A DNA stretch of 64,000 bases. Source: Sulfolobales archaeon (GTDB taxonomy: Archaea; Thermoproteota; Thermoprotei_A; Sulfolobales; NBVN01). A program made the position numbers and the translations under genes. Below, piece by piece: positions 1 through 64,000 of the stretch; the first letter of the stretch is position 1, and each line of letters begins with the position of its first letter. The notes beneath the pieces were generated by a model. That model had not been told where the DNA came from and did no database searches. It saw only the letters and a list, made by a program, of their open reading frames with translations. The stretch is from positions 374,075-438,074 of the forward strand of contig JAOAKA010000001.1 of the NCBI GenBank assembly GCA_026413885.1, written 5' to 3'.

Positions 1-173
1 GCTAAGCTGGTTAGACACGTAGTCGAGAATGAAGCCCTAAATGGAGTAGTAATACCCATCGACCTCGGGCTCACCATATCCTCTCCTAGAGCGTAGAGTT
101 CCTACATAAAGCTTAACAAATTTTTCCCTGTGTTAAGATTGAAAACCTCTAAAACCCTCTATTGGGGAGTTGA

Positions 174-509
174 TTGAGTAGTAGTTCAACAAAGAAGTTG
201 GTCAGGTATAGAAACTGCGATATTGAGCGAGTAGTTGCCGTAGTGCCCAGAGGGCACAAACATTTAAGATTAATTATAGAGCTTCCCGATCAAGTCATAG
301 TATTTAGCGAGGCTACTGTAGCAGCTATTGTTAGAGCGTATATAGATGTAGTAACTCACCCAACTAGAAGAGCTACCGAATTAATAGCGAGAAAGTTCCA
401 GCCGGAGGAGATAAAGCCTACTTACTCAGAGTGCCAGCTTGTTGAGAGTTTAAGGAGAGATGAAGAAGTCCAGAAAATATTGGAAGACTTAGCGTGCGAT
501 TCTGAGTAA
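174..509 (+). CDS. hypothetical protein (111 aa)
   Basis: Intact ORF with a TTG start that ends exactly where the convergent membrane-protein gene ends. No motif recognised. Confidence 0.4.
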   Translation: MSSSSTKKLVRYRNCDIERVVAVVPRGHKHLRLIIELPDQVIVFSEATVAAIVRAYIDVVTHPTRRATELIARKFQPEEIKPTYSECQLVESLRRDEEVQKILEDLACDSE

Positions 510-1874
510 CTAGCGATTTCTTGAGATAACCACTAATTCATTGAGTAGTATTGCGAGTAACAGAATGTTTCTTACTGCTGCAAACCACTGAACTGGTGAA
601 TCTATAGTCCACGGGCTAAACGAGGTCTCTACCGGAACGCCTAACCTATTGAAGAAGTACCTTAGTTCTTCATCGTTGTAGAAGAAAAGCATTATAGAGA
701 AATTCGCTACATCAGATACTATGTAGGCTACTCTACTTGCTCTACTGAAGAAGATAAGCGCTAGAAGTGAAAATAGCAGAATCATTTGAGGAGTGAATAC
801 ATAGTTAAATAGAACCACTCCGAGTATTGAGACCGCCGATAGTCTAAATACCCGGACATCACTTCCAGCGTTCTTAACCGCGATTATGAGTGTTAGAACC
901 ACTAGTAGTACGGAAATAGATGCTAGAGCTAGAAATCTGTGAAGTGGATCAAATATGTTGTGTATTAATATCAAGTAAAGACAGTTTTCACAGTACCATG
1001 TAGAGTGATGTGCTATAAAATCGAAAAATCCTCTGGGCGCCAGCAGTAGGAGAGCTATATAGGGAGTAAGACCAGATAGTAGGATACCGATAAGTAAGCT
1101 GCCGATGGGATAAAGCTCACCATTCTTTCTCAACTTCATTAGTAGAGATATGAATATAACGTAGGCTATTGAGACAGTCAGAACTTTAGTAGCTATAGAT
1201 AAGCCAAGAAGCACTCCAGAAGTAAGATATCTCTTCTTTTGAAACGCAACTAGAGACCCTAGAGCTAGAGCTGCACAGATTATATCCCAATTATATACAG
1301 TGTAGAGAATAGTTGATGGTAGGATGAGCCAGATAGCTACTTTCATTAAATCAAAACTGCTGTCTAAAGCTACACCAAGCTTATACGCAAAATATGTGGC
1401 AGAAAGTAGAAATAGAGTAAGAAAAACTGCGCTCAGTGTGTAGTGGAGTTCTGCGACTCTATGGAGAACATGGATATAAGTAGATTCAGGAGTTCTACCT
1501 CCAAAAGCTACCGCGAGCGAGAAACAGGTAGTGAAATACCACAATAAGCCGATAACTGGAGGATACTCAAACATGTAGTCCAGGTATGGAATAGGGCAGA
1601 CATATCTCCCCTCTAATAATGACTTCAACACATCTGTATTATACCAGAACTCAGATTGGCGTCCAGATGTATTCATGAACCGCGGATAGAAAACACCGAA
1701 TACGACATCGGTATACATTAGCCCAAGAATACCGAGAGGTGGTTGATTAGATGGGATGTGAAGGTATGTAGAGACAGCACCTACAGCTAGAGATAAAAGT
1801 AGTAGTAGTGAATAAGACTTCGCGAAGTGAGGTATTAAGCCTTGAATGATCTCCCTGCACATACACTCACTCAC
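510..1874 (-). CDS. polytopic integral membrane protein, possibly a GT-C-like glycosyl/mannosyltransferase
   Basis: 454-aa ORF that is hydrophobic throughout, with more than 10 predicted TM helices. The architecture resembles DUF2029/PMT_2-type membrane glycosyltransferases. The function is a guess. Confidence 0.55.
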   Translation of the reverse strand: MSECMCREIIQGLIPHFAKSYSLLLLLSLAVGAVSTYLHIPSNQPPLGILGLMYTDVVFGVFYPRFMNTSGRQSEFWYNTDVLKSLLEGRYVCPIPYLDYMFEYPPVIGLLWYFTTCFSLAVAFGGRTPESTYIHVLHRVAELHYTLSAVFLTLFLLSATYFAYKLGVALDSSFDLMKVAIWLILPSTILYTVYNWDIICAALALGSLVAFQKKRYLTSGVLLGLSIATKVLTVSIAYVIFISLLMKLRKNGELYPIGSLLIGILLSGLTPYIALLLLAPRGFFDFIAHHSTWYCENCLYLILIHNIFDPLHRFLALASISVLLVVLTLIIAVKNAGSDVRVFRLSAVSILGVVLFNYVFTPQMILLFSLLALIFFSRASRVAYIVSDVANFSIMLFFYNDEELRYFFNRLGVPVETSFSPWTIDSPVQWFAAVRNILLLAILLNELVVISRNR

Positions 1875-2049
1875 ATATTTTAGGTGGCGTAACTTAGAAA
1901 GGAACTAATTTAGTAGCTTAAGTCTTATTCTTCATCGTAAACGCGGGCATATACTTGAGTATCCAGTGTTGATTAGCTGAAGAGAAAAGGTAGTGAGAGT
2001 ACTGGCACATAATAATACTCACACTACTTATGGTTCGGGACAGTGAGGT

Positions 2050-2889
2050 ATGGGTAAGTATAGAAAGTATGGAAGGAGGAGGACTCCGTCGAAGAGGAGG
2101 TCTAAGGAGATTTTGATTGTGTCAAGTGTAGTACTTTCCCTTCTACATATATCTCTAGCTATGTACGTCTCCATACCGATATCTAAAGATATTCTAGAAA
2201 TCTCCTTAAATGGCTTAAGAGCAGTTAATGCAACACTTTTTCGAGTTACTTACTTAGATGCTATGAGCAAGAGCTCACTAGTGCGGCTTCAGATCGATAA
2301 TGTAGCCGTAGACTTCGATATTCCCGAAGGAAGAAGTGGAACTGTGTGGACTTCGAAGTTAAGTAGACTTGTAAGAGTAAATCAGGAAGTCGTTCAACCT
2401 AAAATCACTGTTTCTACATTAGGTAGCATTGTGACGTATCCCGCACCTCCCATAAATACATCTACGATAGGGCGGAGTGAAGACTATATTCTTTCTCACT
2501 ACCCTCTGGAGCTCTATTTTGTATTTATAACTCAGCTATGTAATTCAACTATACACATTAAGTCAGATATAGCTCTAGTGAATGAAGCTACACTAATATA
2601 CCGCCTCACAGAAGAAGGCTATAACATGGATATGCCGCTACTCTGCAGAGGTGGTATCTGCGAAGGATTCTTGGAAAACAAGTGTGTAGTATTCTACGAC
2701 GTGACATCTGACTTGAGCTACCTCAATTTCTTCAGAGTTAAGTATAGAAATGGTGAAGCTACCTTAAGATTTATAGACAATCTATGGATACCGGTAGTAA
2801 TGTATATAGCAGTTATGAGTGGACTCTTCTTGGTCTATAGGAAGACTTCAGCGGTCAGAGGGAGAACTAGGAGTAGAGCCAGCATCTAA
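2050..2889 (+). CDS. hypothetical membrane-anchored protein (279 aa)
   Basis: Basic N-terminus (KYGRRRTPSKRRSK) followed by a TM helix, a Cys-containing middle domain, a C-terminal TM helix and a basic tail. The 3' end overlaps the convergent ABC ATPase gene by 23 nt. Confidence 0.5.
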   Translation: MGKYRKYGRRRTPSKRRSKEILIVSSVVLSLLHISLAMYVSIPISKDILEISLNGLRAVNATLFRVTYLDAMSKSSLVRLQIDNVAVDFDIPEGRSGTVWTSKLSRLVRVNQEVVQPKITVSTLGSIVTYPAPPINTSTIGRSEDYILSHYPLELYFVFITQLCNSTIHIKSDIALVNEATLIYRLTEEGYNMDMPLLCRGGICEGFLENKCVVFYDVTSDLSYLNFFRVKYRNGEATLRFIDNLWIPVVMYIAVMSGLFLVYRKTSAVRGRTRSRASI

Positions 2890-3808
2890 TTCTCCTCTTG
2901 CTATCGAGTTCTATGAGTGGTGGTATCTTTCTACACTTCTCCTCCAGCCTTAAGTAGCAGTGAGCATAGAATGGGCACGCACTAGGATCGACGGCGAAAA
3001 CCTCTCTCACCTCCTTTAACTTAATAGAGTCTACAAGCTCCTGAGTGTAGGGATGTAGGGGGTTGTTTAGCACATTCAATGCTATACCTTCTTCCAATAT
3101 TAGGCCGGCCATTAGTATTGCTAGTCTATCTGCTAAGTAAGAAACTACCTTGAGGTCATGAGAGACTAGTATGCTAGCATATCCAAAGAAGTCCTTTAAT
3201 TCTTTTAAAAGTGCTATTACGTGTGATTGAGTGACTGAATCAAGAGCTGATGTAGGTTCATCTAGTAAAAGCACTCTCGGTTTAATGGCTATAGCTCTAG
3301 CAATAACAACTCTCTGCAGCATTCCCAAGCTAAGCTCATGCGGTAGAAGGTCTAATACATCTAGAGGTAAACCTACTGATTCAATAAGTGTAGGCAGCAT
3401 CTTAGTGATCTCTCTCTTCGGCACTCCAGCAGCCTTCAGAGGTTCTGTAACTATGTCCCTCACTTTAAAGCGAGGATTAACTGCTGCTAGAGGATCCTGA
3501 GAAACATAGCCTATCTTCTTTAAGATGTTTTTTCTCGTCTCTCTATTTACTTTTAGAATGTTTATACCATCTACTTCAATACTCCCAACAGAAGGGCTTA
3601 CAAACCCCATAATTACTTTAAGTAGAGTGGATTTACCACTACCACTAGCTCCCACAATCCCGAAGATTTCTCTCTCTAGTACATCGAAGCTGATTCCTCG
3701 AAGTGCGTATATCTTCTTTCCCGTAGATAGAGAAGTGGAGGATAGAGTATACTCTACCCAGATATCGCGAACTTGAAGTGCGGGTTTTAATAAAGCTTTC
3801 TCCAACAC
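2867..3808 (-). CDS. oligopeptide/dipeptide ABC transporter ATP-binding protein (DppF/OppF type)
   Basis: Walker A GASGSGKST, signature LSLGMLQR and Walker B LLLDEPTSALD. It also has the C-terminal Cys-containing oligopeptide-transporter extension. Confidence 0.9.
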   Translation of the reverse strand: MLEKALLKPALQVRDIWVEYTLSSTSLSTGKKIYALRGISFDVLEREIFGIVGASGSGKSTLLKVIMGFVSPSVGSIEVDGINILKVNRETRKNILKKIGYVSQDPLAAVNPRFKVRDIVTEPLKAAGVPKREITKMLPTLIESVGLPLDVLDLLPHELSLGMLQRVVIARAIAIKPRVLLLDEPTSALDSVTQSHVIALLKELKDFFGYASILVSHDLKVVSYLADRLAILMAGLILEEGIALNVLNNPLHPYTQELVDSIKLKEVREVFAVDPSACPFYAHCYLRLEEKCRKIPPLIELDSKRRIRCWLYS

Positions 3809-4740
3809 TTTACTTCCCTTTCATTACCTAGTTTGACTAGGAGTGGTTGTTCTAAACATTTACTAGTAGCATATGGACATCTAGAGTAGTAAACACATCC
3901 ACTCACATATTTTCTCGATATCTGACTAGTTCTTCTTAGTTCAGCAGCCTCTATCAACTCGCTAGTGTAAGGGTGGAGAGGCTCCTTAAGCACATCTCTA
4001 GTGGGGCCGTACTCCATTAGTTCACCAAGAAACATAACCGCTACATTTCTGCAGACTACTTCAGTTATAGAAATGTCGTGAGTTATTACGACTAGAGACG
4101 TTTTAAGTTTTTCGCTGAGGTCTGCTATGAGACGAATTATGTAGCCGCGCAAGTAAGCATCTAAATTACTAGTTGGTTCGTCAGCAACAATAATAGACGG
4201 TCTAGGAGCTAGAGCTAGAGCTATTGCGACTCTCTGACTCATTCCTCCACTTAACTCGTGTGGATACATGTATAGAACGTCTTCACTTAAGCCTACAGTC
4301 GATATAAGTTTCAAGGTCTCTTCTCTTAGAACATTCTTATCTCTAATACCGCGGACATCTCTAAGTACATCTCGAAATATCTGCTCAATGCGGATGTATG
4401 GATTAAGTGATGCGGCTGGATTCTGAGGTATCTTAGAAACCACTCTACCTCTAATTCTATCAGCACCAACTACACTAGAACCCTTTATCACTTCTACTCC
4501 TTCAATAACCAGTCTTCCCGACACTCTAACGTAGGGCGGCAGTAATCCTGCGATAGCATTGCCTAAAGTTGATTTACCACTGCCACTCTCACCGACTACA
4601 CATAAAGAGCTACCCCTCGCTAATCTCAAGCATACGTTTCTTACAGCCCAAGAAACTGAGTCTAGGTCTTCGTAACCTAGACTGAGGTCTTCAGCTTCTA
4701 CTACTACCTCCTTTCTATCAACTAAAACCATCGAGTCCAC
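3787..4740 (-). CDS. oligopeptide/dipeptide ABC transporter ATP-binding protein (DppD/OppD type)
   Basis: Walker A GESGSGKST, signature LSGGMSQR and Walker B IVADEPTSNLD. It overlaps both flanking operon genes. Confidence 0.9.
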   Translation of the reverse strand: MDSMVLVDRKEVVVEAEDLSLGYEDLDSVSWAVRNVCLRLARGSSLCVVGESGSGKSTLGNAIAGLLPPYVRVSGRLVIEGVEVIKGSSVVGADRIRGRVVSKIPQNPAASLNPYIRIEQIFRDVLRDVRGIRDKNVLREETLKLISTVGLSEDVLYMYPHELSGGMSQRVAIALALAPRPSIIVADEPTSNLDAYLRGYIIRLIADLSEKLKTSLVVITHDISITEVVCRNVAVMFLGELMEYGPTRDVLKEPLHPYTSELIEAAELRRTSQISRKYVSGCVYYSRCPYATSKCLEQPLLVKLGNEREVKCWRKLY

Positions 4741-5621
4741 CTCTTCCTTAAGTTCGGGCTACTTTCCTCACTTACAGAATCTCCAATTAGTATGAATCCC
4801 AATGCTGCTATAACTAGGAAGAACCCTGGAAATAGACTCATCCACCAGTAGGTCGTAACATAGCGGAATCCGTATCCAATCATCATTCCCCACTCAGGAG
4901 CATCAAGAGATGTTGAAACGCTACCGATGAGGAAGTTTATGGCCGCAACTTCGAGAAGTATTGAAGACGAGTCTACAATCGACTGCATTATCACTGTTGG
5001 AGCTACATTAGGTAGTATGTGGCGGAAAGCTACGTAGATTCTCCTAGAGCCTAGAGCTTCACTAACTTTAACAAAGTCAAATTCCCGAATCTGCCTACTC
5101 ATTATGTAGGCTATTCTAGCATACCAAGCCCACCAAGTCATTATTAAAGAGGCAACAACTGTATAGATACTTGGTCCAATAACAACTGAAAGAGCGGCAG
5201 CTATCATTACAGGCGGTAGCAGTATAAACAGCTCAATAGCGTAGTTAATCGCAGCTTCATAGATACCTCTTAGATATCCCGCTAAAACACCTAAAACTAT
5301 ACCGAGCAGTAAGCTGCCAAAAACTACTATGGTAGTTTGAAGAAGAGAGTATCGAGACCCTATGAAGACTCTGCTAAGCATATCTCGACCGACTACGTCT
5401 GTACCAAATAGATACTTCATTGATGGTGGCTGCGGGCCTCTCAATCTAGCGGCATCTGTTACGATCCCCTCTCCTTCTTCAGGATAAGGCACTACTCTCG
5501 GGCCTAGAATAGCAATTAGAGCTAGAGAAGCCAAGATAGCTATTCCGACTTTGAAGTCTACTCTCCGCCAGCAACGCTGGAGAGTGTTCCTACCTCTAAT
5601 ATCAGTATGTCTTTGACTCAT
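4722..5621 (-). CDS. peptide ABC transporter permease (DppC/OppC type)
   Basis: Multi-TM BPD-transporter permease, including an EAA-like loop (SEALGSRR). Confidence 0.85.
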   Translation of the reverse strand: MSQRHTDIRGRNTLQRCWRRVDFKVGIAILASLALIAILGPRVVPYPEEGEGIVTDAARLRGPQPPSMKYLFGTDVVGRDMLSRVFIGSRYSLLQTTIVVFGSLLLGIVLGVLAGYLRGIYEAAINYAIELFILLPPVMIAAALSVVIGPSIYTVVASLIMTWWAWYARIAYIMSRQIREFDFVKVSEALGSRRIYVAFRHILPNVAPTVIMQSIVDSSSILLEVAAINFLIGSVSTSLDAPEWGMMIGYGFRYVTTYWWMSLFPGFFLVIAALGFILIGDSVSEESSPNLRKRWTRWF

Positions 5622-6628
5622 ATTTTAACCCTCGGGTCCAACTTCTTCTGTATTACGTCGGTAGCGGTATTTACGATTACTAAAGTTAGTGAAACTACAA
5701 AGAATACTGCTACGATAAGTGGATAGTCGCTTCTAAGTAGTCCCTCTAAGAGAATTCTCCCCACTCCTTCTCTCATGAAGATTATCTCAACTACCGCAGC
5801 TTCTACAAAGCTATAGACAAAGTTCATTCCTGCGAGTTGTACAACAGCTGGAATAGTGCCTCTTAGAGCATATCTAGCTAGAATAGCTTGTCTTGAAATA
5901 CCGAGTGATATCGCCTCCATAACGTAGTCTTCGTAGAAGCGCTCTGATAAGCTATATCTCACATACCTAGCTATCGAGAAGAGTGGATATACTGCTATGA
6001 CTAGCGCCGGTGGAGTAAGTCTCACTAGAACGTCTAAAAGTATGTCCAGTCTGAATGTAAGTGCGGAGTCTACTGTATAGAAACCTGTTACCTCTTTAAT
6101 CTCTATAGAGAATCTAGGGTCTATCCTTCCTAGAGGCTGAAGTCCGGCGAGATAGAATACTAGAACTAAGATGAGAGCGAACCAGAATCTGGGGATACTT
6201 ATAAATATTGATGAAGTTATCTTTAGAACCATGTCTATACTGCTCCCCCGCCTTAATGCTGTAAAGATACCGAGCATCAGTCCCAGCGGAATCGCGAGTA
6301 TGTAGGAAAGTGTTAGTAACTCTATAGTAGCTTTAAAAGACCTAGCTACTACAGCTAGCACCGGCTGTTTAAACGCTATGGATACCCCCCAATCCCCAGT
6401 TAAAAATCTAGCTGTGAGTAGTGCTATTTGAACATAGAGTGGTTGATCTAGACCTAGTTCTTTTTCGGCTTGCTTTATAGCTTCCACAGCTTTAGGTCCT
6501 CTAGGTCTACCGGCCCAAACATAAGCCGGATTCCCTGGAGCTATGTAAACCAGAAGATAGATAATTACGAGTAAGCCTAGAATGAGAGAAGCCCCGAATA
6601 ATGTCCTCTTAATGTAGTATTTAGTCAT
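5618..6628 (-). CDS. peptide ABC transporter permease (DppB/OppB type)
   Basis: N-terminus MTKYYIKRTL... is typical of the DppB family. Multi-TM, with a 4-nt overlap onto the downstream permease gene. Confidence 0.85.
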   Translation of the reverse strand: MTKYYIKRTLFGASLILGLLVIIYLLVYIAPGNPAYVWAGRPRGPKAVEAIKQAEKELGLDQPLYVQIALLTARFLTGDWGVSIAFKQPVLAVVARSFKATIELLTLSYILAIPLGLMLGIFTALRRGSSIDMVLKITSSIFISIPRFWFALILVLVFYLAGLQPLGRIDPRFSIEIKEVTGFYTVDSALTFRLDILLDVLVRLTPPALVIAVYPLFSIARYVRYSLSERFYEDYVMEAISLGISRQAILARYALRGTIPAVVQLAGMNFVYSFVEAAVVEIIFMREGVGRILLEGLLRSDYPLIVAVFFVVSLTLVIVNTATDVIQKKLDPRVKI

Positions 6629-6645
6629 GGTTGAGCATCTATGAC

Positions 6646-8283
6646 TTAAAGTACTTCAACATATTGAAATAGAATTGCGTACATATATAGAGGGTTGAAC
6701 GCCTCATCTCTAACTATAATATTTGGTCTAGTAACATATGTTTGAATCACAGTCCAGAGAGATATCGCAAATGCTTCTTGAAATATCATGTACTGTGCTT
6801 TTTCATATAGTCTGAGGGCTTCTTCGTAATCAACTCCTTCCAGCTCATAGGCGGTATCGAGAAGCGTGTCTAATTCCTCACTACAGTAACCAGACCAATT
6901 CCACTCCACCGAGTCGCAGCGGACTAAGTAGAGGTAGTCATATGGAGTTGAGTATGTTGGCCACCAGTCGTTTATGATTAAATGTGGTGCTTCTTCAGGA
7001 TTTCTCCAGACAGCTGCTCCATATTCTTTAACTACCTCCCACGGGTAGCTACGTATCGTTAGCTTGATGCCTAGCTTTAGAAGCTCCGACTTTAGTAACA
7101 TAGCGAATATCTCTTCTTCTTCATAACCTGTTGTTATAACTATTTCGATTTCTACTTCTCTACCTTCGAGACCGGCTTTCCGTAGATACTCTCTCGCAAG
7201 ATCTAGATCGTATTTAAACCTCAGTCCATCGATATATCCCGGGTACCTGTAAGGTATAATACCACTTCCCGAAATACCGTAGCCATATAGAGCTCTATCA
7301 ATCAACTCATCCCAAGGAATAGAGTGAAGAATAGCTAGTCTAAACTCTGTTGCACTCGTAGGCCATCTACGTGTATTGAACATCAAAATGTAGCTATAAT
7401 AAGTATATTGTCTTATCAGTTTAAAGCCTTCGCTGACTAGAGACCTTATTTCAGCTTTCGGAATAGCCATAGCTATGTGGATACTCCCACCTCTTAAGCC
7501 CACTACCTGTGTTACAGGATCACCGACAATCCTAATGACTACGAGGTCTGGAGCTCTAAGATTGCCTACTTTAGCCCAACCCCACCACTTCTCAAATTTT
7601 CTCAACCTGATTTCACTTACTGGGTTATAGTACTCTATGTAGTAAGGACCGCTTCCGAGACTCCGGCCACTCTCAAACCAGGACCTAATGGATTTATCTG
7701 TCAGGTCTTTAGCTCCTGAGTACTCAAGTACTCTAGGGCTATATATGTAGGCACCGTATGAAGACGAAGCTATTAAGTCTATCGGAGCTGGGTACTTAAG
7801 TTTAAATCCTACAGCAGTTTTGTTTATAGCAACTATATCTTCCACCGAGCTCCAAATGTAACCGGAACCTAGACCGGTTTCATCATATATAACTTTAGTT
7901 CTCAGTATGCTGAATCTAACTGCTTCTACAGTTAAAGGAGTACCGTCGTGAAACACTACGTCGTCTCTTAATTTAAAAACCCAGAACGTCTCGTTTATCT
8001 TAGTCCAGCTTACAGCAAGAGCTGGTGTGAATTGATTTGTTAGAGGATTATAGTAGAAGAGAGGTTCGTAAACTGAGCCTAGAACTACTAACCCAGTATC
8101 GAACTCTACACTAGGGTCAATCCCGGTTATAGCGTCTCTATAAGCATAAACAACCACTCTGATTTGAGGACCTATAAAGTATGTAAGTGAAGAAAATACA
8201 GATATACTTACCACTAAAAAAACTACGAGACCGGTTACTATGAGTAGCCTGCGGCCAAACCTCATATGATTCCACGAAATCAC
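6646..8283 (-). CDS. peptide ABC transporter substrate-binding protein (family 5)
   Basis: 545 aa with an N-terminal TM anchor and a family-5 SBP-like body. It is the first gene of the dpp-like operon. The true start may be the internal Met (MRFGRR). Confidence 0.8.
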   Translation of the reverse strand: MISWNHMRFGRRLLIVTGLVVFLVVSISVFSSLTYFIGPQIRVVVYAYRDAITGIDPSVEFDTGLVVLGSVYEPLFYYNPLTNQFTPALAVSWTKINETFWVFKLRDDVVFHDGTPLTVEAVRFSILRTKVIYDETGLGSGYIWSSVEDIVAINKTAVGFKLKYPAPIDLIASSSYGAYIYSPRVLEYSGAKDLTDKSIRSWFESGRSLGSGPYYIEYYNPVSEIRLRKFEKWWGWAKVGNLRAPDLVVIRIVGDPVTQVVGLRGGSIHIAMAIPKAEIRSLVSEGFKLIRQYTYYSYILMFNTRRWPTSATEFRLAILHSIPWDELIDRALYGYGISGSGIIPYRYPGYIDGLRFKYDLDLAREYLRKAGLEGREVEIEIVITTGYEEEEIFAMLLKSELLKLGIKLTIRSYPWEVVKEYGAAVWRNPEEAPHLIINDWWPTYSTPYDYLYLVRCDSVEWNWSGYCSEELDTLLDTAYELEGVDYEEALRLYEKAQYMIFQEAFAISLWTVIQTYVTRPNIIVRDEAFNPLYMYAILFQYVEVL

Positions 8284-8446
8284 TTAGATAGTGCTTAAAA
8301 ATCTTATAGTCTAATGTAGACACTCGAATTTCTCTAAAGACATGAAAGATATCTATCGACGTATTAAAAGAACTACAAAGTTTACATATGGTTACATAAT
8401 TAAATTGAAAACTATCTATCCACCGTAGCCGGTACTAGCTGTGTTG

Positions 8447-8587
8447 CTAAGCAACTTCTGCGTTAGGGATTTTAGAGCTCTTTACGCAGAACTCTACACA
8501 CTCACGAAAAGCTTCACCGGAAAAACCTATTTCGAGGCATTTTTCTCTACATACTCTAACAATGTGATCTCTGTTGTAGGAGTCCAC
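8447..8587 (-). CDS. candidate small Cys-rich protein (46 aa, GTG start)
   Basis: Manual translation gives VDSYNRDHIVRVCREKCLEIGFSGEAFRECVEFCVKSSKIPNAEVA, with 4 Cys. An AAGCGCTTTAGCAAATA BRE/TATA-like element lies about 30 nt upstream, compatible with a leaderless mRNA. It is below the ORF-track threshold. Confidence 0.25.
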   Translation of the reverse strand: MDSYNRDHIVRVCREKCLEIGFSGEAFRECVEFCVKSSKIPNAEVA

Positions 8588-8796
8588 AGTAATACTCTAC
8601 ACCGGTAAACTATTTGCTAAAGCGCTTAAGTAGAGCACTACATCTGCGAACTCTAATTTAACGCTGGTGGAGTTTAATCGCACTTTGATATTTTAATATT
8701 ATTGCGACCGAGTCTGAAGAAGTTGAAGAGGTAATGAACGACTAGCTAACACCCGGGAAAGAACTCGCAGCTAGCTCACTCTCAGACTCAGTAGTT

Positions 8797-9627
8797 TTAA
8801 CCCGTACTTAAGCTGTGTGTTTTTAGATTAGTTTTTCCTGTGTTAAGGTCAAGCTCTACTAATACAGCTGTTTGCTGCGGAATCTCACCTGCATCTGTAT
8901 CACTGAGATACGATAGTAGAGAAGACGAGAAAAACACTCTAGAGTTTTCAAACTCTCTCGTTAAAATCTTGTAGTATTTCACGGCTAGACTGTCTCGTGC
9001 TCTCTGCTCTGCTAGATAAAAGGTTATAGAAGAAACTGCTTTCTCTCCATTGAAGAGTGTCGTAAGTGTGTTCATAGCTGTTTTCGTATATTTAGCCGCA
9101 CTCTTTAGAGCTTCAGCAAGTTTTTCAACATCAACACTGTCTAAGTATCTATACACAAACTCTCCGAGATAATATGTATCTGTCGTATCGAGCAGCTTAG
9201 CTATTCCCAGCGTTCTAGATAGGCCGTCCGAATCTACGACACCGTTGTGCGCGATCCACATTTCAAAACCTTTCCAGCTGTAGTAGATAGGGTGGGTATT
9301 ACCAATCTTCACAGAACCTTCTGCGGACTTTCTTGAGTGAGCAATAACTACACCTACTCGAATTTCTCGTAAAACACTCTTAAGACTCTCAACTCCAGCG
9401 AAATCACGATATACTGGTGTAGTAGACCTATAGTGTGTAGATATTTTTTCCCCGCTATCTCGAATGCCAACTACTGCGTATCCCCAGCCATCACTGTGAT
9501 TCTCACATTTACTACGCTTCAAATAATCTGCTAATATAAGATCGCATTCACTAGCTTTAACAAATGAGTCAATATATAGAGATAGCTTGGCTAAGTTAGT
9601 GCCTACCAACATGAGCAGCCTACACAT
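8797..9627 (-). CDS. class II (Ntn) glutamine amidotransferase, YafJ/EgtC-like
   Basis: The internal start gives MCRLL..., with Cys2 as the Ntn nucleophile. The sequence also contains HSDGWG and HNG. The ORF track extends 4 codons further upstream, to 9639. Confidence 0.7.
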   Translation of the reverse strand: MCRLLMLVGTNLAKLSLYIDSFVKASECDLILADYLKRSKCENHSDGWGYAVVGIRDSGEKISTHYRSTTPVYRDFAGVESLKSVLREIRVGVVIAHSRKSAEGSVKIGNTHPIYYSWKGFEMWIAHNGVVDSDGLSRTLGIAKLLDTTDTYYLGEFVYRYLDSVDVEKLAEALKSAAKYTKTAMNTLTTLFNGEKAVSSITFYLAEQRARDSLAVKYYKILTREFENSRVFFSSSLLSYLSDTDAGEIPQQTAVLVELDLNTGKTNLKTHSLSTG

Positions 9628-9738
9628 AGATGACTCCATAGTAGGAGATCTTAGCTTAATTTATTTGAAATAGGCTTTGAAGAATTAGAATATTAGGAAA
9701 AACTACTTGTTTAACCGATAATCGATACACAGCTAGTG

Positions 9739-9924
9739 TTAGCCTTTCTTTCTGCTTCCCATGAATACATATACCATAGTGCCGCAGACAGAGCAAGCTC
9801 CTCTAATTGCTCTTCTACCGTTCTTTAGTACTACCTCTTCCGAACTCTTTAATTCTCTCTTAGTTCTGCACTTAACACAGAAGCCGGTTACTGGTCCTTT
9901 AGCTGGACCTACAACTTGCGCCAT
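9739..9924 (-). CDS. small zinc-ribbon protein (DUF5679-like)
   Basis: CVKCRTKRE...KNGRRAIRGACSVCGT carries a CxxC...CxxC pair, followed by a basic tail. The start is taken at MAQVVG; the ORF track extends to 9951. Confidence 0.55.
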   Translation of the reverse strand: MAQVVGPAKGPVTGFCVKCRTKRELKSSEEVVLKNGRRAIRGACSVCGTMVYVFMGSRKKG

Positions 9925-10057
9925 GGATATCACTCGTGTATAGGCTCTCATGGGAGCTTAAAAGGTTTCTTCTACACATGAGACACTAAATCCCCAGGGA
10001 ACCCCACTTGACTATTATATATTTGTACAGTTAATTTCAGAGATAGCGGGACTAGAA

Positions 10058-11299
10058 ATGTTTAAAGTCAGAGATGTAGCTCTAGCGGTTCAAGGAAGAT
10101 ACATGATTGAGTGGGCTGAGAAAAATATGCCGGTGCTTATGAAGATAAGGAGTGAGTTTAAAGAGACTAGGCCGCTGGTTGGAGTTAGAGTTGGAGCAGT
10201 GCTTCACGTAACGAAAGAAACAGCAGTACTCGCAAGAACACTAGTAGCTGGTGGAGCTGATGTCTGGTTAGCTGCTTCAAACCCACTCTCAACACAAGAC
10301 GAAGTAGCAGCAGCTCTAGCGGAAGAAAACATCAACGTTTTCGCATGGAGAGGTGAAACTGAAGAAGAGTATTTCTGGTGCATAGAGCGTATAGCTAACT
10401 CAAACCCCGATATAGTGATAGATGATGGAGGAGATCTTCACATATTTCTACACGAAAGAGCCCCAGATATCGCCAGTAGGGTTGTTGGAGGAACAGAAGA
10501 AACGACAACAGGAGTTATAAGACTCAGAGCCTTAGAAAATTCAGGAGTACTTAGATATCCCGTAATAGCTGTAAATGATTCAAAGACTAAGTACCTCTTC
10601 GACAATAGATATGGAACCGGACAATCAACTATAGACGGTATTATGAGAGCTACAAACATCTTAATAGCTGGAAAGATTGTCGTCGTGGCTGGATATGGTT
10701 GGGTAGGTAGAGGTATTGCTCTAAGAGCTAGAGGACTAGGTGCTAGAGTAGTTGTAACTGAAGTAGACCCTGTAAAAGCTCTAGAAGCAGTTATGGATGG
10801 TTTCAACGTAATGCCTATGTCTAAAGCCGCTGGAATCGGTGATATCTTCATTACAGCTACCGGCAGTATAGACGTTATTAGAGCCGAGCACATGCTCTCA
10901 ATGAAGGATGGAGCTATACTCGCTAACGCAGGACACTTCAATGTCGAAATAAGTGTTTCAAGTCTAGAGAACATAGCTGTATCGAAAAAAACTATTAGAG
11001 CTAATGTAATAGAGTATCTACTACCTAACGGACGAAGAGTGTATCTTCTAGCTGAAGGTAGGTTAGTTAATCTAGTAGCAGCAGAAGGACACCCAAGTGA
11101 GGTAATGGACTTGAGTTTCGCAAATCAAGCTCTCGCAGTCAAGTACCTAGTGGGGAATCGAGGTAAGATTGACGCTAAAGTCTACAGACTACCTGACGAT
11201 ATAGACAGTACTATAGCGAGACTGAAACTAACGTCTATGGGCATAGAAATAGATGCACTAACTGATAAGCAGTTAGAATATTTAAGGTCTTGGAAGTAG
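10058..11299 (+). CDS. ahcY: S-adenosyl-L-homocysteine hydrolase
   Basis: 413 aa with an NAD-binding GYGWVGRG motif. Family motifs are present throughout (DDGGDL, TEETTTG, NDSKTK..DNRYG). Confidence 0.95.
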
Positions 11300-11375
11300 T
11301 TTAAGCTATCTTAGCTATAAAAATGAAAAACTTTAACTTACAGCATCACCACTATGTGTGGAGAGTAGCTAGGGA

Positions 11376-13112
11376 GTGTGTGGGTGCCTACAGTTGGATG
11401 CCGAAGATATAGTAAATAAGTACTACCGGCTGATTACACTCACTCCCGGTAAGAGAGTCACATCGATCTCTCTATTGATAATTACTATAATGATATATGT
11501 GTCAGCCACATCTTTTCCAGCAAGAGATCTTGGAGTTTACGTTAAAGCACTTATTCTCTATCCGATAGAGGCACTACTATCAATAGCAATCCTACTGACT
11601 TCATTTAAACATACACACATACTCAATTTCAAGAGATCGGTGAACCTCACGACCGCTATTATGTTAATGACACTACCGGCTGAAGTTATCTTAAGTAGAT
11701 TCGCTGAGCTCAGAGGATTAGGACTATCGGTGAGTCCAGGTTTATTACTATTCATTCTTGCTAGCCTATATGAACTCAGGATCGCTACTCTACTATCATT
11801 ATACCCAATAGTGATAGTTTCAGTAGCTGGAAATCTAGTATTAGGCTACAGTCTACTTAAGACAGTTCTTCTAGCAGTATCTATGGGTTCAATATCTCTC
11901 CTAGTTGGAGTTCTAGCTTTATATTCAATTGAGTATTTAGGAAGAAATAGAGGTATATCTCCTCTTAAATCTACTAGAGCATTCATGAGGACCTGGCTTA
12001 CTGGAAACCACGAAGATCTTGAAGAACTTATTCGAAGTTTCGGTGTAACCGATAGAGTGCATATTAGAACTCTAGTTCTCAGACGAGAGCAAGGCGAACC
12101 TATAGCACTAGTCTTCCCCGATATTCACTTTGGTCCCTTTAGAAATGTAGGCTCATCCCGATTTATCTACACTTTAGAAGAAGGTTTAGAACCCAGTATG
12201 GAGGTCTTCGTCTTCCATACACCAGGATCTCACGAGAGAAATATTGCGACATCGTCAGAAAGCCATGAAGTCGCTAAGTCTGTAGCTTCTTCTATAAGAA
12301 GCTACTACAGTCAACTGGCTGATTACGCGATGTGTAAACCCGAGATAGTGAGAGAGGGAGAGTGGGAAGTTCACGTACTGAGGGGCCCTACATTACTAGC
12401 GTACTTCTTCACTAACATACATCAAGGCAACGACGACCTACCTTTTAGCATTTGGAGAAAGACTGAAGACATCTTTAAAGTAAATCGGGAACTAAACATA
12501 GTGGCTATAGCTGATTCTCACTCTGCTAAAGGACCTCCAATTAAAGATGGTGAAGAACTACTTCACTTAGTTGAGAGGATTGGAAGTGTGAATAAGTGTG
12601 TTGAAGAAGAAGTCTATGTTGGTTATAGTGAAGTTTCTGGGTTAGGGTGTCGTGAACTCTGCTACGATAAGGTGAAAGTATTGAGCTTCCGATTCAGTAG
12701 TGGAGAGAAGTATGCATTAGTTTATCTCTACGGCAATAATGTTGACCTAGAGACTAGAAATAACATCACCAACTTAATGAAGAGTCTAGGCTACAATGAA
12801 TCACTAGTTGTTACTCCAGACGACCACAGCTGTGCAGCATCATTTAAAGAAAGGCCTTACTATGTTGTCTCGGGTTGCTCTAGTCTCTATGAAGCTATAT
12901 CGAGAGCTGTTGAAAAAGCATCTGAAAATGAGTCTAGAGCGAGATACGTCACACTAGAAAACATATTCCACGAAGTCGAACTTGCTGGACAAAACATCTG
13001 GAGACTTACATCACTAATTGAAGACCTTGGGAGAACCGCCATGCGTACTTTACTTACAACTATAGCACTATCTAATGCTTTAGCCGCTTTATCGATAGCT
13101 TTAAAGTTCTAG
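11376..13112 (+). CDS. large membrane protein, DUF2070-like
   Basis: 578 aa: an N-terminal block of about 6 TM helices, a roughly 350-aa soluble domain and a C-terminal TM helix. The family assignment is from memory of the architecture. Confidence 0.55.
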   Translation: MCGCLQLDAEDIVNKYYRLITLTPGKRVTSISLLIITIMIYVSATSFPARDLGVYVKALILYPIEALLSIAILLTSFKHTHILNFKRSVNLTTAIMLMTLPAEVILSRFAELRGLGLSVSPGLLLFILASLYELRIATLLSLYPIVIVSVAGNLVLGYSLLKTVLLAVSMGSISLLVGVLALYSIEYLGRNRGISPLKSTRAFMRTWLTGNHEDLEELIRSFGVTDRVHIRTLVLRREQGEPIALVFPDIHFGPFRNVGSSRFIYTLEEGLEPSMEVFVFHTPGSHERNIATSSESHEVAKSVASSIRSYYSQLADYAMCKPEIVREGEWEVHVLRGPTLLAYFFTNIHQGNDDLPFSIWRKTEDIFKVNRELNIVAIADSHSAKGPPIKDGEELLHLVERIGSVNKCVEEEVYVGYSEVSGLGCRELCYDKVKVLSFRFSSGEKYALVYLYGNNVDLETRNNITNLMKSLGYNESLVVTPDDHSCAASFKERPYYVVSGCSSLYEAISRAVEKASENESRARYVTLENIFHEVELAGQNIWRLTSLIEDLGRTAMRTLLTTIALSNALAALSIALKF

Positions 13113-13130
13113 ACTATCTTATATGGGAAA

Positions 13131-14450
13131 ATGAAGCACTCAGTCATAATTAAAGACACTGTTCATAACTACATTAAAGTGTATGAGCACGAGAAATGTC
13201 TGGTAGACACCGCTCCACTTCAGAGACTTAGGAGAATTCTGCAGCTTCCCACGTCTCAGTACGTATATCCTTCAGCAACACACACTCGCTTCTCACACTC
13301 TCTCGGTGTAATGCACGTAGCTGGAGTTTTTGCTGAGAGTCTTTACTCTGAAGGAATTGAGGAATCTGAGAAGCTTAGACTCTACTTGATTTCCAGGCTG
13401 ATCGGTCTACTTCACGACATAGGTCACGGACCTTTCTCTCACACATTTGAAGACCACATCTTGATCAACTACGGATTAAATCATGAAGTACTCGGCAGTA
13501 AGATATTGAGAGAGAGCCCGGAGATTGTTAAATGCTTCGAAAAACACATAGAGAAAGAGTTCAACGTAACTCTCGAACAGATCTCAAAATCTATTGAAGC
13601 ACCAGTTATAGAAGCGTGGCCTCTTCACTCTAAGGTTGGTGAATACCGTGAGAGCTCTCTATACTACATAATCAAGGGTCCCTACAGTGCTGATATAGTT
13701 GATTACCTACTTAGAGATTCGTATCACACTGGAGCAAATTACGGACTAGGTCTCGACTGGACTAGATTAGCATATCATTCTAAAGCTGTAGGTGATACTA
13801 TAGCACTAGAGTATAAGGCTCGAGACGTCTTAGACCACCTGCTTTTCGCTAGGCTGTACATGTTTAAGACAGTATACTATCACAAAACTTCTAGAGCTTT
13901 CGATAAGGTTTTGGGGAATATACTTCAGAAAGTTGAACACATACTCAAGATACCGGAAGCCATCGAGAAACCTGATCTATATATCGAATTAGATGATGAC
14001 TACATTCTAGCTAACCCCGAAGTTAGAAAACTAGAAGAAACAAGGTATATACTACGTCGAGAGGTTCCCTATAAACTAGTCTACGAAATCATACAACCTC
14101 TAGAGAAGATTTCAGCTGCTTTAATAAAGATTGGGAAAAGTTTGATCGAGAAAATTATTGGGGAAGCCTTCATAGAGCTAACAGGTGTATCAGACCCTAC
14201 AGCTGTTTTTGTAGATAGTCCTAGACTACCGACAAATCCGATGTTTGAGGAAGCCGAAATAAATATCCTCAAACCCGACGGAAGCATTGTTAGAACACCA
14301 ATTAGAGAAACTATAGCTGGAATAATGCCTCACGAAGTAAGCTTCTTTCGGATATATCTTCATAGAGAGTATATAGAACACCTAGATAAATTAAGAACAC
14401 AAGTAGCTTCTCTATTCGGAAGCTCAGTAGAGCTACGCCCATTTTACTAA
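13131..14450 (+). CDS. HD-domain phosphohydrolase (COG1078, SAMHD1-like dNTPase family)
   Basis: Motifs TRFSHSLGV, LLHDIGHGPFSH, DYLLRDSYHTG and YYHKT. Confidence 0.85.
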   Translation: MKHSVIIKDTVHNYIKVYEHEKCLVDTAPLQRLRRILQLPTSQYVYPSATHTRFSHSLGVMHVAGVFAESLYSEGIEESEKLRLYLISRLIGLLHDIGHGPFSHTFEDHILINYGLNHEVLGSKILRESPEIVKCFEKHIEKEFNVTLEQISKSIEAPVIEAWPLHSKVGEYRESSLYYIIKGPYSADIVDYLLRDSYHTGANYGLGLDWTRLAYHSKAVGDTIALEYKARDVLDHLLFARLYMFKTVYYHKTSRAFDKVLGNILQKVEHILKIPEAIEKPDLYIELDDDYILANPEVRKLEETRYILRREVPYKLVYEIIQPLEKISAALIKIGKSLIEKIIGEAFIELTGVSDPTAVFVDSPRLPTNPMFEEAEINILKPDGSIVRTPIRETIAGIMPHEVSFFRIYLHREYIEHLDKLRTQVASLFGSSVELRPFY

Positions 14451-14458
14451 GTGGTAAG

Positions 14459-15532
14459 CTAACTAACGTCTTCAAAATCTATCTTCAGTTTTCTCGCTAT
14501 TTCGTAAGCTCTATATAGCTCCTCTCTAGTTAATCTACGAGCAATATCTGAATATTTATTTGAGTGTCTTAAGACTAAGTACTCAGGTCTATACTGCTCC
14601 ATAATATTGACTAGCGCCGTAGGACAGTCTATAGCTATCCACTCAAGTACAGGCGTAGTGCAGCAATCTATGTGGTTAGGCATTACTAAGTGTCTTATTA
14701 TTATCGGGTCTCTAGAGTCACAGACCATCTTGAGGTTTCTAGCCACCACATTGAAGTAGTTTTTAACTAGGGAGAGACGAGCCGCGCAGGAGTTATTACC
14801 GTACTTAAAGTCCGGTAGCCAGATATCGATTACATCGAGAAGTAGCTTCATAGCTTCTTCTGTAAGATACATGTTGCTATTCCAGAGCTGTGGTACATTA
14901 TTTCTCACGTATTTGAGGGAACTAAGTATAGTGTATATATTCGGTGTTGGTTCACCACCAACGTGATTTATGTTTCTAGCTCCTTCAACTCTTAAGTAGT
15001 CTTGAATTGAAGCTAGTTCTTCAGCAGTAACCCTGATACCACTAAACGGATATTCCTGAGATATATCGTGATTTTGACAGAAAACACATCTGAAATTACA
15101 TGAACCATAGAATATTGTTCCACTAGGCACGAGTGGGGGTTCCTCACCTACGTGTAGAAAGTAAGATGATACATATGTTTCACTAGTAAGACGACAAAAA
15201 CCTCTCGAACCCCCTAGCCTGTTGACCCCACATCTCCACTCACAGAAGTGGCACTTCTCCACGATCCTTCTAGCAATCTCGATTTTTACGTCTAGATAGC
15301 TTACATTAGGTTTCTCAAGCTTCGAGACCTCGGAGATGTTTAGCTTACCGTTTTTAGCTTGATTGAGTAGTTTTCTAAATTCTCTCGATAAGCTATCGTG
15401 AAGTTCCCACAGTTCTTCAAGGCCTTCTCCGCCTAGACCGTCTTTAACGCCTACATATCTAGCTAGAACAAATTTAGCGGGAACCTTATTTACCATGACG
15501 TCGTAGTACCATGAAAGTTTTTCTCTTACCAC
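14459..15532 (-). CDS. radical SAM protein, PflX-like (pyruvate formate-lyase activase homologue)
   Basis: CNFRCVFCQN radical-SAM cluster motif, plus an upstream Cys cluster CHFCEWRCGVNR...GFC. Confidence 0.8.
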   Translation of the reverse strand: MVREKLSWYYDVMVNKVPAKFVLARYVGVKDGLGGEGLEELWELHDSLSREFRKLLNQAKNGKLNISEVSKLEKPNVSYLDVKIEIARRIVEKCHFCEWRCGVNRLGGSRGFCRLTSETYVSSYFLHVGEEPPLVPSGTIFYGSCNFRCVFCQNHDISQEYPFSGIRVTAEELASIQDYLRVEGARNINHVGGEPTPNIYTILSSLKYVRNNVPQLWNSNMYLTEEAMKLLLDVIDIWLPDFKYGNNSCAARLSLVKNYFNVVARNLKMVCDSRDPIIIRHLVMPNHIDCCTTPVLEWIAIDCPTALVNIMEQYRPEYLVLRHSNKYSDIARRLTREELYRAYEIARKLKIDFEDVS

Positions 15533-15664
15533 CTTACTTTTCCAAACAGTGATAGAATCTGGTCTCAGAAACTCCCAGTGCTTAATCTATCTCCCCAATA
15601 TCCAATTCTAAGGCGGTTCTTAAGCTTTAAGTACTGATTTACACTTACTCAGTCGGCAGCACGT

Positions 15665-16111
15665 ATGCCGGAGTGCTCTACTAGAGAATTTAAACCTGAA
15701 GACCTGCGGAGAGTTTGCGAGATAGAACTTAGATCGTTTTCACATCCCTATCCATGTCAACTCTTCCTTGTTTACTACTACCTCTTCCCAAAGCTCTTCT
15801 TAGTAGCTGAATGCGATAACTTAGTAGTTGGATACGCCGTAGGTGTTGTAGAAAATGGTGATAAAGGTCATCTGGCTTCAATAGCTGTCGACGAGAACTA
15901 TAGAGGTAGGGGTTTAGGTAGGGCACTTATTGAAGAATTTGAAGCTAGGATTAAAACTTTAGGAGTTTTCAAAGTGTATCTCGAGGTCTCCATAAGAAAC
16001 GAGGTAGCTATTTCCCTATATAGAAAACTTGGATATAGTGTGGTAGGACTTCTTCGCAAGTACTACCCGGACGGAGAAGATGCTTACTTAATGCTTAAAG
16101 AACTTAAGTAG
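15665..16111 (+). CDS. rimI: GNAT N-acetyltransferase, RimI/Ard1-type
   Basis: 148 aa with the acetyl-CoA motif RGRGLGRALI and a typical RimI length. The 3' end overlaps the convergent HD gene. Confidence 0.8.
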   Translation: MPECSTREFKPEDLRRVCEIELRSFSHPYPCQLFLVYYYLFPKLFLVAECDNLVVGYAVGVVENGDKGHLASIAVDENYRGRGLGRALIEEFEARIKTLGVFKVYLEVSIRNEVAISLYRKLGYSVVGLLRKYYPDGEDAYLMLKELK

Positions 16112-17341
16112 AGCCGCTCTTACTTCTTCCACGTATTCTGGAAGAACGTAGAGTCTGGTAAAGCAGACATGAGAAGGTATATACCTCACTATGCTTTCTT
16201 CTATATCTACTATCTTCTGTTCAACACCTTCTACCACCACTCTAGCCGGTCTCTCTAGTGTATAAACTGGAACTGCTTCAACGAAGATAGCAGCCTTAGG
16301 CGGAATTAATGAGGTTTCAGACTCTATAAAAGCTCTTAACTCACTAAATTTAGTAGCAATTTCTCTATAACTCCAACACATTCTAACGTCACTTACTACT
16401 GCTTTATAGCCTCTTCTATTCAGTAATCTAAATATCAGACTTTCAGCTTCTGGTGAAAGCACTTTTTTACTTAGAGCATAGTTCAGTAATCCCGATACTA
16501 GATAGTCGTCCCACAAGTAGTAGTAACCCTCTCTAATAGCATTCAAGATCCCTTGGGGACTTACATAAGGTTCTAACACATCTCTTAACTCCCCATACCT
16601 CAGTAATTCAGAGTATATGTTTCTCAAGAGGATTTGATATCCTGTAATTGTCTTATGGTAATAGACTGCTTTATACATGTGCAGTCTGGCTATATAGAAA
16701 CTTTCGAGAGCATTGAGCGCCTTGAGGGGAACCGTCATCCCAGAGCTACCCGGAGTTAGAAATAGTGCTAGCCTGTGAAGATCTATATTTCCATACGCGA
16801 CACCAGTGTGGTATGCATCTCTCGGAAGATAATCTAATCTATCCACATCTATATCGCTAGATATCATGTCGTTTAAAACACCCGAACTACTTCTACCTCT
16901 TAAAACTGAGATTACCTCGCTAAAACTAATTCCATACTTCTCCATGACCTCTCTCAACTCTGGATCGCTTGCTATGACTTGTTCGACAAGATCTCCTGAT
17001 TCAGTACCCCATAGCTCTGTAATTAGTGGTTCTAGTGAGTGCGAGTAAGGTGCGTGACCAATATCGTGGAGTAGAGCACATACTTTAACTAGAGAAACAT
17101 CGTCTCTACTTATATAGCCGCTCTCACTCAATCTCTGAGCAATTAATTCAGCTATATACATAGAGCCGAGTGTGTGAGAGAATCTAGTGTGTGTCGCACC
17201 TGGGTATACATACCATGCGAATGGAAGCTGTCTAATTCTTCTTAATCTCTGAAATACCTTAGTTGAAACTATGTCTCTAAAAACGCCGGCAAGCTTTATA
17301 TATCCATGGAGCTCGTCGTAAACATAAACAGTCTTCTCCAC
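16088..17341 (-). CDS. HD-domain phosphohydrolase (second COG1078 paralogue)
   Basis: TRFSHTLGS, LLHDIGHAPYSH, DYLPRDAYHTG and YYHKT. It is clearly paralogous to 13131..14450. Confidence 0.85.
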   Translation of the reverse strand: MEKTVYVYDELHGYIKLAGVFRDIVSTKVFQRLRRIRQLPFAWYVYPGATHTRFSHTLGSMYIAELIAQRLSESGYISRDDVSLVKVCALLHDIGHAPYSHSLEPLITELWGTESGDLVEQVIASDPELREVMEKYGISFSEVISVLRGRSSSGVLNDMISSDIDVDRLDYLPRDAYHTGVAYGNIDLHRLALFLTPGSSGMTVPLKALNALESFYIARLHMYKAVYYHKTITGYQILLRNIYSELLRYGELRDVLEPYVSPQGILNAIREGYYYLWDDYLVSGLLNYALSKKVLSPEAESLIFRLLNRRGYKAVVSDVRMCWSYREIATKFSELRAFIESETSLIPPKAAIFVEAVPVYTLERPARVVVEGVEQKIVDIEESIVRYIPSHVCFTRLYVLPEYVEEVRAALLKFFKH

Positions 17342-17931
17342 AGTGTTAACCCAGAATATCTCACCGGAAACCTATATAGTCATCTAAATGCTGTACACCT
17401 GCCGACACACAGTTTAGAACTTAGCTGTAGAGAACGCTATTCAGCTATATTCTACAGTTGTGAAGCACTGTGATGACTCTCACAGATCGAGATGAGAGTT
17501 AGTGTCGGTCACAGCTAATTAACTAGCTGACACAGCTCAAACTAGTGGTAAGATGGTAGTAAGGTACATCAGAAAACGAATCGTAGATTCACTTAAATAA
17601 ATCGAAATCAGATATTGCCATGAGACTACACTGCAGATGTGAAAAGATTATAACACACTTGAAACACAGTAGTGAGTCAGCAATAGATATCGCAAGTAAA
17701 GAGTTTCTGCCGAAGTAGATGAGTGTTCGCGTTTAAGATGATTCTCAACTAAGAATTCGAAATCTCAATATGATGCGTAGTATACAATTTCACACTTAGA
17801 TTAAAGATGTGGAACAGTGCTTCATTACTGTAGCTGATCCAGCTATCTCAATAAATTATGTGGTGAAGTTCCGAAAAAATAAATAAGTATGAGAGGTTAT
17901 TCTTTTCAAACTGCCCCTCTAGAACTCGACA

Positions 17932-18609
17932 CTATGTTTCCAATAATTCTCTGAGAATTCTTGCCAGCAGCGTTCTTGGTATTATTACTGGTCTCTTGGA
18001 GACTGCTGCCACCACTTTCTTAGCTTCAGAAGTAAAGCCTATGCAGTCTAAAACAATTAGATCACATTCCCTCAATTCTTCTGCGGCCTTTGCGAGAGCA
18101 TCTATGGTTTCTGAGTACGGTGATGTACTAACAACTTTAATTTCTCTTGCCGCTCTACTCCATTTCTTTATAGTTAGATCTATTTGTGTAGGATTAGGTA
18201 CTATTATACCCAGGTTAGTAACCTTAAGAGATTCAACAACTTTAAGTAGGAGGTCTGAAGGTTCTATTAGAAGCTTTTTTGACTTCAGCTCCGGGAACTC
18301 ACCTGTGCATAGCAGTCCCAGCAAATCTACTTCTGGTTCTAGCCTATCTATACATTTCTGCATCAGTGAGAGTATCCGTTCTCGCGACACCATGACTTCA
18401 GAACCGTCTCTGAGCCTAGTCACAAGTATATATTCTCCACTTCTAGGGGCTAGTGAGGCTATTTCCTCCTTACTTAGTCTGTCTAGCGCACCACACTCAA
18501 CTACCTCGACATCAGTACTCTCTAAGATCTTTCTAATCTCAGGCACTACATCTACTCTAGGTGATTGACCTATAGTAATCAGTCCAACTCTCTTCAAGGA
18601 TTTCACCAA
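17932..18609 (-). CDS. AroM family protein
   Basis: N-terminal GLITIGQSPRVD motif and a roughly 225-aa length, as in the AroM family (function unknown). Confidence 0.65.
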   Translation of the reverse strand: MVKSLKRVGLITIGQSPRVDVVPEIRKILESTDVEVVECGALDRLSKEEIASLAPRSGEYILVTRLRDGSEVMVSRERILSLMQKCIDRLEPEVDLLGLLCTGEFPELKSKKLLIEPSDLLLKVVESLKVTNLGIIVPNPTQIDLTIKKWSRAAREIKVVSTSPYSETIDALAKAAEELRECDLIVLDCIGFTSEAKKVVAAVSKRPVIIPRTLLARILRELLET

Positions 18610-19676
18610 AGCTTTTTACCTACTACAACTTCGACCTGCTTTATTATCTCGGGATCTTTAACACCGGCGCCCAGCGGCACGAGATCTTTCGGGACCATCA
18701 TCAATACTACTTTATCACCTATCTTAATCTCCGCAGAGGTCAGTGGGAGAGATGTCTCTGTATTTAGTGTAACTATTAAATCTGGGAATGTAGCAAGCCT
18801 AGCACCCCCTATCTCCTCTAGAGTCATGTACTCGTTCCAGAACAACACCTCGAAATATTTTGACTCACCTCTAATGACTATTCTCCCGATGTCATACCCA
18901 CCGCGTGTTTCAAGAAAAACAGACTCTACAGTGCCTTTATCTACTACCTGCCCACCACCTAAGTACTCGATCACGCTAAATGCGATAGCTTCTGCGTCTC
19001 CATAGTGCTTCTGCATAATTTTACCGACTTCCATAGCTTTACTTAATCCACCAACTGCCGCATTTTCTTTCAAATATTCTGGGTTGACGGGATTACGAGT
19101 TACAGCAACCATGCCACCTGCTTGAACTGAGGCTTCTCTAACAAGTCTATCTACTCTTGCTAGAGATCCAGCTGCTACTAGCTCGACGTAGGTTCCCGCT
19201 TCTCTACTCCCACCTACAGCTGCTTGAATCGATAAATAGTCCTTAACTCTATGTAAACCCATAGACCCCATTACACCAGTCGGGTGTGCTCTACCGTCAG
19301 CCGGCGCATCGACTACTGGAATGTTCAGAACCGCTGCCGGAATCCAGCCGTTGGCTGTAGACGCACCTCCATTCTCAGAAGATATAAAACCACTTATACA
19401 GACCTTAGCACGATCCCTCAAGAGCTCCGCAGACCTCACCATATGAGTAGGCTTTACGTACTTCTCCTTAGCCGCTGGAGCTCCAACTAATGACGCAGTA
19501 ACTACTAAACTCTCCGATGGAAGCTCGTCTAAGTCAACTATATAGAGATCTCCCAACTCTACAGCGAGTTTTGCGGTCATCAACCCTGTCTTAATATCAC
19601 CCCCACCTCCTCCACCGAAAAACGATCCTCCAAGTATTGCTGCTTCAGCTACTTTCTCATCTATCTTTATCTTCAT
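18603..19676 (-). CDS. DUF917-like protein (hydantoinase-associated family)
   Basis: 357 aa with an N-terminal glycine run ILGGSFFGGGGGGD and a two-domain layout. The assignment is from motif memory only. Confidence 0.5.
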   Translation of the reverse strand: MKIKIDEKVAEAAILGGSFFGGGGGGDIKTGLMTAKLAVELGDLYIVDLDELPSESLVVTASLVGAPAAKEKYVKPTHMVRSAELLRDRAKVCISGFISSENGGASTANGWIPAAVLNIPVVDAPADGRAHPTGVMGSMGLHRVKDYLSIQAAVGGSREAGTYVELVAAGSLARVDRLVREASVQAGGMVAVTRNPVNPEYLKENAAVGGLSKAMEVGKIMQKHYGDAEAIAFSVIEYLGGGQVVDKGTVESVFLETRGGYDIGRIVIRGESKYFEVLFWNEYMTLEEIGGARLATFPDLIVTLNTETSLPLTSAEIKIGDKVVLMMVPKDLVPLGAGVKDPEIIKQVEVVVGKKLW

Positions 19677-20350
19677 TTACCACCACCTAATGCTTTCTGC
19701 CTCAACATACCTAGAGTTACAGCACCCGCAGCTATTACTGGGTCAACTACTGGGACTCCAGCTAATCTTTCAGCAACTCTTGAGAATCCAATCGTAGAAT
19801 ACCCTGTGCAGGCTAGTAAGATCACATCAACATCGCGTTTTAAGAGCTCCTCTAAAATCTTTCTAGCTGCCTCTATACCCCAACCAGTCATTAAGTCGAG
19901 AGTATTTCTCACTCCTTCAGGTTTCGCTTCAGCAACTAGGTGTTTCCCTAGAATATCTCTGACGACCTCCGGAGTTTCCTCAGCTAGATTTAACACTCCA
20001 ACTCTATCTCCATAGGTTAGTGCGAGTGAAGCTGCTGCGGAACCGGCACCTACAACAGGAATTCTCAACAGCTTTCTAGATTCTCTAACAGCCGGATCAG
20101 CTGCGCAGCTGACTATGACTGCTTCAACCCCTTCTCTCTCGAGTTCCTTAGCTAACTTAATTATCTTAGGTTTAGCTACCTCTTCAGATTCGCGGTCATA
20201 GATTCCCATCGGCTGATCTTCAATGCTCCTACTGATAACTCTCAACTCCGGGAAAGCCGACTCTACGATCTTTCCGTGAAGATTGAGCAGTTCTTCATCT
20301 CTAATAGTTATGACTCTTATCAACCCGATAACGTGCCTCATAGAGTTCAC
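19673..20350 (-). CDS. Asp/Glu/hydantoin racemase family protein
   Basis: 225 aa with two conserved Cys-containing segments (VIVSCAADP and ILLACTGYS), typical of this racemase family. Confidence 0.7.
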   Translation of the reverse strand: MNSMRHVIGLIRVITIRDEELLNLHGKIVESAFPELRVISRSIEDQPMGIYDRESEEVAKPKIIKLAKELEREGVEAVIVSCAADPAVRESRKLLRIPVVGAGSAAASLALTYGDRVGVLNLAEETPEVVRDILGKHLVAEAKPEGVRNTLDLMTGWGIEAARKILEELLKRDVDVILLACTGYSTIGFSRVAERLAGVPVVDPVIAAGAVTLGMLRQKALGGGK

Positions 20351-21297
20351 TACTTCGGAATATTCTTTCTAAATAGGTCAGCAACAGGTCCGTGGATTCT
20401 GACAATAGTTTCCCACTCGTCAGGATCGTAGAATCTCGCCCTACCCATAGTGAAATCCTTAGCGACCTCTACCACGAATCTAGTTGCTTGCTCGAGAGCT
20501 ACAAAGTTAGTGATTCCAGTTCCCGAGCCGGGTAGAGCCATTCTAGCAGTTATAGCTACTCCAACTACTGGCGCCTTTGTGTATAGCCAGGGCTGCATCA
20601 TGCTGTTTATGTGGTATACCGGGGTAGAATATGGAAGTATGTCCTGCATTGTTATTGGTACCACAACCGGTGGTTCACCTGTAACTCTAACATATATATC
20701 GGTAAGGTCTGGACTGACCCTCAGTATCCAGCCCTCCTTAACGGTGGGAGTTATCGCGAAGCCCGTGTGCTTGATCACCCAGTTAGCTTTAGTAGCATCA
20801 ACTGAAAGAACTGAGTCCATCTCATCTCTAACTTCCTTCCTAAGCAGTGTGAAGATATCCACGGGAGAGTCCATCATGGGAGCGGGCTTGTAAGGCCTCG
20901 TTGGAGCGACTGGACACACGTGTGTAGTAATAATGACATCACCTGGGAGTACGTCACCTCGGGTCTTCATCTCAGCAATCTTATACGCAGTCGCGAGAGC
21001 TACGATGGCTCCATCAGCGTCTGAAACCATACCTATATACGCTGGTCTAGCTCCAATACCTCCCAACCTACCCACGACTCCCAGCGTAGGTGAATAACCT
21101 CCCGAGTTCTTGCCTATTCTTCCAGGAACAGTTATGGTTACAAAGTCTGTAGAACCTTTATCACCGTGAATAGTTTCTACTTCGATTTCCATATCCGTGA
21201 AGCCCTTATCGATAAAGAATTTTCTAACGATCTTGCCATTAACCCCGGGATGTTCGAGGAGATCCACTACCTCTAATATATGTTTTAAGGTAGACAT
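20350..21297 (-). CDS. DUF1177 family protein
   Basis: 315 aa, the first gene of a four-gene overlapping operon. The family assignment is from length and sequence memory. Confidence 0.5.
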   Translation of the reverse strand: MSTLKHILEVVDLLEHPGVNGKIVRKFFIDKGFTDMEIEVETIHGDKGSTDFVTITVPGRIGKNSGGYSPTLGVVGRLGGIGARPAYIGMVSDADGAIVALATAYKIAEMKTRGDVLPGDVIITTHVCPVAPTRPYKPAPMMDSPVDIFTLLRKEVRDEMDSVLSVDATKANWVIKHTGFAITPTVKEGWILRVSPDLTDIYVRVTGEPPVVVPITMQDILPYSTPVYHINSMMQPWLYTKAPVVGVAITARMALPGSGTGITNFVALEQATRFVVEVAKDFTMGRARFYDPDEWETIVRIHGPVADLFRKNIPK

Positions 21298-21474
21298 ATA
21301 TGACCACGATCGAAAATATCCTACTATATTTAAAAATCTTGTTTATTTAGTCTAGCGACTTTGCAAAAATTTCGAAATAAGTAAATCCATACTACTCTAC
21401 TTTTAATGAAGATATATGAAAACACATAATATGTTTATATACTAGTCCAAGTAATTCACTTTGGTGATATAATA

Positions 21475-23097
21475 ATGACTAAATCTTCCTCCGACTACCA
21501 CCCTAGGTTATATGAACCCATCGTCTTGGCTATGGGGCTCGTTCTAGCACTCTTTGGCGCTATTATCGGTATGGAGTTGATCTGTAGAGTGGGTATAAAT
21601 CCCAACACATCCATCATTGGGGCTCTCATAGCTATAACGTTTTCAGCTATACCGGTTCAAATTGCCCGAGCTATGCGCAATGTGCACAGAATCAACTTAA
21701 TGCAGACAGTGATATCAGGCGCCACTTTTCAAGCCGGGAACGTGTTCTTACTTACAATTGCAGTACCCTACCTATTAGGACTTACTGGAGGTGCTTACTT
21801 TACTGGTGTTATTATAGGTGTCCTCATCGCTGGTTTTGTAGATATACTTCTATCATATTGGATATTTGACTCTCCATTCTATCCTGCGAGGAACCCGTGG
21901 CCTCCCGGTATAGCAACAGCTGAAGCTATAAGGGCGGCTCTGAGTAGGGGTAAGAGGGCACTTATCCTACTCTACGGCATGATTTTCGGTGGAGCACTAA
22001 CTTACCTCGGCTATCCAGGTGATGTTGTAGGTATAACCCTCATAACTCAGATCGTAGCTATAACTTCGTTCGGTATTGGTCTCGTTATGAGGGCTTACGG
22101 TCCGGTATTAGTGGGTATCGATTTCTACAAGATATACGCTCCTCAAGGTATAATGGTTGGTGCTGGATTAGCAGCACTAATACAGTTCATCTTACTGTAC
22201 TTAAGAGTTAGAGGAAAGCAAGATGTTCAGCCGGTGAAAGGATCGTCCTCTAGTCTGTCGCCGGTGCTTGTTAATGCTGATGAGGCTTTGAGGAGACTAG
22301 CTATAGCTTTAGGTATATTTGTAGCTGGTGCTCTAGTTACCGCCTTAGTAACAGGTATCGGCGGAATGATGGATCCAGCAATGCTCCTCTTGTGGGTCAT
22401 CTACTTCGGTTTTCAAGCTTGGTTTACTACGTTAATCTGCGCTCTCTCAGGTATGTACGCAGGTTGGTTCCCCGCTTTTGCTACAGCACTAGCTGCTTTA
22501 GTAATAAGCCTCGTCTTCGGCTTCCCACCACTAGCAGCAGGTATCGGTGTAGCTTATGTTGCGGCGACTGGACCGGGGATGGCTGACCTTTCCTACGACT
22601 TAAAGACCGGCTGGATTCTTCGAGGTGAGGGGAGAGATCCAGAGTTTGAGAAAATAGGGAGAAAGTGGCAGTTCTACGCAAAAATACTCTCATTAGCTAT
22701 CTCCCTCACAATGATTGCTGTGTTCTACAGAGCCTACTTCGCCGGACTCAATCTATTTCCACCAGCAGCTAGAACTCTTGCTGCTACAGCTAAAGCAGTA
22801 GCAGACCCCGAGCTAGCGAGATGGCTACTCACTTGGGCGCCGCTAGGCTTTGTTCTACAACTACTAGGAGGACCTGAGAGACAGATCGGGATACTACTGG
22901 CTACAGGACTTATGATATCTAACCCACCAGCAGGTATAGCAGTTTTAGTGACAGTAGCTGCTAGACTAGCATTAATAAAAACTTTAGGAGTTGAGAAACT
23001 GCGAGATGTGTTCTATGTGGGTGGAGCAGGTGCCGTAGGAGGCTCAGCAATAGTGTCGTTTATAGTTTATACACTAAGAGCGTACCTTAGAATATAG
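21475..23097 (+). CDS. OPT-family oligopeptide transporter
   Basis: 540 aa with more than 12 TM helices and an OPT-like DLSYDLKTGWIL segment. It is divergent from the DUF1177 operon. Confidence 0.7.
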   Translation: MTKSSSDYHPRLYEPIVLAMGLVLALFGAIIGMELICRVGINPNTSIIGALIAITFSAIPVQIARAMRNVHRINLMQTVISGATFQAGNVFLLTIAVPYLLGLTGGAYFTGVIIGVLIAGFVDILLSYWIFDSPFYPARNPWPPGIATAEAIRAALSRGKRALILLYGMIFGGALTYLGYPGDVVGITLITQIVAITSFGIGLVMRAYGPVLVGIDFYKIYAPQGIMVGAGLAALIQFILLYLRVRGKQDVQPVKGSSSSLSPVLVNADEALRRLAIALGIFVAGALVTALVTGIGGMMDPAMLLLWVIYFGFQAWFTTLICALSGMYAGWFPAFATALAALVISLVFGFPPLAAGIGVAYVAATGPGMADLSYDLKTGWILRGEGRDPEFEKIGRKWQFYAKILSLAISLTMIAVFYRAYFAGLNLFPPAARTLAATAKAVADPELARWLLTWAPLGFVLQLLGGPERQIGILLATGLMISNPPAGIAVLVTVAARLALIKTLGVEKLRDVFYVGGAGAVGGSAIVSFIVYTLRAYLRI

Positions 23098-23306
23098 TGT
23101 GAGCTACATATAGAGGCAGGACCTCGAGCGCTATCTTCCTGCTCACGATCTTTCCCCCACATTAACTCAAAACATTTTCTTGCTTTAGAACTGGTGCGTC
23201 CTCGAAGATATCTCTCTAAAGCTATTAGATAGCATTAAGCTTGAGCTAGTTCTATACATCCATAGTTCTCTAAATAGATAACAAATTCTTATTCTTATAG
23301 TAAAGT

Positions 23307-23564
23307 TCAGTATGGTAGTATTATAGCTAGAGCAACTAGAATTACTCCAAGGATAGTTAAACCTAGAGTTAGACTTCCTATCTTAAGATTCCACAGGAGC
23401 TTCCCCAGTTTCACCAGACCGTAGGCCATGTAGAATAAGGACATAACCATTAGTATTAGTACTCCAGTAGTTGCTGCTAACTTAGCTGGACTAGCACTCT
23501 CAAATAATTTAATAAACGGTCCAACGATGTTTTTGAATACTTCTACGAGAGTCTCAAGACCCAC
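23307..23564 (-). CDS. small membrane protein (85 aa)
   Basis: Two clear hydrophobic helices. No homology recognised. Confidence 0.4.
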   Translation of the reverse strand: MGLETLVEVFKNIVGPFIKLFESASPAKLAATTGVLILMVMSLFYMAYGLVKLGKLLWNLKIGSLTLGLTILGVILVALAIILPY

Positions 23565-23685
23565 AGATATCCCCGGTGGATAACTAGCTTCCTAGTTATT
23601 TTTAAAGCTAGAGGCACAACATCTTAATGCTTATCTGTGCTTCTACAAATAGCTTTAGATGTCTAGGTCTAAATCGGTAGAGAAC

Positions 23686-24972
23686 CTACGTAAAAGCCTT
23701 TCTACCTGTGTATACAGCATCTCCGGAGAGATAGTTCTCTATTCTAATTAGTTCATTATATTTAGATGTTCTCTCACCTCTAGCGGGTGCTCCCGTCTTT
23801 ATCAACCCGGTTCCGTAGGCGACCGCTATGTGAGCTATTGAAACATCTTCAGTTTCACCACTTCTATGGCTTACAATAGCCCTACCTCTAAGGCCTTTGA
23901 GGACTTCTATAGCTCTCTCCGCCTCGGTGAGTGTCCCAACCTGATTTATCTTTATTATAGCACCATCAATAGCTCCCTCGACGAAGTATTTAGATATGAT
24001 TTCAGCATTCGTTACTGTTAGATCGTCTCCTATAACTAGAGCTCTACCTCTCAACTCAGACCTTAGTTCTCGGAAGTAATCGGGCTGGTCTTCAGCAAAG
24101 GGATCCTCTATACTGATGATAGGAAACTCTCCGACCAAGTCTATGTAGAGTTTTAGAAGGTCTTCACTACTTATCTTTTTACCATCTACTAAGTAAAAAC
24201 CATCTCGATAGATTTGTGATGCAGCTACGTCAAGAGCTAAGAATATATCTTCACCAACTCTATAGCCAGCATTTTCAACAGCTTTAGTAATAGCTTTCAG
24301 AGCTTCTCTTACTTCTCTCATAGGTGGGGCGAAACCACCTTCATCACCAACGTTAATAGATGCGGGTCCGTAGGCTTTCTTTAAATACTCCTTCAGAGTC
24401 TTATAGACTTCTACAGCTACTCTAATAGCTTCAGAAAAAGTTGAAGAAGCTACAGGTGCTATCATAAATTCTTGAAAAGATAGTTCGTTTCCGGCGTGTG
24501 TTCCCCCATTAATGATATTGAGTAGGGGAACTGGAAGACTTCTAGCCCACCTACCTCCAAGAAACTCAAAGAGTGGTACTCCAGCAGTGTCTGCGGCTGC
24601 GTTTACTACAGCTAGAGAGGTTGCTGTGATCGCATTACTACCTAGTTTAGACTTATTTTGAGTTCCGTCTATTTCTACGAGCTTTCTATCTATATCTCTA
24701 AATCTATAGGAACTCATTCCCACTATTGCTGGAGCTATGTACTTATTTACCGACTCTACTGCTCTCTCTACACCCCTGCCGAGATACTCTCTACCACCGT
24801 CTCTAATTTCAATAGCTTCCCTTAATCCTCTCGAAGCTCCAGCGGGCGCTATTCCTCTCCCAAACCCCCCTCCTCTAGTCGCTACATTTACTTCAACAGT
24901 TGGATCTCCTCTCGAGTCTAAAACCTGTAGAGCTCTCACATACTCTACTATAAACTCAGACATATACATCAC
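23686..24972 (-). CDS. eno: enolase (phosphopyruvate hydratase)
   Basis: LDSRGDPTVEV, the SHRSGETED motif and IKTGAPARGERT.KYN. The start may be 1-3 codons inside the ORF. Confidence 0.95.
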   Translation of the reverse strand: MMYMSEFIVEYVRALQVLDSRGDPTVEVNVATRGGGFGRGIAPAGASRGLREAIEIRDGGREYLGRGVERAVESVNKYIAPAIVGMSSYRFRDIDRKLVEIDGTQNKSKLGSNAITATSLAVVNAAADTAGVPLFEFLGGRWARSLPVPLLNIINGGTHAGNELSFQEFMIAPVASSTFSEAIRVAVEVYKTLKEYLKKAYGPASINVGDEGGFAPPMREVREALKAITKAVENAGYRVGEDIFLALDVAASQIYRDGFYLVDGKKISSEDLLKLYIDLVGEFPIISIEDPFAEDQPDYFRELRSELRGRALVIGDDLTVTNAEIISKYFVEGAIDGAIIKINQVGTLTEAERAIEVLKGLRGRAIVSHRSGETEDVSIAHIAVAYGTGLIKTGAPARGERTSKYNELIRIENYLSGDAVYTGRKAFT

Positions 24973-25017
24973 ACCTCTTTCGCAGTAGATCTTGTTTCAA
25001 GTTATAAGACTCAAATC

Positions 25018-25635
25018 CTAGGGACCCCAAGCTTTTCTGCAAGCCCTCTCTAACTTCACTCTGGACTCTATATCGATTAAGAGAACTCTCCAGTCTTCTA
25101 ACACTTTTCTATAGATGTCGAGTTTCCTGCGGAGACCGGGAATTACTGAGTCTGCGAAATCTAACTCGGAGAGTTCACTGTATATTTCTTCAGCTAACTC
25201 AAAGTATCTAAAGCTCTCACCATATTCCTCCCTCCTCAGAAGCTCTAGGGAGATTCTCTTTAACTCACCTATTAAATCGAGAGTACCGAGAACATATGGT
25301 ATCGGGTGAACTCCTAGCTCTCCAGCACTCTTAAACTTCTTCTCAAAAACTGTGTAGTATAGTTGAGCACTTTCAACGTATTCTGCTACTACTGAGTAGA
25401 ATAAGTTAGAATAGTATAGTTCAGGATAGTGTGAGACTCTACCTACTAGCGAGTAGTAGACTCTACTCACATCTCTCAACACTCTATCTGCTTCATCTCG
25501 ACTACCTCTTAGAGTGCTTGAAACAACTTTCCTTGCTAAGTTGGAGAGATCTCTCCCGACACTAATTACTTCCTCTCGAACAGCTTCAAGTTCTACTAAG
25601 CGATCTCTAACTTGATTAATCTCGAGCCTACTCAA
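25018..25635 (-). CDS. translin-family protein (COG2178)
   Basis: 205-aa all-helical protein with a translin-like YV.G..D..GEL.R segment (YVLGTLDLIGELKR). Confidence 0.6.
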   Translation of the reverse strand: MSRLEINQVRDRLVELEAVREEVISVGRDLSNLARKVVSSTLRGSRDEADRVLRDVSRVYYSLVGRVSHYPELYYSNLFYSVVAEYVESAQLYYTVFEKKFKSAGELGVHPIPYVLGTLDLIGELKRISLELLRREEYGESFRYFELAEEIYSELSELDFADSVIPGLRRKLDIYRKVLEDWRVLLIDIESRVKLERACRKAWGP

Positions 25636-25826
25636 ATTACCACCAATTAGAACTCCTAGGAGATTTTAACTTAAGACTCCTCTTAAAAATCGGTTAAGTA
25701 CAGAAATAAATAAGATACGACATCAGATTCCATCAGTAGGCTGTTTTAAAGTTAAGTAAGAATTGAAAGACATCTGAATTAACAATATACGATAACATTT
25801 TTATGTCTCAGTGTTAACCACTTCTG

Positions 25827-25902
25827 GCGGCGGTCGTCTAGCCTGGTTTAGGACGCCGGCCTTCCACGCCGGAGATCCCGGGTTCGAATCCCGGCCGCCG
25901 CA
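25827..25902 (+). tRNA. tRNA-Gly (anticodon UCC)
   Basis: Hand-folded cloverleaf: acceptor GCGGCGG/CCGCCGC, anticodon stem CCGGC/GCCGG with loop CTTCCAC, T arm CCGGG-TTCGAAT-CCCGG, discriminator A. CCA is not encoded. A TATA-like TTTTTAT lies about 30 nt upstream. Confidence 0.9.
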
Positions 25903-25923
25903 CTTTCTCGAAGAACTAGTTAG

Positions 25924-25949
25924 TAAGTTCGAAACCTAAGTTCGAAACC
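25924..25949. repeat. perfect tandem 13-mer TAAGTTCGAAACC x2
   Basis: Read directly from the sequence. It lies 22 nt downstream of tRNA-Gly and is followed by CCGCGGTTTTC. Confidence 0.9.
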
Positions 25950-26071
25950 CCGCGGTTTTCTGTAGTTGCTAGATCCATAAGTGTGAGGTGAATCACATTA
26001 AGTGTGTCTACATAGTTCTCTACCGAGATATCTGAAGCTATATGTTGCCGTAATGACTTATTTAGGTAGAG

Positions 26072-27433
26072 ATGAAGGAGCCGTATAGAATTGAGTGGGT
26101 AGATGTAGCTGCTCTTATTGAAGCTGTTTTGAGAGCTGAGGCTATTAAACCTGCTCAGCAAGCTAAGAGAGATGCGTTTAAAGTATACGGTGTACTGGGG
26201 ACTAGAAGAGACCCCCCGCTGACAGCTATCTTTTACGATATCATGCTTAGGCTGGGGGTACTAGATAGAATAATAGAGGATTTAACCGGTGCTAGAAATC
26301 CACTACTACTCGATCCAAAGCTTAGAGCTGCTCTAAGAGTATTTATCTACCTAGAACTACATGCTAGAGACAGAGTAACATACAGCAGAAAGCTAGAGTG
26401 CTTAAAGAAAACTGCTTCCTGGCTATCTACTAAATCACACCCATACGTAGGTATGTGGTTTGTAGACGCAATTAAGAAACTCTACACCTACACGTTCACC
26501 CCCAGATCTCCGGAAGACGAGTTGATGATAAAGTACCTTCTCCCGCCTTGGTACATTAAGAAGGTCTTCAACTTAGTTAGTGAAGAAGAGGGAGATAGAA
26601 TTCTGAAGGCATTCATGGAGAAGCCTAAGATTAGTGTTAGAGTAAACACTCTAAAAGCAACTGTTGAGGAAGTACTAGAGAAACTGAGGAGAGAAAGAAA
26701 AAGCCCGGAGGTTTCATCAGTAGTTCCAACTGTGGTAAAATTTGAGGGACCCTACAATTTCGATAGATCGGAGTTATTTAAAAGTGGTAAAATAGTGATT
26801 CAGGAAGAACCTACCGCCTTAGCGAGTCTAATACTAAATCCAAAGCCCGGCGAAGTAGTTGTAGATCTCGCAGCCGCACCTGGAGGTAAGACAGAGCATA
26901 TGGGTGAATTAATGAACAATCAGGGAGTGATATACGCATTCGATATAGATAGAACTAGAATGAGGAGACTTGAAGAACTGCTCAGAAGAACTGGAATAAC
27001 TATAGTTAAAACCTACATCAAAGACGGTAGAGAAGCGCCCAAGATACTTGGGCGGGAGACTGCAGATAGAGTTCTAGTGGATGCTCCCTGCACATCAGAT
27101 GGAACACTTGCTAAAAACCCGGACTTAAGATGGAGACTCATGGAGGGTGATGTAGCTAAGTTAGGTCAGCTGCAGTACGAGCTTTTAAAAACTGCGATAA
27201 AGTTAGTCAAACCAGGTGGATATATTCTCTATACTACCTGCACACTACTTATAGAGGAAAATGAAGAAGTAGTAAAGAGAGTTCTAGAAAAAGAGAGAGG
27301 AAAGGTAAGGTTGGTCCCTCTAGAAGGTCCGTATAGTAGTGGTTTTCTACCTGGCACGATGAGGGTTTGGCCCCATATCCACAAGACCATAGGCTTCTTT
27401 TACGCACTCATAGAGAAAGTTGGTGGGGCCTGA
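26072..27433 (+). CDS. NOL1/NOP2/Sun-family RNA (cytosine-C5)-methyltransferase
   Basis: SAM motif DLAAAPGGKT and catalytic motifs DAPCTSDG and YTTCT. There is also an N-terminal NusB-like extension. Confidence 0.9.
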   Translation: MKEPYRIEWVDVAALIEAVLRAEAIKPAQQAKRDAFKVYGVLGTRRDPPLTAIFYDIMLRLGVLDRIIEDLTGARNPLLLDPKLRAALRVFIYLELHARDRVTYSRKLECLKKTASWLSTKSHPYVGMWFVDAIKKLYTYTFTPRSPEDELMIKYLLPPWYIKKVFNLVSEEEGDRILKAFMEKPKISVRVNTLKATVEEVLEKLRRERKSPEVSSVVPTVVKFEGPYNFDRSELFKSGKIVIQEEPTALASLILNPKPGEVVVDLAAAPGGKTEHMGELMNNQGVIYAFDIDRTRMRRLEELLRRTGITIVKTYIKDGREAPKILGRETADRVLVDAPCTSDGTLAKNPDLRWRLMEGDVAKLGQLQYELLKTAIKLVKPGGYILYTTCTLLIEENEEVVKRVLEKERGKVRLVPLEGPYSSGFLPGTMRVWPHIHKTIGFFYALIEKVGGA

Positions 27434-27464
27434 GATACTCTGGTTACTCAGACCGTGAAAAATA

Positions 27465-27659
27465 TCACTGACTGCTAACTGCTGCTTTTGCTTTTCTAGG
27501 CACTGATGATGGGGGAATTACTGTGGGTACTGGTAGTCCTGCTTCCTTCCTCTTTTTAATCCAGAACTCTCTTCTATTTCTCTGTCTAGGTGGGAAATTT
27601 CTCTTAGGTCTTGCTGGTATTTTAGGTGTCGCATTTCTTACTTTTCCAGCTCTTGTCAT
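27465..27659 (-). CDS. rps30e: 30S ribosomal protein S30e
   Basis: The RAGKVRNATPKIP motif in a small basic protein. Confidence 0.8.
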   Translation of the reverse strand: MTRAGKVRNATPKIPARPKRNFPPRQRNRREFWIKKRKEAGLPVPTVIPPSSVPRKAKAAVSSQ

Positions 27660-27751
27660 AGATCCGTGTGTCGGCGTAGGAGCTCACCTAACCTTATTTA
27701 TACCGGTAAGTTTATAAGGCTATCGGGCTTGCCGCCTACGCAGAGAATTCT

Positions 27752-27934
27752 CTAACTACTGCTCTCAGTAGTAGATCTAGACTCCTCTTTAGCGATTATT
27801 CTATACTTAACATATTTATCTAACGGTGAAAACCTGGGAGGACTAGCTGTAGCTGTCGCACTACCGCAAATAGGACAGCGCTCTTTAAGAGTATATCTAC
27901 CACATTTTGTGCATTTCTTAATGAGGAATCTAAC
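27752..27934 (-). CDS. nop10: H/ACA RNP protein Nop10 (start codon unresolved)
   Basis: Manual translation gives (V)RFLIKKCTKCGRYTLKERCPICGSATATASPPRFSPLDKYVKYRIIAKEE.... It has the Nop10 zinc ribbon and PPRFSP motif and sits in the conserved position downstream of aIF2alpha. There is no ATG/GTG/TTG in frame after the upstream stop. Confidence 0.8.
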   Translation of the reverse strand, partial: VRFLIKKCTKCGRYTLKERCPICGSATATASPPRFSPLDKYVKYRIIAKEESRSTTESSS

Positions 27935-28724
27935 CGAGCTTCACCCTTTCGAAGCTAAAGCTCACATTGAGCTTCTTACTTAAAGTCTCAGCTCTCTCTA
28001 CTACTTCAGCTAGCTTTGCCTCCAAGATCTTGTAGTCCGTTCCTACGAGCTCTATCCTGTATCTCGGTGCTCCTTCAGAGTAAACTCTGAGTTTAACTTC
28101 TTCTAAGTCTTCAACTAGAGACTCAAGTACCTCCTTAATTCTGTAGATTCCGTCTGATTCGTAGGTGGTTAAAGTAAGTCTACCATCTATTCTGACCTGC
28201 TTCGGTTTTATGTGTTTAGGGATCTCCTTCATGAGTTCTGAAATCCAAGTATCAGATAATTCAGCATCTCTAAGAACAGAGTCCCCTAGAGTGGAAGCAT
28301 CTTCAAAAGCAGCTAAAACATCTCCATAGGCTTTCTCTAATTTCCACCATACTTCTGAATATGCTTCATCCATACTCCTACCGAGTTTCTTAGAAACGAT
28401 CTCCAGTATTTTCTCAGCTCTCTTAGCACGTTTCCACTCCTTGAGTTTCCTCTTTCGCTCAACTTCAGCAACTCTCTTTAAAGATACGTCTACCTGGTTT
28501 TTCTTCCTATCTACTCTTATGACTTTTACAACTACTTTCTGCCCTTCTTTTACTACTTCTCTAATATTTTTTACCCACTTACTACTAACTTCATTCCACG
28601 GGAGGTAAGCCTCTAGATTTTCGTATTCATCTAGTTTAACATATACTCCTAGATCGAATACCTTATCTACTGTTGCTACACAGAGCTCGTTTATTGACGG
28701 TAGCGCTTCTTTTTTCTTAACCAA
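27930..28724 (-). CDS. eif2a: translation initiation factor aIF2 alpha subunit
   Basis: 264 aa with an N-terminal S1 domain (GVYVKLDEYENLEAYLPWNEVS). It lies in the conserved L44e-S27e-aIF2alpha-Nop10 cluster. Confidence 0.95.
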   Translation of the reverse strand: MVKKKEALPSINELCVATVDKVFDLGVYVKLDEYENLEAYLPWNEVSSKWVKNIREVVKEGQKVVVKVIRVDRKKNQVDVSLKRVAEVERKRKLKEWKRAKRAEKILEIVSKKLGRSMDEAYSEVWWKLEKAYGDVLAAFEDASTLGDSVLRDAELSDTWISELMKEIPKHIKPKQVRIDGRLTLTTYESDGIYRIKEVLESLVEDLEEVKLRVYSEGAPRYRIELVGTDYKILEAKLAEVVERAETLSKKLNVSFSFERVKLG

Positions 28725-28730
28725 GTCTTC

Positions 28731-28928
28731 CTACCCCAAAACTCTGACGATTTCACCGAGGATCTTAGCTTTACCTCCTATCGGCACTGCTAATAGTGAG
28801 TTGCAGACAAAGCACTTAACTGAGAAGGTCGCGTGATCGAAGACTATCTGCTCATTTCCACACGATGGACACTTAACTCTGAGAAATCTGCTCTTCGGAA
28901 TTGGAATGAGCATTTTTTCCTTCTTCAT
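28731..28928 (-). CDS. rps27e: 30S ribosomal protein S27e
   Basis: [32 protein letters not shown], with the C4 zinc ribbon. Confidence 0.95.
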
Positions 28929-29212
28929 TTCACCACCTCTACTAAGTCTACTTTCTTGAGTCTCACACCTCCTCTATGCTGAATATAGCCACACTTACCA
29001 CACTTCAGCTTCAAGACTATTTTCTTAGTAACTTTAGCAAGTCTCTTCTGCTCAGGTTTTCTCTTACTTCCGTAGCCTTCCTGTTTACGTCTATATCTGC
29101 GCTCACCTTCAGCTAGAGACCTCCTCTTACCATGCTTATAGATACTCACACTGTGATCTGTGTGTGTCCTACACCTAGGGCAGTGGGTCTTTACTACTTT
29201 GGGTACTCTCAA
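28925..29212 (-). CDS. rpl44e: 50S ribosomal protein L44e
   Basis: [12 protein letters not shown]...KLKCGKCG zinc ribbon, a basic protein, and a 4-nt overlap with rps27e. Confidence 0.95.
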
Positions 29213-29397
29213 CGCTTACTCCTCTAACTAATAGCTGAATCAACTTAAAAATTATATCTCATTAAGTAACAACTTCTCGGCCTCTATCTCCATGTAGAGT
29301 TTAGTGCGGTAGATTTTTAAAACTAGAAAGAAAGAATGTCGGTAGCCGTACTTAGCGGCAAAGCTTTTAAGCTATAATATCGATAGATAGCGAGAAA

Positions 29398-29487
<90 letters not shown>

Positions 29488-29829
29488 CAGAGGGCTCCTA
29501 GTCTAGTACTAGGTGCTATAGCCTGGGGAATAGAGAATCACGTAAAATAGCACAATCAGATACGTCATTCCTACCCGCCTTGTAGAAGTAGCTATGTTAG
29601 TTAGTGAAAGCTATGTCGATCCATCTCCATGAATAGACTTTGAGAACACGGTGTTAGAGAATCTAGAAATAGAGAAATGTGAGGAGCCGGTAGCAATGAG
29701 TATGAAGCTAGTTCTAGTACTGTTTTTGTATAGTTAAACTACATGCTATCGATATAACTATCTGAAGCGTTTTTATCTACATCTCTCAGAGATTGTGAAG
29801 CAATTTGTTACTGATTCTCTAGGGGGTTA

Positions 29830-29903
29830 AGCCGCCGGCGGGATTTGAACCCGCGGCCACCGGCTTACAAGGCCGGCGCTCTACCTGGCTGAGCTACGGC
29901 GGC
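29830..29903 (-). tRNA. tRNA-Thr (anticodon UGU)
   Basis: The reverse complement folds as acceptor GCCGCCG/CGGCGGC, anticodon stem CCGGC/GCCGG with loop CTTGTAA, and T arm GCGGG-TTCAAAT-CCCGC. Confidence 0.9.
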
Positions 29904-29922
29904 TCCGCAGGATTTAATCGCC

Positions 29923-29934
29923 GAAAAGCTTATA
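29923..29934 (-). promoter_or_regulatory. BRE/TATA element for tRNA-Thr (reads TATAAGCTTTTC on the minus strand)
   Basis: It starts 31 nt upstream of the tRNA-Thr 5' end. The same 12-mer occurs in mirror orientation at 29977..29988. Confidence 0.6.
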
Positions 29935-29976
29935 AGCTATGATACAGTTATTATTGTAGCGGTTGAAGGTGGTTAA

Positions 29977-29988
29977 ATATAAGCTTTT
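29977..29988 (+). promoter_or_regulatory. BRE/TATA element for tfb (TATAAGCTTTTC)
   Basis: It lies just upstream of the tfb start codons, which implies a leaderless or very short-leader mRNA. Confidence 0.55.
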
Positions 29989-29999
29989 CGGTGGATCCT

Positions 30000-30929
30000 A
30001 TGGATTCTGAAGATGAAACTCAAAAAGTGCCAGAGGAGAAGTGCCCTCCAGATAAGATAGTATTTGATGAGTCTCGAGGTCAGTATGTTTGCTCTGAGAC
30101 TGGTGAAGTTATAGAGGAGAGGGTTATCGATCAGGGACCTGAGTGGAGAGCTTTTACTTCTGATGAAGAGAGCAAGAGAGCAAGAGCTGGTTCACCACTA
30201 TCGCCTATGATACACGATGGTGGTTTAACGTCTGTAATCGACTGGAGAGATAAAGATGCCACGGGGAAGAAGCTTGAAATGAAGAAGAGATTGGACGCTA
30301 TGAGATGGCGGAAGTGGCAGCTTAGAACTAGAATTCAGAGCTCCATAGACAGAAATATAACTCAGGCAGCTGTAGAACTAGAGAGAATAGCTGATCAACT
30401 AGGACTGCCTAAATCCATTAAGGAAGAAGCTGTTTCTATATATAGAAAGGCAATAGAGAGAGGAATAGTTAGAGGCAGGTCTGTGGAGGCTGTAGCAGCT
30501 GCAGCACTCTACATAGCCTGCAGAATACATAAGATACCGAGGCAGCTCGACGAAATCTCAGGTGTAACTAAAGCCGATAAGCGTGAGATCTCTAGGTGCT
30601 ATAGAATGCTGGTAAAAGAGTTAGAGATCAAAGTACCACCAACAGATTCAGCAGACTACGTGCCTAGAATAGTCTCAGCTCTCGGACTTAGTGGTAGAGT
30701 AGCTAAGAAAGCTATAGAGCTACTGGAAGAAGCTAAGAAATCAGGTATAACAGCAGGCAAAGACCCAACTGGAGTAGCTGCAGCTGCTGTCTACGCTGCA
30801 GCTCAAATGGTCGGAATAAAGAAAACTCAGAAAGATATCGCAGCAGTTGTAGGAGTAACAGAAGTAACAGTTAGAAACAGATATAGAGAACTTGTTCGAA
30901 GCTTGAAGCTCCAACTACCGGAGGAATAG
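30000..30929 (+). CDS. tfb: transcription initiation factor B (TFB)
   Basis: B-reader [10 protein letters not shown], two cyclin repeats and a C-terminal [17 protein letters not shown]. The ORF opens at GTG 29991, and ATG 30000 is the preferred start. The Zn ribbon retains only 2 Cys. Confidence 0.93.
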
Positions 30930-30981
30930 AGATAAGGCGTAAAATAGGTCTTATTTTTACCTTCAGCTACTTCTATTCTAG

Positions 30982-31314
30982 CTACTCAGACTCTATAGTT
31001 ATAATATTTTCTGGTGGTATACCGAGTTCTTCAATAAGTACTTGCTTAACTCTAATTTTCTGATTTCCCTGCAGCTCTATGTGGTTATTCTTAACAGTGC
31101 CGCCTACTGCTAGTTTAGATTTAAGTCTTGAAGCAACCTCTTTTAGATTATAGACACTACTATCTAGACCCTCTATTACGGTGACTTCCTTACCGAATTT
31201 TCTCTTCTCTACTTTAATCTTAACAATTTGTTGTTCAGAACTTATCTGAACACATAATTCTTCAGGAAGTCCTCCACATATTGATTCTAAACTTAACTTT
31301 CCCTTACCCTCCAT
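30982..31314 (-). CDS. sui1: translation initiation factor aSUI1 (eIF1 homologue)
   Basis: 110 aa containing KIKVEKRKFGKEVTVIEGL and ..LKSKLAVGGTVKNN.IELQG, typical of the SUI1 family. Confidence 0.9.
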   Translation of the reverse strand: MEGKGKLSLESICGGLPEELCVQISSEQQIVKIKVEKRKFGKEVTVIEGLDSSVYNLKEVASRLKSKLAVGGTVKNNHIELQGNQKIRVKQVLIEELGIPPENIITIESE

Positions 31315-31371
31315 TCCGCACCCTACTTCACATAAAGATCGTGGTTGTGCTTATAAAGCTTTAGTGAAGAT

Positions 31372-33222
31372 CTAGCTTAAGTGTATCCCTAGTTTTTCGA
31401 GTTTCAAAGCTGCGTAGCTCAAACCTAGTTTCTCTAGTGTAGACTTCGTTGGAACACCGTTCTCATCCCACCCTCTGATACTGTAGTAGTGCTTCAACAT
31501 CTTAATATAGCCTTCGGTATCTAGCTTTGAGCCCTTCAGTGGGCCTTTAGTTAGCGGCTGAGTGAACCACTTAACTGGAGGCATATCCATTTCGTAGCTC
31601 CACTTACGGCCTACCGCTATGTATTCTCTTACCCAGAACGACCTCACGAGAGAGTATATCCTATTTGCGACTTCGTGTATCGTATCCCAAGTGTAGGTGA
31701 CACCAGTAGCAGCTGTCAGTAGCTTGGGGTAGTAGTCTAAGTCTAAGCTCACTTCTACCCACGGAAGTCTGCAAGTCACTAGTGACTCAAACATGCCTCC
31801 CCTGATGTTCTGCATCCAAACTAATCTCTCAACCTTCTCTATGGTATAGTTGAATCGCCCCATCTTAACCTCAGCAGCAATAAACCACGCATCTTTGTGG
31901 TGAGCTCCTATAGGTGATGTAGCGTAAGCTAGAGCCATCCCAGGTGCTGCGTGACAGTCGTATGCGGATACCTCGAGACCTTTAGCATGTATAGCATACT
32001 TCCACGCATCACCCCCGATTCTACTAGCTACTTCAGCAACACCTTCAGCTAGAAGGTCTCCTAAACCTTCTCTATACGCTATCTGCCTAGTTAGCTCTTT
32101 AATCTTAGAGTAGTCTCCCCACTCAACTCTATCCTTCAATAATCCCTTCTCACTTAACTCCATAGCGAACCCGAGGATGTTCCCTAAGCTAATAGTGTCT
32201 ATACCGTATAGGTCTGCTAGAAGATTTATGTGAGCAACTTTATTTAGCGGTGCGAGACCTATGTTGGAACCCAGCATAGCTACGTTTTCGTAATCTAGCT
32301 CTGCTTCTCCAAGCTCTGTCGATGTTACATACTTAACTACGTTACCACAAGGCATGTTACAGTTAGGACATGCTTTAACCCTAGTCTTCATAGACTCCAT
32401 AACGTAACCATCGATACTCTCCCAGTAGTCGAAAACACCCTCACTGAAGTTGTATGTTGGTAGAACAGAGTTCTTCTGAGACCACTCTATTGTAGCCATA
32501 GTTCCCTGTCTGACCCAGAACTCGTAGAGTGGAGACTCCTTAACCTTTCTATAGGCCTCTGAGCCGAGTCTAGCTAACTCACTGCGGTCTGCTGCTTCAG
32601 GTCTAGAGCAGCCTCTAACAGCTATAGCCTTTAAGTTCTTAGAACCCATAACAGCGCCCATACCGGGTCTTCCAGCAGACCTACCGAATTCACTTATTAC
32701 CGTAGCGATCTTCACTAATTTTTCCCCAGCCGGACCTATGGTGAGAGTTGAAACATTCTCACCTAACTCCTTCTTCAATCTCCTCTCAGTTTCTAGAGTT
32801 GTGAGACCCCAGTAGTCTCTTCCACTTCTAAATTCCACACCCTCACAGCTCAGGTAGAGAACTGTCGGCTCGGGAGACCTCCCCTTGATGGCTACCGCGT
32901 CAACACCTAGATTTCTAAGTTCAACAGCAACTCGAGTCCCGATATTACCGTCACCATAGCCTCCAGTAAGTGGAGACTTAGATGCTACAACCATCTTACC
33001 CGAAGAAGGTAGTGGGAAACCTGTTAGAGGACCTACTGCGAGAACTAGGTAGTTCTCCGGTGAGAGTGGGTCTACTCCAACAGGGTTTAAATCCCATAGC
33101 AGCTTGATCGCCAGACCTCTACCACCGATGAAGTTGTGTAAAACTTCAGTAGGGAGCTCTACATATTGAAACTTCTTGTTGGATAAATCTATGTGCAGAT
33201 ATCTCCCAGACCAACCCTTCAA
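31372..33222 (-). CDS. aor: tungsten-containing aldehyde:ferredoxin oxidoreductase family protein
   Basis: 616 aa with an N-terminus (GRYLHIDLS...GGRGLAIKLLW) and overall layout typical of the AOR family. The subfamily was not resolved. Confidence 0.9.
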   Translation of the reverse strand: MKGWSGRYLHIDLSNKKFQYVELPTEVLHNFIGGRGLAIKLLWDLNPVGVDPLSPENYLVLAVGPLTGFPLPSSGKMVVASKSPLTGGYGDGNIGTRVAVELRNLGVDAVAIKGRSPEPTVLYLSCEGVEFRSGRDYWGLTTLETERRLKKELGENVSTLTIGPAGEKLVKIATVISEFGRSAGRPGMGAVMGSKNLKAIAVRGCSRPEAADRSELARLGSEAYRKVKESPLYEFWVRQGTMATIEWSQKNSVLPTYNFSEGVFDYWESIDGYVMESMKTRVKACPNCNMPCGNVVKYVTSTELGEAELDYENVAMLGSNIGLAPLNKVAHINLLADLYGIDTISLGNILGFAMELSEKGLLKDRVEWGDYSKIKELTRQIAYREGLGDLLAEGVAEVASRIGGDAWKYAIHAKGLEVSAYDCHAAPGMALAYATSPIGAHHKDAWFIAAEVKMGRFNYTIEKVERLVWMQNIRGGMFESLVTCRLPWVEVSLDLDYYPKLLTAATGVTYTWDTIHEVANRIYSLVRSFWVREYIAVGRKWSYEMDMPPVKWFTQPLTKGPLKGSKLDTEGYIKMLKHYYSIRGWDENGVPTKSTLEKLGLSYAALKLEKLGIHLS

Positions 33223-33317
33223 GATATCACCAATAAGACTATCGCAACAGAATAAATATCCTAACTGGATGTCTGCGCCTGTGATGTCTATGGTAGATCG
33301 ACTTGATTAAACTGCTA

Positions 33318-33773
33318 TTACCTCCTTCTATGGGTTCTATCTATTTCCTCAAGCTTCTCTATGTTCTGTAACTCAGAAGAATTCGGATTCTCAACAGAGG
33401 TCCAAGCTTCAAGTATTTCGCGAGTAACTACTTCCGTAGTTAGCCTACCACTCATTGCTAGTACGTTAGCGTTATTCCACAATCTAGCTCCGCGAGCTGT
33501 CTGAGCATCAGGACACAGAGCTGCTCTAACCCCGTAGACTTTATTAGCGACTATAGAGACACCAGTGCCAGTATAGCACACTACTATACCCCAATCAGCC
33601 TCACCTCTAGCTACCGCTAGTGCGACAGCATGTGCTACATCAGGCCACGGCTCTGGTCTACCAGTCTTTAACGACCCAACTACTTCAACTTCGTAACCTC
33701 TCTCCTTGAGGTATTCAACGGCAAATCTCGCACATGGATATAGGTCGTCCGAGCCGACTATTACTTTCTTCAT
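33318..33773 (-). CDS. rpiB: ribose-5-phosphate isomerase B (RpiB/LacAB family)
   Basis: CYTGTGVSIVANKVYGVRAAL and WNNANVLAMSGR motifs. Confidence 0.85.
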   Translation of the reverse strand: MKKVIVGSDDLYPCARFAVEYLKERGYEVEVVGSLKTGRPEPWPDVAHAVALAVARGEADWGIVVCYTGTGVSIVANKVYGVRAALCPDAQTARGARLWNNANVLAMSGRLTTEVVTREILEAWTSVENPNSSELQNIEKLEEIDRTHRRR

Positions 33774-33849
33774 ATCGGTCTACCACTGTAAAGTGCTTTA
33801 GAAACAAAAATACCGTAAGAAGCAGTTAATATCACACTAGATAGTTAGT

Positions 33850-34677
33850 CTAAGGTGGACATAATTCTATTGAGTCTCCTCTTCTAAGTTGGAGTAGCTT
33901 CTCAGCAGACCCTAAGTTAACTGCTAACTCAGCTAATCCAAAGCTATTTTCATAGAGAACTAGCTGGCCTCGTGGAGCAATTGAGAAAACTCTCTCAACT
34001 ACTGCTAGATACCTTCGTGAATCCGAAACTACTTCAACTCTACCACTAAACTCTAACTTCAGTAAGTTCTCGATATTCTTAAACCACTCAGAAAGCATCA
34101 GGTTACCGAATTTATCTATGTAGACTACTCGTAGTTTGATACATCCACCAACTCTTTCAGACTGTAGAGAGAGTCCGTGTCTAACCAGGCTCTCCCTACT
34201 CACCGGAGACCCTACGTCTTCAATAGGTGTACCGCAAGCAATTCTAGCAGCTACTGGAGTAAATATGTCTCTGCCATGAAAAGACGGGGACACTGGTTTT
34301 CTAAAGAATTCTTCTCTATCTAAAACTACGGTAAGTTCTAAACCGTCGTCTTCTGCGGCGGGAAGTAGTAGACCGTTATCTGGTCCAATAAAGTAGTAGT
34401 TTCTACTCGCAATAGCTAGAGGTCTTCTCGAGCTACCTACACCTGGATCTACAACAGCAACGAAGACGGTTCCAGGTGGGAAGTATCTATATGTCAGCAG
34501 TAGCACTAGAGACCCGTAGTCTATATCAAAAGATGGAATACTGTGAGAGATATCAACTAGGTTAGCTGTAGGGCATAGATCGAGAGCTACTCCCTTCATA
34601 CACGCTACGTAGGGGTCGGAGCTACTGAAGTCTGTGAGAAACGATATGATACCACTCACTCTTCTCATAGTGTTCAA
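33850..34677 (-). CDS. SAM hydroxide adenosyltransferase (DUF62 / SAM hydrolase family)
   Basis: FLTDFSSSDPYVACMKGV, VVDPGVGS and GPDNGLL motifs. Confidence 0.85.
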   Translation of the reverse strand: MNTMRRVSGIISFLTDFSSSDPYVACMKGVALDLCPTANLVDISHSIPSFDIDYGSLVLLLTYRYFPPGTVFVAVVDPGVGSSRRPLAIASRNYYFIGPDNGLLLPAAEDDGLELTVVLDREEFFRKPVSPSFHGRDIFTPVAARIACGTPIEDVGSPVSRESLVRHGLSLQSERVGGCIKLRVVYIDKFGNLMLSEWFKNIENLLKLEFSGRVEVVSDSRRYLAVVERVFSIAPRGQLVLYENSFGLAELAVNLGSAEKLLQLRRGDSIELCPP

Positions 34678-34851
34678 TACTGCTTACTGAAAGCAGCTAA
34701 TTAATTCTCTCATGAAGCACGCAGCCACTATTCAGCAGCTGGGCTTCTCCTCAAGATACATAGCTAAATGCGGTATGAGAGACTGTAAATACCGGGAGGC
34801 GGAGAATCTTACACTAAACATCTTCAATTCACCATCAATAGTGTTCTACAT

Positions 34852-35778
34852 CTACGCTTGTTCCTCTCTAAAGAATGTCTTCCCCAGAGACTTAGGGTCT
34901 AGAAGAGCCACACTCCTTCTATGAGTAATAGATACAAACACCATAGCAACTATCGATACAACGTAGGGAGTCGCTATAGATATTTCGATCGGTAGACCAA
35001 CGCTCTGGAGATATGGAAGTAGAACGTAAGCTAACGAGAAAAACACTGAAACAAGAGCTATTACTGGAGGATATCTCCACCCAGCAATTGATACAGCGTA
35101 CGCCAGCCAGCCGTGGCTTAACCCCTGTCCTTGCGACCAACCGCCAACTCTCCATAGAGTAAATAGAGCACCTCCAATACCTATTAACACACCACCTAAG
35201 AGACCGGAGAGAAATCTAACGTAAGCTACGTTGATACCGATCTGACTAACGAGTCTCGGATCTTCACCGACAGCTCTTATTAAAACCCCGAGCTTGAGCT
35301 TGTAGAGAACTAAGTATACCAATACAGCTGCTAGAACCATTAGTAGGTACGTAAAGACAACACTATTCTGAGTAACGCTAATGTACTCGATTCTCACTCT
35401 AAATAAGCTAAATAAAACTCTCCCAAGATTTCCTACGACCGCCCCCAGACCATAACCTATAAACATAAACGATAGACCTACAGCACCCTGACTAACTGGT
35501 AGAACAGTATTCAGTGCTGTATATATAGAGTAGAGAAGTGCTGTAGTCACAGCTGTAAGTAATAGCGAAAGAGCTGTAGCTAGAACACCTGGTTGAAGAA
35601 GTATTGAGAGATATATAGCGTATGCATAAGCTAGAGAAGAACTCAAAACAAATAAACCGTCGATAGCTAGATTAAGAATGCCGGACCTCTCTATAACTGT
35701 ACTCCCGATAGCAGTAAGAGTATAGACAACATATGCAGACGCTAGTGTCGGAATAAGCCAGTCTAGAAGTTCTATCAC
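34852..35778 (-). CDS. ABC transporter permease (BMP/nucleoside-type)
   Basis: 308-aa multi-TM protein, the last gene of the BMP transporter operon. It has a 4-nt overlap with the upstream permease gene. Confidence 0.8.
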   Translation of the reverse strand: MIELLDWLIPTLASAYVVYTLTAIGSTVIERSGILNLAIDGLFVLSSSLAYAYAIYLSILLQPGVLATALSLLLTAVTTALLYSIYTALNTVLPVSQGAVGLSFMFIGYGLGAVVGNLGRVLFSLFRVRIEYISVTQNSVVFTYLLMVLAAVLVYLVLYKLKLGVLIRAVGEDPRLVSQIGINVAYVRFLSGLLGGVLIGIGGALFTLWRVGGWSQGQGLSHGWLAYAVSIAGWRYPPVIALVSVFFSLAYVLLPYLQSVGLPIEISIATPYVVSIVAMVFVSITHRRSVALLDPKSLGKTFFREEQA

Positions 35779-36905
35779 TCTCTTACCACCAATTTCACAG
35801 AGTATTCTTTAGTAATTCTAGCTAGAGAATAGACTACGAGAGTAGTTCCAATAAAGATCTGGGAGAAAGCAAACGCCGATACCCCGGGGGGTAGTAGCTC
35901 CTTGAGAAACATCTGCATTCGATAACCAAAGCTGCTTAAAGCTGACACTATGATTGCGGAAGGAATTACAAATCTCAGGTCTTTAAACGAGAGCCAGGCA
36001 ACTAGAATAGCTGTATATCCATAGAAGCCAGTCTTACCGTCACCTATGTTATAGAGCAAGCGGTAGTCATACCCTAAGAGTCTCAGAGCTCCAGCTAGAC
36101 CGGCGATAAAGCCGCTTATGGCTGACACCAATATAATGGTCTTCTTCTCATTTCGCCCAGAAGACTTTAGTGCTACGGGATTTGATCCTAGAACCTTTAT
36201 TTCAAGACCTAGCCGGGTATATTCTATCAGTAGGTAAGCAATAGCAAAAACAGCTATAGTCGCTATCACTACCTCGTACCTCAAGACCTCGAGACCTGAA
36301 ATAACTGTTAGTCTCGAGGATTCAGGTATCATATCAGTTCTTATATAGCCGTAAGTATACCTGCCTTTCCACGGACCTGCAGTTAGATAGTCAGATATAC
36401 TGTAGGCTATATAGTTCATTAAGAGCATTACCGGTACTTCACTGACTCTAGTATATGCTTTGAGAGCTCCTGGGATTAGAGACCATAGCAAGCCGAGTAA
36501 ACCCCCTGAAATTACTGCTAGAAGCTTAGCTACTCCATTAGCGGCTGAGTCTCCATTTAGAAATACTTCACTTACTGGGGAAAACATTACGAGGTATATA
36601 GCTCCAAGCATGCCGAATACATACTGTCCTTCAGCACCTACATTCCAGAAAGATCCGTAGAAAGCTATTGAGATCGCTGTGCCTAGGATAGTTAGAAATA
36701 GAAGTGGCTCTAGCAAGCCTGTGTACGATATTAGCGTCTGGTAGAAGGTACTGAAGAAGCTGATGGGATCTAGCTTTGAGAAAGTCCAGATTAGGGTATA
36801 GGAGGCTACTAGACCTAGTAGTAGTGAGAGTAGCAGTATTACTGGTGTCGACGTAGCTATACTCTTCCTAGAGCGCTTGGTAACTACTATTGAAACTTTT
36901 ACCAA
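35775..36905 (-). CDS. ABC transporter permease (BMP/nucleoside-type)
   Basis: 376-aa multi-TM protein, directly abutting the ATPase gene. Confidence 0.8.
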   Translation of the reverse strand: MVKVSIVVTKRSRKSIATSTPVILLLSLLLGLVASYTLIWTFSKLDPISFFSTFYQTLISYTGLLEPLLFLTILGTAISIAFYGSFWNVGAEGQYVFGMLGAIYLVMFSPVSEVFLNGDSAANGVAKLLAVISGGLLGLLWSLIPGALKAYTRVSEVPVMLLMNYIAYSISDYLTAGPWKGRYTYGYIRTDMIPESSRLTVISGLEVLRYEVVIATIAVFAIAYLLIEYTRLGLEIKVLGSNPVALKSSGRNEKKTIILVSAISGFIAGLAGALRLLGYDYRLLYNIGDGKTGFYGYTAILVAWLSFKDLRFVIPSAIIVSALSSFGYRMQMFLKELLPPGVSAFAFSQIFIGTTLVVYSLARITKEYSVKLVVRE

Positions 36906-38423
36906 CTACATCACCATGAGCTTCTCTAGAACTTCTCGCTCTACAGACTCTCTACTAAATACACCTACTATTCTACCTCCATTTATAACAGCGACGGTGT
37001 CACTTACTTGAAGTACTTCATCTAGGCTCTCGCTGATGTATATTACTGACATATCGGTTGAACGTGATATATTCTTAATAGTGTTGATGAAGCTCCATTT
37101 AAATTTTTCATCTAGAGACCTAGATGGATTGAGTACAATTAGTGCTTTCTTAGCGAACTCAAGCTCTCTAGCTATTGTAAATCTCATTATGTTTCCACCG
37201 GAGAGAACTTTCACTGGAGTCTTAGGTGATGTAGAAATAATTCCATACTTCTCCATAAGCTCTCTGGTTTTTGCTGTAAGTAGCTTCAATGGGAGAAATA
37301 GCTTACCGTAAGTAGCTAGAGCTAGATTCTCTACTAAGCTAAGATCTCCCGAGAGATTGTGGTAGAGAGGTGTTTCTGAAATAAATCCTATACCAGCAGC
37401 TCTAATTGCTTCAGGACCTCTATTAGTTACATCAAGTCCATCAACGTAGTACCTACCGCTTCTAATAGATCTAAGACCTACGAGAACTTCAGCTAGCTCT
37501 CTTTGACCACTACCTGAAATACCTACAACACCTAAGATCTCGCCGGGTTTAACACTGAGTTCAATGTCTTTAAGAGCGTAACCTCTACTTTCGCTAATAA
37601 CCCAAACCCTATCTAACTTAACTACAGCTCTTCTATTTTCAGTAGTTAAATCCTTTAGTAATACATTCTTAGGTGGCTCAGAGATATAGCCGTTCTCTCC
37701 AAACATGAGTTTTCTCACGTAGTCCACGTCGAACTCTGCTTTTTCAATAGTTTTAACTATTCTCCCAGAGCGCATAACCGTAATTCTATCTGCTACATCA
37801 ACTGCTTCAGAGACCTTATGCGTTATTAGTAGAACAATCTTATTCTCACTCTTCAGTTTTCTCAAGTAGCTATAGAATTTCTCTCTAACCGACGTAGGTA
37901 GGTATGTAGTTACTTCATCTACTAGGAGCACTCTAGCTCTCAGAAGAGATGCCTTCACTAATTCCACTATCTGTCTCTGTGTGTAGCTTAACTCACTTAC
38001 TTCAGCTTCAGGGTCTATTAATGAGCCAATTTTCTGAGACTCTTCTACTATTAAACTTCTTACTTCACTAACTCTCGCAAAGGCGCTATAAGACTTTAAA
38101 GCTATAAGAATATTCTCGACAACCGTAAGTCTCTCAACTAAGTTAGGGTTTTGAGGTATGTAGTATATGCCGTAGTTAACAGCATCTACCGGACTCAGTA
38201 GTTTCATGGGTTTCCCTAAAATCTCGATATAACCTCTATCTGGTACGTAGATGCCAGCGATAACTTTAGCTAGAGTAGACTTCCCAGACCCGTTCTCTCC
38301 TAAGATAGAGTGTATTTCACTTAAATAGAGCTCTAGAGTGACGCTGTCTAGAGCTAAAACACCTGGAAATCTCTTAGTTACATCCACTACACGAAGGAAG
38401 GACTGCCTAGAGGGAAAAAACAT
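36906..38423 (-). CDS. ABC transporter ATP-binding protein with duplicated ATPase domains
   Basis: 505 aa. The first Walker A is GENGSGKST; the second domain (GISGSGQRE) has a degenerate signature. This is typical of sugar/nucleoside importer ATPases. Confidence 0.9.
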   Translation of the reverse strand: MFFPSRQSFLRVVDVTKRFPGVLALDSVTLELYLSEIHSILGENGSGKSTLAKVIAGIYVPDRGYIEILGKPMKLLSPVDAVNYGIYYIPQNPNLVERLTVVENILIALKSYSAFARVSEVRSLIVEESQKIGSLIDPEAEVSELSYTQRQIVELVKASLLRARVLLVDEVTTYLPTSVREKFYSYLRKLKSENKIVLLITHKVSEAVDVADRITVMRSGRIVKTIEKAEFDVDYVRKLMFGENGYISEPPKNVLLKDLTTENRRAVVKLDRVWVISESRGYALKDIELSVKPGEILGVVGISGSGQRELAEVLVGLRSIRSGRYYVDGLDVTNRGPEAIRAAGIGFISETPLYHNLSGDLSLVENLALATYGKLFLPLKLLTAKTRELMEKYGIISTSPKTPVKVLSGGNIMRFTIARELEFAKKALIVLNPSRSLDEKFKWSFINTIKNISRSTDMSVIYISESLDEVLQVSDTVAVINGGRIVGVFSRESVEREVLEKLMVM

Positions 38424-38433
38424 GCTAACCTCC

Positions 38434-39888
38434 TTATCTAGCTCCCAGATATTTAACCCAAGATACGAACCAGTCCATATTCCAGAGGTCTGCGTGACCT
38501 AATCTTATGCCTGCAGATATGCTTACTCTATCTGATTTCCTACAGTACTCTGTGAAAGCTCTATCTCCTGTATATCTACACCAACCCTCTAGAGGACCTA
38601 CAAATGGGTCGAAGATTGTGGATGTAAGGTACTTCTTTTCCTTACCCCCGATATCTACATACGTAATGCTTTCTAGTTCGTGAGTTATAGCTGAAAACTG
38701 TAGTGACTGTAGAAGAGGCGCGTTTCTCATTTGTTCATACCTCCTCATAACGAGGTCATATAGAGATATCCTCTCACCTGTTAGCTTATCTCTAACTGTG
38801 ATCCGCTTTAACTCCGGTATATATTTCGGATTTACTGTCATTACGGTACCGTTCTCGAAGACATGTGCTCCTAGCTCTACAGCACCAGTATTGAGGAGAT
38901 ACCAGTAGTCTACATGCTTAAGATTTACTGTGTTTAACACTCCGCTTCTAATCTTGACTAGTATGTCAGCATATATCACCTCCCACCTAACTAGCTGTCC
39001 GGATACGACGACGTCGGGTCCGTACTCATACATAGGTGCGTAATGACCGAAGACATAGACTACTTTTCCTTTTCCATAGAGTTCTTGAGCAAATTCAACT
39101 ATAGCTGAGCTATCTTCAGTAAACGCAATTACGTCAACACCTAATACTTCAACTAGATATCTAGCTGCATCTACAGCCTTATCTGGTGCGAACCACGCAC
39201 CTAACTCAACTACGTAGACCTCTATACTCTTACCTAGCTGTTCTCCTACTTCTCTAGCACCTATAGCGAAAGCATTAATGTGTCTTATCACCTCGGGTAT
39301 TGTGAAAGCAGCAACATACCCTATCTTTCCCGTCTTAGTTAGAGCACCAGCTATTAGTCCATTTAGATAGTAAATCTGGTAGAGATCGGCGAAATATGTC
39401 CCCATATTATCTCGTCTCTTATAGCCACTGCAATGGAAGAACAATACATTAGAATACTTCATAGATGCTTCATAGGTCTTATCCATGAAGTCGAATGAAG
39501 TTGTGAAAATCGTTGTATATCCAGCTCTAACTAGCTCATCAATTCTCGATAGTAACTCAGCTTCAGAAACTGACTCATAGTAAGTAGTTTCAAGCCACTG
39601 TTTGAAGAGTTTTTCAACAACTCTTCTACCTAAATCATGCATGTAGGACCACCCTAGGTCACCAATAGGACCAACGTATATCCACGCAGCTCGGACTTTC
39701 TCCGGAACTGAAACCGGTAGAGGCACTGTAATAGTTGAAGGAGTAATAGTCTTAACTACTGTAACTGTTGTAGGTGGAGCCGGCCTGGCGACCTGCATAG
39801 AACCAACAAAGAATCCTATCAATCCAGCAACTACAGCAACTATGACTACCAGAGCTGCTAGAGTTTGAACTACTCTAGATCTCTCCAC
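38434..39888 (-). CDS. BMP-family (basic membrane protein / PnrA-like) substrate-binding protein
   Basis: 484 aa with an N-terminal TM anchor, a Thr/Pro/Val-rich linker and a BMP-like body (GDLGWSY...GYVAAF). Confidence 0.8.
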   Translation of the reverse strand: MERSRVVQTLAALVVIVAVVAGLIGFFVGSMQVARPAPPTTVTVVKTITPSTITVPLPVSVPEKVRAAWIYVGPIGDLGWSYMHDLGRRVVEKLFKQWLETTYYESVSEAELLSRIDELVRAGYTTIFTTSFDFMDKTYEASMKYSNVLFFHCSGYKRRDNMGTYFADLYQIYYLNGLIAGALTKTGKIGYVAAFTIPEVIRHINAFAIGAREVGEQLGKSIEVYVVELGAWFAPDKAVDAARYLVEVLGVDVIAFTEDSSAIVEFAQELYGKGKVVYVFGHYAPMYEYGPDVVVSGQLVRWEVIYADILVKIRSGVLNTVNLKHVDYWYLLNTGAVELGAHVFENGTVMTVNPKYIPELKRITVRDKLTGERISLYDLVMRRYEQMRNAPLLQSLQFSAITHELESITYVDIGGKEKKYLTSTIFDPFVGPLEGWCRYTGDRAFTEYCRKSDRVSISAGIRLGHADLWNMDWFVSWVKYLGAR

Positions 39889-39991
39889 GTGTCACACCAA
39901 GATGTAGTTTACACAGAGCTTATAAAAATTTGCTGGATCTCTGGGAGGCTTTAGAGAGAAATTCGATTGTTTTTAATTCAGTTAAGTTAAA

Positions 39992-40222
39992 CTACTTTAT
40001 AGAAATTAAAGTTTTTCTTCGTGAAATAGTGAGTTCTTCGTCTAGGAGACGCAGATTTATTGCTTTAGCTGGACACAGTATTTCACATCCCCTACAGTAT
40101 ATGCAGCTATCTTGGTCTACCTTAAGGTGGTCTCCGAGTAGCTGAAAAACTCTTGTTGGACAGCTCTCTATACAGAGACCGCAGAGATAGCAAGCACTAG
40201 AGATTCTAATCTCTACTTTCAA
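39992..40222 (-). CDS. 2x[4Fe-4S] ferredoxin
   Basis: Two cluster motifs, CYLCGLCIESCP and CIYCRGCEILCP. 76 aa. Confidence 0.85.
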   Translation of the reverse strand: MKVEIRISSACYLCGLCIESCPTRVFQLLGDHLKVDQDSCIYCRGCEILCPAKAINLRLLDEELTISRRKTLISIK

Positions 40223-41015
40223 CGCGTGTAAACCTCTCGTACTCTCCGAGCTTAGACTTAATTAAATGCATTAGCTTATCCATATCGACTGGAAACACAC
40301 CTTTATTCGTTACAGCGTAAGGTATCCAAAACGGATTTGTCGGTGCTCCTCTAAGCTTCTTTATCAGCAGTTCTTTAAGTGGTATACCTATCTTTCTTAA
40401 ATCTTCGTTAACTCTGGTGTATATAACGCCATCGAATAGATGCTCAATATTTCTCTCTAAAGACATCATTTCATCTGTATCTGTATGTAGAACCATGATG
40501 CTGACTATCTTTCTCAGCTTAGATGCGTGAGCTCTAATAGACTTTATCAACATAACTATCTTGGGTATATCGTGAAAGTAGAATAAGTCGTTTAAAGAGT
40601 CTATAACTAGAACACCAGTGTTTTCTAGCTTAAGTTCGTCAATAGAGCTAAGTACTGAGTATACTAGCTCATCCATTTTCTGCACGTTGATGCTCTTCCT
40701 AGAGTAGGCTGACGCTACATATCTACCGGTTGTATAGGTGTAGCCGTCTATTATGTGAAGCAATTCTTTCGAGTAGAACTCTCTCCCAGGCCAGCCGAAA
40801 CTCTCTAGTTGTTCAACGAATGATTCAGGAGAGTCGTCTAGTGCGATATATATGCACTTCTCTCCCTTAAACATGAAGTTAGCTGCTATATGAGCAATCA
40901 GTGCGGACTTACCGGTACCGGATTCACCAGCTACTAGTAGGGTTGAAGAACGCATAACACCTTCGGGAGCACCTATATCGAGAGGTTCTATTCCGAAAGT
41001 AACTCGAAAGCTCAA
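40206..41015 (-). CDS. KaiC/RadA-like (RecA-superfamily) ATPase
   Basis: Walker A GESGTGKS, Walker B VLVIDSL, and a single KaiC-like domain of 269 aa. It overlaps the ferredoxin gene by 17 nt. Confidence 0.8.
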   Translation of the reverse strand: MSFRVTFGIEPLDIGAPEGVMRSSTLLVAGESGTGKSALIAHIAANFMFKGEKCIYIALDDSPESFVEQLESFGWPGREFYSKELLHIIDGYTYTTGRYVASAYSRKSINVQKMDELVYSVLSSIDELKLENTGVLVIDSLNDLFYFHDIPKIVMLIKSIRAHASKLRKIVSIMVLHTDTDEMMSLERNIEHLFDGVIYTRVNEDLRKIGIPLKELLIKKLRGAPTNPFWIPYAVTNKGVFPVDMDKLMHLIKSKLGEYERFTRVESRD

Positions 41016-41120
41016 ATTAACACCATATCTAAATGTCGAATCTGCTTATTATTTTCGATTACCAGTAACTTGCTTAGCCTATATTAGTCTTATCGAAAGC
41101 TCTCAGAGGGTGCTTAAGAA

Positions 41121-41909
41121 GTGAACATGTTGTTTATTGCTGGACCTGCCGGCTCGGGAAAATCTCTACTTACTTCAACACTATCTACGTGGATTGAGAG
41201 ATTTGAGTACTCTGTGTGTAAAGTAAATCTAGATCCAGCATCTGAACTCCTACCTTACGTACCCGACGTCGATGCTAAGAGATATGTAAACGCTAGGGAT
41301 TTAATGATTAAAAGAGGACTTGGACCTAACGGTGCTCTACTAGCTAGTATGGATGAACTACTGAACTATGTTGTAGATATTAAAACAGAGATAGAGGATT
41401 GCAGAGCTGACTACGTTTTAGTAGATCTACCGGGGCAGCTTGAAGTTATAGCATTCAGACTACCAGGTCCTCGATTACTGCAGGAACTAGCCGAGGGGAG
41501 TAAAGCTGCTGTGATCTTCCTTATAGATGCTAGACTTGTTTCAAAGATGTATTCGGCTTACGCTCTCCTACTGCTAGCTCTATCTACTACATATAGACTC
41601 AATCTACCAATGGTTTTAGCTGTAAACAAGGTAGACCTCGTAGTGGATCTCACCACCTACAGTAACAAGAAACTCTACGAGAAACTCTATGAAGCACTAC
41701 CCATATATAGACTACTATCCGAGTACGGTGAGTGTCCATCGGTAATTACTGGTGAGAGCTTTCTCGACGTGTCAGTCTCAGTGCAGCTATGCGAAATCTT
41801 TAGGCAGTTTATAAAGCCACCTACACCTATTTCAGCACGTGAAGCTATAGGTTTAGACGACCTCATTACCGAGATAGAAAACGTTGTAGCTACATATAAA
41901 GAAGGGTGA
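41121..41909 (+). CDS. GPN-loop GTPase
   Basis: P-loop GPAGSGKS, GPN motif LGPNGAL, DLPGQLE and NKVDL. Confidence 0.85.
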   Translation: MNMLFIAGPAGSGKSLLTSTLSTWIERFEYSVCKVNLDPASELLPYVPDVDAKRYVNARDLMIKRGLGPNGALLASMDELLNYVVDIKTEIEDCRADYVLVDLPGQLEVIAFRLPGPRLLQELAEGSKAAVIFLIDARLVSKMYSAYALLLLALSTTYRLNLPMVLAVNKVDLVVDLTTYSNKKLYEKLYEALPIYRLLSEYGECPSVITGESFLDVSVSVQLCEIFRQFIKPPTPISAREAIGLDDLITEIENVVATYKEG

Positions 41910-42033
41910 TCTCTACAATCACTGCGATATACTAAATTCTATTACTACTACAGTTCACTTCAAAGATGCTGAAAGTTCTACTTCTTTATATATGTCTGTG
42001 AAACTACCCTAATGCGACTGGAATACACGGTTG

Positions 42034-42939
42034 CTACCTGAAATATGGTTCTCTCATTTCAATAGCACTAGCTATAGCTTTCGTAAGTTCTGCTTCTTTT
42101 CTTGCTTCAATTAGTGGTCTTAAGTCCTGGTAGAAATTTCCATACAGACATAGCTTCATCCTTCCATTAGGTCCTATGCGTATTCTCGAACACGCAGCAC
42201 ACATCAAAGGATTTCCATAGCCCTTTATTACGTAGACTCTACTACCTGACGGAAGAATGTACACAGTTCTATTCTGAAAAGACTCCATATCTTTTCTAAC
42301 ACTCACAGTTTCGAGATACTGTACTACACTATCTAGATTTACATGTAGCTTCTCGTAGAGCTCTCTACTTACTCCAAGTGGGATGAGCTCTATCAAGTTG
42401 ATGTCCGCACTGTAACTCGAAGCAAAGTGCAGTATATCTGATACCTCATCTACGTTGGGCTTTAAGACTAGGTAGTTTATCTTGAGCTTAATTCCCCACT
42501 TTAGAGCTTTTTCTACTCCCGCTAAAACTCTATCTAGAGAATCAAGACCTGTTAAAGCTGCGTAAATATCTCGCTTGAGAGAGTGGATCGACACATTTAT
42601 GTGGTCTATACCGGCTCTTGCAAGAGATTCTGCGAACTCCTCGAGTAGGTAACCGTTCGTAGTTATAGATGGAATACCACCGTGTCTCCTAACCGAGTTA
42701 ACGACTTCAACTATACCTCCATAGAGTAGAGGCTCACCTCCAGTTATCTTGTAGAACTTCAATCCGAGTTTTACAGCTACCCCTACGAGGAAGTCCCAGT
42801 CCTCCGGAGAGAGTTCTTCATCTACGCGATCAAGTCCTTCTCTATGGCAGTAAATACAGGAGTAGTTACAGCGATTAGTTACAGATAGACGAATGTGTGT
42901 CGCAGGTCTACCAAATCTATCTCTAAGCATTAGGAGCAT
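42034..42939 (-). CDS. moaA: GTP 3',8-cyclase (molybdenum/tungsten cofactor biosynthesis protein A)
   Basis: Radical-SAM CNYSCIYCH, ITGGEPLL and a C-terminal Cys cluster CAACSRIRIGPNGRMKLCLY. Confidence 0.9.
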   Translation of the reverse strand: MLLMLRDRFGRPATHIRLSVTNRCNYSCIYCHREGLDRVDEELSPEDWDFLVGVAVKLGLKFYKITGGEPLLYGGIVEVVNSVRRHGGIPSITTNGYLLEEFAESLARAGIDHINVSIHSLKRDIYAALTGLDSLDRVLAGVEKALKWGIKLKINYLVLKPNVDEVSDILHFASSYSADINLIELIPLGVSRELYEKLHVNLDSVVQYLETVSVRKDMESFQNRTVYILPSGSRVYVIKGYGNPLMCAACSRIRIGPNGRMKLCLYGNFYQDLRPLIEARKEAELTKAIASAIEMREPYFR

Positions 42940-43135
42940 CCAATAAGTATATCTACGAAAAATATTAAGCTAACGTCATTGGACTGCAGACTATCAAACG
43001 CTTTGCGGTATCTATGAATGAGCATGATCATAAAGCCTGGCTTTCAATACTTTCACTCATCTCTCTCAGAGTTAGTACTACTTTTACTCGATAATATAGC
43101 AGGTAGTACCCCCCACATCGCCGTGGAGATAAATC

Positions 43136-43732
43136 TTGAAGTGTCCGTACTGCAGAATTGAAAACTCTCTGGTTTGGGATGAAAATAGAGGTACTGTAGT
43201 GTGCTCTGAATGCGGTACAGTCGTAGACTCCATATATGCTACCGATAGGAGAAGCTTAGAATTCACGGTAGAGTCGTTCAAGGAGAGAATCTCAGTTAAT
43301 ACGAGAAATTTTGGAAAACTCGATATAGTATCTCAAAAGTATTTAGCAATACTAGAGGAAATAAGATGCCATCCCTATCTCTACATAGATAGTGATTCAT
43401 TTAATAAGTATTTGGCACTAGGGAAGAGAGTTAAAGTCATAAAGAGGAGAGCTAGAACACCTAGAGATGAAACTCTGAGTAGAATAGTTTCAATTATGAA
43501 TAAATACCCAAAGCTCTGCTCGAGAACTGATAGAGCTAAATACGCAATAGCTACAATAGCTTACATGCTTGCTACTAACAGTAGTATAAATATGTCTAAT
43601 CTCTCTAAAGAACTAGGCCTCAGTAAGACGCATATAGCGAGATTATTTCGTGTAGTACGAGAGTCCCAGAGCTTTCTCAGTGAAGTAAGAGAGATGACTC
43701 GGACAACAGCTCTCACCGCGATTTCCTACTAA
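43136..43732 (+). CDS. truncated TFB paralogue (Zn ribbon plus a single cyclin/HTH-like region; TFB3-like)
   Basis: N-terminal KCPYC...VVCSECGTVV is a complete TFIIB-type ribbon. The canonical B-reader is absent. The C-terminal LSKELGLSKTHIARLFR resembles the TFB core HTH. 198 aa, TTG start. Confidence 0.65.
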   Translation: MKCPYCRIENSLVWDENRGTVVCSECGTVVDSIYATDRRSLEFTVESFKERISVNTRNFGKLDIVSQKYLAILEEIRCHPYLYIDSDSFNKYLALGKRVKVIKRRARTPRDETLSRIVSIMNKYPKLCSRTDRAKYAIATIAYMLATNSSINMSNLSKELGLSKTHIARLFRVVRESQSFLSEVREMTRTTALTAISY

Positions 43733-43819
43733 ATACTGGGAGGAGTAGGTAAGACTCTAAAATTTAATATCTTTTTAATTCTAAGTCTCACTGCTCTATA
43801 GGCACGGTGTGGGCTGCTT

Positions 43820-45727
43820 CTATGGAGTAAGAAATTCCTGGAGTTTCTTCCTAACTAGAGTGTTGACTAAAGCTCCGTCAGCTCTACCTCTAGCTACCGA
43901 CATTACTTTACCCATTATCAAGCCGATAGATCTCTCAAATCCTCTTGACTTCACTAAATCCGCGTTGGACTTTATAGCTTCTTCAACTATTTTCTCGAGT
44001 TCTTCTACACTCAGTACTCTACGTGATTCTAGAAAATCTTCGAAGCTAGACCCTGAGACAACAACCTTGATAGCTTCTGGAATAACTTCCTTAGCTATTT
44101 CACCTCTACCTACAGCACTCAAAATCTTGACTAAGTCTATGTAGCTTATTCTATCGACTTCAATACCGTCTCTTTTCAGAGACTTCATGTGGACTATCAA
44201 AGTTGAAGCAATTATCTGCGGACTAGTGATATCTCTTAATTCTTCGACTAAGTCTAGATAGAGATGTAGAGAAGGGTCTCTAATGAGTTGAGATGCGAGT
44301 TCTCGCGATATTCCATGCTCTTCAACTAGAATTCTTAGAACGTCTTCTGGTCTAGGTATGGCTATCTTCTCCACTTCCCTTAGTATAGACTCATCAACTC
44401 TCAGTGGAAGTATATCTGTTTCTGGATACATTCTAGCAGCACCAGGCTGTGGACGCAGATACCTGGTAGTGCCATCAGGATTAGCAGCTCTAGTCTCCTT
44501 GGGCACACCTATGAACGCATATTTAAGTCTATTGATGACGGCTTTAAAAGCTCTATCAGCTCTCTCGTAGTCACTCACTATCAATATGAAGGCGTCTCTA
44601 TCTCCGTTAAGACCTAGATATTTATAGAGAGACTCCAGGTCTTTCTCAGAAATTCCGTATGCTGGAAGCTCGTCACTGTGAATTAATCCGCCAACGCTTC
44701 CCCAAGCTTTAGCGTAGTCAGAGAGTTCCGTGCCGAATCTCCTTCCCGAGCAAACTTCTCTCCCTAGTATACCTTTAAAACCCGGTAGTGGTAGAGCATA
44801 AACCTTCATACCTCTATCTAGGCTAGTCTTAATTATCCTACTCCTACAGTCTTTCATTACTTCAGATACATCTATATAAAATTCCGATATGTCTTCAGGT
44901 TTAAGCCTCCTCCTACGAAGTTCTTCTCTAATATCTAGTAGTGAGAGCTGTCTAAGTACTTCATAAGTAATAACTTTAGGTATGAGCTCTAGTTTATCAA
45001 CTCCTTTAACTTCTATTCTCTCCCCACTCTCTATAGATATGTTGAGGTCCTGCCTGATTGTGCCTATCCCCCTCTTAACCTTCCCACTCAACCTCATTAT
45101 GAGCCCTATTCTATACGCTACTCTAAGAGCTTGCTCTGGAGTTCCGATATCTGGGGCTGTGCTTATTTCTATCAATGGAATTCCGAGTCTATCTAGATTG
45201 TAGACTACGTAGTCAGATTCTTCAGCTATTTTTCTAGCTGCGTCTTCTTCTAGGGCGATAGTCTGAATTCCGACAGCTCCATCTTCATCCTCAATAGAGC
45301 CACCTAGAGCTATGATAGCTGTTCTCTGAAATCCAGCTGTATTGGACCCATCGACGACAATCTTCCTCATTACATATACTTCATCGACAGGTCTAGCGTT
45401 TAGGGCTTTCGCTATTGATAGAGAGATCACTAGTGCTTCTCTATTGATATCGTGAGGAGGTTCCTCATCTAGTTCCACTAGGCAGGCGTGGCCCTCGGGA
45501 ATTCTGTAGACTATCTTTCTACCTCTAGCAATTTCATATAGAGCTGCTGGATCTATTTCACCTAGTTCAGACTTACTTAACCACAAATTGCGGGTTACCT
45601 CACGATACTTCACATTTTCTGGTGCTAGCTTAGTGGGACAGCTACAGAAGAGCTTAAATTTGCTATCTAGTTGTTGATGTATTTCAAGCCCAACTTTAAG
45701 TCCTAACTTCCTATACTCAATCTCCAT
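43820..45727 (-). CDS. gatE: Glu-tRNA(Gln) amidotransferase subunit E
   Basis: 635 aa with GLKVGLEIHQQL.. at the N-terminus, GatB-like core motifs and a C-terminal YqeY-like domain. It overlaps gatD. Confidence 0.95.
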   Translation of the reverse strand: MEIEYRKLGLKVGLEIHQQLDSKFKLFCSCPTKLAPENVKYREVTRNLWLSKSELGEIDPAALYEIARGRKIVYRIPEGHACLVELDEEPPHDINREALVISLSIAKALNARPVDEVYVMRKIVVDGSNTAGFQRTAIIALGGSIEDEDGAVGIQTIALEEDAARKIAEESDYVVYNLDRLGIPLIEISTAPDIGTPEQALRVAYRIGLIMRLSGKVKRGIGTIRQDLNISIESGERIEVKGVDKLELIPKVITYEVLRQLSLLDIREELRRRRLKPEDISEFYIDVSEVMKDCRSRIIKTSLDRGMKVYALPLPGFKGILGREVCSGRRFGTELSDYAKAWGSVGGLIHSDELPAYGISEKDLESLYKYLGLNGDRDAFILIVSDYERADRAFKAVINRLKYAFIGVPKETRAANPDGTTRYLRPQPGAARMYPETDILPLRVDESILREVEKIAIPRPEDVLRILVEEHGISRELASQLIRDPSLHLYLDLVEELRDITSPQIIASTLIVHMKSLKRDGIEVDRISYIDLVKILSAVGRGEIAKEVIPEAIKVVVSGSSFEDFLESRRVLSVEELEKIVEEAIKSNADLVKSRGFERSIGLIMGKVMSVARGRADGALVNTLVRKKLQEFLTP

Positions 45728-47039
45728 GATACCACCTAGGGAAGACTTCCAAACTCTGGGAATTCCCTATCTCATTAGCCATATTAGACACAAGCTTTAG
45801 CTTTATTTCAGCAGGGCCATCTTCCGGAAAGTTTCCGAGGAGCCAAGAGAGCTTCACGAAAGCTACCTCAGGAACCATATCGTCTACCGGCACTACTCCA
45901 GCCTTAAGTAGCTTGCGACCAGTTGTATATACATCTAAGTCTACACGACCGAAGATAGTTTGAGTAGCCATAGCTACAACAACACCTGAGTCCGTGGCTC
46001 TCTTAATGCTTTCAACACATTCTTCCCTTACGTGACCTAGTCCAGTGCCCTCGATGACCACTCCTCTATAGCCTCTATCTGCTAGGTAGTCAAAGATTTC
46101 GCAGTCTATCCCAGGATAGGACTTAACAACCGATACTTTGTTACTGAACTTATTTAACACGTATATATCGGAACTCCTGGTTCTAGGGAGGAATCTCCTG
46201 TTTAATAGCTCAAATCTTCTCTCTCTAATGTAAACTCTGGCTAGAGGAATATCGTTAATTGATTGAAAAGCATCTCTCCTACTTGAATGCATTTTTCTAA
46301 CTCGAACACCTCTATGAACGAGAGCGTATAAGTCGTCGGTAGTTCCATGCATAACTACCGCGACTTCAGCAAATGGAGCATCTCTAACTACTATCGGGCA
46401 CGCTTTTAGATTATATAGAGCATCTGTACTCGGTCTATCACTACTTCTTTGAGCACCAACTAAGAGTACTGGATTCCCGAGATTTCTGAGTGAGAAAGCT
46501 AGTGCGGCAGCAGTATACGACATTGTATCTGTACCGTGAGCTACTACAACCCCGTCAACACCAGCTTTAAGATGTCTACCAACTTCTTCAGATATGTGAG
46601 ACCAGTCTTCGGGAGTCATATTCTCACTGAGCTTTCTCATGAAGTCTACTACAACTAACTCACTAGACAACTCTCGAAAGTCTGGAGCAAACTCGACTAA
46701 GTCACTAGCACTTAAAGCTGGTTTAACCGCACCTGTTTCATATTCTACCTTACTAACAATAGTTCCTCCAGTGCTAACAAAACCGATCTTAAGACTTCCA
46801 CTACCTCTAACTATAGACATCTCGCGAAATTCTTCAGAAACTACCGGCTTAGTGTATTTCTCCGCTAAAACCTCGATGACAGCATCATCAAGAGAAATAC
46901 CTATATTGTATCCATTTGAAAGCTTCACTACCAGGTGTTTTTCTGAGGTAAACTCTGTAGAGGGAAGTACCACTCCCTCAACTACTAGACCTCCTTTTTT
47001 AACTACCCTGATGAAGTCTCCGGGTCTTACATCAACCAC
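45717..47039 (-). CDS. gatD: Glu-tRNA(Gln) amidotransferase subunit D
   Basis: 440 aa with an asparaginase-like domain (STGGTI, HGTDTM) and an N-terminal GatD-specific domain. Confidence 0.95.
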   Translation of the reverse strand: MVDVRPGDFIRVVKKGGLVVEGVVLPSTEFTSEKHLVVKLSNGYNIGISLDDAVIEVLAEKYTKPVVSEEFREMSIVRGSGSLKIGFVSTGGTIVSKVEYETGAVKPALSASDLVEFAPDFRELSSELVVVDFMRKLSENMTPEDWSHISEEVGRHLKAGVDGVVVAHGTDTMSYTAAALAFSLRNLGNPVLLVGAQRSSDRPSTDALYNLKACPIVVRDAPFAEVAVVMHGTTDDLYALVHRGVRVRKMHSSRRDAFQSINDIPLARVYIRERRFELLNRRFLPRTRSSDIYVLNKFSNKVSVVKSYPGIDCEIFDYLADRGYRGVVIEGTGLGHVREECVESIKRATDSGVVVAMATQTIFGRVDLDVYTTGRKLLKAGVVPVDDMVPEVAFVKLSWLLGNFPEDGPAEIKLKLVSNMANEIGNSQSLEVFPRWYHGD

Positions 47040-47313
47040 CTATTATCGCACCGCCAAGTAGAGAGTGTTAAACATATTAGCTATACCTCAGTAGTCTAGA
47101 CACCAGCCGTGTCAAAGAAAATTTCATAAAACACTCCACACAGCTCCACTCTTTAGTACGTTAACTAAATGTAGTTACTACGTATACTACGTCAGGAATT
47201 TGTGATTACGTGTGCGGTATTGTTTTAACCCAATAGTGTTACGTAGTGTGTTCGAGCGTGGGCTCTATCTAGCTTAAAAACCTACTAATGTAGGCTACTT
47301 GGGTAGTCAGAAC

Positions 47314-47547
47314 GTGGGTAAAATATATACTTCACTGATTAAAAGGTCTGCGAGGAAGCTAATGGAGATGTATCCGGGTGAGGTATCTGAAGACTTCGAA
47401 AAGAATAAGGAACTAGTAGCTAAGTACGTAGATGTAAAATCAAAGAAGCTCAGAAATCAGATAGCCGGCTACTTAACTAGATTAGTTAAACTATCTAAGA
47501 AAGTGGAGGTTCTCCCTCAAACAGCGGAGGTTTCTGATGAGAGTTAG
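47314..47547 (+). CDS. rps17e: 30S ribosomal protein S17e
   Basis: MGKIYTSLIKRSARKLMEMYP...DFEKNK matches the S17e N-terminus. GTG 47314 is the preferred start; the ORF track opens at TTG 47299. Confidence 0.88.
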   Translation: MGKIYTSLIKRSARKLMEMYPGEVSEDFEKNKELVAKYVDVKSKKLRNQIAGYLTRLVKLSKKVEVLPQTAEVSDES

Positions 47548-48292
47548 AATAGAGCTCTACGGTTTCTTGAGAAGCTTGCTCAACTCGAAAGAAATAGATG
47601 TAGAGGTTTCAGAGAACTCCACCTTGAGGGAGGTGCTTTCTACAGTCTATAATCGAATACCTGAGCTCCGCGAAGAAGCTATAGCTGTCGACGGAAGTCT
47701 TAAGCCTTACTTCATGTTGTTCATTAATGAAGTAGACTACGAGCTTCTCGGTGGATACAACTATATAGTAAGAGACGGCGATATCATACAGCTAGTTCCA
47801 GTAAGTCACGGTGGATCTAGCGGGCCCTTGGAGGAATACCTCAATCAAGTAGGCTCAATAAGGATTTCCGTGTGTTTAGTTGACGAGAAACTCGCTGAAG
47901 AATTGATCAACAATGTAGATTTAGTTAACTGTTCATGTGTAGCTCAAGTAATACCTATAAAGTACTACTACGGAAGAAAATACTCAGCACTAGTATCCTA
48001 TCTAACACTACGCTCGTTCAAGCTAGGACTAAACGTAAGTAAGAAGAAGTCTCTAGAGTTCCTTTTGTACTACTTCGGAGATAGACAGATAAGTAGTGTA
48101 CTTAAATTATTGAGAGATGAGCGATCTATAAAATACGTAGCTATTCACGCATGTCTACCTGAAGCCGCAGAATCTGAGGACTTCTTCACTAAGATACTAA
48201 CTAAGTGTGAGAAAACTCCTGAAGAACCTCAAGAAGTACCTGAAGAAGCGTTCAATAAACTCACACTAGGTATATTTAAGATATTATCGTAG
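47537..48292 (+). CDS. cgi121: fusion protein: MoaD/ThiS-like ubiquitin-fold domain (ends ...VPVSHGG) plus KEOPS subunit Cgi121
   Basis: Residues 1-92 look like a beta-grasp sulfur carrier with a terminal-type GG. The C-terminal 160 aa carries the Cgi121 signature LEFLLYYFGDRQISSVLKLL. The ATG overlaps the rps17e stop. Confidence 0.7.
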   Translation: MRVRIELYGFLRSLLNSKEIDVEVSENSTLREVLSTVYNRIPELREEAIAVDGSLKPYFMLFINEVDYELLGGYNYIVRDGDIIQLVPVSHGGSSGPLEEYLNQVGSIRISVCLVDEKLAEELINNVDLVNCSCVAQVIPIKYYYGRKYSALVSYLTLRSFKLGLNVSKKKSLEFLLYYFGDRQISSVLKLLRDERSIKYVAIHACLPEAAESEDFFTKILTKCEKTPEEPQEVPEEAFNKLTLGIFKILS

Positions 48293-48349
48293 TTTTCCTA
48301 CTCTAAAACTTATAAAACTAAAATATAGGGATTAGTTGAGTGACAGCAA

Positions 48350-48436
48350 ATGTTGTTCGAGGAAGAAGAGTGGTGGGAAGAGGAAGAGGAGTGGTGGGAG
48401 GAAGAGGAGGAAGAGTGGGAGGAAGAGGAAGAATAA
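48350..48436 (+). CDS. candidate micro-ORF MLFEEEEWWEEEEEWWEEEEEEWEEEEE (28 aa)
   Basis: ATG-to-TAA frame read directly from the sequence. TATA-like elements lie at 48310-48327 and a T-run (CTCTTTTC) follows the stop. The same segment is also a polypurine tract. Confidence 0.3.
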   Translation: MLFEEEEWWEEEEEWWEEEEEEWEEEEE

Positions 48437-48523
48437 TCCCACCCTCTTTTCGTAAACTATTTTTATGTTTTAAGTCTAGTTTGTGTATTAGAACAATAGC
48501 CTTCTAAATCTTCGGGTGATTCC

Positions 48524-50344
48524 TTGGTTAGAGTTGCGTCTATAGATAGGGGTCTATGCAATCCAAGGAAGTGTCAGCTAGAGTGTGTTAGGTTCTGCCC
48601 GATAAACAGAATTGGGAAGAAAGCTATTGAAGTTCCACAGGAAGTCAATAAAGCAGTTATATATGAAGATGTGTGTATAGGATGCGGTATCTGCATTAGG
48701 AAATGTCCATTTCAAGCTATCGCTGTAGTAAACTTACCGGATGAACTAGAGAAGTACGTAATCCACAGATACGGATTGAACGCATTTAAGCTATACGGAC
48801 TTCCAATACCACATGAAGGAAAGATAGTTGGAGTTATCGGAAAAAACGGTATCGGTAAGACGACAGCTGTTAGAATATTAGTCGGTGAGATAGTTCCAAA
48901 TTTAGGTATGGTAGGCTCAAACCCAAGCTGGGATGAAGCTCTGAAGTTCTTTAAGGGTTCCGAGCTCTACAACTACTTCTCGAAACTTGTAGATAAGAAG
49001 ATTAGAGTAGCACATAAGATACAGCATGTAGACGCCGTAAGAGTGTATGTGAAAGGCTACGTTAGAGAGGTGTTAGAGAAGATAGATGAGAGAGGTCTCC
49101 TGAACGAACTCAAAAAGTTTCTAGACCTAGAGTCTATACTGGAGAAGAAAATACCTACATTAAGTGGAGGTGAGCTACAGAAGATAGCTGTAGCAGCAGC
49201 ATTACTTAGAAGTGCAGACGTCTACGTGTTTGATGAACCTGCTAGCTACTTAGATATTAGGGAAAGACTGAGAGTAAGTAGAGCTATAAGGAAGTACGTA
49301 CCCAGTAGAGCCTACACTATAGTTGTAGAACACGATTTAGCCGCAGTAGACTATATCGCAGACTTAGTCTCAGTAGTCTACGGAGAACCCGGACTCTACG
49401 GAATATACTCTAAAGTCTACACGGTTGGTTCAGGTATTAACCACTTTCTCAGCGGCTATCTACCAGCTGAAAACATGAGAATTAGGTCAGAGCCCGTAGT
49501 TTTCAATACAAAACCAGATCAGAGAGTAGTTGAAGTAGAGTATAAGCAGGTGTACTTAACTTGGCCAGACATGTATAAGACTCTCGATGGATTTACACTA
49601 AGTATCAGTCAAGGAGAGATACGAGTAGGTGAGGTGGTTGGGATTGTTGGCCCAAATGGTATCGGTAAGACCACTTTCGCTCGTCTAATAGTAGGTGAGA
49701 TAGAGCCTAACGTAGGGCATGTCCCATTTAGAGGATTGAGAATCTCGTATAAACCACAGTATATAAAGGGAGAAGAATTCCCGTGGGAATATGTTGGTGA
49801 AGCTCTAGAGAGTATCTCAAAAGAGGGAATAGCTTCCAGTGAGTGGTTCGCAGAAGAAGTAACCAAGAAGTTCAAACTCCATAAACTCAAAGAAAAGAAA
49901 ATCAGAGAGCTCAGTGGTGGTGAATTACAGAAGTTTTCAGTAGCTATAGCTCTAGCTAGAGATGCGGAACTCTACGTACTAGATGAACCCTCGGCTTTTC
50001 TCGATGTAGATGAGAGGCTGACCGTAGCTAAAGCTATAAGAAAGATAATTGAAGGAAGAAAGACTGCCTGTCTAGTTATAGACCACGATATTGTGTTAAT
50101 AGACTACATATCCGATAGACTCATAGTGTTCTCAGGTGAGCCGGGGGTTAGAGGTCAATGTGTGGGACCTATAGACATTAGGAGAGGAATGAATACTCTC
50201 TTAAAAGAACTTGAAGTTACGTTTCGGCGGGACATAAAGACAGGGAGGCCCAGAGTCAATAAGCCGGATTCATATTTAGATAGATACCTCAAGAGTGTGG
50301 GAGAATACTACTATACAAAGCCCGCAGAAGAAAAAGAAGCTTAA
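48524..50344 (+). CDS. abce1: ABCE1 / RNase L inhibitor homologue (ribosome recycling ATPase)
   Basis: An N-terminal 2x[4Fe-4S] domain (CIGCGICIRKCP) and two ABC domains (GKNGIGKTT, GPNGIGKTT; LSGGELQK twice). The TTG start is preceded by a GGTGAT Shine-Dalgarno sequence. Confidence 0.95.
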   Translation: MVRVASIDRGLCNPRKCQLECVRFCPINRIGKKAIEVPQEVNKAVIYEDVCIGCGICIRKCPFQAIAVVNLPDELEKYVIHRYGLNAFKLYGLPIPHEGKIVGVIGKNGIGKTTAVRILVGEIVPNLGMVGSNPSWDEALKFFKGSELYNYFSKLVDKKIRVAHKIQHVDAVRVYVKGYVREVLEKIDERGLLNELKKFLDLESILEKKIPTLSGGELQKIAVAAALLRSADVYVFDEPASYLDIRERLRVSRAIRKYVPSRAYTIVVEHDLAAVDYIADLVSVVYGEPGLYGIYSKVYTVGSGINHFLSGYLPAENMRIRSEPVVFNTKPDQRVVEVEYKQVYLTWPDMYKTLDGFTLSISQGEIRVGEVVGIVGPNGIGKTTFARLIVGEIEPNVGHVPFRGLRISYKPQYIKGEEFPWEYVGEALESISKEGIASSEWFAEEVTKKFKLHKLKEKKIRELSGGELQKFSVAIALARDAELYVLDEPSAFLDVDERLTVAKAIRKIIEGRKTACLVIDHDIVLIDYISDRLIVFSGEPGVRGQCVGPIDIRRGMNTLLKELEVTFRRDIKTGRPRVNKPDSYLDRYLKSVGEYYYTKPAEEKEA

Positions 50345-50532
50345 GCAGTGTGAGTCTTATAGTCCTAATAGAGGAGCCCAACATTACTCTATCTTAAGTA
50401 CGGGTAGATGCTGCCTATATTTTTCAGAGGATGTAGTTTGCAGAGTAATTTCACAGATTCTGCGTATACTTCAGAAGCTGGTGTTGAAGACGTATTAGAA
50501 CGACCTTAAGCATGTAGTAAGAGGTGTGTGGC

Positions 50533-51498
50533 TTAGAAAGGTAGTTTAGTGTTGATCTCGATCTTGCCTAGTAAGTCACAAAGTATGCAGGTGTTTCTAC
50601 TATAGGCTGTTGGAGAGCCGCATATTGAGCACTGAGGTAGCTCTGTGAGTTTGAGTGCTTTCTTCAGTAGTTCTCTTTCAACATATCTATCTACAGCTTC
50701 CAAGATTTTGAGGAGAGTGCCTGGTTTCAAACGCTCTAGTTCATATAGGTAGTTGCGTAATTCAGCTCTTAGAGTTGGTCTAAATCTAATATATGGACAC
50801 TCTACTTCCTGAAACTTAAAGCCTCTCGTGAGAGCGTAAGCTGATGTCTCCCATTCATATATTTTTCTAAGAGGTTTAACTCTCTTGATGAAGAACTTGC
50901 TCAGTGTGGAACTCAGTGGGTGGGTCTGTATCAGTCTTCCTTCGTCGCCTCGCAGTAAATTCATTAAGTACGTCTGAACTTCATCATCTAAATTATGAGC
51001 AGTTACTACCTTACTATAACCCAGAGATCTCGCGTAGTAGTTGATTATCCTCCTCCTCAACACGCCGCAGTAGGTGCAGGGACTTGTTTCTAGTTTCTTC
51101 AGTCTATCTAGGGAGACTATCTCATCGAGACTGAATCCGGTAAACTCTTTGAAAGACGTTAAGTGTAGGTCTATTCCGTAGTTTCTAGAAGCTTCTATTA
51201 TCCAAAACACGTCGTCAGCTCTATTATAGCCTTCTACACCCTCTACTATAGTTATAATACCTATCTTACCTGTATCGTGAATTTCTCTTACTATATCTAG
51301 AAGTACGAAACTATCTTTTCCTCCAGAGAGAGCTAGAAGTATTCTATCACTTGGTGTAAACATTCTATATCTAGATACTTCGTCCCTGAGTCTAGTGACT
51401 AAGTCTTCTCTAAAGCACTTATCGCATAGAGCTCTACCACTGTGCTTCTGCAATACTCTAGCTATCGTTCTACCACATATATCACAGTACTTAACCAT
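50533..51498 (-). CDS. tRNA 2-thiolation PP-loop ATPase (TtuA / Ncs6-NcsA family)
   Basis: PP-loop SGGKDS, N-terminal CDIC...CDKC and C-terminal CSIC...CILC zinc fingers, and central CTYCG. Confidence 0.85.
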   Translation of the reverse strand: MVKYCDICGRTIARVLQKHSGRALCDKCFREDLVTRLRDEVSRYRMFTPSDRILLALSGGKDSFVLLDIVREIHDTGKIGIITIVEGVEGYNRADDVFWIIEASRNYGIDLHLTSFKEFTGFSLDEIVSLDRLKKLETSPCTYCGVLRRRIINYYARSLGYSKVVTAHNLDDEVQTYLMNLLRGDEGRLIQTHPLSSTLSKFFIKRVKPLRKIYEWETSAYALTRGFKFQEVECPYIRFRPTLRAELRNYLYELERLKPGTLLKILEAVDRYVERELLKKALKLTELPQCSICGSPTAYSRNTCILCDLLGKIEINTKLPF

Positions 51499-51593
51499 GT
51501 CCCATAGAGTAGTGAGTTATCCAGCTTTTTATCTAAGAAGTAGGATTAGCTAAAGCTTTTATCGATCTTTCGGAGCGTAGGTAGGGATGCAGC

Positions 51594-51833
51594 ATGGATG
51601 TAAAACCCTATGTCAAATCTCCCGTATTGATGAGAGATAGAGGGGTAGTGAAGAATTTAAGACAGGGGAGAGGTTTTAGTGAGTGTGAACTTGAAAGAGT
51701 AGGTCTCAGTATAGGAGCAGCTAAGTCGCTGGGAATACACGTAGATGTGAGGCGAAAATCCTGTCATGAGTGGAATGTTAAAATACTTCAAGAATTTTTA
51801 GCTAAGTCTAGTGGTGGTTCTCAGAGTGCTTAA
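51594..51833 (+). CDS. rpl13e: 50S ribosomal protein L13e
   Basis: [33 protein letters not shown] matches the L13e core motif. Confidence 0.8.
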
Positions 51834-51856
51834 GCATGAAGAAATGCTTATACGCT

Positions 51857-52165
51857 CTAGCTACTGCTTTCAACTACCTCTCTAGCTACACTACTTTCAA
51901 CTTGAGGAGCTGCTTCAGCTACTTCTATATCTATCGCTAAGTTCTCACTTAATTCGAGAGCTTTATAGAGTTTTTCACCAAGCTTAGTTAACCTGTAGAC
52001 TTTGTAGTTTCCTTTCGATATTACGAGCTCCACTATTTTCAGTTCTTCAAATACGTGTAGAGCGGCGAGAACTTCATAGCGAGGTAGGCCGGTAGCTATT
52101 ACTATATCTCCAGGTGTGAAGAATTTTGCGTACATAGCATCCAACAACTTTTTAATTCTACTCAA
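51857..52165 (-). CDS. winged-helix DNA-binding protein (putative regulator)
   Basis: 102 aa with an HTH-like segment DIVIATGLPRYEVLAALHVFEE followed by a wing KVYRLTKLG. It is divergent from the pilin operon. Confidence 0.55.
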   Translation of the reverse strand: MSRIKKLLDAMYAKFFTPGDIVIATGLPRYEVLAALHVFEELKIVELVISKGNYKVYRLTKLGEKLYKALELSENLAIDIEVAEAAPQVESSVAREVVESSS

Positions 52166-52246
52166 ATCTAACCCTTACTCTTGCTAGATATCTTACATCT
52201 TTTAAATAGTGATACATATTAGACTCAAATCCAGTCAGGCTGAAGA

Positions 52247-52273
52247 CTTAAGTAGTGGAGTAGTCTACTTAAG
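52247..52273. promoter_or_regulatory. inverted repeat CTTAAGTAG-N9-CTACTTAAG (operator candidate)
   Basis: Perfect 9-bp arms read directly from the sequence. It lies immediately upstream of the TTTATAAA box (52291..52298) that precedes the pilin ATG by about 30 nt. Confidence 0.6.
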
Positions 52274-52322
52274 CTACGCACTGTGAACTCTTTATAAAGG
52301 GCTCTACTAATGGGAAGCCTAT

Positions 52323-52778
52323 ATGTTTAATAGAAGAGCTAGAAGAGGTATTAGTGAGTTAGTTATAATACTTGCTCTAGTAGCTGTAGTGATACCCATA
52401 GTAATGATGCTTCAAGGCTGGCTCTCGAGTAGAGTGGGAAACTTAGAAAATGTCGATATAGTTCAGTCACTAAGTGGGTACCTCATCAGCAGGAGCTATA
52501 CAGATGGTAGAGAGGTCGTTACGATAGGCTTAAGAAACCAAGGTCAGACTACCTATGCTATACAGGACTTTAGAGCTCTGCTAGCTAATGGAACAGTTGT
52601 CGGTGGGTCTTTTATTACAGTGCGTGAGGCCTCTAGTGGTAGAGAGATTAAACCAGGTAGTGATAGAGTATTTACTATCGTAGTTACTACAGGAACCACC
52701 AGAGTGAAGGGAATTGTTGTAACAGCAAGTGAAGCAGCCACAAACAAGCAAGTAGAGGTATTAGTGAGTCTAGGATAG
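52323..52778 (+). CDS. archaeal type IV pilin-like protein (class III signal peptide)
   Basis: N-terminus MFNRRARRG|ISELVIILALVAVVIPIV has a basic stretch, a Gly and then a hydrophobic helix, as in PibD/FlaK substrates. The remainder is beta-rich. Confidence 0.6.
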   Translation: MFNRRARRGISELVIILALVAVVIPIVMMLQGWLSSRVGNLENVDIVQSLSGYLISRSYTDGREVVTIGLRNQGQTTYAIQDFRALLANGTVVGGSFITVREASSGREIKPGSDRVFTIVVTTGTTRVKGIVVTASEAATNKQVEVLVSLG

Positions 52779-52818
52779 GTCTCTACTACTTTAATACTCT
52801 AATTCAAGGTGTTTTTAA

Positions 52819-55299
52819 TTGGAAACTCTTTTCAGTTATAACATCGGACTCTCATCTATAAGCATATTGAGAAATCCCTCTAGAGGCTACTACTACCTAG
52901 TTAACGATATCGAGCCTGAGAAATATGAAGCTATAGCTAAACTAGTAAGTAAAGCACTAGAACATGTAGATTCTCGAAAAAATGTAGGCATATACGATAT
53001 AGCTAAAGCAGTACTCACATATCTAAAAGGCTACAACCCAGAGTTAGTCACGTATGTAGTCAACCGGGAACTAAAGTATAAGAAACTTCAAGTGTTTTTA
53101 GATGATCCCTACGTCGAAGACATATCAATAGTTGGACCGGGGTCTGTATGGGTGAGACATAAATACGTACTGGAGAAAGACCCGCTCGCAGACTATATCG
53201 AGACCAACGTAATGATAAATACGTACGAAGAGTTAATGAGCTATATGGAGCTAATAGCGGAGAGGTCGGGAAGAGTAGTCAATAGAAAAACCCCCATTAT
53301 GGACTTCACACTACCTGAAGAAGATGGCGGCCACAGAGTTCATATAGTTCTTCCCGATGTAGCTCACTCTACTGGAGAAATCGTAGTTAGAAAAAAGTTG
53401 AGCTATACGTCAGTAGACCTTGACTCTCTAGTAGACACTGGTATGATAACCCCCCCTGTTGTTGAATTAATAAAGATAGTCGTTAGGAGGGGTGGGTCTA
53501 TAGTAATTCTCGGACCTCCCGGGTCCGGTAAAACCACGCTACTCAAAGCTGTGATATACTCAGCTGTACCGGCGTTCTGGAAGATAGCTATAATCGAGGA
53601 TACACCAGAGATAGATACACCGAAAGGCTCTAGTTGGGTTAGATATACAGTTCCAACTAATGTGTGGGGTTCTGAGAGAGGTATAGATCAGATGGCTCTA
53701 GCTAAAGCCGCACTTAGAGCATCCGTTAGTAAATTCTTAGTAATTGGTGAAACACGTGGAGCTGAAGCAAGAATACTAGTACAAGCAATGAACATGGGTC
53801 TGGGGGGGCTGTGTCTACCTGCCGACCAGCTACTGCTAGCTAGAGTGGATGGGAGGATAGATCTGTACGAAATTAGAGCAATTGTTGAGGGAATGTTGAG
53901 AGGAATGTATAGAAGAGTTGAAGTTGTGTCAATCGGACCTGAACTAAAGCCTGTCTGGCGGCCCGTATCTGCAGCGGTCGTTAAGAATGGTAGTCGTAGA
54001 TTCATTAGAATAGAGGTAGATAGTGGAGCTACTCATGAAGTACACGAAAGCCACGATGTAGTGGTAGTAGATAGTACATTTAATCTCACCATCAAGAAAG
54101 CCGGAGAGCTTAAACCTGGAGACATACTCGCATCCTTTCACTCTCTACCTAATTTAACTGAGGAGAGGAAGTTCGTAGACTTACTGGAGGCGTCTAGATG
54201 CTCAAGCAATACCGAGAACTCAGACTCTCGAAGTCTTCAAAAAGTAGAGTCAAATATAGCAGGGAGTTTAGAGCACTATACACACTTAAGACTTGTAGAA
54301 CTTAATGAGGACTTAGGCTACATATTCGGACTATATGCGGCTTCTGGTAGAGTTGAGGGAGACTCCTCGGAAAACTCGACGAGTATATACTTCAATATCG
54401 GCACAGCTATCTTAGATAGAGTAGTTGAATCTCTAAAAAGATTTAAAGTAGAGAAAATCAGAGTAGACACACTTCAAGCTCAGGAGGGAATAACTAGAGT
54501 GCTTGCGGAATCTCGCTTGCTATCAGTACTACTTTCGAGAATGGTAGGTGAAGGAGTTGACGACTCGTCGAAGAGAGTACCGCTCGACTTACTCATTGAG
54601 TCGACCGAGGAGTTTAGAATAGGTTTTCTCAGAGGTTACTGTGACGGCTTAGGACCACTATGTAGCTTCAGTAAAGATGGTGTAGTCGAGATTCACACTC
54701 AAAGTAGAAAAGTAGCTGAGTCACTATCTCTTATCCTTAAAACTCTTAAAGTATCTTCATCAGTTAGACCCAGTTACTCGAGAGGTAGAGAACACCACAC
54801 GGTTTACGTAGATAGAGATATAGATAGATTTCTATATATCGTGAGAAAGAAGAAGTACATTAATGAAGACAGCGACACCTCGGAAAGTCTGAAGAGGATT
54901 GGAGAACTCACTCTGCTGAGAGTTCGAAGTACCACCGTAGTCGAGAAAGATAGCCTACTGTACGATATAGAGGTGCCGGAGGTCCACCTCTACGCTATCT
55001 CTGGTTCTCTAATACTAACTCACAATACAACATTTCACGCTGGATCACCTGAAGAAGCTATAGTTAGACTTACATCACCTCCGATAGAGTTAACACCTCA
55101 GCAACTGTCTATGATATGGCTATTTATAACTCTCGGCTTCATAGAGAGAGAAGGTTTAAGAAGAGTTGTTACTAGAGTAGATGAACCAGTCTTTAAATCG
55201 GGCACGCTGTTTCTCAATACGATATATAGATACGGTGAGAGTTTAGACTTAGATACTCTCATCAAGAGGTTTTCTAGAGTTAGAGATTTATGGATTTAA
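52819..55299 (+). CDS. type II/IV secretion-system ATPase (VirB11/FlaI/KlbA family) interrupted by an intein
   Basis: Walker A GPPGSGKTT, Walker B/Glu box FLVIGETRG, and a His-box region AMNMGLGGL / TTFHAGS split by 405 aa. An AGGTG Shine-Dalgarno sequence lies 9 nt upstream of the TTG start. Confidence 0.9.
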   Translation: METLFSYNIGLSSISILRNPSRGYYYLVNDIEPEKYEAIAKLVSKALEHVDSRKNVGIYDIAKAVLTYLKGYNPELVTYVVNRELKYKKLQVFLDDPYVEDISIVGPGSVWVRHKYVLEKDPLADYIETNVMINTYEELMSYMELIAERSGRVVNRKTPIMDFTLPEEDGGHRVHIVLPDVAHSTGEIVVRKKLSYTSVDLDSLVDTGMITPPVVELIKIVVRRGGSIVILGPPGSGKTTLLKAVIYSAVPAFWKIAIIEDTPEIDTPKGSSWVRYTVPTNVWGSERGIDQMALAKAALRASVSKFLVIGETRGAEARILVQAMNMGLGGLCLPADQLLLARVDGRIDLYEIRAIVEGMLRGMYRRVEVVSIGPELKPVWRPVSAAVVKNGSRRFIRIEVDSGATHEVHESHDVVVVDSTFNLTIKKAGELKPGDILASFHSLPNLTEERKFVDLLEASRCSSNTENSDSRSLQKVESNIAGSLEHYTHLRLVELNEDLGYIFGLYAASGRVEGDSSENSTSIYFNIGTAILDRVVESLKRFKVEKIRVDTLQAQEGITRVLAESRLLSVLLSRMVGEGVDDSSKRVPLDLLIESTEEFRIGFLRGYCDGLGPLCSFSKDGVVEIHTQSRKVAESLSLILKTLKVSSSVRPSYSRGREHHTVYVDRDIDRFLYIVRKKKYINEDSDTSESLKRIGELTLLRVRSTTVVEKDSLLYDIEVPEVHLYAISGSLILTHNTTFHAGSPEEAIVRLTSPPIELTPQQLSMIWLFITLGFIEREGLRRVVTRVDEPVFKSGTLFLNTIYRYGESLDLDTLIKRFSRVRDLWI
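53812..55026 (+). mobile_element. intein (405 aa) with a LAGLIDADG homing-endonuclease domain
   Basis: It starts with Cys1 (CLPADQLLLARVDG) and ends ...SLILTHN, followed by a +1 Thr. Block F-like LLYDIEVPEVHLYAISG is present. Two dodecapeptide motifs, LGYIFGLYAASG and FRIGFLRGYCDGLG, lie about 100 aa apart. Confidence 0.85.
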
Positions 55300-56720
55300 C
55301 CAACATATTTAATCTCTCTACAGCTAAGATTTTAACTAAGTACTTCGAGTTTTTGAATAATGTAAGAGTAGCTAGAGGTGAACCTCGCGTAGAGCACAGC
55401 AAGCTTCTTCTCTACATACTCAAAATGTCTACAGCACCTACATCTCTACTACTGATGCTTTCATATGTAGCATACGCGCACCACAGAGTTCTCAGTCTAT
55501 ACTATGTGATTCCACTATCTATTGCTGCATTTTTTACTATACCAGTATTTTTAGAGCTTCTGAGATATGTTAACTACATAAGAAATCTAAGAGAGGACCT
55601 CACCTACTTCATGATAATAGATGGTATGTGCCCCGGTGATGACTTAATTAAGGACCTAGAGGAAGACTCAGAAGCTATATGTTCCTTTCTTCCATCACTA
55701 TGTATTGAGAACTCTAGGCTAAAGCTGTTTATGAAGTTCTTTCCCGGTGTTAGAGGTGTAAAAGAGTACGTACTTAGAGCTCCAAAACCTATGAGAAAAC
55801 TACTACTGGAGTATGTAACTACTCGCGAGAGTGCTAGCTTCAGCACCTGGGTCTACAGTAAGTATCAGGAAGCTCTCCGCGAAGTAAAGGTTTCAGCTAG
55901 GAACTCTCTAGAGCTTAAAACAATTCTGAGTTTAACTGCTGTAATATTTAGTGGTTTAACACCACCGATTATAGCACTTACAGCTCTAGTAATGGGTGGT
56001 CAAGAAGTACTTTACGCATATCCTCTAATAACTCTACCAGCTGTAGCTATGGCTATCTCAGAGAGATCAGTACCTAGGATACTTAAGGTACCATCAGGAA
56101 GTAGAAGACTCAAAGTCTCAGCAGCTCTATCTACATTATCTCTCTCGATATCTCCAGTGATAGGATTGAGAAACTCGGTCGCTATAGCTGGAGTAGTCTT
56201 CCTAGTTCTCGGAGTGGTGGCGAGTGTAAAATTCATTAGAGCCTACCTCGAGCTTATCTCAATACCTTCGCAACTAGTTATTCTAGCTGATAAGCTACCC
56301 TATTCAGATAGACCTCTAGAGCTAGTTAGGGAGAGTCTAGGTGAGATACTAGGTCGCAGTGTCTTTACTTCTGTCTGTTACTACATGTTGTTTAAAGCAG
56401 TTAAGAAGGGCGATATAGATTCAGCGAGAATTATAGCATTTAAAGACGTAGTTGAAGAACTATTCTCACTAGTAAAGCAGAGTGCGGCTGTTAGAGCTCT
56501 AGTTGTAGCTACAGCGATTTTTCTACCTTTTGTCTCGATATTCTCTATATCTCTAGCAGTATCTATGAATACAGCTAGTAGTGTGCTATATCTATACTAC
56601 TTCACATCATCACTCTTCTACAGTGTTATAGCAACACATACAGCTTTCGGAACTCTTGAAAACACCTTCTTAGTCGGACTCGTAATGATCGAGCTCTACA
56701 CACTAGGTGTTGTTCCGTGA
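55290..56720 (+). CDS. polytopic membrane protein, FlaJ/TadC (T2SS-F)-like platform candidate
   Basis: 476 aa with two repeats of a soluble helical segment followed by TM bundles. It overlaps the ATPase gene by 10 nt. The assignment rests on architecture and position. Confidence 0.55.
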   Translation: MDLTNIFNLSTAKILTKYFEFLNNVRVARGEPRVEHSKLLLYILKMSTAPTSLLLMLSYVAYAHHRVLSLYYVIPLSIAAFFTIPVFLELLRYVNYIRNLREDLTYFMIIDGMCPGDDLIKDLEEDSEAICSFLPSLCIENSRLKLFMKFFPGVRGVKEYVLRAPKPMRKLLLEYVTTRESASFSTWVYSKYQEALREVKVSARNSLELKTILSLTAVIFSGLTPPIIALTALVMGGQEVLYAYPLITLPAVAMAISERSVPRILKVPSGSRRLKVSAALSTLSLSISPVIGLRNSVAIAGVVFLVLGVVASVKFIRAYLELISIPSQLVILADKLPYSDRPLELVRESLGEILGRSVFTSVCYYMLFKAVKKGDIDSARIIAFKDVVEELFSLVKQSAAVRALVVATAIFLPFVSIFSISLAVSMNTASSVLYLYYFTSSLFYSVIATHTAFGTLENTFLVGLVMIELYTLGVVP

Positions 56721-58789
56721 AAGTCCCTCTAGTAACTAGAGTAGTGAGGTTAAGTGAGGTACTCAGAGAGCTCGGTGCTGTCGAGAAAGTAGAGCTAGCA
56801 GGGAGTACTTCGGGGAAACCAGTACTTAAAATTTCCAGTGGTAACTCCATCTACATCTACACTCTAACTGAAGAACCTCGTAGAGTAGTATCTTTTAGTA
56901 CCTCAAGTAAGGCTCTAAAGATAGGTGACATCTCTATTGAGCGTGAAAATCGTGAGGTAATGCTTAGCTTTGGAGGTAGAGTATTTAGAGGTATCGGCTT
57001 TATCGATATCTACGGCACGTCTATCTACGTGGCTGCGTGTAGTAGAAGCAAGTGTGTCACCGGCGTACTAGACTTAGTTGACGGATTAACGAAGCTGTAT
57101 AGCTTAGATATGCCGGAGCTGCGCTTACTTGATTTAAGAAGCACTAGCATTAGTATAGGTTATGGAGGCTTCTCAATAAGCAGTAAGTCGGTGACTATAT
57201 CTGCATCAGTAAGCAGTGTTGAAGTGCTTCCAGGTTTCTTTAGATATATCGCTAGCTGCGCCTCAGGTGACTACTTAATAGATAGAGATAGCTTCTTAGT
57301 TAGAGTTAGGAAGAACTCTCTAGACATATTGGGAAGAGTAAACGAGGTTATTTCAGCTGCCTGTGTGAGTGACGGTATAGCTATCGCCGATAGAGAGGGG
57401 TTGAAGATCGTGAGATATGGAGCATACACAAATGTTATGAGAGAAGCTATTAGAGAGGTATCGTCCCATAGAGACATAATCTCTATAGTCAGTAAATCAG
57501 GGTTAGTCAAAGTTTTAAGCAGAAAGAACGCGTACACACTGGATTCTCCAGCGCTAAAGTCGTGCAAATTAACAACAGAAGGTCTCGCCTGTCTTACTGA
57601 GGACTCCGTAATTTTTCTGGACCCTGAAACTCTTATCGACGTAGTGGCTGAAGTCCACATAGATAGTGAGAGTGGTTTAGTAGAGCTAGTTGCTCAACCG
57701 TGGTTTGAGCAGTGCCACTATTTAATTACACCAAAAATCGTAGCCGTACTTAGAGAAGAAGTAGTTAGCGGAGTGCTTCACGCCAAACTCTACCCGAAGG
57801 TCCTAGGGTGGGAGGGATATGTTAGAGCTATTGTCGAATGTCCGACATACAGCAGGAGTATTGAGGAATTCGCTAAATTCGGTAGAATTGAGCTCGATGA
57901 ACTCACCGAGAAGCTCGTTACTATAGCTAGGTTCGGGAGAGTGTTTGGAAGCAAGAACAGCAACTGTGTAGGCAGACTTAAACTCAGGCTGAGGAGTAGA
58001 TTTCCAGTTCAGATCCCTTTCGAGGTGAGATTCGAAGGAGTTGAAGATATTGATGTGAAAATTAGCAGTACTTTCGTGGATCCTGGTCTCAGTGATTTCA
58101 CTATTAGGTTTACTGGAAGGTGCTCAGAAAATAGAGGTGTATACACTAAGTTAGTTGCAGCTTCCGGGTTGGTTGAACCAGAAGAAATAGCTTCAGTCTA
58201 TATAGATCCCAGAGAATTTAGAGTGATAGACCGGAGCTACCACAACGATGTTGAAATAGTAGATAGCGAATATAGTACTACGATTAAAGCATTAGGTGGA
58301 AACCTAAAGCTCTACTGCTTGAATGGAGAGAGATTTGAGGGTGGGGACAGTCTTCTAGTGAAGAATTGTGAAGAACCAGCTCTTCTTGAAGTAGTTAAGA
58401 CAGATGCTGTAGATAGTGAGTTATTTGAATTTAGCTTAAGTAGAATACTTAGAGGAACTGTTCAGAAGTGTTTTTCTGAAGCAGTTAATGAGAGAGCTGT
58501 TAGTGGAGGTTTCTACGCAGACTGCTCTAGATATGAAACAACTTCGAATAAAGACTTAGACATGAAAATCGAGTATAGCAACAACTATAAAGTTGCTACC
58601 TACTTAGGTGGAAGTAAGCTATCTGAAGCAGAGCTAGATCCAGTCTACATGCTGACGGGAATCTCAGTTGATTTAGGAGTCGGTAGAGTTAGGTTACACT
58701 GGAGAGAGCTAGTAGAACTATCGACTAAGACAGCTCTAGCTATAGGTAAATACTTGAGGGGGGTCATCCTTGAGAAATATGGTAGTTGA
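56717..58789 (+). CDS. hypothetical protein (690 aa), operon-specific orphan
   Basis: Long intact ORF with a GTGA start/stop overlap onto the upstream gene. No TM helix or signal peptide is evident, and no motif was recognised. Confidence 0.6.
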   Translation: MKVPLVTRVVRLSEVLRELGAVEKVELAGSTSGKPVLKISSGNSIYIYTLTEEPRRVVSFSTSSKALKIGDISIERENREVMLSFGGRVFRGIGFIDIYGTSIYVAACSRSKCVTGVLDLVDGLTKLYSLDMPELRLLDLRSTSISIGYGGFSISSKSVTISASVSSVEVLPGFFRYIASCASGDYLIDRDSFLVRVRKNSLDILGRVNEVISAACVSDGIAIADREGLKIVRYGAYTNVMREAIREVSSHRDIISIVSKSGLVKVLSRKNAYTLDSPALKSCKLTTEGLACLTEDSVIFLDPETLIDVVAEVHIDSESGLVELVAQPWFEQCHYLITPKIVAVLREEVVSGVLHAKLYPKVLGWEGYVRAIVECPTYSRSIEEFAKFGRIELDELTEKLVTIARFGRVFGSKNSNCVGRLKLRLRSRFPVQIPFEVRFEGVEDIDVKISSTFVDPGLSDFTIRFTGRCSENRGVYTKLVAASGLVEPEEIASVYIDPREFRVIDRSYHNDVEIVDSEYSTTIKALGGNLKLYCLNGERFEGGDSLLVKNCEEPALLEVVKTDAVDSELFEFSLSRILRGTVQKCFSEAVNERAVSGGFYADCSRYETTSNKDLDMKIEYSNNYKVATYLGGSKLSEAELDPVYMLTGISVDLGVGRVRLHWRELVELSTKTALAIGKYLRGVILEKYGS

Positions 58790-60470
58790 GTTTAGAGACG
58801 GTTATCTCGTTATTAGAAAAAACTCAGAAGTCTGTGTTAAAGGGTTTACTAAAGTAGTTAACGTTAGTACAGCTATACAGGACTTAGATGACTATACATC
58901 GGTAAAGTACATCAAGACTTATATAAACTCACTTAATTTAGGGTTTCCCCTAGAATTTCACACCGTAGTTAAGCCTGTAGATAGAGTTGCGTTTATTAAA
59001 AACTTAGAGAGAGCTATAGTCGATAACACTATAGTATATGAAGTAAATCAATTCAGAGTCGACAGCAAGGTGAGAGCGGAGAGAGCTAGATTTATAAGAA
59101 ATAGAGTGCTCAAAGACTCTCTACAGCCCTTCGAAATAGAGGTCTTCATTACTGCTTCAGCCTGCAGTGAGGAGTTTGTAAGTGCTCTAGAAACACTGAA
59201 GACCAGACTGAGGATTCTGAAAAGCGCTCTAAACTCTCTGGGAGTCGATATCGAGAAAGTAAATGCGGAGAAAGCTTCTTTTAAACTACTTGCTGTTGAG
59301 CTACAGCTGAGGAGACAGAGTGCTTTCAGTAGGTTAGTAGATAGATTTAGAAGAAGACTTACTGTAGCTGATTTAGTTTCTCTCCCACTATTTACATTCA
59401 TCCCCTTACTGGGTAGAGCTAAGTTCGCCCTCAGGTCGTCTGGAGTTAGATTAGGGATAGATCTAGAGAGTGGTGAGGAAGTCTATTGGAATATCGATGA
59501 GTCAACGTCACCTCATATACTGGTGGTTGGACCATCTGGAATAGGTAAGACCACCTTTCTAGCTGAGCTATCTACATCTATCAGTAGAATCGGTATTGGA
59601 GTATTAGTTGTAGACCCGAAGAATGAATATAGAAAATTCTTTGAGTCCAGCGGCGTAGAGGTGTCTCACTACACTCTAGGTAGGAGTATATCGATCGGAT
59701 TAACAGAGATTTTGAAGACTCTCGGCAGCTCTTCGAGTAGAGATATCGCAGAAGTTTTACTGGACATACTTTCGACACATCGAGAACTCGGTAAAAAAGA
59801 GGTTTTCTCGTGTCTCTACTCAACCCTCAGCAGTCTTAATGCTATTTCTGAAGGTGGAGACTCGGAGTTCATAAACTTATTGAAGAGAATGACTAGATAC
59901 TGCTCTGAAGAGTATTCAGAGTACGTCACAAATAAAGTCTTAACCACACTAGCAACAGTATCAGCTAGCGAGTATAGTCTAGCTAAATTAATTAGAGAGC
60001 TTAATAAGATATCTGTTGTCGATATTTCAACAGCTCTCTCTATAGATCCTTCTATACTACCGCTACTCTTAAAAGTAGTTTCAGTAGCTATTAGAACTTC
60101 TGGGAGAACTTCACTAAAGAAACATAAGTACTGGAGAATGCTTGTAGTAGATGAAGCTTGGACTATTCTAAGAGATAACTCACTTACGGCTGTGGAGGAA
60201 TTAGTTAGAGTTGGGAGGAGCTTCGGTACTATTGTAGCACTAGCTACTCAAGCCGTGAGAGATTTTACTAAGGCGCTAGGACCACTAGTAGATAATCTAG
60301 GACTACTAGTAGTACTACCATCAACTAGTGCTGAGTACTGGGAAGAAGTAAATAGAATGCTTAAAGTAAGCAGTGAGCGAGTAGAGAAAGCGAGATCTCT
60401 CGGAAGAGGATACGCTCTCGTAAGAATAGCCCCGGACCCCAGGGCTACTTTAATTAAACTAGCTCTATAG
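58770..60470 (+). CDS. VirB4/HerA-type (DUF87, FtsK-HerA superfamily) ATPase
   Basis: Walker A VVGPSGIGKTTFL, Walker B MLVVDEAWTIL, then RSFGTIVALATQ, which is typical of VirB4/TrbE/CedB-like ATPases. It overlaps the upstream gene by 20 nt. Confidence 0.7.
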   Translation: MRNMVVEFRDGYLVIRKNSEVCVKGFTKVVNVSTAIQDLDDYTSVKYIKTYINSLNLGFPLEFHTVVKPVDRVAFIKNLERAIVDNTIVYEVNQFRVDSKVRAERARFIRNRVLKDSLQPFEIEVFITASACSEEFVSALETLKTRLRILKSALNSLGVDIEKVNAEKASFKLLAVELQLRRQSAFSRLVDRFRRRLTVADLVSLPLFTFIPLLGRAKFALRSSGVRLGIDLESGEEVYWNIDESTSPHILVVGPSGIGKTTFLAELSTSISRIGIGVLVVDPKNEYRKFFESSGVEVSHYTLGRSISIGLTEILKTLGSSSSRDIAEVLLDILSTHRELGKKEVFSCLYSTLSSLNAISEGGDSEFINLLKRMTRYCSEEYSEYVTNKVLTTLATVSASEYSLAKLIRELNKISVVDISTALSIDPSILPLLLKVVSVAIRTSGRTSLKKHKYWRMLVVDEAWTILRDNSLTAVEELVRVGRSFGTIVALATQAVRDFTKALGPLVDNLGLLVVLPSTSAEYWEEVNRMLKVSSERVEKARSLGRGYALVRIAPDPRATLIKLAL

Positions 60471-60628
60471 CTAAAAACTAAAACCACTACGGAAAACACT
60501 GAGTAGACTGCGGTAAAATCACATATCTACTGCTTACCTTAGTAGCTGATATCGAGATAGTATAGTTACTAGAGACTCGGAGCGTGAGAAGTAAAAGATA
60601 TAAGGCTTCAGTGATTTAAACCAGTGGT

Positions 60629-60705
60629 GCCGGGGTAGCTCAGCCAGGTAGAGCGCCGGGCTGTTAACCCGGTGGTCGGAGGTTCGAGTCCTCCCCCCGG
60701 CGCCA
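60629..60705 (+). tRNA. tRNA-Asn (anticodon GUU), CCA encoded
   Basis: Hand fold: acceptor GCCGGGG/CCCCGGC, anticodon stem CCGGG/CCCGG with loop CTGTTAA, T arm GGAGG-TTCGAGT-CCTCC, discriminator G. Confidence 0.9.
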
Positions 60706-60804
60706 TTTAACTAATGAAATTCACAGAACTCGAAGTTGAAGAAGGCTTTCAGAGAATTTTAAATTAAAAATGAGTTAAAAGTCTATAACTTAAGCTAAGC
60801 TGTG

Positions 60805-60984
60805 TTAAGCTGGGTAGTCTTCCGGAACTTTAGCTCTAAAGTACTTCCCACTCGGGCTCTTGAAGAGTCCTATTTTAACTCCTTTCCTCCCCTTGGGAGC
60901 TAGAGTCCAGATTTTCTCTGGAACTAACTCTAGTTCCTGTCCTGTGTGTGGGTCTTTTACCTTGACGGGATGTTTCTTGCTCAT
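60805..60984 (-). CDS. cren7: chromatin protein Cren7
   Basis: Manual translation gives [59 protein letters not shown] (59 aa). It is below the ORF-track threshold and matches the Cren7 family core motif [14 protein letters not shown]. Confidence 0.9.
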
Positions 60985-61229
60985 GTATTTTCACCATTGC
61001 TACATGAATTGCGGCGTTATTAAACTTTACATAACTACTTCAGACTGAGACCCGGGGTTTACATGAGTTTTATATCAAATTCTATTTGAAGGTTTACATC
61101 AAAGTTGGCTCGGGATGTATTTAGAGTTCTATACTATTGTCGGATATACTTTTCTTTAGTTATTGAAAAAGCTGATGGTGTCAAGGTGATGTACTACCTA
61201 TTCATAGTGAATTATTCTAGAACAGTGAA

Positions 61230-61781
61230 CTATAGAAATTCACTAAGTCTTCTGAGTACTATACGTGCATCACTGAAGAGCTCTACTCTAGTCTCAACTA
61301 ATCTTCGATCTAGTTTAAGCTTCCGGTTCTTAACGAGGTTCCCGAGCTTTCTTAAGGCCTCTAAATCTTCATCTCTTCCAGCAACTGCTTTTAGAACTAC
61401 ATAGTCTTCTACTCTGATAGCTCTCACAGTAGTTCCTAGAATATCGTATGAAATAGCTTCATCAACTACTTCGCTCGGTATGTAGAAGTCGTGGAGATTC
61501 TCGAAGAAGTCTACAGTTACTTCTTCACCATCAATAAAGCAGGTCATGCTCGGAGTGCCGAGCCAGGTTGATCCAAGTATGCAGCCGTACTCTCTAGTAA
61601 ATTCTTCTAAGACACTGTAGCTAGCTAGTATCGACATAGATGTTACTAGGAGGTCTATATCTCCCTCGAAACTCTCTCTTCCAGTAGCTAGCTCAACAGA
61701 GGTACTACCTATTACTACACCATCTACACCCACTTTTCTCAACGTATCTATAATCCTACCCAACACTCTCTTTGAAAACAC
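61230..61781 (-). CDS. nucleotidyltransferase-fold protein (Pol-beta superfamily)
   Basis: GSTSVELATG...EGDIDLLV matches the GS-x(n)-D.D NTase signature. 183 aa. Confidence 0.55.
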   Translation of the reverse strand: MFSKRVLGRIIDTLRKVGVDGVVIGSTSVELATGRESFEGDIDLLVTSMSILASYSVLEEFTREYGCILGSTWLGTPSMTCFIDGEEVTVDFFENLHDFYIPSEVVDEAISYDILGTTVRAIRVEDYVVLKAVAGRDEDLEALRKLGNLVKNRKLKLDRRLVETRVELFSDARIVLRRLSEFL

Positions 61782-61936
61782 CGGCCCACCTGGGTGTGTA
61801 TTTCACAACTAACTTATAAGATAGTGGAAGTTGAAGTATATGAAGATGGGTAGAAATCTTCTGAAGGTAGTTGAGTGACACAATAAATCTCTTTCCTTAT
61901 AGGCCGTATTTCCCTCATACTGTGTGGGGTGTGTAA

Positions 61937-62104
61937 CTACTTCTTTACTCCTATTCGCTTCTTTTTCGGTCTCAGGTTTCTACTTCTACACCTTCTACAT
62001 TTAACTGCTCCAGGAGGATTTCTAGCTCCACACTTTCTACACACTAACTTATTCAGCAATCTGTTTTCAACTATTTTTAGGAGTACTGGATCGGTGATCG
62101 GCAT
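61937..62104 (-). CDS. rpl40e: 50S ribosomal protein L40e
   Basis: Manual translation gives [55 protein letters not shown] (55 aa). It has the C4 ribbon and the L40e N-terminus, with a TTTTTAAG TATA box about 30 nt upstream. Confidence 0.9.
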
Positions 62105-62187
62105 TGAGTACCCCTACTAGTGAGGAACGCATACTTAAAAATTTGAGATTAAAATATGTTTCGGATAGAACGTAGAGATGGTAGAAA

Positions 62188-62709
62188 TTGAAAATACCTC
62201 TAGACCAGCTATGCGTAAGGTCTGGAGTACTGTGTCCCAGATGTGAAGCACTAGTTAAAAGCAGTGCGATCACAGAGCTGGATCTAGAGGTAATGAAGGT
62301 ACTCCTCAAAACTGAGTCAATCCCAGACTACAAGTTCTTGAGGGACTCTGAGTACATTAGATCTGTAAATCTCGGAAGTGTTTTAATAGTACAGCTTAAT
62401 ACACCATCTATCGGTGTCGATCAGAGGTCTCTCGTTAAGCTATCCAAACACCTAGAGAGCTACTTTAAAACTCGCGTGAGAGTAGTAGACGCGAAAAATG
62501 CTAGCACTAAAGACTTAGTTAGAAACATAATTCAGCCGGCTAGAGTTCTAGGAGTAAATACACTCTGGTTACCGGACGGCTCTATGGAGTATGTTGTTAG
62601 AATACCTAGAACAGACCTCAAACACCTTCCAGCATCTCAGGAAGACATTGAATATCTTCTATCTCAAATAGTTGGAGCAAATGTGAGAATAAGGGTGATG
62701 GAGAGTTGA
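62188..62709 (+). CDS. NusA-like KH-domain protein with an N-terminal Cys motif
   Basis: 173 aa, TTG start, N-terminal C..SGVLCPRC. The body resembles the short archaeal NusA-like proteins. The assignment is from memory only. Confidence 0.45.
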
Positions 62710-64000
62710 GTAGATATAGAACACACCTCTCTTCGGAGCTTGGACCACACTTAGACGGTACTAAAGTTATTGTAGCTGGTTGGATCCACGCAAAAAGGGA
62801 CTTGGGAGGTAAGAAGTTCCTGCTTTTAAGAGATAAGGACGGAGTCATGCAGATAGTTATAGATAGAGAGCAGAAAGACCTAGCCGAAGCATTCTACACA
62901 CTCTCGTTAGAGTCGACAATATCGGTGGTAGGTAGGGTAAGAGCCGACTCGAGAGCACCGGGAGGATTTGAGGTGGTGCCGAGTAGTATAGTGATTCACA
63001 GTCTAGCTAAAGCCCCCCTACCAATAGACGTTAGCGGTAAGGTTCCAGCAGATATAGATACTAGGTTCAGAGAGAGAGTTCTAGACTTAAGAAGAGATGA
63101 AGGCAGAGCTACATTTAAAATACTCTCAATAGCTCTTAGAGCAATAAGAGAAGAGCTATACAACATGGGATTTATAGAGATTTTCACACCGAAGATAGTT
63201 GCGGCAGCGACTGAGGGTGGAGCAGCTCTCTTCCCGGTAGCTTACTTCGGTCGGGAAGCTTATCTAGCTCAGAGCCCCCAGCTCTATAAGGAGCTACTAG
63301 CAGGTGCGTTTGAGAGAGTTTTTGAGATAGCTCCCGCGTGGAGAGCTGAGGAATCAGATACTCCATACCATCTCTCGGAGTTCATATCTGTTGATATAGA
63401 GATGGCTTTCACAAACTACGAAGGTGTGATGAATGTTTTAGAGCGTGTTGTAGCTAGAGTAGTTAAAGATGTTAGAGAGCTAGCTGGTAGAGAGCTAAAG
63501 CTGTTAAACCACGAGCTGCAAGAGGTCAAATTACCTATTAAGAGGATTAAGTATTCTGATGCTGTTAGAGTTCTAGCTGAGAGTGGTGAGAAGATAGAGC
63601 TGGGTGAGGACCTATCCACACCTCACTTAAAAAAGCTATCTGAATTGATAGAGGAGGATGTCTACTTCATAGTGGACTGGCCCGATAAGGCGAGACCATT
63701 CTACACGATGCCTAAGGAAGATGGAGTCTTTAGTGAGTCATTTGACTTTGTGTGGAACTACCTAGAGATAGCTTCTGGAAGCACTAGAGTACACAGAAAG
63801 GAACTACTAGTTAAGAGACTGGAAGAGAGAGGATTAAACCCAGAGAACTTTAGCTTCTTCTTAAAGTGGTTTGACTACGGAATGCCTCCGCATGCTGGAT
63901 GGGGCATGGGGCTAGCTAGACTAGGTGTAATGCTTACTGGAGCTAAGAATGTTAGAGAACTCACAGCTTTTCCGAGAGATAAGAAGAGACTTGTACCGTA
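62706..64000 (+). CDS. aspS: aspartyl-tRNA synthetase, archaeal type (3' end runs off the window)
   Basis: The frame-3 translation from TTG 62706 gives an OB-fold N-domain, then class II motifs [28 protein letters not shown] and GMG..R. It is open to the window edge and overlaps the previous stop (TTGA). Confidence 0.9.

Follow-up and report, generated by a model that had tools for sequence, protein, structure and literature searches.

Gene layout and control region

The window, a stretch of 64,000 nucleotides from a Sulfolobales archaeon that was analysed as a whole, harbors four overlapping minus-strand genes and one divergent gene on the plus strand. The first gene of the minus-strand group encodes a DUF1177 protein (positions 20350-21297, ORF of 315 aa). 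It is followed by a gene of the Asp/Glu/hydantoin racemase family (19673-20350, 225 aa), a DUF917/S-Me-THD-like gene (18603-19676, 357 aa) and, as the last gene, a member of the AroM family (17932-18609, 225 aa). The divergent gene codes for an OPT-family transporter (21475-23097, 540 aa). A first-pass annotation had proposed the five families, for three of the four operon proteins from motifs; Pfam confirms AroM, DUF917, the Asp/Glu/hydantoin racemase, DUF1177 and OPT, and all five proteins exceed the gathering scores.

The overlaps of 7, 4 and 1 nt and the TAGTG junction listed in that annotation are directly seen in the sequence. At the DUF1177/racemase junction (CCG AAG TAG TG) the stop codon TAG and the GTG start share one G, which gives the 1-nt overlap. 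The racemase and DUF917 genes overlap by 4 nt (ATGA, within AAATGA). The DUF917/AroM junction reads TTGGTGA; counted from TTG as start codon the two genes share 7 nt, which shrinks to 4 nt should translation in fact begin at GTG. Because of these overlaps we consider the four minus-strand genes as one transcription unit. The order with OPT divergent from DUF1177, and racemase, DUF917 and AroM following DUF1177, recurs in independent genomes and is therefore not a matter of chance.

The spacer between the DUF1177 and OPT genes (21298-21474) is 177 bp long and AT-rich, as described before. Inspection by eye revealed a putative TATA-like element, TTTTTAAATATA, on the minus strand (21326-21337), 29-40 nt upstream of the DUF1177 ATG, and a putative counterpart, TTTATATA, on the plus strand (21434-21441), 34-41 nt upstream of the OPT ATG. 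A 10-bp palindrome, ATTTCGAAAT, was also found by eye at 21369-21378. When related loci are compared, conservation of the spacer is apparent only at the OPT-side TATA region.

The OPT protein gave the weakest of the family matches in the window (PF03169, 52.2 bits, E 5.5e-14), a weak and partial call with its best stretch at residues 18-229 of 540 only, and searches of NCBIfam and the PDB returned no match for it. Orthologues with 56-87% identity are encoded divergently beside DUF1177 in the loci L001, L003-L007, L013 and L026, while the OPT gene lies within the operon in Pyrococcus horikoshii and Thermoanaerobacter. We presume that the protein is an importer, with the direction of transport assumed.

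Racemase-like and hydrolase-like proteins of the operon

The racemase-family protein matches PF01177 (Asp_Glu_race) with 89.3 bits. Its closest PDB match is 2eq5, annotated as "hypothetical hydantoin racemase" of P. horikoshii (E 1.8e-84), and weaker matches were obtained for the hydantoin and allantoin racemases 3qvj and 5lfd. The protein misses the equivalog cut-offs for glutamate and aspartate racemases by far (25 bits versus 93-328). C82 and C181 are invariant among 26 sequences, and the protein is predicted to act as a two-thiol racemase or epimerase.

For AroM the match to PF07302 (256.5 bits) spans the full length, and with 229 bits the protein also exceeds the cut-off of 198 set for NF007788, the NCBIfam equivalog model centred on AroM of the E. 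coli K-12 aroL-yaiA-aroM operon. The E. coli protein presumably has no DUF1177, DUF917, racemase or OPT partners. Alignment of the AroM and racemase profiles by hhalign (probability 94.7%) places C101 on C82 and C189 on C181. Among 37 AroM sequences C101 is invariant and C189 is kept in at least 90%. This suggests that AroM is a second two-thiol racemase-fold protein, paralogous to the racemase and with a predicted activity of the same kind.

The DUF1177 protein matches PF06675 with 398.5 bits. No sequence or profile match was found to any PDB chain or to the neighbouring M20 proteins, and no such homology to known peptidases. Comparison of the AF2 model (pLDDT 81, pTM 0.87) with the PDB by Foldseek retrieved M17 peptidases (E 8e-9, TM 0.55), M28 peptidases and the M20 catalytic domain. 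In 58 sequences S92-D93-x-D95-G96, D167, D219, H229 and E277 are invariant, and H126 is kept in at least 90%; the order of the invariant Asp, His and Glu residues appears to resemble that of the M28 ligands. Based on the model, DUF1177 is a putative metallohydrolase with a Zn-exopeptidase-like alpha/beta fold. It also occurs naturally fused to AroM (P0125). For neither DUF1177 nor AroM did we find a family member with demonstrated activity.

The DUF917 protein is 100% identical to an NCBI protein from a "Sulfolobales archaeon" MAG and 62% identical to DUF917 of P. horikoshii. It matches S-Me-THD_N (PF06032, 76 bits) and S-Me-THD_C (PF20906, 93.6 bits); the former DUF917 of Pfam is now named S-Me-THD-like. 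The thiohydantoin desulfurases (NF058529, NF058532) belong to the same two-domain family and match over the full length, but the window protein stays below the cut-offs for thiohydantoin desulfurase (310 bits versus 440) and S-methyl thiohydantoin desulfurase (262 bits versus 450) and stands in a peptide-related context. We regard it as a paralogue of these enzymes. Both desulfurases are part of ergothioneine catabolism; genes for ergothionase or thiourocanate hydratase were not seen in the genomic context. The AF2 model (pLDDT 89.8) retrieved the uncharacterised structure 2o3i (TM 0.76) as sole Foldseek match, and no known hydantoinase or amidase. With this fold match and scores below both desulfurase cut-offs, a role of DUF917 as ring opener is without structural support.

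Distribution and related gene clusters

We analysed the gene neighbourhood within 7 kb of DUF1177 in 83 loci, the best-scoring of more than 560 matches and thus a non-random sample. Among these best 83, AroM is found nearby in 44, and DUF917, the racemase and OPT in 33, 27 and 18, respectively. A peptide transporter of any type is present in 37 of the 83 (an Opp/Dpp-type ABC ATPase in 21), and M29-like aminopeptidase, M20, PepE and IclR genes are present in 18, 16, 12 and 8. All five families of the window occur together in at least 9 of this best-scoring set, including the bacterial loci L051 and L067; Tissierella and Paenibacillus are among the five-family loci. P. horikoshii OT3 and Thermoanaerobacter likewise combine all five families, so the co-occurrence that had been proposed as a test is found widely outside the source genome. 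DUF1177 and AroM form a stable core with DUF1177 as most conserved member and anchor of the whole cluster; DUF917, the racemase, OPT or Opp/Dpp ABC transporters, M29-like, M20 or PepE peptidases and, in sister archaea, a cyclodipeptide-oxidase (CDO) pair are variable partners. In 20 of the 47 DUF1177 loci with full flanks none of the four partner families is present, which shows that the association of DUF1177 with these is not obligatory. Enterobacterales carry the form OPT-DUF1177-AroM-PepE-racemase, including a Klebsiella plasmid copy flanked by IS elements; megablast found no match to the Klebsiella-type cassette in 5,426 E. coli genomes. Considering its presence in mesophilic Bacillota and Enterobacterales, the cassette is not confined to a peptide-fermenting hyperthermophile, the setting considered earlier.

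The operon of P. horikoshii OT3 (BA000001.2, ~957-963 kb) likewise unites the five families in one cluster, but in a different order (Race-DUF917-DUF1177-AroM-(M29/NicX-like)-OPT), with OPT inside the operon instead of divergent. It additionally comprises two M29/NicX-like genes, flanking Lrp/AsnC regulators, an SSF symporter and an M20 peptidase; M29-like, M20 and PepE genes are absent from the window.

CDOA (nitroreductase) and CDOB (PF19585) genes lie downstream of the operon in L002, L013 and L049, in the sister loci L002 and L013 directly after it, but were not found within the window, and a CDO is present in only about 5 of the best 83 loci out of more than 560. To our knowledge, the characterised CDO substrates are diketopiperazines only. 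The families of the window match those enriched around CDOs that lack a CDPS, namely PF01177, PF06032, PF07302, OPT/ABC peptide transporters and peptidases (Nat Commun 2024;15:3574, PMC11055893). DUF1177 is not mentioned there, though it is the anchor of the cluster in our data. With this co-enrichment published in 2024, and the same cluster present in P. horikoshii OT3, of which the racemase structure is solved (2eq5), the cassette as such is not new.

In Vulcanisaeta and Caldivirga (L024, L025) AroM-DUF1177 is located beside an NCS1 permease and a Hydantoinase_A gene. The permease belongs to the cytosine/purine/uracil/thiamine/allantoin family. A classical hyu cluster consists of an NCS1 permease, a hydantoin racemase, a hydantoinase and an N-carbamoyl-amino-acid amidohydrolase. 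The window follows the same logic of a racemase, stereospecific hydrolases and a transporter. As in hyu clusters, its two-Cys racemase falls into PF01177 and a putative hydrolase with a fold of the Zn-exopeptidase class is present. The window differs by having OPT in place of NCS1 and by lacking an amidohydrolase-type or HyuA/HyuB hydantoinase and an M20 carbamoylase; the sequences of DUF917 and DUF1177 bear no relation to those of the hyu enzymes.

Proposed function

We tentatively propose, with a probability of roughly 0.45, that the cassette is a widespread, horizontally spread module for uptake and salvage of a dipeptide-sized, peptide-derived compound, the C-alpha stereochemistry of which is equilibrated before hydrolysis. 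The compound would be taken up via the OPT transporter, the hydantoin-racemase-like protein and AroM would equilibrate or invert an activated C-alpha centre, and DUF917 and DUF1177 may act next as hydrolase-like partners. As favoured candidate substrates we consider 2,5-diketopiperazines (cyclic dipeptides) or hydantoin-like five-membered rings. The alpha-carbon centres of both are racemisable, and diketopiperazines form spontaneously when peptides are heated. Besides the CDO genes, the NCS1 permease and Hydantoinase_A next to AroM-DUF1177 in Vulcanisaeta and Caldivirga speak for cyclic amides. The earlier suggestion that a small peptide or cyclic amide is imported and then racemised and/or hydrolysed is consistent with the context (peptide transporters, peptidases, two racemase-fold proteins, CDOA/CDOB in sister archaea and named thiohydantoin-desulfurase members of DUF917), with the exception of ring opening by DUF917.

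The module may instead serve catabolism of linear D- or iso-linked peptides, such as peptidoglycan stem fragments or heat- or age-damaged D-Asp/isoAsp peptides. DUF1177 would then act as an atypical dipeptidase, with AroM and the racemase turning D-Asp, D-Glu, other D-amino acids or D-residue dipeptides into the L form. The peptide-type transporters and the affiliation of the racemase to the Asp/Glu racemase family are consistent with this, as is the position of PepE (Asp-X dipeptidase) directly 3' of AroM in Klebsiella, Erwinia and Serratia and beside DUF1177 in Streptomyces. M20 and M29-like peptidases recur as neighbours together with an Amidohydro_3 hydrolase, which we take from its motifs to be D-aminoacylase-like, and in Salinigranum an aspartoacylase/desuccinylase-family gene adjoins the racemase. 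We nevertheless regard this as unlikely, since the racemase misses the Asp/Glu equivalog cut-offs and has hydantoin and allantoin racemases as closest solved relatives. These relatives would fit catabolism of non-peptide hydantoin or ureide rings (allantoin-like, purine- or histidine-derived) by an unorthodox hyu pathway leading from the racemase to DUF917 as ring-modifying hydrolase and to DUF1177 as carbamoylase analogue. Such a pathway would account for the NCS1 and Hydantoinase_A genes beside AroM-DUF1177 in the Thermoproteales, which linear peptides leave unexplained. Further arguments for it are the thiohydantoin substrates of named DUF917 family members, PucR-type regulators that adjoin DUF1177 or are fused to it, and the resemblance of DUF1177 to the M20 fold class, to which L-carbamoylases belong. 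However, most loci contain peptide transporters and true peptidases and not nucleobase or ureide genes, allantoicase, ureidoglycolate and carbamoylase genes were not seen, the DUF1177-AroM core often lacks DUF917 or the racemase as neighbour, and the DUF917 fold is unlike known hydantoinases. We consider ureide catabolism equally improbable as linear peptides, which leave DUF917 and the CDO pair without a role.

The link to cyclodipeptide-oxidase homologues could also indicate that the cassette makes or tailors a natural product of the modified cyclic-dipeptide or hydantoin type, which OPT would export, and secondary-metabolite biosynthesis was raised as one option (PMC11055893). This is very improbable: CDPS, NRPS and other scaffold-forming genes are absent from the window and the inspected loci, many loci carry uptake-type ABC systems with substrate-binding proteins in place of OPT, and the Klebsiella copy is an accessory island flanked by IS. 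Regulators of the IclR, Lrp and PucR types, with peptidases nearby, form a set that we consider typical for catabolic clusters.

Our data demonstrate that the module of a peptide-type transporter, two racemase-like and two hydrolase-like proteins is real and ranges from hot-spring archaea to gut bacteria; this locus is one more member of an already recognised cluster. The module probably salvages small peptide-derived compounds, and ordinary L-amino acids or dipeptides would result that feed fermentation.

Gene layout and putative control region of the cassette

The cassette comprises four minus-strand open reading frames of the ORF list, encoding DUF1177 (20350–21297, 315 aa), a racemase (19673–20350, 225 aa), DUF917 (18603–19676, 357 aa) and AroM (17932–18609, 225 aa), together with a divergent plus-strand gene for an OPT transporter (21475–23097, 540 aa). 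The first-pass annotation had described overlaps of 7, 4 and 1 nt between the minus-strand genes, and the junctions indeed read this way. DUF1177 and the racemase share one base between stop codon and GTG start (AAG TAG TG), the racemase/DUF917 junction (AAATGA) is a 4-nt overlap, and at the DUF917/AroM junction (TTGGTGA) the overlap is 7 nt when counted from the TTG start and 4 nt if translation begins at the GTG. Chance adjacency of the four genes is excluded by synteny across domains. The 177-bp AT-rich divergent spacer, also claimed earlier, was found at 21298–21474. By eye it contains two TATA-like boxes, each about 30–40 nt upstream of a start codon, a spacing that would be compatible with leaders that are short or missing altogether. 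Across eight relatives, alignment of the divergent promoter regions showed the OPT-side TATA-like box as the only conserved element and no operator in common. A sigma-70 and terminator scan, which is uninformative for an archaeon, gave no internal terminators, and Rfam, tRNA and terminator scans over 16–24 kb returned no matches.

Directly downstream of AroM, 590 bp (17342–17931) are free of any ORF of at least 60 aa, and this gap has neither an Rfam match nor a tRNA. In sister archaeal loci the same position is occupied by genes for an M29-like aminopeptidase and for CDOA and CDOB, the two components of cyclodipeptide oxidase (CDO). No relic of these genes was detected in the gap by tblastn, and tblastn over the 64-kb window (with sister-locus queries for CDOA and CDOB) found no relatives of the M29-like, CDOA/B, M20, PepE or Amidohydro_3 proteins. 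The flanking genes are of housekeeping type (HD-domain proteins, radical SAM, GNAT, enolase, RNA methyltransferase, aIF2-alpha), so the cassette stands as a self-contained island of five genes. On the AroM side, labels assigned by reading the sequence give an HD-domain ORF (13131–14450, plus), a radical-SAM-like ORF (14459–15532, minus), a GNAT-like ORF (15665–16111, plus) and another HD-domain ORF (16088–17341, minus). The two HD-domain ORFs at 13131–17341 are paralogues with a similar N-terminal motif, and the radical-SAM-like and GNAT-like ORFs lie between them.

Family membership and predicted folds

All five family calls of the first-pass annotation score above the Pfam gathering thresholds. 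The racemase matches Asp_Glu_race (PF01177) with 89.3 bits (gathering score 31) and, judged by sequence, is a close orthologue of 2eq5 (E 1.8e-84), the solved 'hypothetical hydantoin racemase' of Pyrococcus horikoshii. Similarity to the putative hydantoin racemase 3qvj (E 3e-7) and to allantoin racemase 5lfd (E 2e-4) is weak. Its cysteines C82 and C181, present in every one of 26 sequences, form the two-thiol pattern of the superfamily. Assignment as a glutamate or aspartate racemase proper was rejected, as only 25–26 bits were reached against NCBIfam cut-offs of 93–328.

AroM is an orphan family whose gene has carried its name since 1986. The window protein covers positions 1–219 of the 219 in PF07302 (256.5 bits, gathering score 23.8) and passes the NCBIfam equivalog NF007788, built around E. 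coli AroM (229.4 bits, cut-off 198); a sequence search among PDB chains gave no meaningful match. AroM aligned to the racemase profile in hhalign with a probability of 94.7% (E 6e-8), which placed AroM C101 (LLCTGEF) on racemase C82 and AroM C189 (LDCIGF) on racemase C181. Among 37 AroM sequences C101 is invariant and C189 at least 90% conserved, so that the protein shows the two-Cys active-site pattern of the racemase superfamily. Since cysteine aligns on cysteine and both pairs are conserved, the operon is predicted to encode two paralogous two-thiol racemase-fold proteins, with AroM as the second beside the racemase.

DUF917, now named S-Me-THD-like, matches S-Me-THD_N (PF06032, 76 bits) and S-Me-THD_C (PF20906, 93.6 bits; gathering score 27). 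Against the NCBIfam models it reaches 310 bits for thiohydantoin desulfurase (cut-off 440) and 262 bits for S-methyl thiohydantoin desulfurase (cut-off 450). Both scores are well under the cut-off, and at the sequence level the protein is a paralogue of these desulfurases, not one of those enzymes. Its sole match in a sequence search of solved structures was 2o3i, to which the AF2 model (pLDDT 89.8) also aligned in Foldseek (TM 0.76, E 1.5e-17). DUF917 proteins have been suggested to be structurally hydantoinases (PMC11055893). No structure other than 2o3i was returned by Foldseek with E <1e-3, and the suggestion therefore finds no support here.

DUF1177 matches PF06675 over its full length with 398.5 bits (gathering score 25). 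The window protein is 50–86% identical to archaeal and bacterial members, and archaeal proteins share at least 50% identity with those of Enterobacterales. In conservation DUF1177 ranks with the stronger of the orphan families encountered in this analysis, and when 1.84 billion representatives were searched exhaustively, no more than about 410 clusters (50% identity) turned up. Neither a sequence search of PDB chains (no meaningful match) nor a profile search of the PDB (nothing relevant) linked it to a solved structure. The AF2 model (pLDDT 81, pTM 0.87) matches M17 leucyl aminopeptidases in Foldseek (E 8e-9, TM about 0.55), as well as the Streptomyces griseus M28 aminopeptidase and the M20 catalytic domain of DapE. 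Over these M17, M20 and M28 matches E ranges from 8e-9 to 3e-7 and TM from about 0.5 to 0.57 at 9–13% identity; DUF1177 is thus predicted to share the alpha/beta catalytic-domain fold of Zn-dependent exopeptidases, a likeness at the level of the fold only. That it is a divergent M20 protein was rejected by hhalign against neighbouring M20 proteins (probability 0.2%). Invariant residues are S92-D93-A-D95-G, D167, D219, H229 and E277, and H126 is near-invariant. D93/D95, H126, D167, H229 and E277 follow an M28-like order and may form a metal site; neither the canonical first His nor the Glu-Glu pair is present. Segments 79–92, 132–142 and 256–262 have pLDDT <50 and are among the most conserved of the family (G79, G80, A83, R84, P85; P132, P138, M141; G257, S258, G261). 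Possibly these segments form active-site loops whose ordering requires oligomerisation or the presence of AroM.

The OPT protein scores 52.2 bits against PF03169 (gathering score 25.8), with a best stretch limited to residues 18–229 of 540, and has no NCBIfam or PDB match.

DUF1177 loci in other genomes

A scan of the genome collection with a DUF1177 alignment gave at least 562 confirmed loci, of which the best 80 were analysed together with three plasmid loci. Neighbours within 7 kb of DUF1177 were counted in these 83 loci by tblastn and ORF clustering. M29-like, nitroreductase, M20, PepE and Amidohydro_3 labels come from Pfam scans of cluster representatives, and the high-GC Streptomyces loci, where ORF calls are unreliable, were read by tblastn and Pfam. 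AroM is a neighbour at 44 loci, DUF917 at 33, the racemase at 27 and OPT at 18. An Opp/Dpp-type ABC ATPase was found at 21 and any peptide transporter at 37 of the 83 loci. Peptidases are represented by the M29-like aminopeptidase (18/83), M20 (16/83) and PepE (S51; 12/83); IclR regulators (8/83), nitroreductases (5/83) and an Amidohydro_3 hydrolase (4/83) are rarer. All five window families occur together at nine of the 83 loci, seven archaeal with the exact order of the window and two bacterial, in Tissierella (L051) and Paenibacillus (L067). Sulfolobales, Desulfurococcales, Zestosphaera and Ignisphaera MAGs carry the DUF1177 loci closest to that of the window. The first-pass annotation had made its proposal depend on co-occurrence outside this genome, and the families do recur widely.

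DUF1177 followed by AroM is the invariant core of this cluster family. One of the roughly 410 DUF1177 clusters (P0125, 532 aa) is a natural DUF1177-AroM fusion, an arrangement of the kind traditionally taken as evidence that two proteins act together or form a complex. DUF917 and the racemase often accompany the core but are separable, and either is found without the other. None of the four partners is present at 20 of 47 DUF1177 loci with full flanks; these are mostly from Streptomyces, with PepE and M20 beside DUF1177. Two further proteins of 733 aa (P0156, P0157) carry a PucR-type HTH and a GGDEF-like domain fused to DUF1177, and could be gene-call merges. A PucR regulator also adjoins the cluster in Thermoanaerobacter.

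Gene order varies around the core. Among cultured organisms, P. horikoshii OT3 has Lrp next to Race-DUF917-DUF1177-AroM-NicX/M29-OPT-NicX-like-AsnC, and Thermoanaerobacter has PucR-Race-DUF917-DUF1177-M29-like-x-OPT-AroM. Plasmid orders are IclR-peptide ABC+ArgE/DapE-DUF1177-AroM in Paenibacillus, peptide ABC-DUF917-DUF1177-AroM-aminopeptidase...racemase-aspartoacylase-like in Salinigranum, and IclR-OPT-DUF1177-AroM-PepE-racemase in Klebsiella, with IS elements on both flanks. The last island lies on a conjugative Klebsiella pneumoniae plasmid (L081; NZ_CP057460.1, 174946–180353) between IS66, IS110 and IS5 transposases, which suggests that the module is horizontally mobile. By megablast, none of 5,426 complete E. 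coli genomes matched the Klebsiella cassette.

The M29-like gene continues the operon past AroM in four sister archaeal loci (L002, L004, L008, L013), and in L002 and L013 it is followed by a nitroreductase gene and a PF19585/DUF6092 gene. Cyclodipeptide oxidase has been defined as CDOA (PF00881) plus CDOB (PF19585) (PMC11055893). By these families, the overlapping genes at the 3′ end of the cassette in L002 (14383–15181), L013 (14374–15181) and L049 (12810–13644) are a predicted CDOA/CDOB pair. The hosts are presumably anaerobic archaea (L002, L013) and an Anaerolineae bacterium (L049). An Amidohydro_3 hydrolase of 527 aa, read as D-aminoacylase-like from its N-terminal motifs, lies directly beside OPT or DUF1177 in L001 (7972–9555 region), L014, L036 and L048, the relatives nearest to the window, and is absent from the window itself. 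In Vulcanisaeta (L024, 9297–14861) and Caldivirga (L025) AroM-DUF1177 stands beside an NCS1 permease of the cytosine/purine/uracil/thiamine/allantoin family, a distant DUF917 (24% identity) and a Hydant_A_N/Hydantoinase_A gene, and the usual peptide transporter is absent.

Possible function and substrate class

The recurrent logic of the clusters is a transporter for dipeptide-size substrates (OPT, Dpp/Opp ABC or NCS1) combined with racemase-fold and hydrolase-like proteins and with ordinary peptidases. From this anatomy and context, which is what was observed, we infer each activity of the following route. A small peptide-derived compound would be taken up, its C-alpha would be inverted by the racemase and AroM, and DUF917 and DUF1177 would then hydrolyse it to normal amino acids or dipeptides.

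As substrates we favour cyclic amides, i.e., diketopiperazines or hydantoin-like rings. This choice draws on the link of the cluster to CDO, on the hydantoin-type racemases to which the racemase is related, on the connection of the DUF917 family with thiohydantoins, on the NCS1 and Hydantoinase_A genes around some loci, and on the dipeptidases that ring opening would make necessary. Linear peptides with D- or iso-residues are a rival substrate class, for which PepE, M20 and the putative D-aminoacylase-like Amidohydro_3 hydrolase speak; non-peptide hydantoins or ureides, for which PucR and NCS1 speak, are another. A biosynthetic role of the cluster is unlikely, since a scaffold synthase is absent from the window and the loci inspected and the transporters are of the uptake type. 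Heating alone causes diketopiperazines to arise and to epimerise, so a salvage route for cyclic amides would be useful to a thermophile. The first-pass annotation had proposed import and ring opening or racemisation of a small peptide or cyclic amide in a hyperthermophile. The peptide-uptake, racemase-fold and hydrolase-like context supports this in part, whereas restriction to hyperthermophiles does not hold, as the cluster also occurs in mesophiles and its function is thus general.

A more far-reaching reading would take the cluster for the hitherto missing general degradation pathway for 2,5-diketopiperazines (cyclic dipeptides), retained and horizontally exchanged across a range that reaches from hyperthermophilic archaea to enterobacteria. 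The hydantoin-racemase-like protein and AroM would then epimerise diketopiperazines or dipeptides, DUF917 and/or DUF1177 would be the first hydrolases dedicated to ring opening and to dipeptides, and DUF1177-AroM would be a physically coupled epimerase-hydrolase machine. Taken as one joint claim, we consider this doubtful, with a probability of roughly one in five.

The window cassette fits neither the classical hyu cluster, nor a thiohydantoin-desulfurase system, nor a recognisable peptidase family. The hydantoinase (amidohydrolase or HyuA/B), carbamoylase and NCS1 permease of classical hyu clusters are all missing from it, and NCS1 and Hydantoinase_A were seen only at the distant loci L024 and L025. 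It also lacks the CDOA and CDOB genes of the CDO-associated clusters (PMC11055893), a pair that is present in L002 and L013. The P. horikoshii OT3 operon is orthologous to it, and one component of that operon has a structural-genomics structure. As a genomic feature the cassette is ordinary, an orthologue of an operon already sequenced. Three of its families were reported in 2024 to be co-enriched with OPT and ABC transporters and peptidases (PMC11055893). Beyond that paper the searchable literature gave nothing relevant, and no biochemical or genetic characterisation of the cassette was found in it. Our analysis adds DUF1177 as the anchor of the cluster, the conserved and sometimes fused DUF1177-AroM pair, the alignment of the AroM cysteines with the catalytic pair of the racemase, and a predicted Zn-exopeptidase-like fold for DUF1177.

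Through their peptide-uptake and peptidase setting, the orphan families DUF1177 and AroM become a concrete pair of enzymes that can be tested, and the cassette is a good lead for de-orphaning both. If diketopiperazines or hydantoin-like rings are the substrates, the cluster would fill a gap in the recycling of peptide carbon, may provide thermostable racemase/hydrolase pairs for dynamic kinetic resolution, and would explain the many non-CDPS cyclodipeptide-oxidase clusters.

Follow-up and report, generated by a model that had tools for sequence, protein, structure and literature searches.

A Glu/Trp mini-gene kept just upstream of ABCE1 across much of Thermoproteota

The mini-ORF and its flanking signals

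Directly upstream of the ABCE1 gene, the window (the whole 64,000-nt stretch of Sulfolobales archaeon DNA that was analyzed) contains a mini-ORF that is not called as a gene in the genome's NCBI record. The gene order is GatE/GatD (minus strand), S17e, a 251-aa Urm1-like protein, the mini-ORF, ABCE1, a TtuA-like protein (minus strand), and L13e. The features between the Urm1-like gene and the end of ABCE1 are as follows.

48303–48318, + strand: BRE/TATA-like putative promoter block CTAAAACTTATAAAAC, the best-conserved non-coding block in alignment A4
48332–48344, + strand: conserved leader TTAGTTGAGTGAC, near-invariant in 8 of 9 close genomes
48350–48436, + strand: candidate Glu/Trp microprotein gene, 28 codons plus TAA, encoding MLFEEEEWWEEEEEWWEEEEEEWEEEEE
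48437–48451, + strand: pyrimidine stretch TCCCACCCTCTTTTC immediately 3′ of the stop, able to pair with the ORF part GGTGGGAGG
48460–48474, + strand: TTTTTATGTTTTAAG, putative oligo-T terminator of the mini-gene and/or ABCE1 TATA-like box, conserved as GTTTTTAGGTTTAAA in alignment A4
48514–48520, + strand: ABCE1 Shine-Dalgarno (SD) sequence GGGTGAT, kept as GGGGTGAT in close genomes
48524–50344, + strand: ABCE1 (RLI), the ribosome-recycling ATPase, with Pfam Fer4_RLI, Fer4, and two ABC_tran domains

The mini-ORF begins with ATG at 48350 and ends with TAA at 48434–48436, and its product has the layout MLF(E/W)25, with 20 Glu and 5 Trp residues, no basic residues, and a net charge close to −20. 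Only GAA and GAG serve as Glu codons, and the 75-nt tract at 48359–48433 has the composition A29 G41 T5 C0. Sequence and translation thus bear out the first-pass annotation, which had described a 28-codon Glu/Trp frame at these coordinates, with Glu encoded only by GAA and GAG, on a near-pure purine tract. The tract sits within a 79-nt run lacking C, which is the longest such run in the window (the runner-up is 50 nt, and shuffled sequences gave a mean of 41 and a maximum of 57). The pattern WW-E5-WW has an expectation of 0.00 in 100 dinucleotide shuffles, and six-frame translation of the 64-kb window yielded no second run of Asp, Glu, and Trp with at least two Trp. A tandem repeat with a 21-nt period was detected in the tract. 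The tract is identical to that of the window in L001 (the genome's NCBI record) and in L002 (an independent full-length contig). Two more short-read contigs of the same species are identical where they cover it, and both end inside it. Because the same-species assemblies agree over the covered parts, the tract is not a one-off assembly artifact.

Upstream of the mini-ORF, the TATA box TTATAAAA at 48310–48317 lies inside the BRE/TATA-like block, which reads AAAACTTATAA(A/G)A in the seven-genome alignment A4, and a second TATA-like element, AAATATAG, lies at 48321–48328. The block is located approximately 25–30 nt 5′ of the conserved leader. It may well act as a promoter, and the leader is the probable transcription start region. 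The leader also carries an SD-like GTGA 6 nt 5′ of the ATG, while other members of the family described below have GGTG or GGAGGTGA 6–12 nt ahead of their starts.

Downstream of the stop codon, a T-run, CTCTTTTC, occupies 48444–48451. Pairing between the ORF and its 3′ flank had an energy of −12.6 kcal/mol, versus −12.3 for shuffled and −12.1 for foreign flanks (n = 118; p = 0.4 and 0.65), and since its own flank pairs no better than these, the stretch at 48437–48451 is probably just a G-poor 3′ end. A consensus terminator scan returned no match. Across the family, the median spacer between mini-ORF and ABCE1 is 126 nt long. A run of five or more T occurs in 75 of 85 spacers, compared to 7% of coding controls of the same length. 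Where the spacer is enlarged, as in the close relatives L009 and L010, the T-run remains next to the mini-ORF, and ABCE1 keeps a T-rich/TATA-like box nearby; in L009, a T5 remains by the mini-ORF and the second T-rich box remains about 55 nt 5′ of ABCE1. In Sulfolobus acidocaldarius, TATAAATA is found approximately 25–30 nt 5′ of the ABCE1 start. In the window, the SD core GGTGAT (48515–48520) precedes an ABCE1 start codon TTG at 48524, and in close genomes GGGGTGAT precedes either TTG or ATG.

The mini-gene and ABCE1 therefore look like two transcription units, with read-through possible. The first-pass annotation had likewise proposed a stand-alone unit, and the TATA-like elements, the T-run, and the GGTGAT that it listed are all present. 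Its proposal is largely upheld by the conservation of the TATA/BRE block, by the T-run after the stop, and by the ABCE1-proximal signals that move with ABCE1 in L009 and L010. In Metallosphaera sedula, a mere 35 nt or so separates the mini-ORF stop from the ABCE1 SD, so co-transcription is likely there.

Conservation of the reading frame in close relatives

Close relatives were compared with ABCE1 as the anchor, using one genome per species. The same ORF is found at the same locus in all eight of them (L005–L011 and L026), in which ABCE1 is 76–87% identical, and their consensus is M(L)FEEE(E)WWEEEEEWWEEEEE(EEE)WEE(EEEE). The start codon, the stop codon, and all five Trp codons are invariant among these relatives. 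The nine genomes together have 177 Glu codons, none of them other than GAA or GAG, and their 45 Trp codons all line up. At anchored columns, 15 of 17 Glu third positions are variable versus 0 of 34 first and second positions, a difference for which the Fisher p value (4e-11) is indicative only, since the compared sequences share kinship. A plain purine constraint would permit a change from G to A at any position, so the lack of variation at first and second positions (0/34) argues against such a constraint. Moreover, a conserved start, a conserved stop, and a conserved composition are combined in the mini-ORF frame alone, and the remaining five are open for no other reason than the absence of stop codons from the tract.

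This comparison demonstrates that the mini-ORF is translated, or that selection at least maintains it as a frame for translation behind a canonical SD, and that its extreme predicted peptide is under purifying selection. The first-pass annotation had suggested checking whether GAA/GAG drift with fixed Trp positions occurs in related genomes; such drift is what was found, and it clearly favors a translated, selected peptide. The same result disposes of the expansion artifact that had been offered as another reading.

Two other coding arrangements were considered and rejected. An overlapping +1 frame, which would be read from a conserved TTG in the leader and would encode a Lys/Arg/Ser-Gly peptide, loses its start or its stop in L009, L010, L080, L079, and L013 (including Hyperthermus butylicus, M. 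sedula, and Acidianus), and Asp/Glu exchanges would be radical in that frame. The spacing from the leader to the ATG shifts from 14 to 13 nt in L009 and L010, and the leader TTG is for this reason not a conserved start of the +1 frame. A read-through fusion with ABCE1 would be in frame in the window, but the gap lengths in the relatives are not multiples of three.

A wider family beside ABCE1

Beyond the close relatives, archaeal ABCE1 loci with enough upstream sequence were translated in six frames and scanned for Asp/Glu-rich stretches with Trp. ORFs of this kind, 20–47 aa in length, lie upstream of ABCE1 on the same strand in 28 of 44 loci. Elsewhere in those loci, the scan yielded nothing but one unrelated ORF of 140 aa, which lies on the opposite strand in L037 and came up under relaxed criteria. 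Lineages with the ORF range from the cultured S. acidocaldarius, M. sedula, and H. butylicus to Thermocladium, Methanomethylicia, and Bathyarchaeia, and in both M. sedula and H. butylicus it is unannotated. The sole contig labeled "Methanobacteriota" that carries the ORF (L020) has a Thermoproteota-like ABCE1 (52% identity). Representative peptides are given here.

Acidianus: MEEDWEEDLEEEEWEDETEEDWEEDEW
Thermoprotei MAG: MSFEEDWEEFEEEEWEEWEEEDWEEEEW
Thermocladium: MEEEWDEEEEWEEEFESEWEEEF
Methanomethylicia (end): ...EEEFEDDWSDEESDEDWPDEDGEEWPDDDDDETDEDEEW
Bathyarchaeia (end): ...SEDDQSWDDGQEDDWTDDEWSEEEEGWGEEEEW

The family has a composition of approximately 60% Glu, 9% Asp, and 14% Trp, with nearly no basic residues. 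All members contain (D/E)3-8-W repeats, with 2–7 regularly spaced Trp residues (one per 4–8 residues), while length and repeat number drift freely. The start is usually M-x-F, and the end is usually Trp or Phe. In the lineages sampled through ABCE1, the C-terminus is D/E-W or E-F, except in L020, in an unresolved Bathyarchaeia locus (L024), and in the clade of the window, which has WW pairs and a Glu tail instead of a C-terminal Trp. Distant members use GAT/GAC, GGN, CCN, and TTY codons, and their purine fraction falls to 0.63. Because these members are not polypurine, it is the peptide that is conserved, rather than a polypurine DNA or RNA element. Due to the low complexity of the sequences, distant homology rests on shared position and the M-x-F...W pattern, not on alignment statistics.

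The gene upstream of the mini-ORF varies and may encode a Urm1-like protein, SurE, Sua5, RpiA, PcrB, asparaginase, Kae1, or ThiL. As this neighbor differs between lineages, the linkage is to ABCE1. A reverse test, blind to ABCE1, scanned metagenomes for the motif [DE]3-W-[DE]4-W-stop and returned 72 small ORFs, of which 59 had at least 600 nt of downstream sequence. ABCE1 lies downstream on the same strand of 40 of these 59, in 33 cases within 400 nt. Among the longer proteins returned by the motif scan, those examined included multihaem cytochromes of bacteria and further unrelated proteins with an acidic tail, and they were set aside.

In a single clade, 13 metagenome contigs encode an identical 22-residue peptide, MIFEEEDEWEEGEDEEWEEEEW, apart from the start codon (that is, IFEEEDEWEEGEDEEWEEEEW after an ATG, GTG, or TTG start). 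Outside the start codon, the 13 contigs have 11 synonymous and 0 non-synonymous variable sites; their flanks have diverged, and an SD (GAGGTGA or GGAGGTGA) is located 7–9 nt upstream. The peptide is identical, with synonymous changes only, in L120, L121, and L148, despite 0.9–1.0 kb of unrelated genes before ABCE1, and in L098, where no ABCE1 lies within 2.6 kb. In L097 and L155, ABCE1 is not adjacent, and the two peptides differ from each other at two residues. The peptide is also kept where a Zn-ribbon gene separates the mini-ORF from ABCE1.

In the Ignicoccus islandicus, Saccharolobus shibatae, and Acidilobaceae loci examined, and likewise in those of Thermoplasmata, Methanosarcinales, and DPANN, no mini-ORF adjoins ABCE1. 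In S. shibatae, a provirus occupies the position upstream of ABCE1. Since the mini-gene is not adjacent in some lineages, it may be dispensable or located elsewhere there, and absence beside ABCE1 does not equal absence from the genome.

Searches of families, structures, proteins, and literature agree with the earlier remark that no described family is like this one. Pfam-A and NCBIfam gave no family for eight family peptides at E values up to 10, and PDB sequence searches with one profile and two peptides gave no match at the same limit. A profile searched against 5.8 billion proteins returned none at E ≤ 0.01, where low complexity probably defeats HMMER, and an exact look-up of 12 peptides among 15 billion proteins found none recorded. 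No description of a Glu/Trp peptide family was found in the open-access literature. At the RNA level, Rfam 15 at the gathering threshold identified only four tRNAs in the whole window, none of them near 48350. A viral origin was also considered and rejected, as just two unrelated matches were obtained in 2.9 million viral contigs.

The mini-gene is kept just upstream of ABCE1 across much of Thermoproteota, and the mini-ORF of the window is, judging from position and pattern, the local member of an essentially unannotated, deeply conserved family. Its retention beside ABCE1 probably points to a previously unknown partner or regulator of ribosome recycling. The Glu/Trp peptides constitute a new family, either of free acidic-aromatic microproteins or of nascent-peptide leaders. 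The phylum-wide family and its tie to ABCE1 had escaped the first-pass annotation.

Candidate roles in ribosome recycling

All archaea and eukaryotes have ABCE1 and cannot do without it, and its recruitment, timing, and release are still debated. The reading preferred here, at a probability of roughly 45%, is that the mini-gene encodes a polyanionic, Trp-anchored microprotein that acts in trans on ABCE1 or the ribosome. The product would be disordered and polyanionic (net charge about −20), with the Trp side chains serving as anchors. It would bind in trans to a basic or hydrophobic surface within the recycling machinery, which could be ABCE1 itself or an RNA-binding surface of the ribosomal subunit held by ABCE1, and would thereby adjust the recruitment, the ATPase activity, or the release of ABCE1, or else the re-association of the subunits. 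Trans action, the identity of the target, and the effect are inferred. The charge, the lack of basic residues, the spaced Trp residues, the usual M-x-F start, and the usual C-terminal aromatic residue are hallmarks of a disordered acidic-aromatic ligand or nucleic-acid mimic.

Trans action is favored because the mini-gene has its own TATA block and T5+ runs occur in 75 of 85 spacers, because ABCE1-proximal promoter-like boxes are seen in L009, L010, and S. acidocaldarius, because the peptide is conserved across 1-kb insertions, a Zn-ribbon gene, and non-adjacent copies, and because the C-terminal aromatic residue is kept in nearly all lineages. The constant place 5′ of ABCE1 and the intervening T-run would also fit a cis-acting leader. 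The lack of a C-terminal Trp in the window clade and the likely co-transcription in M. sedula are further observations that sit less easily with trans action.

The main rival, possible though on the unlikely side, is a leader ORF acting in cis on ABCE1, as an attenuator or sensor in which the act of translating is what matters. Consecutive acidic residues would destabilize or stall the ribosome, bulky Trp residues would tune the effect, and finishing, stalling at the stop codon, or falling off would set how often transcription or translation continues past the T-run into ABCE1, which would create feedback between splitting or recycling capacity and ABCE1 supply. A passage of PMC12340396, citing Chadani 2017 and Ito 2022, describes acidic runs as aborting translation in bacteria and eukaryotes, and one bacterial leader as sensing by this means. 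The same-strand position of the ORF, a median of 126 nt 5′ of ABCE1, the frequent T5+ runs, the strong ABCE1 SD (typical of a leadered or internal cistron), and the free drift of length and repeat number (as in leader peptides) all suit such a leader. However, no terminator/antiterminator pairing beyond composition is seen, promoter-like boxes lie between the mini-ORF and ABCE1, and the peptide is kept across long insertions, across a Zn-ribbon gene, or without an adjacent ABCE1. Exact residues are also kept (the Gly and Asp of EEGEDEE, and M-x-F), none of which a pure charge effect needs, and intrinsic ribosome destabilization is not known from archaea. The earlier proposal of a leader that senses Glu or Trp supply is unlikely, since ABCE1 does not belong to the genes of amino-acid biosynthesis. 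It is decidedly improbable that the peptide is instead a general polyanion without specificity for ABCE1, merely co-located with it, which would serve as a chaperone or "sponge" for basic proteins such as ribosomal or chromatin proteins, or as a nucleic-acid mimic. Its composition is that of a nucleic-acid mimic, some members do not adjoin ABCE1, and the locus lies among translation genes (S17e, L13e, GatDE, TtuA), but adjacency to ABCE1 outlasts the full turnover of upstream neighbors across Thermoproteota classes, and the recovery of ABCE1 in the unbiased reverse search is hard to explain without a functional tie.

A role as an Fe-S maturation adaptor or targeting tag for ABCE1, comparable to the C-terminal Trp of Lto1 or the [LIM]-[DES]-[WF] tripeptide, has very little probability. 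ABCE1 does carry two [4Fe-4S] clusters (Fer4_RLI and Fer4), and most lineages sampled through ABCE1 have a D/E-W or E-F end, but the window peptide ends in EEEEE, and position −3 in other members is Glu rather than Leu, Ile, or Met. To our knowledge, Cia1 and Met18 are absent from archaea. Least credible is a non-coding explanation, such as a polypurine or triplex-prone tract, a G-rich RNA element, a small RNA, a microsatellite, or an assembly artifact. The 21-nt tandem repeat, an RNA fold z-score of −2.25, and the two short-read contigs that break within the tract could be taken in its favor. It is rejected on the evidence that Rfam gives no match, that first and second codon positions are invariant though purine-to-purine changes would be allowed, that start codon, SD, and stop are all kept, and that the tract is identical in the NCBI record and an independent full-length contig. 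The structured or triplex-prone element proposed in the first-pass annotation falls with it, since distant members are not polypurine (purine fraction to 0.63) and no hairpin exceeds what composition would give.

Returning to the microprotein acting in trans, the NBD1/helix-loop-helix site of ABCE1 is the site of the stalk tail in archaea and of the eIF3j N-terminus in eukaryotes, and the archaeal lineage in question is the closest to eukaryotes. In archaea, the aP1 stalk tail has been reported to bind ABCE1 at NBD1 with an activating effect (PMC6125642), and the acidic, Trp-bearing N-terminus of eIF3j to reach a similar ABCE1 site and assist splitting (PMC7780240, PMC2824034). A bolder and unlikely proposal is that the Glu/Trp peptide is a dedicated archaeal ABCE1 cofactor at this site, which would control firing or small-subunit exit and would be a free-standing counterpart, possibly a forerunner, of the eIF3j acidic motif.

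The family resembles several known systems, namely the eIF3j acidic motif, DSS1/Sem1, stalk tails, and leader peptides, without belonging to any of them. The protein eIF3j/Hcr1 has short Asp/Glu runs with a functionally essential Trp, a likeness in composition only; its N-terminus contacts ABCE1 near nucleotide-binding site I (PMC7780240, PMC2824034), whereas the archaeal peptide is tied to ABCE1 genomically. In addition, eIF3j has a mass of about 30 kDa and includes a helical dimerization domain, while the Glu/Trp family consists of free peptides of 20–47 residues. Neither an eIF3j profile nor its C-terminal helical domain was matched by the eight family peptides in Pfam-A or in the PDB searches, all at E up to 10, and the window peptide has only 28 residues. 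Both the aP1 tail and the Glu/Trp peptide are flexible acidic segments with a hydrophobic or aromatic end, but the stalk tail is a ribosome-tethered L-x-x-L-F helix (PMC6125642), and the Glu/Trp peptide has Trp only and is free. MLF(E/W)25 has neither an L-x-x-L-F(G) end nor a stalk dimerization domain, as it lacks an N-terminal domain altogether.

DSS1/Sem1 is a small, free, disordered, and very acidic protein with conserved Trp that serves as glue or nucleic-acid mimic in several complexes. It differs from the Glu/Trp peptide in being eukaryotic, in its length of 70–90 residues, in its partners (PCI proteins and BRCA2), and in having no link to ABCE1, and the DSS1_SEM1 profile (PF05160) was not matched by eight family peptides in Pfam-A at E up to 10. 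Attenuator leaders such as trpL, hisL, and MgtL, the last of which works by intrinsic ribosome destabilization, are likewise encoded by tiny, strongly biased, same-strand 5′ ORFs with an intervening T-run, and the present locus shares with them the short 5′ ORF and a terminator signal in between. Mutually exclusive hairpins were not found (n = 118), detached copies (L098, L120, L121, L148) have not decayed, and the gene 3′ of the mini-ORF lies outside Glu/Trp metabolism. We know of no leader-peptide attenuator of this kind established in archaea. Like the Lto1/CIA tripeptide, many family members also have Trp or Phe as their last residue, with an acidic residue just before it. In eukaryotes, the [LIM]-[DES]-[WF] tail brings clients to cytosolic Fe-S assembly, and Rli1/ABCE1 is reached via Lto1-Yae1 (PMC4523923, PMC10245660). 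The full tripeptide is not seen in the family, as the window peptide ends in EEE, and others in EEW, DEW, or EEF.

Action in trans would make the peptide a new recycling cofactor, possibly linked to eIF3j, and action in cis would make the mini-ORF the first nascent-peptide leader with wide conservation in archaea. The mini-gene escaped annotation because it is shorter than gene-caller limits, and it is invisible to tryptic proteomics because its product has no Lys or Arg. The case illustrates how much conserved coding sequence may hide below 30 codons.

A mini-gene bound to ABCE1 in this way offers a concrete new handle on recycling, one that is directly approachable in S. acidocaldarius, a species open to genetic work. 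The mini-ORF of this species is missing from the RefSeq annotation on which PMC12817955 relied, and among the features listed in the GFF of the S. acidocaldarius transcript atlas, none lies between ABCE1 and tRNA-Arg. The S. acidocaldarius peptide, MVFEEDWEEEFEEFEEEEDWEEEEDWEEEW, is encoded from a TTG start codon, 49 nt 5′ of Saci_0672, and one assembly annotates the ORF as a 30-aa gene.

An Urm1-like fusion gene upstream of the Glu/Trp ORF

The gene that precedes the Glu/Trp ORF, the 28-codon reading frame upstream of the ribosome-recycling ATPase gene ABCE1, belongs to a pair with S17e (L-numbers denote comparison loci).

Window 47299-48292: S17e-Urm1 gene pair in the vicinity of ABCE1; also in L076, L078 (Saccharolobus shibatae) and L079 (M. 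sedula)
Window 47537-48292, + strand: gene for an Urm1-like protein of 251 aa with an N-terminal Urm1 domain

The 251-aa protein is 30% identical to the 84-aa Urm1 of S. acidocaldarius, which ends in HGG at its C-terminus. In the window protein, the corresponding VSHGG is internal, occupying residues 89-93, and is followed by 158 further residues. This fusion is kept in close relatives at a length of 250-252 aa; in Sulfolobaceae, Urm1 and an ORF of 122-132 aa are distinct adjacent genes. By analogy with eukaryotic ubiquitin fusions, which share this need, an Urm1 with a buried diglycine would require processing.

Proximity of the S17e-Urm1 pair to ABCE1 is common to the window's clade and Sulfolobaceae. 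The pair lies upstream of ABCE1 in the former and downstream in the latter, beyond the FBP aldolase/phosphatase gene.

Other neighbors of ABCE1

Two further features adjoin ABCE1 on its upstream side at comparison loci.

L023 2866-3171; L033 3637-3927; L019 3684-3956; L161 6346-6648: zinc-ribbon protein gene, ~100 aa, adjoining ABCE1 upstream
L025, L038, L043, L046, L047, L158, L159: further loci with the zinc-ribbon protein gene
L078 1-9209, Saccharolobus shibatae: fusellovirus-like integrated element, adjoining ABCE1 upstream

The zinc-ribbon protein opens with a zinc ribbon of the RPB9/TFS type, is rich in Lys/Arg in its central part and ends in an acidic tail; it scores 38-51 bits against the TFS model, under the cut-off of 64.75 bits. 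It occurs in Methanomethylicia, Thermocladium and Thermofilaceae as well as on some metagenome contigs, and in the majority of these the gene has the Glu/Trp ORF on one side and ABCE1 on the other. The 64-kb window lacks it. This gene may be a second small gene linked to ABCE1.

The integrated element of Saccharolobus shibatae carries SSV1 D-63, F-93, F-112 and VirArc nuclease domains, and the Glu/Trp ORF is absent upstream of ABCE1 at that locus. In S. acidocaldarius, a tRNA-Arg gene is found ~250 nt past the Glu/Trp ORF, and this tRNA gene could be the integration target.

Asp/Glu-Trp tails in other proteins

Two metagenome contigs (L095 and L130) encode a longer variant of the Glu/Trp peptide, ~49 aa, in which a basic or helical N-terminus (MDWEDLKRRLGEL...) leads into the same Asp/Glu-Trp tail, ending in EEEEW. 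ABCE1 was not detected downstream of the variant in the 9.6 kb covered in L095 or the mere 0.4 kb covered in L130, and the variant may represent a paralogous family. Large bacterial multihaem cytochrome c proteins from four metagenome contigs (L096, L108, L111 and L154) terminate in a similar acidic tail, ...EDEDEDDWDDEDW; they have the same C-terminal motif as the archaeal Glu/Trp family but are unrelated to it.

Overlapping frame, contig ends in the purine tract and a probable sequence error

Window 48336-48455, + strand: overlapping basic frame, frame +1, opened by the conserved leader TTG
L046 ~3360-3452, Thermocladium modestius JCM 10088: Glu/Trp ORF with a frameshift

In the close clade (nine genomes with the ORF at the same ABCE1 locus), the +1 frame encodes a very basic peptide, MSDSKCCSRKKSGGKRKRSGGRKRRKSGRKRKNNPTLFS. 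Its MSD/MSG start is kept in seven of the nine, and its ends vary, giving 37-67 aa. The frame is probably not functional, because it is lost in L009, in L010 and in distant family members.

The two independent short-read assemblies of the window's species (L003 and L004) have contigs that terminate within the purine tract, and one gene caller predicts a truncated Glu/Trp ORF at the contig edge. Evidently, the purine-tract repeat breaks de Bruijn assemblies. In Thermocladium modestius, one additional G near the 3′ end shifts the frame of the Glu/Trp ORF relative to two other Thermocladium genomes; this extra G is probably a draft-sequence error within a G-run.

Follow-up and report, generated by a model that had tools for sequence, protein, structure and literature searches.

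The last gene of a pilus operon in the window, by which we mean the whole 64-kb stretch of DNA analysed here, encodes an ATPase of the CedB branch that carries no membrane anchor. We judge the chances to be about even that this protein belongs as a fixed subunit to a type IV pilus (TFF) machine that moves DNA, and not to a Ced system of the VirB6/VirB2 type. The earlier note on this DNA had proposed either partner swapping between two machine classes or a new use of the motor; this idea is now favoured, since the linkage of the ATPase gene to the pilus module is conserved. The features of the locus are collected in Table 1.

Table 1. Genes and promoter region of the pilus operon (positions counted from the first nucleotide of the window)
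Feature	Position	Strand	Remarks
Probable winged-helix DNA-binding protein (wHTH), 102 aa	51857..52165	-	Divergent; most conserved protein of the cluster
Divergent promoter region	52166..52322		Read directly from the sequence
Type IV pilin-like protein, 151 aa	52323..52778	+	Class III signal peptide MFNRRARRG / ISELVIILALVAVVIPIV
FlaI/VirB11-family (T2SSE) assembly ATPase, 826 aa including intein	52819..55299	+	Pfam T2SSE 50.9 bits (cutoff 24.9)
Polytopic membrane protein, 476 aa	55290..56720	+	Two soluble helical regions; overlaps the assembly ATPase gene by 10 nt
Orphan protein, 690 aa	56717..58789	+	Without signal peptide or TM segment; overlaps both neighbour genes
CedB-clade FtsK/HerA/VirB4-superfamily ATPase, 566 aa	58770..60470	+	Soluble; TTG start; span includes the stop codon

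The ATPase and its place in the CedB family

The open reading frame of the ATPase is present with the two motifs quoted before, namely the Walker A GPSGIGKTT (aa 254-262, nt 59529-59555) and the Walker B LVVDEAW (aa 458-464, nt 60141-60161), and it also carries the motif RSFGTIVALATQ (aa 483-494, nt 60216-60251). Positions G254, P255, G257, G259, K260, D461, E462, W464, R483, A492, T493 and Q494 do not vary among 19 homologues; with the set widened to 23, most of the core motif residues remain invariant, the exceptions being P255 and T493. Judging from these residues, the catalytic motifs are intact. Placement in the FtsK/HerA/VirB4 superfamily, as the earlier note had it, agrees with the combination in one domain of Walker A, Walker B (hhhhDEAh) and a downstream Arg and Gln (GR...ATQ), and with Pfam scores above the cutoffs of both AAA_10 (46.8 bits, cutoff 27.5) and DUF87 (41.6 bits, cutoff 23.2). 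Because the ATPase region recognised by Pfam begins at about aa 236, the N-terminal non-ATPase domain had been correctly estimated at about 230 aa. The NCBI gene call of the same genome starts the protein at ATG 58779 (563 aa), while alignment of the homologues supports the longer form of 566 aa. The gene overlaps that of the 690-aa protein by 20 nt (11 nt with the ATG start), is preceded at 7 nt by the Shine-Dalgarno-like box GAGGGGGG and ends 158 nt before a tRNA-Asn(GTT) at 60629-60705, the distance given in the earlier note.

By far the best NCBIfam family is CedB (NF041017, an equivalog; 177.9 bits, E 3.4e-52), nearly 140 bits above the second-best family (39.5 bits). Model positions 64-586 of 590 align with aa 9-564 of the ATPase, the N-terminal domain included, so that the CedB-like identity proposed before stands. 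The score falls short of the equivalog cutoff of 700 bits, and this is one of the differences from canonical CedBs, which reach 546-890 bits with the same model and one of which is the named CedB of Acidianus manzaensis. In a profile search with the ATPase family, covering 1.84 billion representatives, the top 18 clusters are full-length (554-602 aa) and the canonical CedBs rank next; for the seven of these clusters that were scanned (P0032-P0048), CedB is the sole NCBIfam family at E <= 1e-15 (160-326 bits). The phylogeny with CedB that had been called for was run as a neighbour-joining tree only. It places the window ATPase in a clade of 24 sequences, hereafter group B (bootstrap 99/100), and recovers canonical CedB (89/100) as well as the union of both (94/100), with the other relatives outside. 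In this tree group B is a distinct clade, sister to canonical Sulfolobaceae CedB and not inside it; all its members come from uncultured hot-spring and vent archaea. The likeness to canonical CedB hence comprises the top family, a collinear alignment, a sister clade and the same catalytic motifs.

Two other assignments were rejected. Membership of HerA sensu stricto, which the earlier note had named as fatal to its reading, was not found (HerA_Thermprot 13.3 bits, E 0.02; no NurA, Mre11 or Rad50 neighbours). As for the VirB4/TraC/TrbE group, TIGR00929 gives 38.6 bits where 643 are required, and the 566 aa of the protein compare with about 800 aa expected of a member with a complete VirB4 N-terminal domain. 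The best plasmid match is F-type TraC (23 % identity, E 8e-4), and the best sequence match in the PDB is Sulfolobus HerA 4d2i, at only E 4.5e-4.

A further departure from canonical CedB concerns the membrane anchor. An N-terminal TM helix was found in none of the 19 group-B sequences scanned, whereas one or two such helices occur in all 10 canonical CedBs and in 7 of 9 other relatives. In the window ATPase the initial ~65-90 positions of the model, where the canonical TM helix or helices lie, have no counterpart, and a stop codon in front of its reading frame leaves no room for an upstream extension. The earlier description, right in calling the protein CedB-like, had missed this clade-wide absence. 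Some CedB homologues without membrane anchor are on record (PMC11823120, PMC11868833), and about half of CedB/CedD/VirB4 proteins have no TM helices (PMC11868833).

The pilus operon and its conservation

The operon consists of a divergent wHTH gene followed by genes for a pilin with class III signal, a FlaI/VirB11-type ATPase, a polytopic membrane protein of ~480 aa, an all-beta orphan of ~700-800 aa and, last, the CedB-like ATPase. Each of the ten complete group-B lineages that were examined (the window, L001-3, L004, L005, L006, L007, L010, L011/12, L014 and L016) has the same six-gene order, and L017, cut by a contig end, shows it as well. Since these lineages keep the gene order, the linkage to the pilus module is real, deeply conserved and no peculiarity of the window genome. 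Across them the ATPases are about 25-64 % identical to the window protein, the flanking genes differ among several of the loci, and at the loci examined the ATPase gene either overlaps or directly adjoins the gene of the 690-aa type. The window operon is flanked by housekeeping genes (ABCE1, L13e, Cren7, L40e, Asp/Asn-tRNA synthetase), and a neighbourhood of Cren7, Metallophos, DUF2204 and L40e is kept across distant lineages.

Two hallmarks of an archaeal type IV pilus (TFF), a filament subunit with class III signal and an ATPase of the T2SSE/FlaI family, are encoded in the operon; a class III signal peptidase (PibD/FlaK) was not seen in it. The pilin, already noticed upstream as being of the T4P type, has the processing region RRG|ISEL and, behind it, a hydrophobic helix where hydropathy peaks (aa 12-30). 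Residues R8, G9, S11 and L13, and the helix behind them, are conserved in 6 of 6 homologues, and there is a weak match to ArlF (FlaF-type beta-sandwich, E 7e-4). The assembly ATPase is interrupted, directly before its TTFHAG box, by an intein of 405 aa (aa 332-736, nt 53812-55026) with an Intein_splicing match and a LAGLIDADG homing endonuclease (LAGLIDADG_3, 34.6 bits); the boundaries C...HN|T were set by alignment with the intein-less homologues of L005, L007, L010, L011 and L014. The spliced protein of 421 aa scores 155 bits with FlaI, 116 with BasE, 114 with TadA, 106 with VirB11 (TIGR02788) and 92 with TrbB. These data, with the T2SSE model (PF00437), show the identities of pilin and assembly ATPase.

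The 476-aa protein has about five strong hydrophobic segments in a hydropathy scan, and every complete locus has a membrane protein of this type at this position. None of nine members of its family matches anything in Pfam, NCBIfam or the PDB, including T2SSF, FlaJ, CedA and CedE; the single-sequence AlphaFold model is unusable (pLDDT 38.6), and a test for internal repeats gave a weak signal (hhalign E 0.013). Position, size and the alternation of soluble and TM regions fit a platform of the T2SSF/FlaJ/TadC type, which makes the protein a candidate pilus platform in the FlaJ/TadC position. Of the 'FlaJ-like' partner in the earlier note, the polytopic membrane protein is thus retained, but the FlaJ label is not verifiable by sequence. 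No DNA conduit was identified in the operon, the 476-aa protein matching neither T2SSF/FlaJ nor CedA/VirB6.

The earlier list of components, right on the pilin and the membrane protein, had missed the wHTH gene and the 690-aa orphan. The latter is predicted to be all-beta, with a propeller-like N-terminal part, a C-terminal beta-sandwich and a C-terminal helix, in an AlphaFold2 model of moderate confidence (pLDDT 63.3, pTM 0.44). Foldseek comparison of this model with the PDB returned generic propeller or Ig-like matches only (TM-score <= 0.16), and the eight family members scanned with Pfam and a PDB profile gave no sequence match there, nor was there one in NCBIfam. A counterpart of 688-803 aa stands at the same position in all loci, split in L004 into 388 + 315 aa.

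Proposed function, related systems and competing explanations

On the best reading, the ATPase is a motor dedicated to a type IV pilus machine and probably moves DNA; the operon may represent a small machine for DNA exchange in which pilus and motor are combined. Once processed at its class III signal peptide, the pilin would be assembled by the FlaI-type ATPase, with the 476-aa membrane protein as the platform, into a pilus that would contact another cell or capture DNA. The soluble CedB-like ATPase would form a ring, as its superfamily does, that may dock at the cytoplasmic face of the membrane complex, with the all-beta protein of 690 aa as the most plausible link, and would move DNA across the membrane at the expense of ATP. 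The divergent winged-helix protein would control the operon. We infer DNA as the substrate because of CedB homology only, and likewise its direction of travel. If true, a single operon would do what Sulfolobales divide between an Ups pilus and a Ced importer, which according to the literature act jointly in DNA exchange. A pilus operon with a CedB-type ATPase is not mentioned in the archaeal pilus censuses or Ced papers searched.

Ced components proper were sought in the window, which belongs to a genome of 1.408 Mb, and in the group-B neighbourhoods. The proteins encoded upstream of the ATPase gene do not match CedA, CedA1 or CedE, a tblastn search of the entire window with genuine CedA and CedA1 queries returned nothing, and none of the three turned up in the 10 kb to either side of the group-B loci. 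The earlier note was therefore right that no adjacent CedA-like or VirB2-like partner exists; this alone is not anomalous, since the canonical cedB gene stands alone in Acidianus manzaensis and is unlinked to cedA in S. acidocaldarius (saci_0748 and saci_0568, respectively; PMC11823120). In not adjoining cedA the window gene resembles canonical cedB; it differs in lying inside a type IV pilus operon. A CedA1-CedA pair (119.9 bits, cutoff 100, and 157.9 bits) was seen on a Desulfurococcales contig, directly followed by a TM-anchored relative (P0064) of a lineage different from group B.

The Desulfurococcales-type Ced (CedA1-CedA-CedB adjacent) and the Thermoproteales Ted likewise combine genes for a VirB4/CedB-like ATPase, a filament subunit and a polytopic membrane protein. 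Theirs, however, are a VirB2-like filament (CedA1/TedC), a VirB6-like membrane protein (CedA/TedA) and an anchored ATPase (PMC9905601), whereas the window operon has a T4P pilin with class III signal, a FlaI-type ATPase and a membrane protein matching neither CedA nor CedE. The operon of the UV-inducible Ups pili (upsX-E-F-A-B), reported solely in Sulfolobales (PMC9905601, PMC11868833), is a T4P operon with an extra large cytoplasmic protein devoid of recognisable domains and is functionally tied to Ced DNA exchange. It differs in gene order, in its two pilin genes against one, and in having, as described, no gene for a CedB-like ATPase. UpsX (arCOG05986) is a cytoplasmic protein of ~79 kDa without recognisable domains, is described as several Ig folds and promotes DNA exchange (PMC3892339; bioRxiv 10.64898/2026.04.22.720090); compared by description, the 690-aa protein resembles it in size, location, absent domains and predicted beta-richness only. 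Bacterial T4P DNA uptake (Com pseudopilus or T4aP) and Thermus transjugation also join a type IV filament to a separate cytoplasmic DNA-handling P-loop motor, but their components are not orthologous and no ComEC-like channel is recognised in the window operon. The motor genes of bacterial T4P DNA uptake generally lie outside the pilus operon. Thermus transjugation uses T4P together with HerA-like TdtA/HepA, ATPases of the HerA superfamily (cited in PMC11868833).

Alternatively, the protein could be an ordinary CedB acting in trans with a CedA/CedA1 (VirB6/VirB2-type) channel and pilus encoded elsewhere, as is the case in Sulfolobaceae, the Ups-like aggregation pilus operon being only co-regulated. 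The unlinked canonical genes, the sister position of group B and the frequency of anchor-less homologues would all fit, and downstream of the operon, at a distance of 9.5 kb, the L004 genome encodes a multi-TM DUF87 ATPase that may be CedD-like, so that other Ced-type parts may exist in these genomes. We nevertheless regard this as rather unlikely: the coupling is tighter than co-regulation needs, the gene being always last and overlapping or abutting even at ~25 % ATPase identity, CedA, CedA1 and CedE are absent from the regions searched, and the CedA1-CedA pair, where seen, adjoins the anchored lineage. It is also unlikely, in our opinion, that the ATPase serves the pilus and not DNA, either by VirB4-like extraction or re-insertion of pilin (assembly or retraction) or in protein secretion. 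The closest characterised relative is needed for DNA import and not for aggregation (PMC11823120, Table 1), and the pilin is of the T4P and not the VirB2 type, a VirB4-like ATPase with T4P pilins having no known precedent. What speaks for a pilus motor is that VirB4 is required for pilus biogenesis in the bacterial T4SS, that CedB has been proposed to energise Ced assembly (PMC11823120) and that PilT is absent from archaea (PMC4858521). Moreover, a VirB11-family and a VirB4-superfamily ATPase occur together in the operon as they do in the T4SS, although both fall short of the cutoffs for VirB11 and VirB4, no VirB2, VirB6, VirB3, VirB8 or VirD4 is recognisable, and the filament subunit is T4P-type.

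A repair helicase of the HerA type, or a defence HerA, standing by chance beside the pilus operon seems very improbable. DUF87 is the HerA central domain and the PDB match cited above is a HerA; HerA_Thermprot and HerA_antiphage (36 bits), however, are far below CedB, repair or defence partner genes are missing nearby, and the adjacency to the pilus operon is not due to chance because it is conserved in every lineage examined. The tRNA-Asn downstream and the distant similarity to F-type TraC could evoke an integrated mobile element or a conjugative plasmid remnant, yet this we find hardly credible given the uniform G+C across the region, the lack of an integrase between housekeeping flanks, the neighbourhood kept across distant lineages and the lack of a match at E <= 1e-3 among archaeal plasmids and viruses. 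The pilus-embedded DNA motor accordingly remains the explanation we prefer.

The divergent regulator and the promoter region

The wHTH protein is 46-76 % identical across 8 loci whose ATPases are only about 25-64 % identical. Seven of its 8 members show weak matches to MarR_2 (best E 4.5e-4), and matches to TrmB, HTH_45 and EarA-like models also occur, all below the curated cutoffs. In the region between the divergent genes, a second A/T box (52199-52209) faces the wHTH gene, and a perfect 9-bp inverted repeat, CTTAAGTAG/CTACTTAAG, lies at 52247-52273; that this palindrome is an operator is only a guess, because its sequence is not conserved at other loci. A TATA-like box, CTTTATAAAG, is located at 52290-52299, ~25 nt ahead of the start of the pilin gene, and a CTTTATAA-like box is found at equal distance from the pilin start in L005, L006, L010, L011 and L014.

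The CedB-like ATPase and its sister clade

The open reading frame that ends the cluster (Table) proved to be real and encodes 566 aa from a TTG start. In the NCBI annotation of the same genome an ATG at position 58779 is used instead, yielding 563 aa; the longer form is the one matched by the homologue alignment. The motifs that the earlier note had read from the sequence were all recovered, namely Walker A (GPSGIGKTT, aa 254-262), Walker B (LVVDEAW, aa 458-464) and the RSFGTIVALATQ box (aa 483-494), as was the tRNA-Asn(GTT) gene 158 nt past the stop. Across 19 homologues the core residues of these motifs do not vary, and most of them are also kept in a wider set (n = 23). Pfam AAA_10 and DUF87 are both above their cutoffs, with the ATPase region beginning at about aa 236. 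The protein's N-terminal domain is connected with this region by a conserved, moderately hydrophobic linker, LTVADLVSLPLFTFIPLLG (aa 197-215, window 58770+588 to 58770+644), in which P212 is invariant; through it this anchor-less protein could make contact with the membrane or a partner.

CedB, a protein of DNA import, is the top NCBIfam family (E = 3.4e-52, 177.9 bits); its model positions 64-586 of 590 are aligned with aa 9-564, at a score far under the 700-bit equivalog cutoff. All other families (VirB4, TraC, HerA_antiphage, CedD and HerA_Thermprot) stay below 40 bits, and the closest PDB sequence match is Sulfolobus HerA, at an E-value of only 4.5e-4. The possibility of a HerA repair helicase was rejected, as HerA_Thermprot reaches 13 bits versus 177.9 for CedB and the neighbourhood contains neither NurA, Mre11 or Rad50 genes nor defence partners.

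When 1.84 billion representative proteins were searched with a profile, the matches fell into two tiers. The first, hereafter group B, contains the window ATPase and consists of 18 clusters with full-length proteins of 554-602 aa (306-877 bits). The second is made of proteins of about 580-630 aa (180-230 bits) and includes the canonical CedBs, the DNA-import motors of Sulfolobaceae. On the CedB model the canonical proteins, one of them a named CedB of Acidianus manzaensis, score 546-890 bits, versus 160-326 bits for the scanned group-B clusters, which align from about position 74-91 onward. This difference arises because group B lacks N-terminal TM helices. Indeed, by hydropathy scan one or two such helices are present in all ten canonical CedBs and in seven of nine other relatives, and in none of the 19 group-B sequences scanned. 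In a neighbour-joining tree (100 bootstraps, 24 group-B sequences) group B is monophyletic in 99 and canonical CedB in 89 replicates; in 94 they group together to the exclusion of the other anchored relatives and the VirB4-like proteins. The family match, the missing TM helix and the tree together place the ATPase in a soluble lineage sister to CedB, distinct from HerA and from VirB4 proper. All group-B sequences come from metagenomes or MAGs labelled Desulfurococcales, Acidilobales or 'Sulfolobales archaeon', and no cultured organism was seen among the members.

Composition of the operon

In the window the ATPase gene closes a tight gene cluster.

Table. Features of the window (positions in nt)
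Feature	Position	Strand	Remark
tRNA-Gly(CCC) gene	29398-29487	+	called at 90 nt
102-aa protein gene	51857-52165	-	divergent
9-bp perfect inverted repeat CTTAAGTAG-N9-CTACTTAAG	52247-52273		between divergent wHTH and pilin TATA-like boxes
151-aa pilin-like gene	52323-52778	+	class III signal peptide
826-aa T2SSE ATPase gene	52819-55299	+	by Pfam; includes intein
Intein in T2SSE ATPase gene	53812-55026	+	405 aa
476-aa polytopic membrane protein gene	55290-56720	+	10-nt overlap
690-aa protein gene	56717-58789	+	4-nt overlap
CedB-like ATPase gene	58770-60470	+	20-nt overlap; GAGGGGGG box upstream
tRNA-Asn(GTT) gene	60629-60705		
cren7	60805-60984	-	

The divergent 102-aa protein is the most conserved of the cluster (46-76 % identity), and seven of eight members of its family weakly match MarR-type winged-helix models. 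The signal peptide of the pilin (RRG|ISEL) is followed by a hydrophobic helix, and both are kept in 6/6 homologues. TATA-like boxes lie about 25-30 nt 5' of the pilin start in most loci. The inverted repeat may be a candidate operator; its sequence is not conserved in the other loci. The T2SSE ATPase is above the Pfam cutoff and, once spliced, scores best as FlaI (155 bits), followed by BasE (116), TadA (114) and VirB11 (106). Its intein carries a LAGLIDADG homing endonuclease and is inserted directly before the conserved TTFHAG box; it is found in the window and in the comparison loci L001-3 and L004, while the same site is empty in L005, L007, L010, L011 and L014.

In the 476-aa protein, soluble helical and TM regions alternate. 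No Pfam, NCBIfam or PDB entry, T2SSF, FlaJ, CedA and CedE included, is matched by this protein or by the eight homologues scanned, and its single-sequence model has a pLDDT of 38.6, too low for use. An hhalign test for internal duplication (E = 0.013, probability 3 %) gave no evidence for a T2SSF-type repeat. From gene position only, we infer that the protein is a candidate pilus platform.

The 690-aa protein has no TM segment, signal peptide or family match. AlphaFold models it, with moderate confidence (pLDDT 63), as an all-beta protein whose N-terminal part resembles a propeller and is accompanied by beta-sandwiches and a C-terminal helix. Since Foldseek against the PDB gives only generic beta-propeller and Ig-like matches (TM-score <= 0.16), only the fold class was taken from the model. 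In L004, on a 1.2-Mb JGI contig, the counterpart is split into overlapping ORFs of 388 and 315 aa (7928-9989), which reflects a frameshift, pseudogenisation or faulty assembly.

Conservation and inheritance of the gene order

The same gene order occurs in ten complete lineages, window included, with L008 and L009, which are the window's own organism, counted as one. It runs from a small wHTH gene on the minus strand through the pilin, the T2SSE ATPase, a membrane protein of about 480-506 aa and a protein of about 690-803 aa to the CedB-like ATPase, and at the loci examined the final pair of genes either abuts or overlaps. Identity of the ATPase to that of the window is 64 % in L001-3, 51 % in L004, 33 % in L005, 30 % in L006, 28 % in L007 and 30 % in L010, a Desulfurococcaceae MAG. 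The order is also found in L011/12, which carry the basal type of protein cluster P0047, and in L014 and L016; in L017 it is consistent and cut by the contig end. A chance adjacency of the ATPase and pilus genes was rejected given this order in ten complete lineages.

What flanks the operon varies among several of the loci, and a neighbourhood of Cren7, Metallophos, DUF2204 and L40e genes recurs on one or the other side of it. This recurrence points to vertical inheritance in the chromosome rather than mobility. In the window the flanks are housekeeping genes (ABCE1/RLI, L13e, L40e, Cren7, an Asp/Asn-type tRNA synthetase and an Lhr-type helicase) and G+C content is flat across the region; a mobile element at tRNA-Asn was rejected on these grounds, together with the recurring chromosomal neighbourhood and a lack of archaeal plasmid or virus matches at E <= 1e-3. 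In many distant lineages (L004, L007, L014, L016 and L017) cren7 is found a few kb or less from the operon, usually just downstream and often with a Metallophos phosphoesterase gene convergent on the ATPase gene. Elsewhere in the window, the length of the tRNA-Gly(CCC) gene exceeds that of a standard tRNA, which suggests that it carries an intron; introns are common in crenarchaeal tRNA genes.

Relation to Ced and Ups and proposed working

The earlier note had drawn attention to the missing CedA neighbour, which in itself is not anomalous. Canonical cedB of A. manzaensis stands alone, and neither ced nor pilus genes lie within 8 kb of it; the S. acidocaldarius genes are saci_0748 (cedB) and saci_0568 (cedA) (PMC11823120). 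Therefore, the absence of an adjacent CedA is normal for CedB. An anchored relative (P0064, on a Desulfurococcales-type contig) directly follows CedA1 (119.9 bits, cutoff 100) and CedA (157.9 bits), with a CedD-like anchored ATPase 8 kb away. CedB-like genes thus occur in three configurations: solitary and anchored, CedA-linked and anchored, and pilus-linked and soluble. About 9.5 kb 3' of the L004 operon lies, at 21206-21680, a 551-aa DUF87/HerA_C ATPase with a strongly hydrophobic multi-TM N-terminus, resembling the CedD-like anchored ATPase of L013; the 158 aa read gave no NCBIfam match.

Most economically, the soluble ATPase can be read as a subunit dedicated to the pilus machine. The 690-aa protein would recruit it to the membrane complex, and by homology to CedB it would move DNA. 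We tentatively extend this to an undescribed, self-contained DNA-transfer machine, a proposal we hold as possible and rather doubtful. Its extracellular filament would be the type IV pilus; membrane passage would run through the divergent polytopic platform, either the protein itself or a complex assembled on it; and the DNA motor would be a soluble CedB-type ring tethered by a dedicated beta-rich adaptor of about 700 aa, with no need for a VirB6- or VirB2-type component. If true, the machine would combine T4P and T4SS/Ced lineages in an evolutionary chimera and, in crenarchaea without Ups, would fill the functional place of Ups plus Ced. Two rivals to the dedicated pilus subunit are serious. 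The ATPase may act in trans with unlinked CedA/CedA1; the separation of cedB from cedA in the two genomes above speaks for this, and the place of the group-B gene behind pilus genes in all ten lineages speaks against it. It may also power pilus dynamics or protein export, VirB4-style, beside the VirB11-family ATPase; the presence of such an ATPase in the same operon speaks for this, and the best family match of the motor, a DNA-import protein, speaks against it.

The pilus-motor operon closely parallels the Sulfolobales arrangement, where Ups pilus and Ced jointly carry out DNA exchange. UpsX, encoded in the Ups operon, is a cytoplasmic protein of about 79 kDa in which no domains are recognisable; a recent description gives it several Ig folds. 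It promotes DNA exchange and relocates to the membrane after UV (PMC3892339; bioRxiv 10.64898/2026.04.22.720090). The likeness of the 690-aa protein to UpsX is one of size, cytoplasmic location and predicted beta-rich structure.

CedB-type ATPases and archaeal type IV pilus systems are both known; their pairing in one operon appears to be new, as such an arrangement is absent from the two censuses and from the Ced/Ted papers covered. The 2016 archaeal T4P locus census names FtsK-HerA only as the superfamily containing secretion ATPases, and the HerA and VirB4 entries in the part of its Supplementary Table S4 (Makarova 2016) that was covered are flanking genes, from Cenarchaeum, Haloarcula and Fervidicoccus, rather than instances of the present operon. 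The words CedB, HerA and VirB4 are absent from the April 2026 census. The Ced/Ted papers covered (including PMC11823120, PMC11868833 and PMC9905601) report anchored and anchor-less CedB homologues and no pilus linkage, and a further full-text literature search did not find the arrangement. Earlier surveys may already have included group-B proteins under 'CedB without TM'.

Crenarchaeal DNA exchange is understood only in Sulfolobales, where two separate systems are needed, Ups for contact and Ced for import. How contact is made in lineages without Ups, and how pilus and importer are coordinated, are explicitly open questions (PMC11868833). An operon in which a CedB-type motor is joined with a type IV pilus module is a concrete, testable candidate for the pilus-importer link, and offers a defined six-protein set for interaction, structural and biochemical work. 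If the link is true, this would be a second, independent recruitment of a VirB4-superfamily ATPase to a different filament system, which bears on part exchange between T4P and T4SS machines. Finally, a single MAG, Desulfurococcales archaeon ex4484_42, holds members of two group-B subclades (OYT44252.1 and OYT44625.1, in the clusters of P0039 and P0047), and therefore either has two pilus-CedB operons or is a mixed bin.
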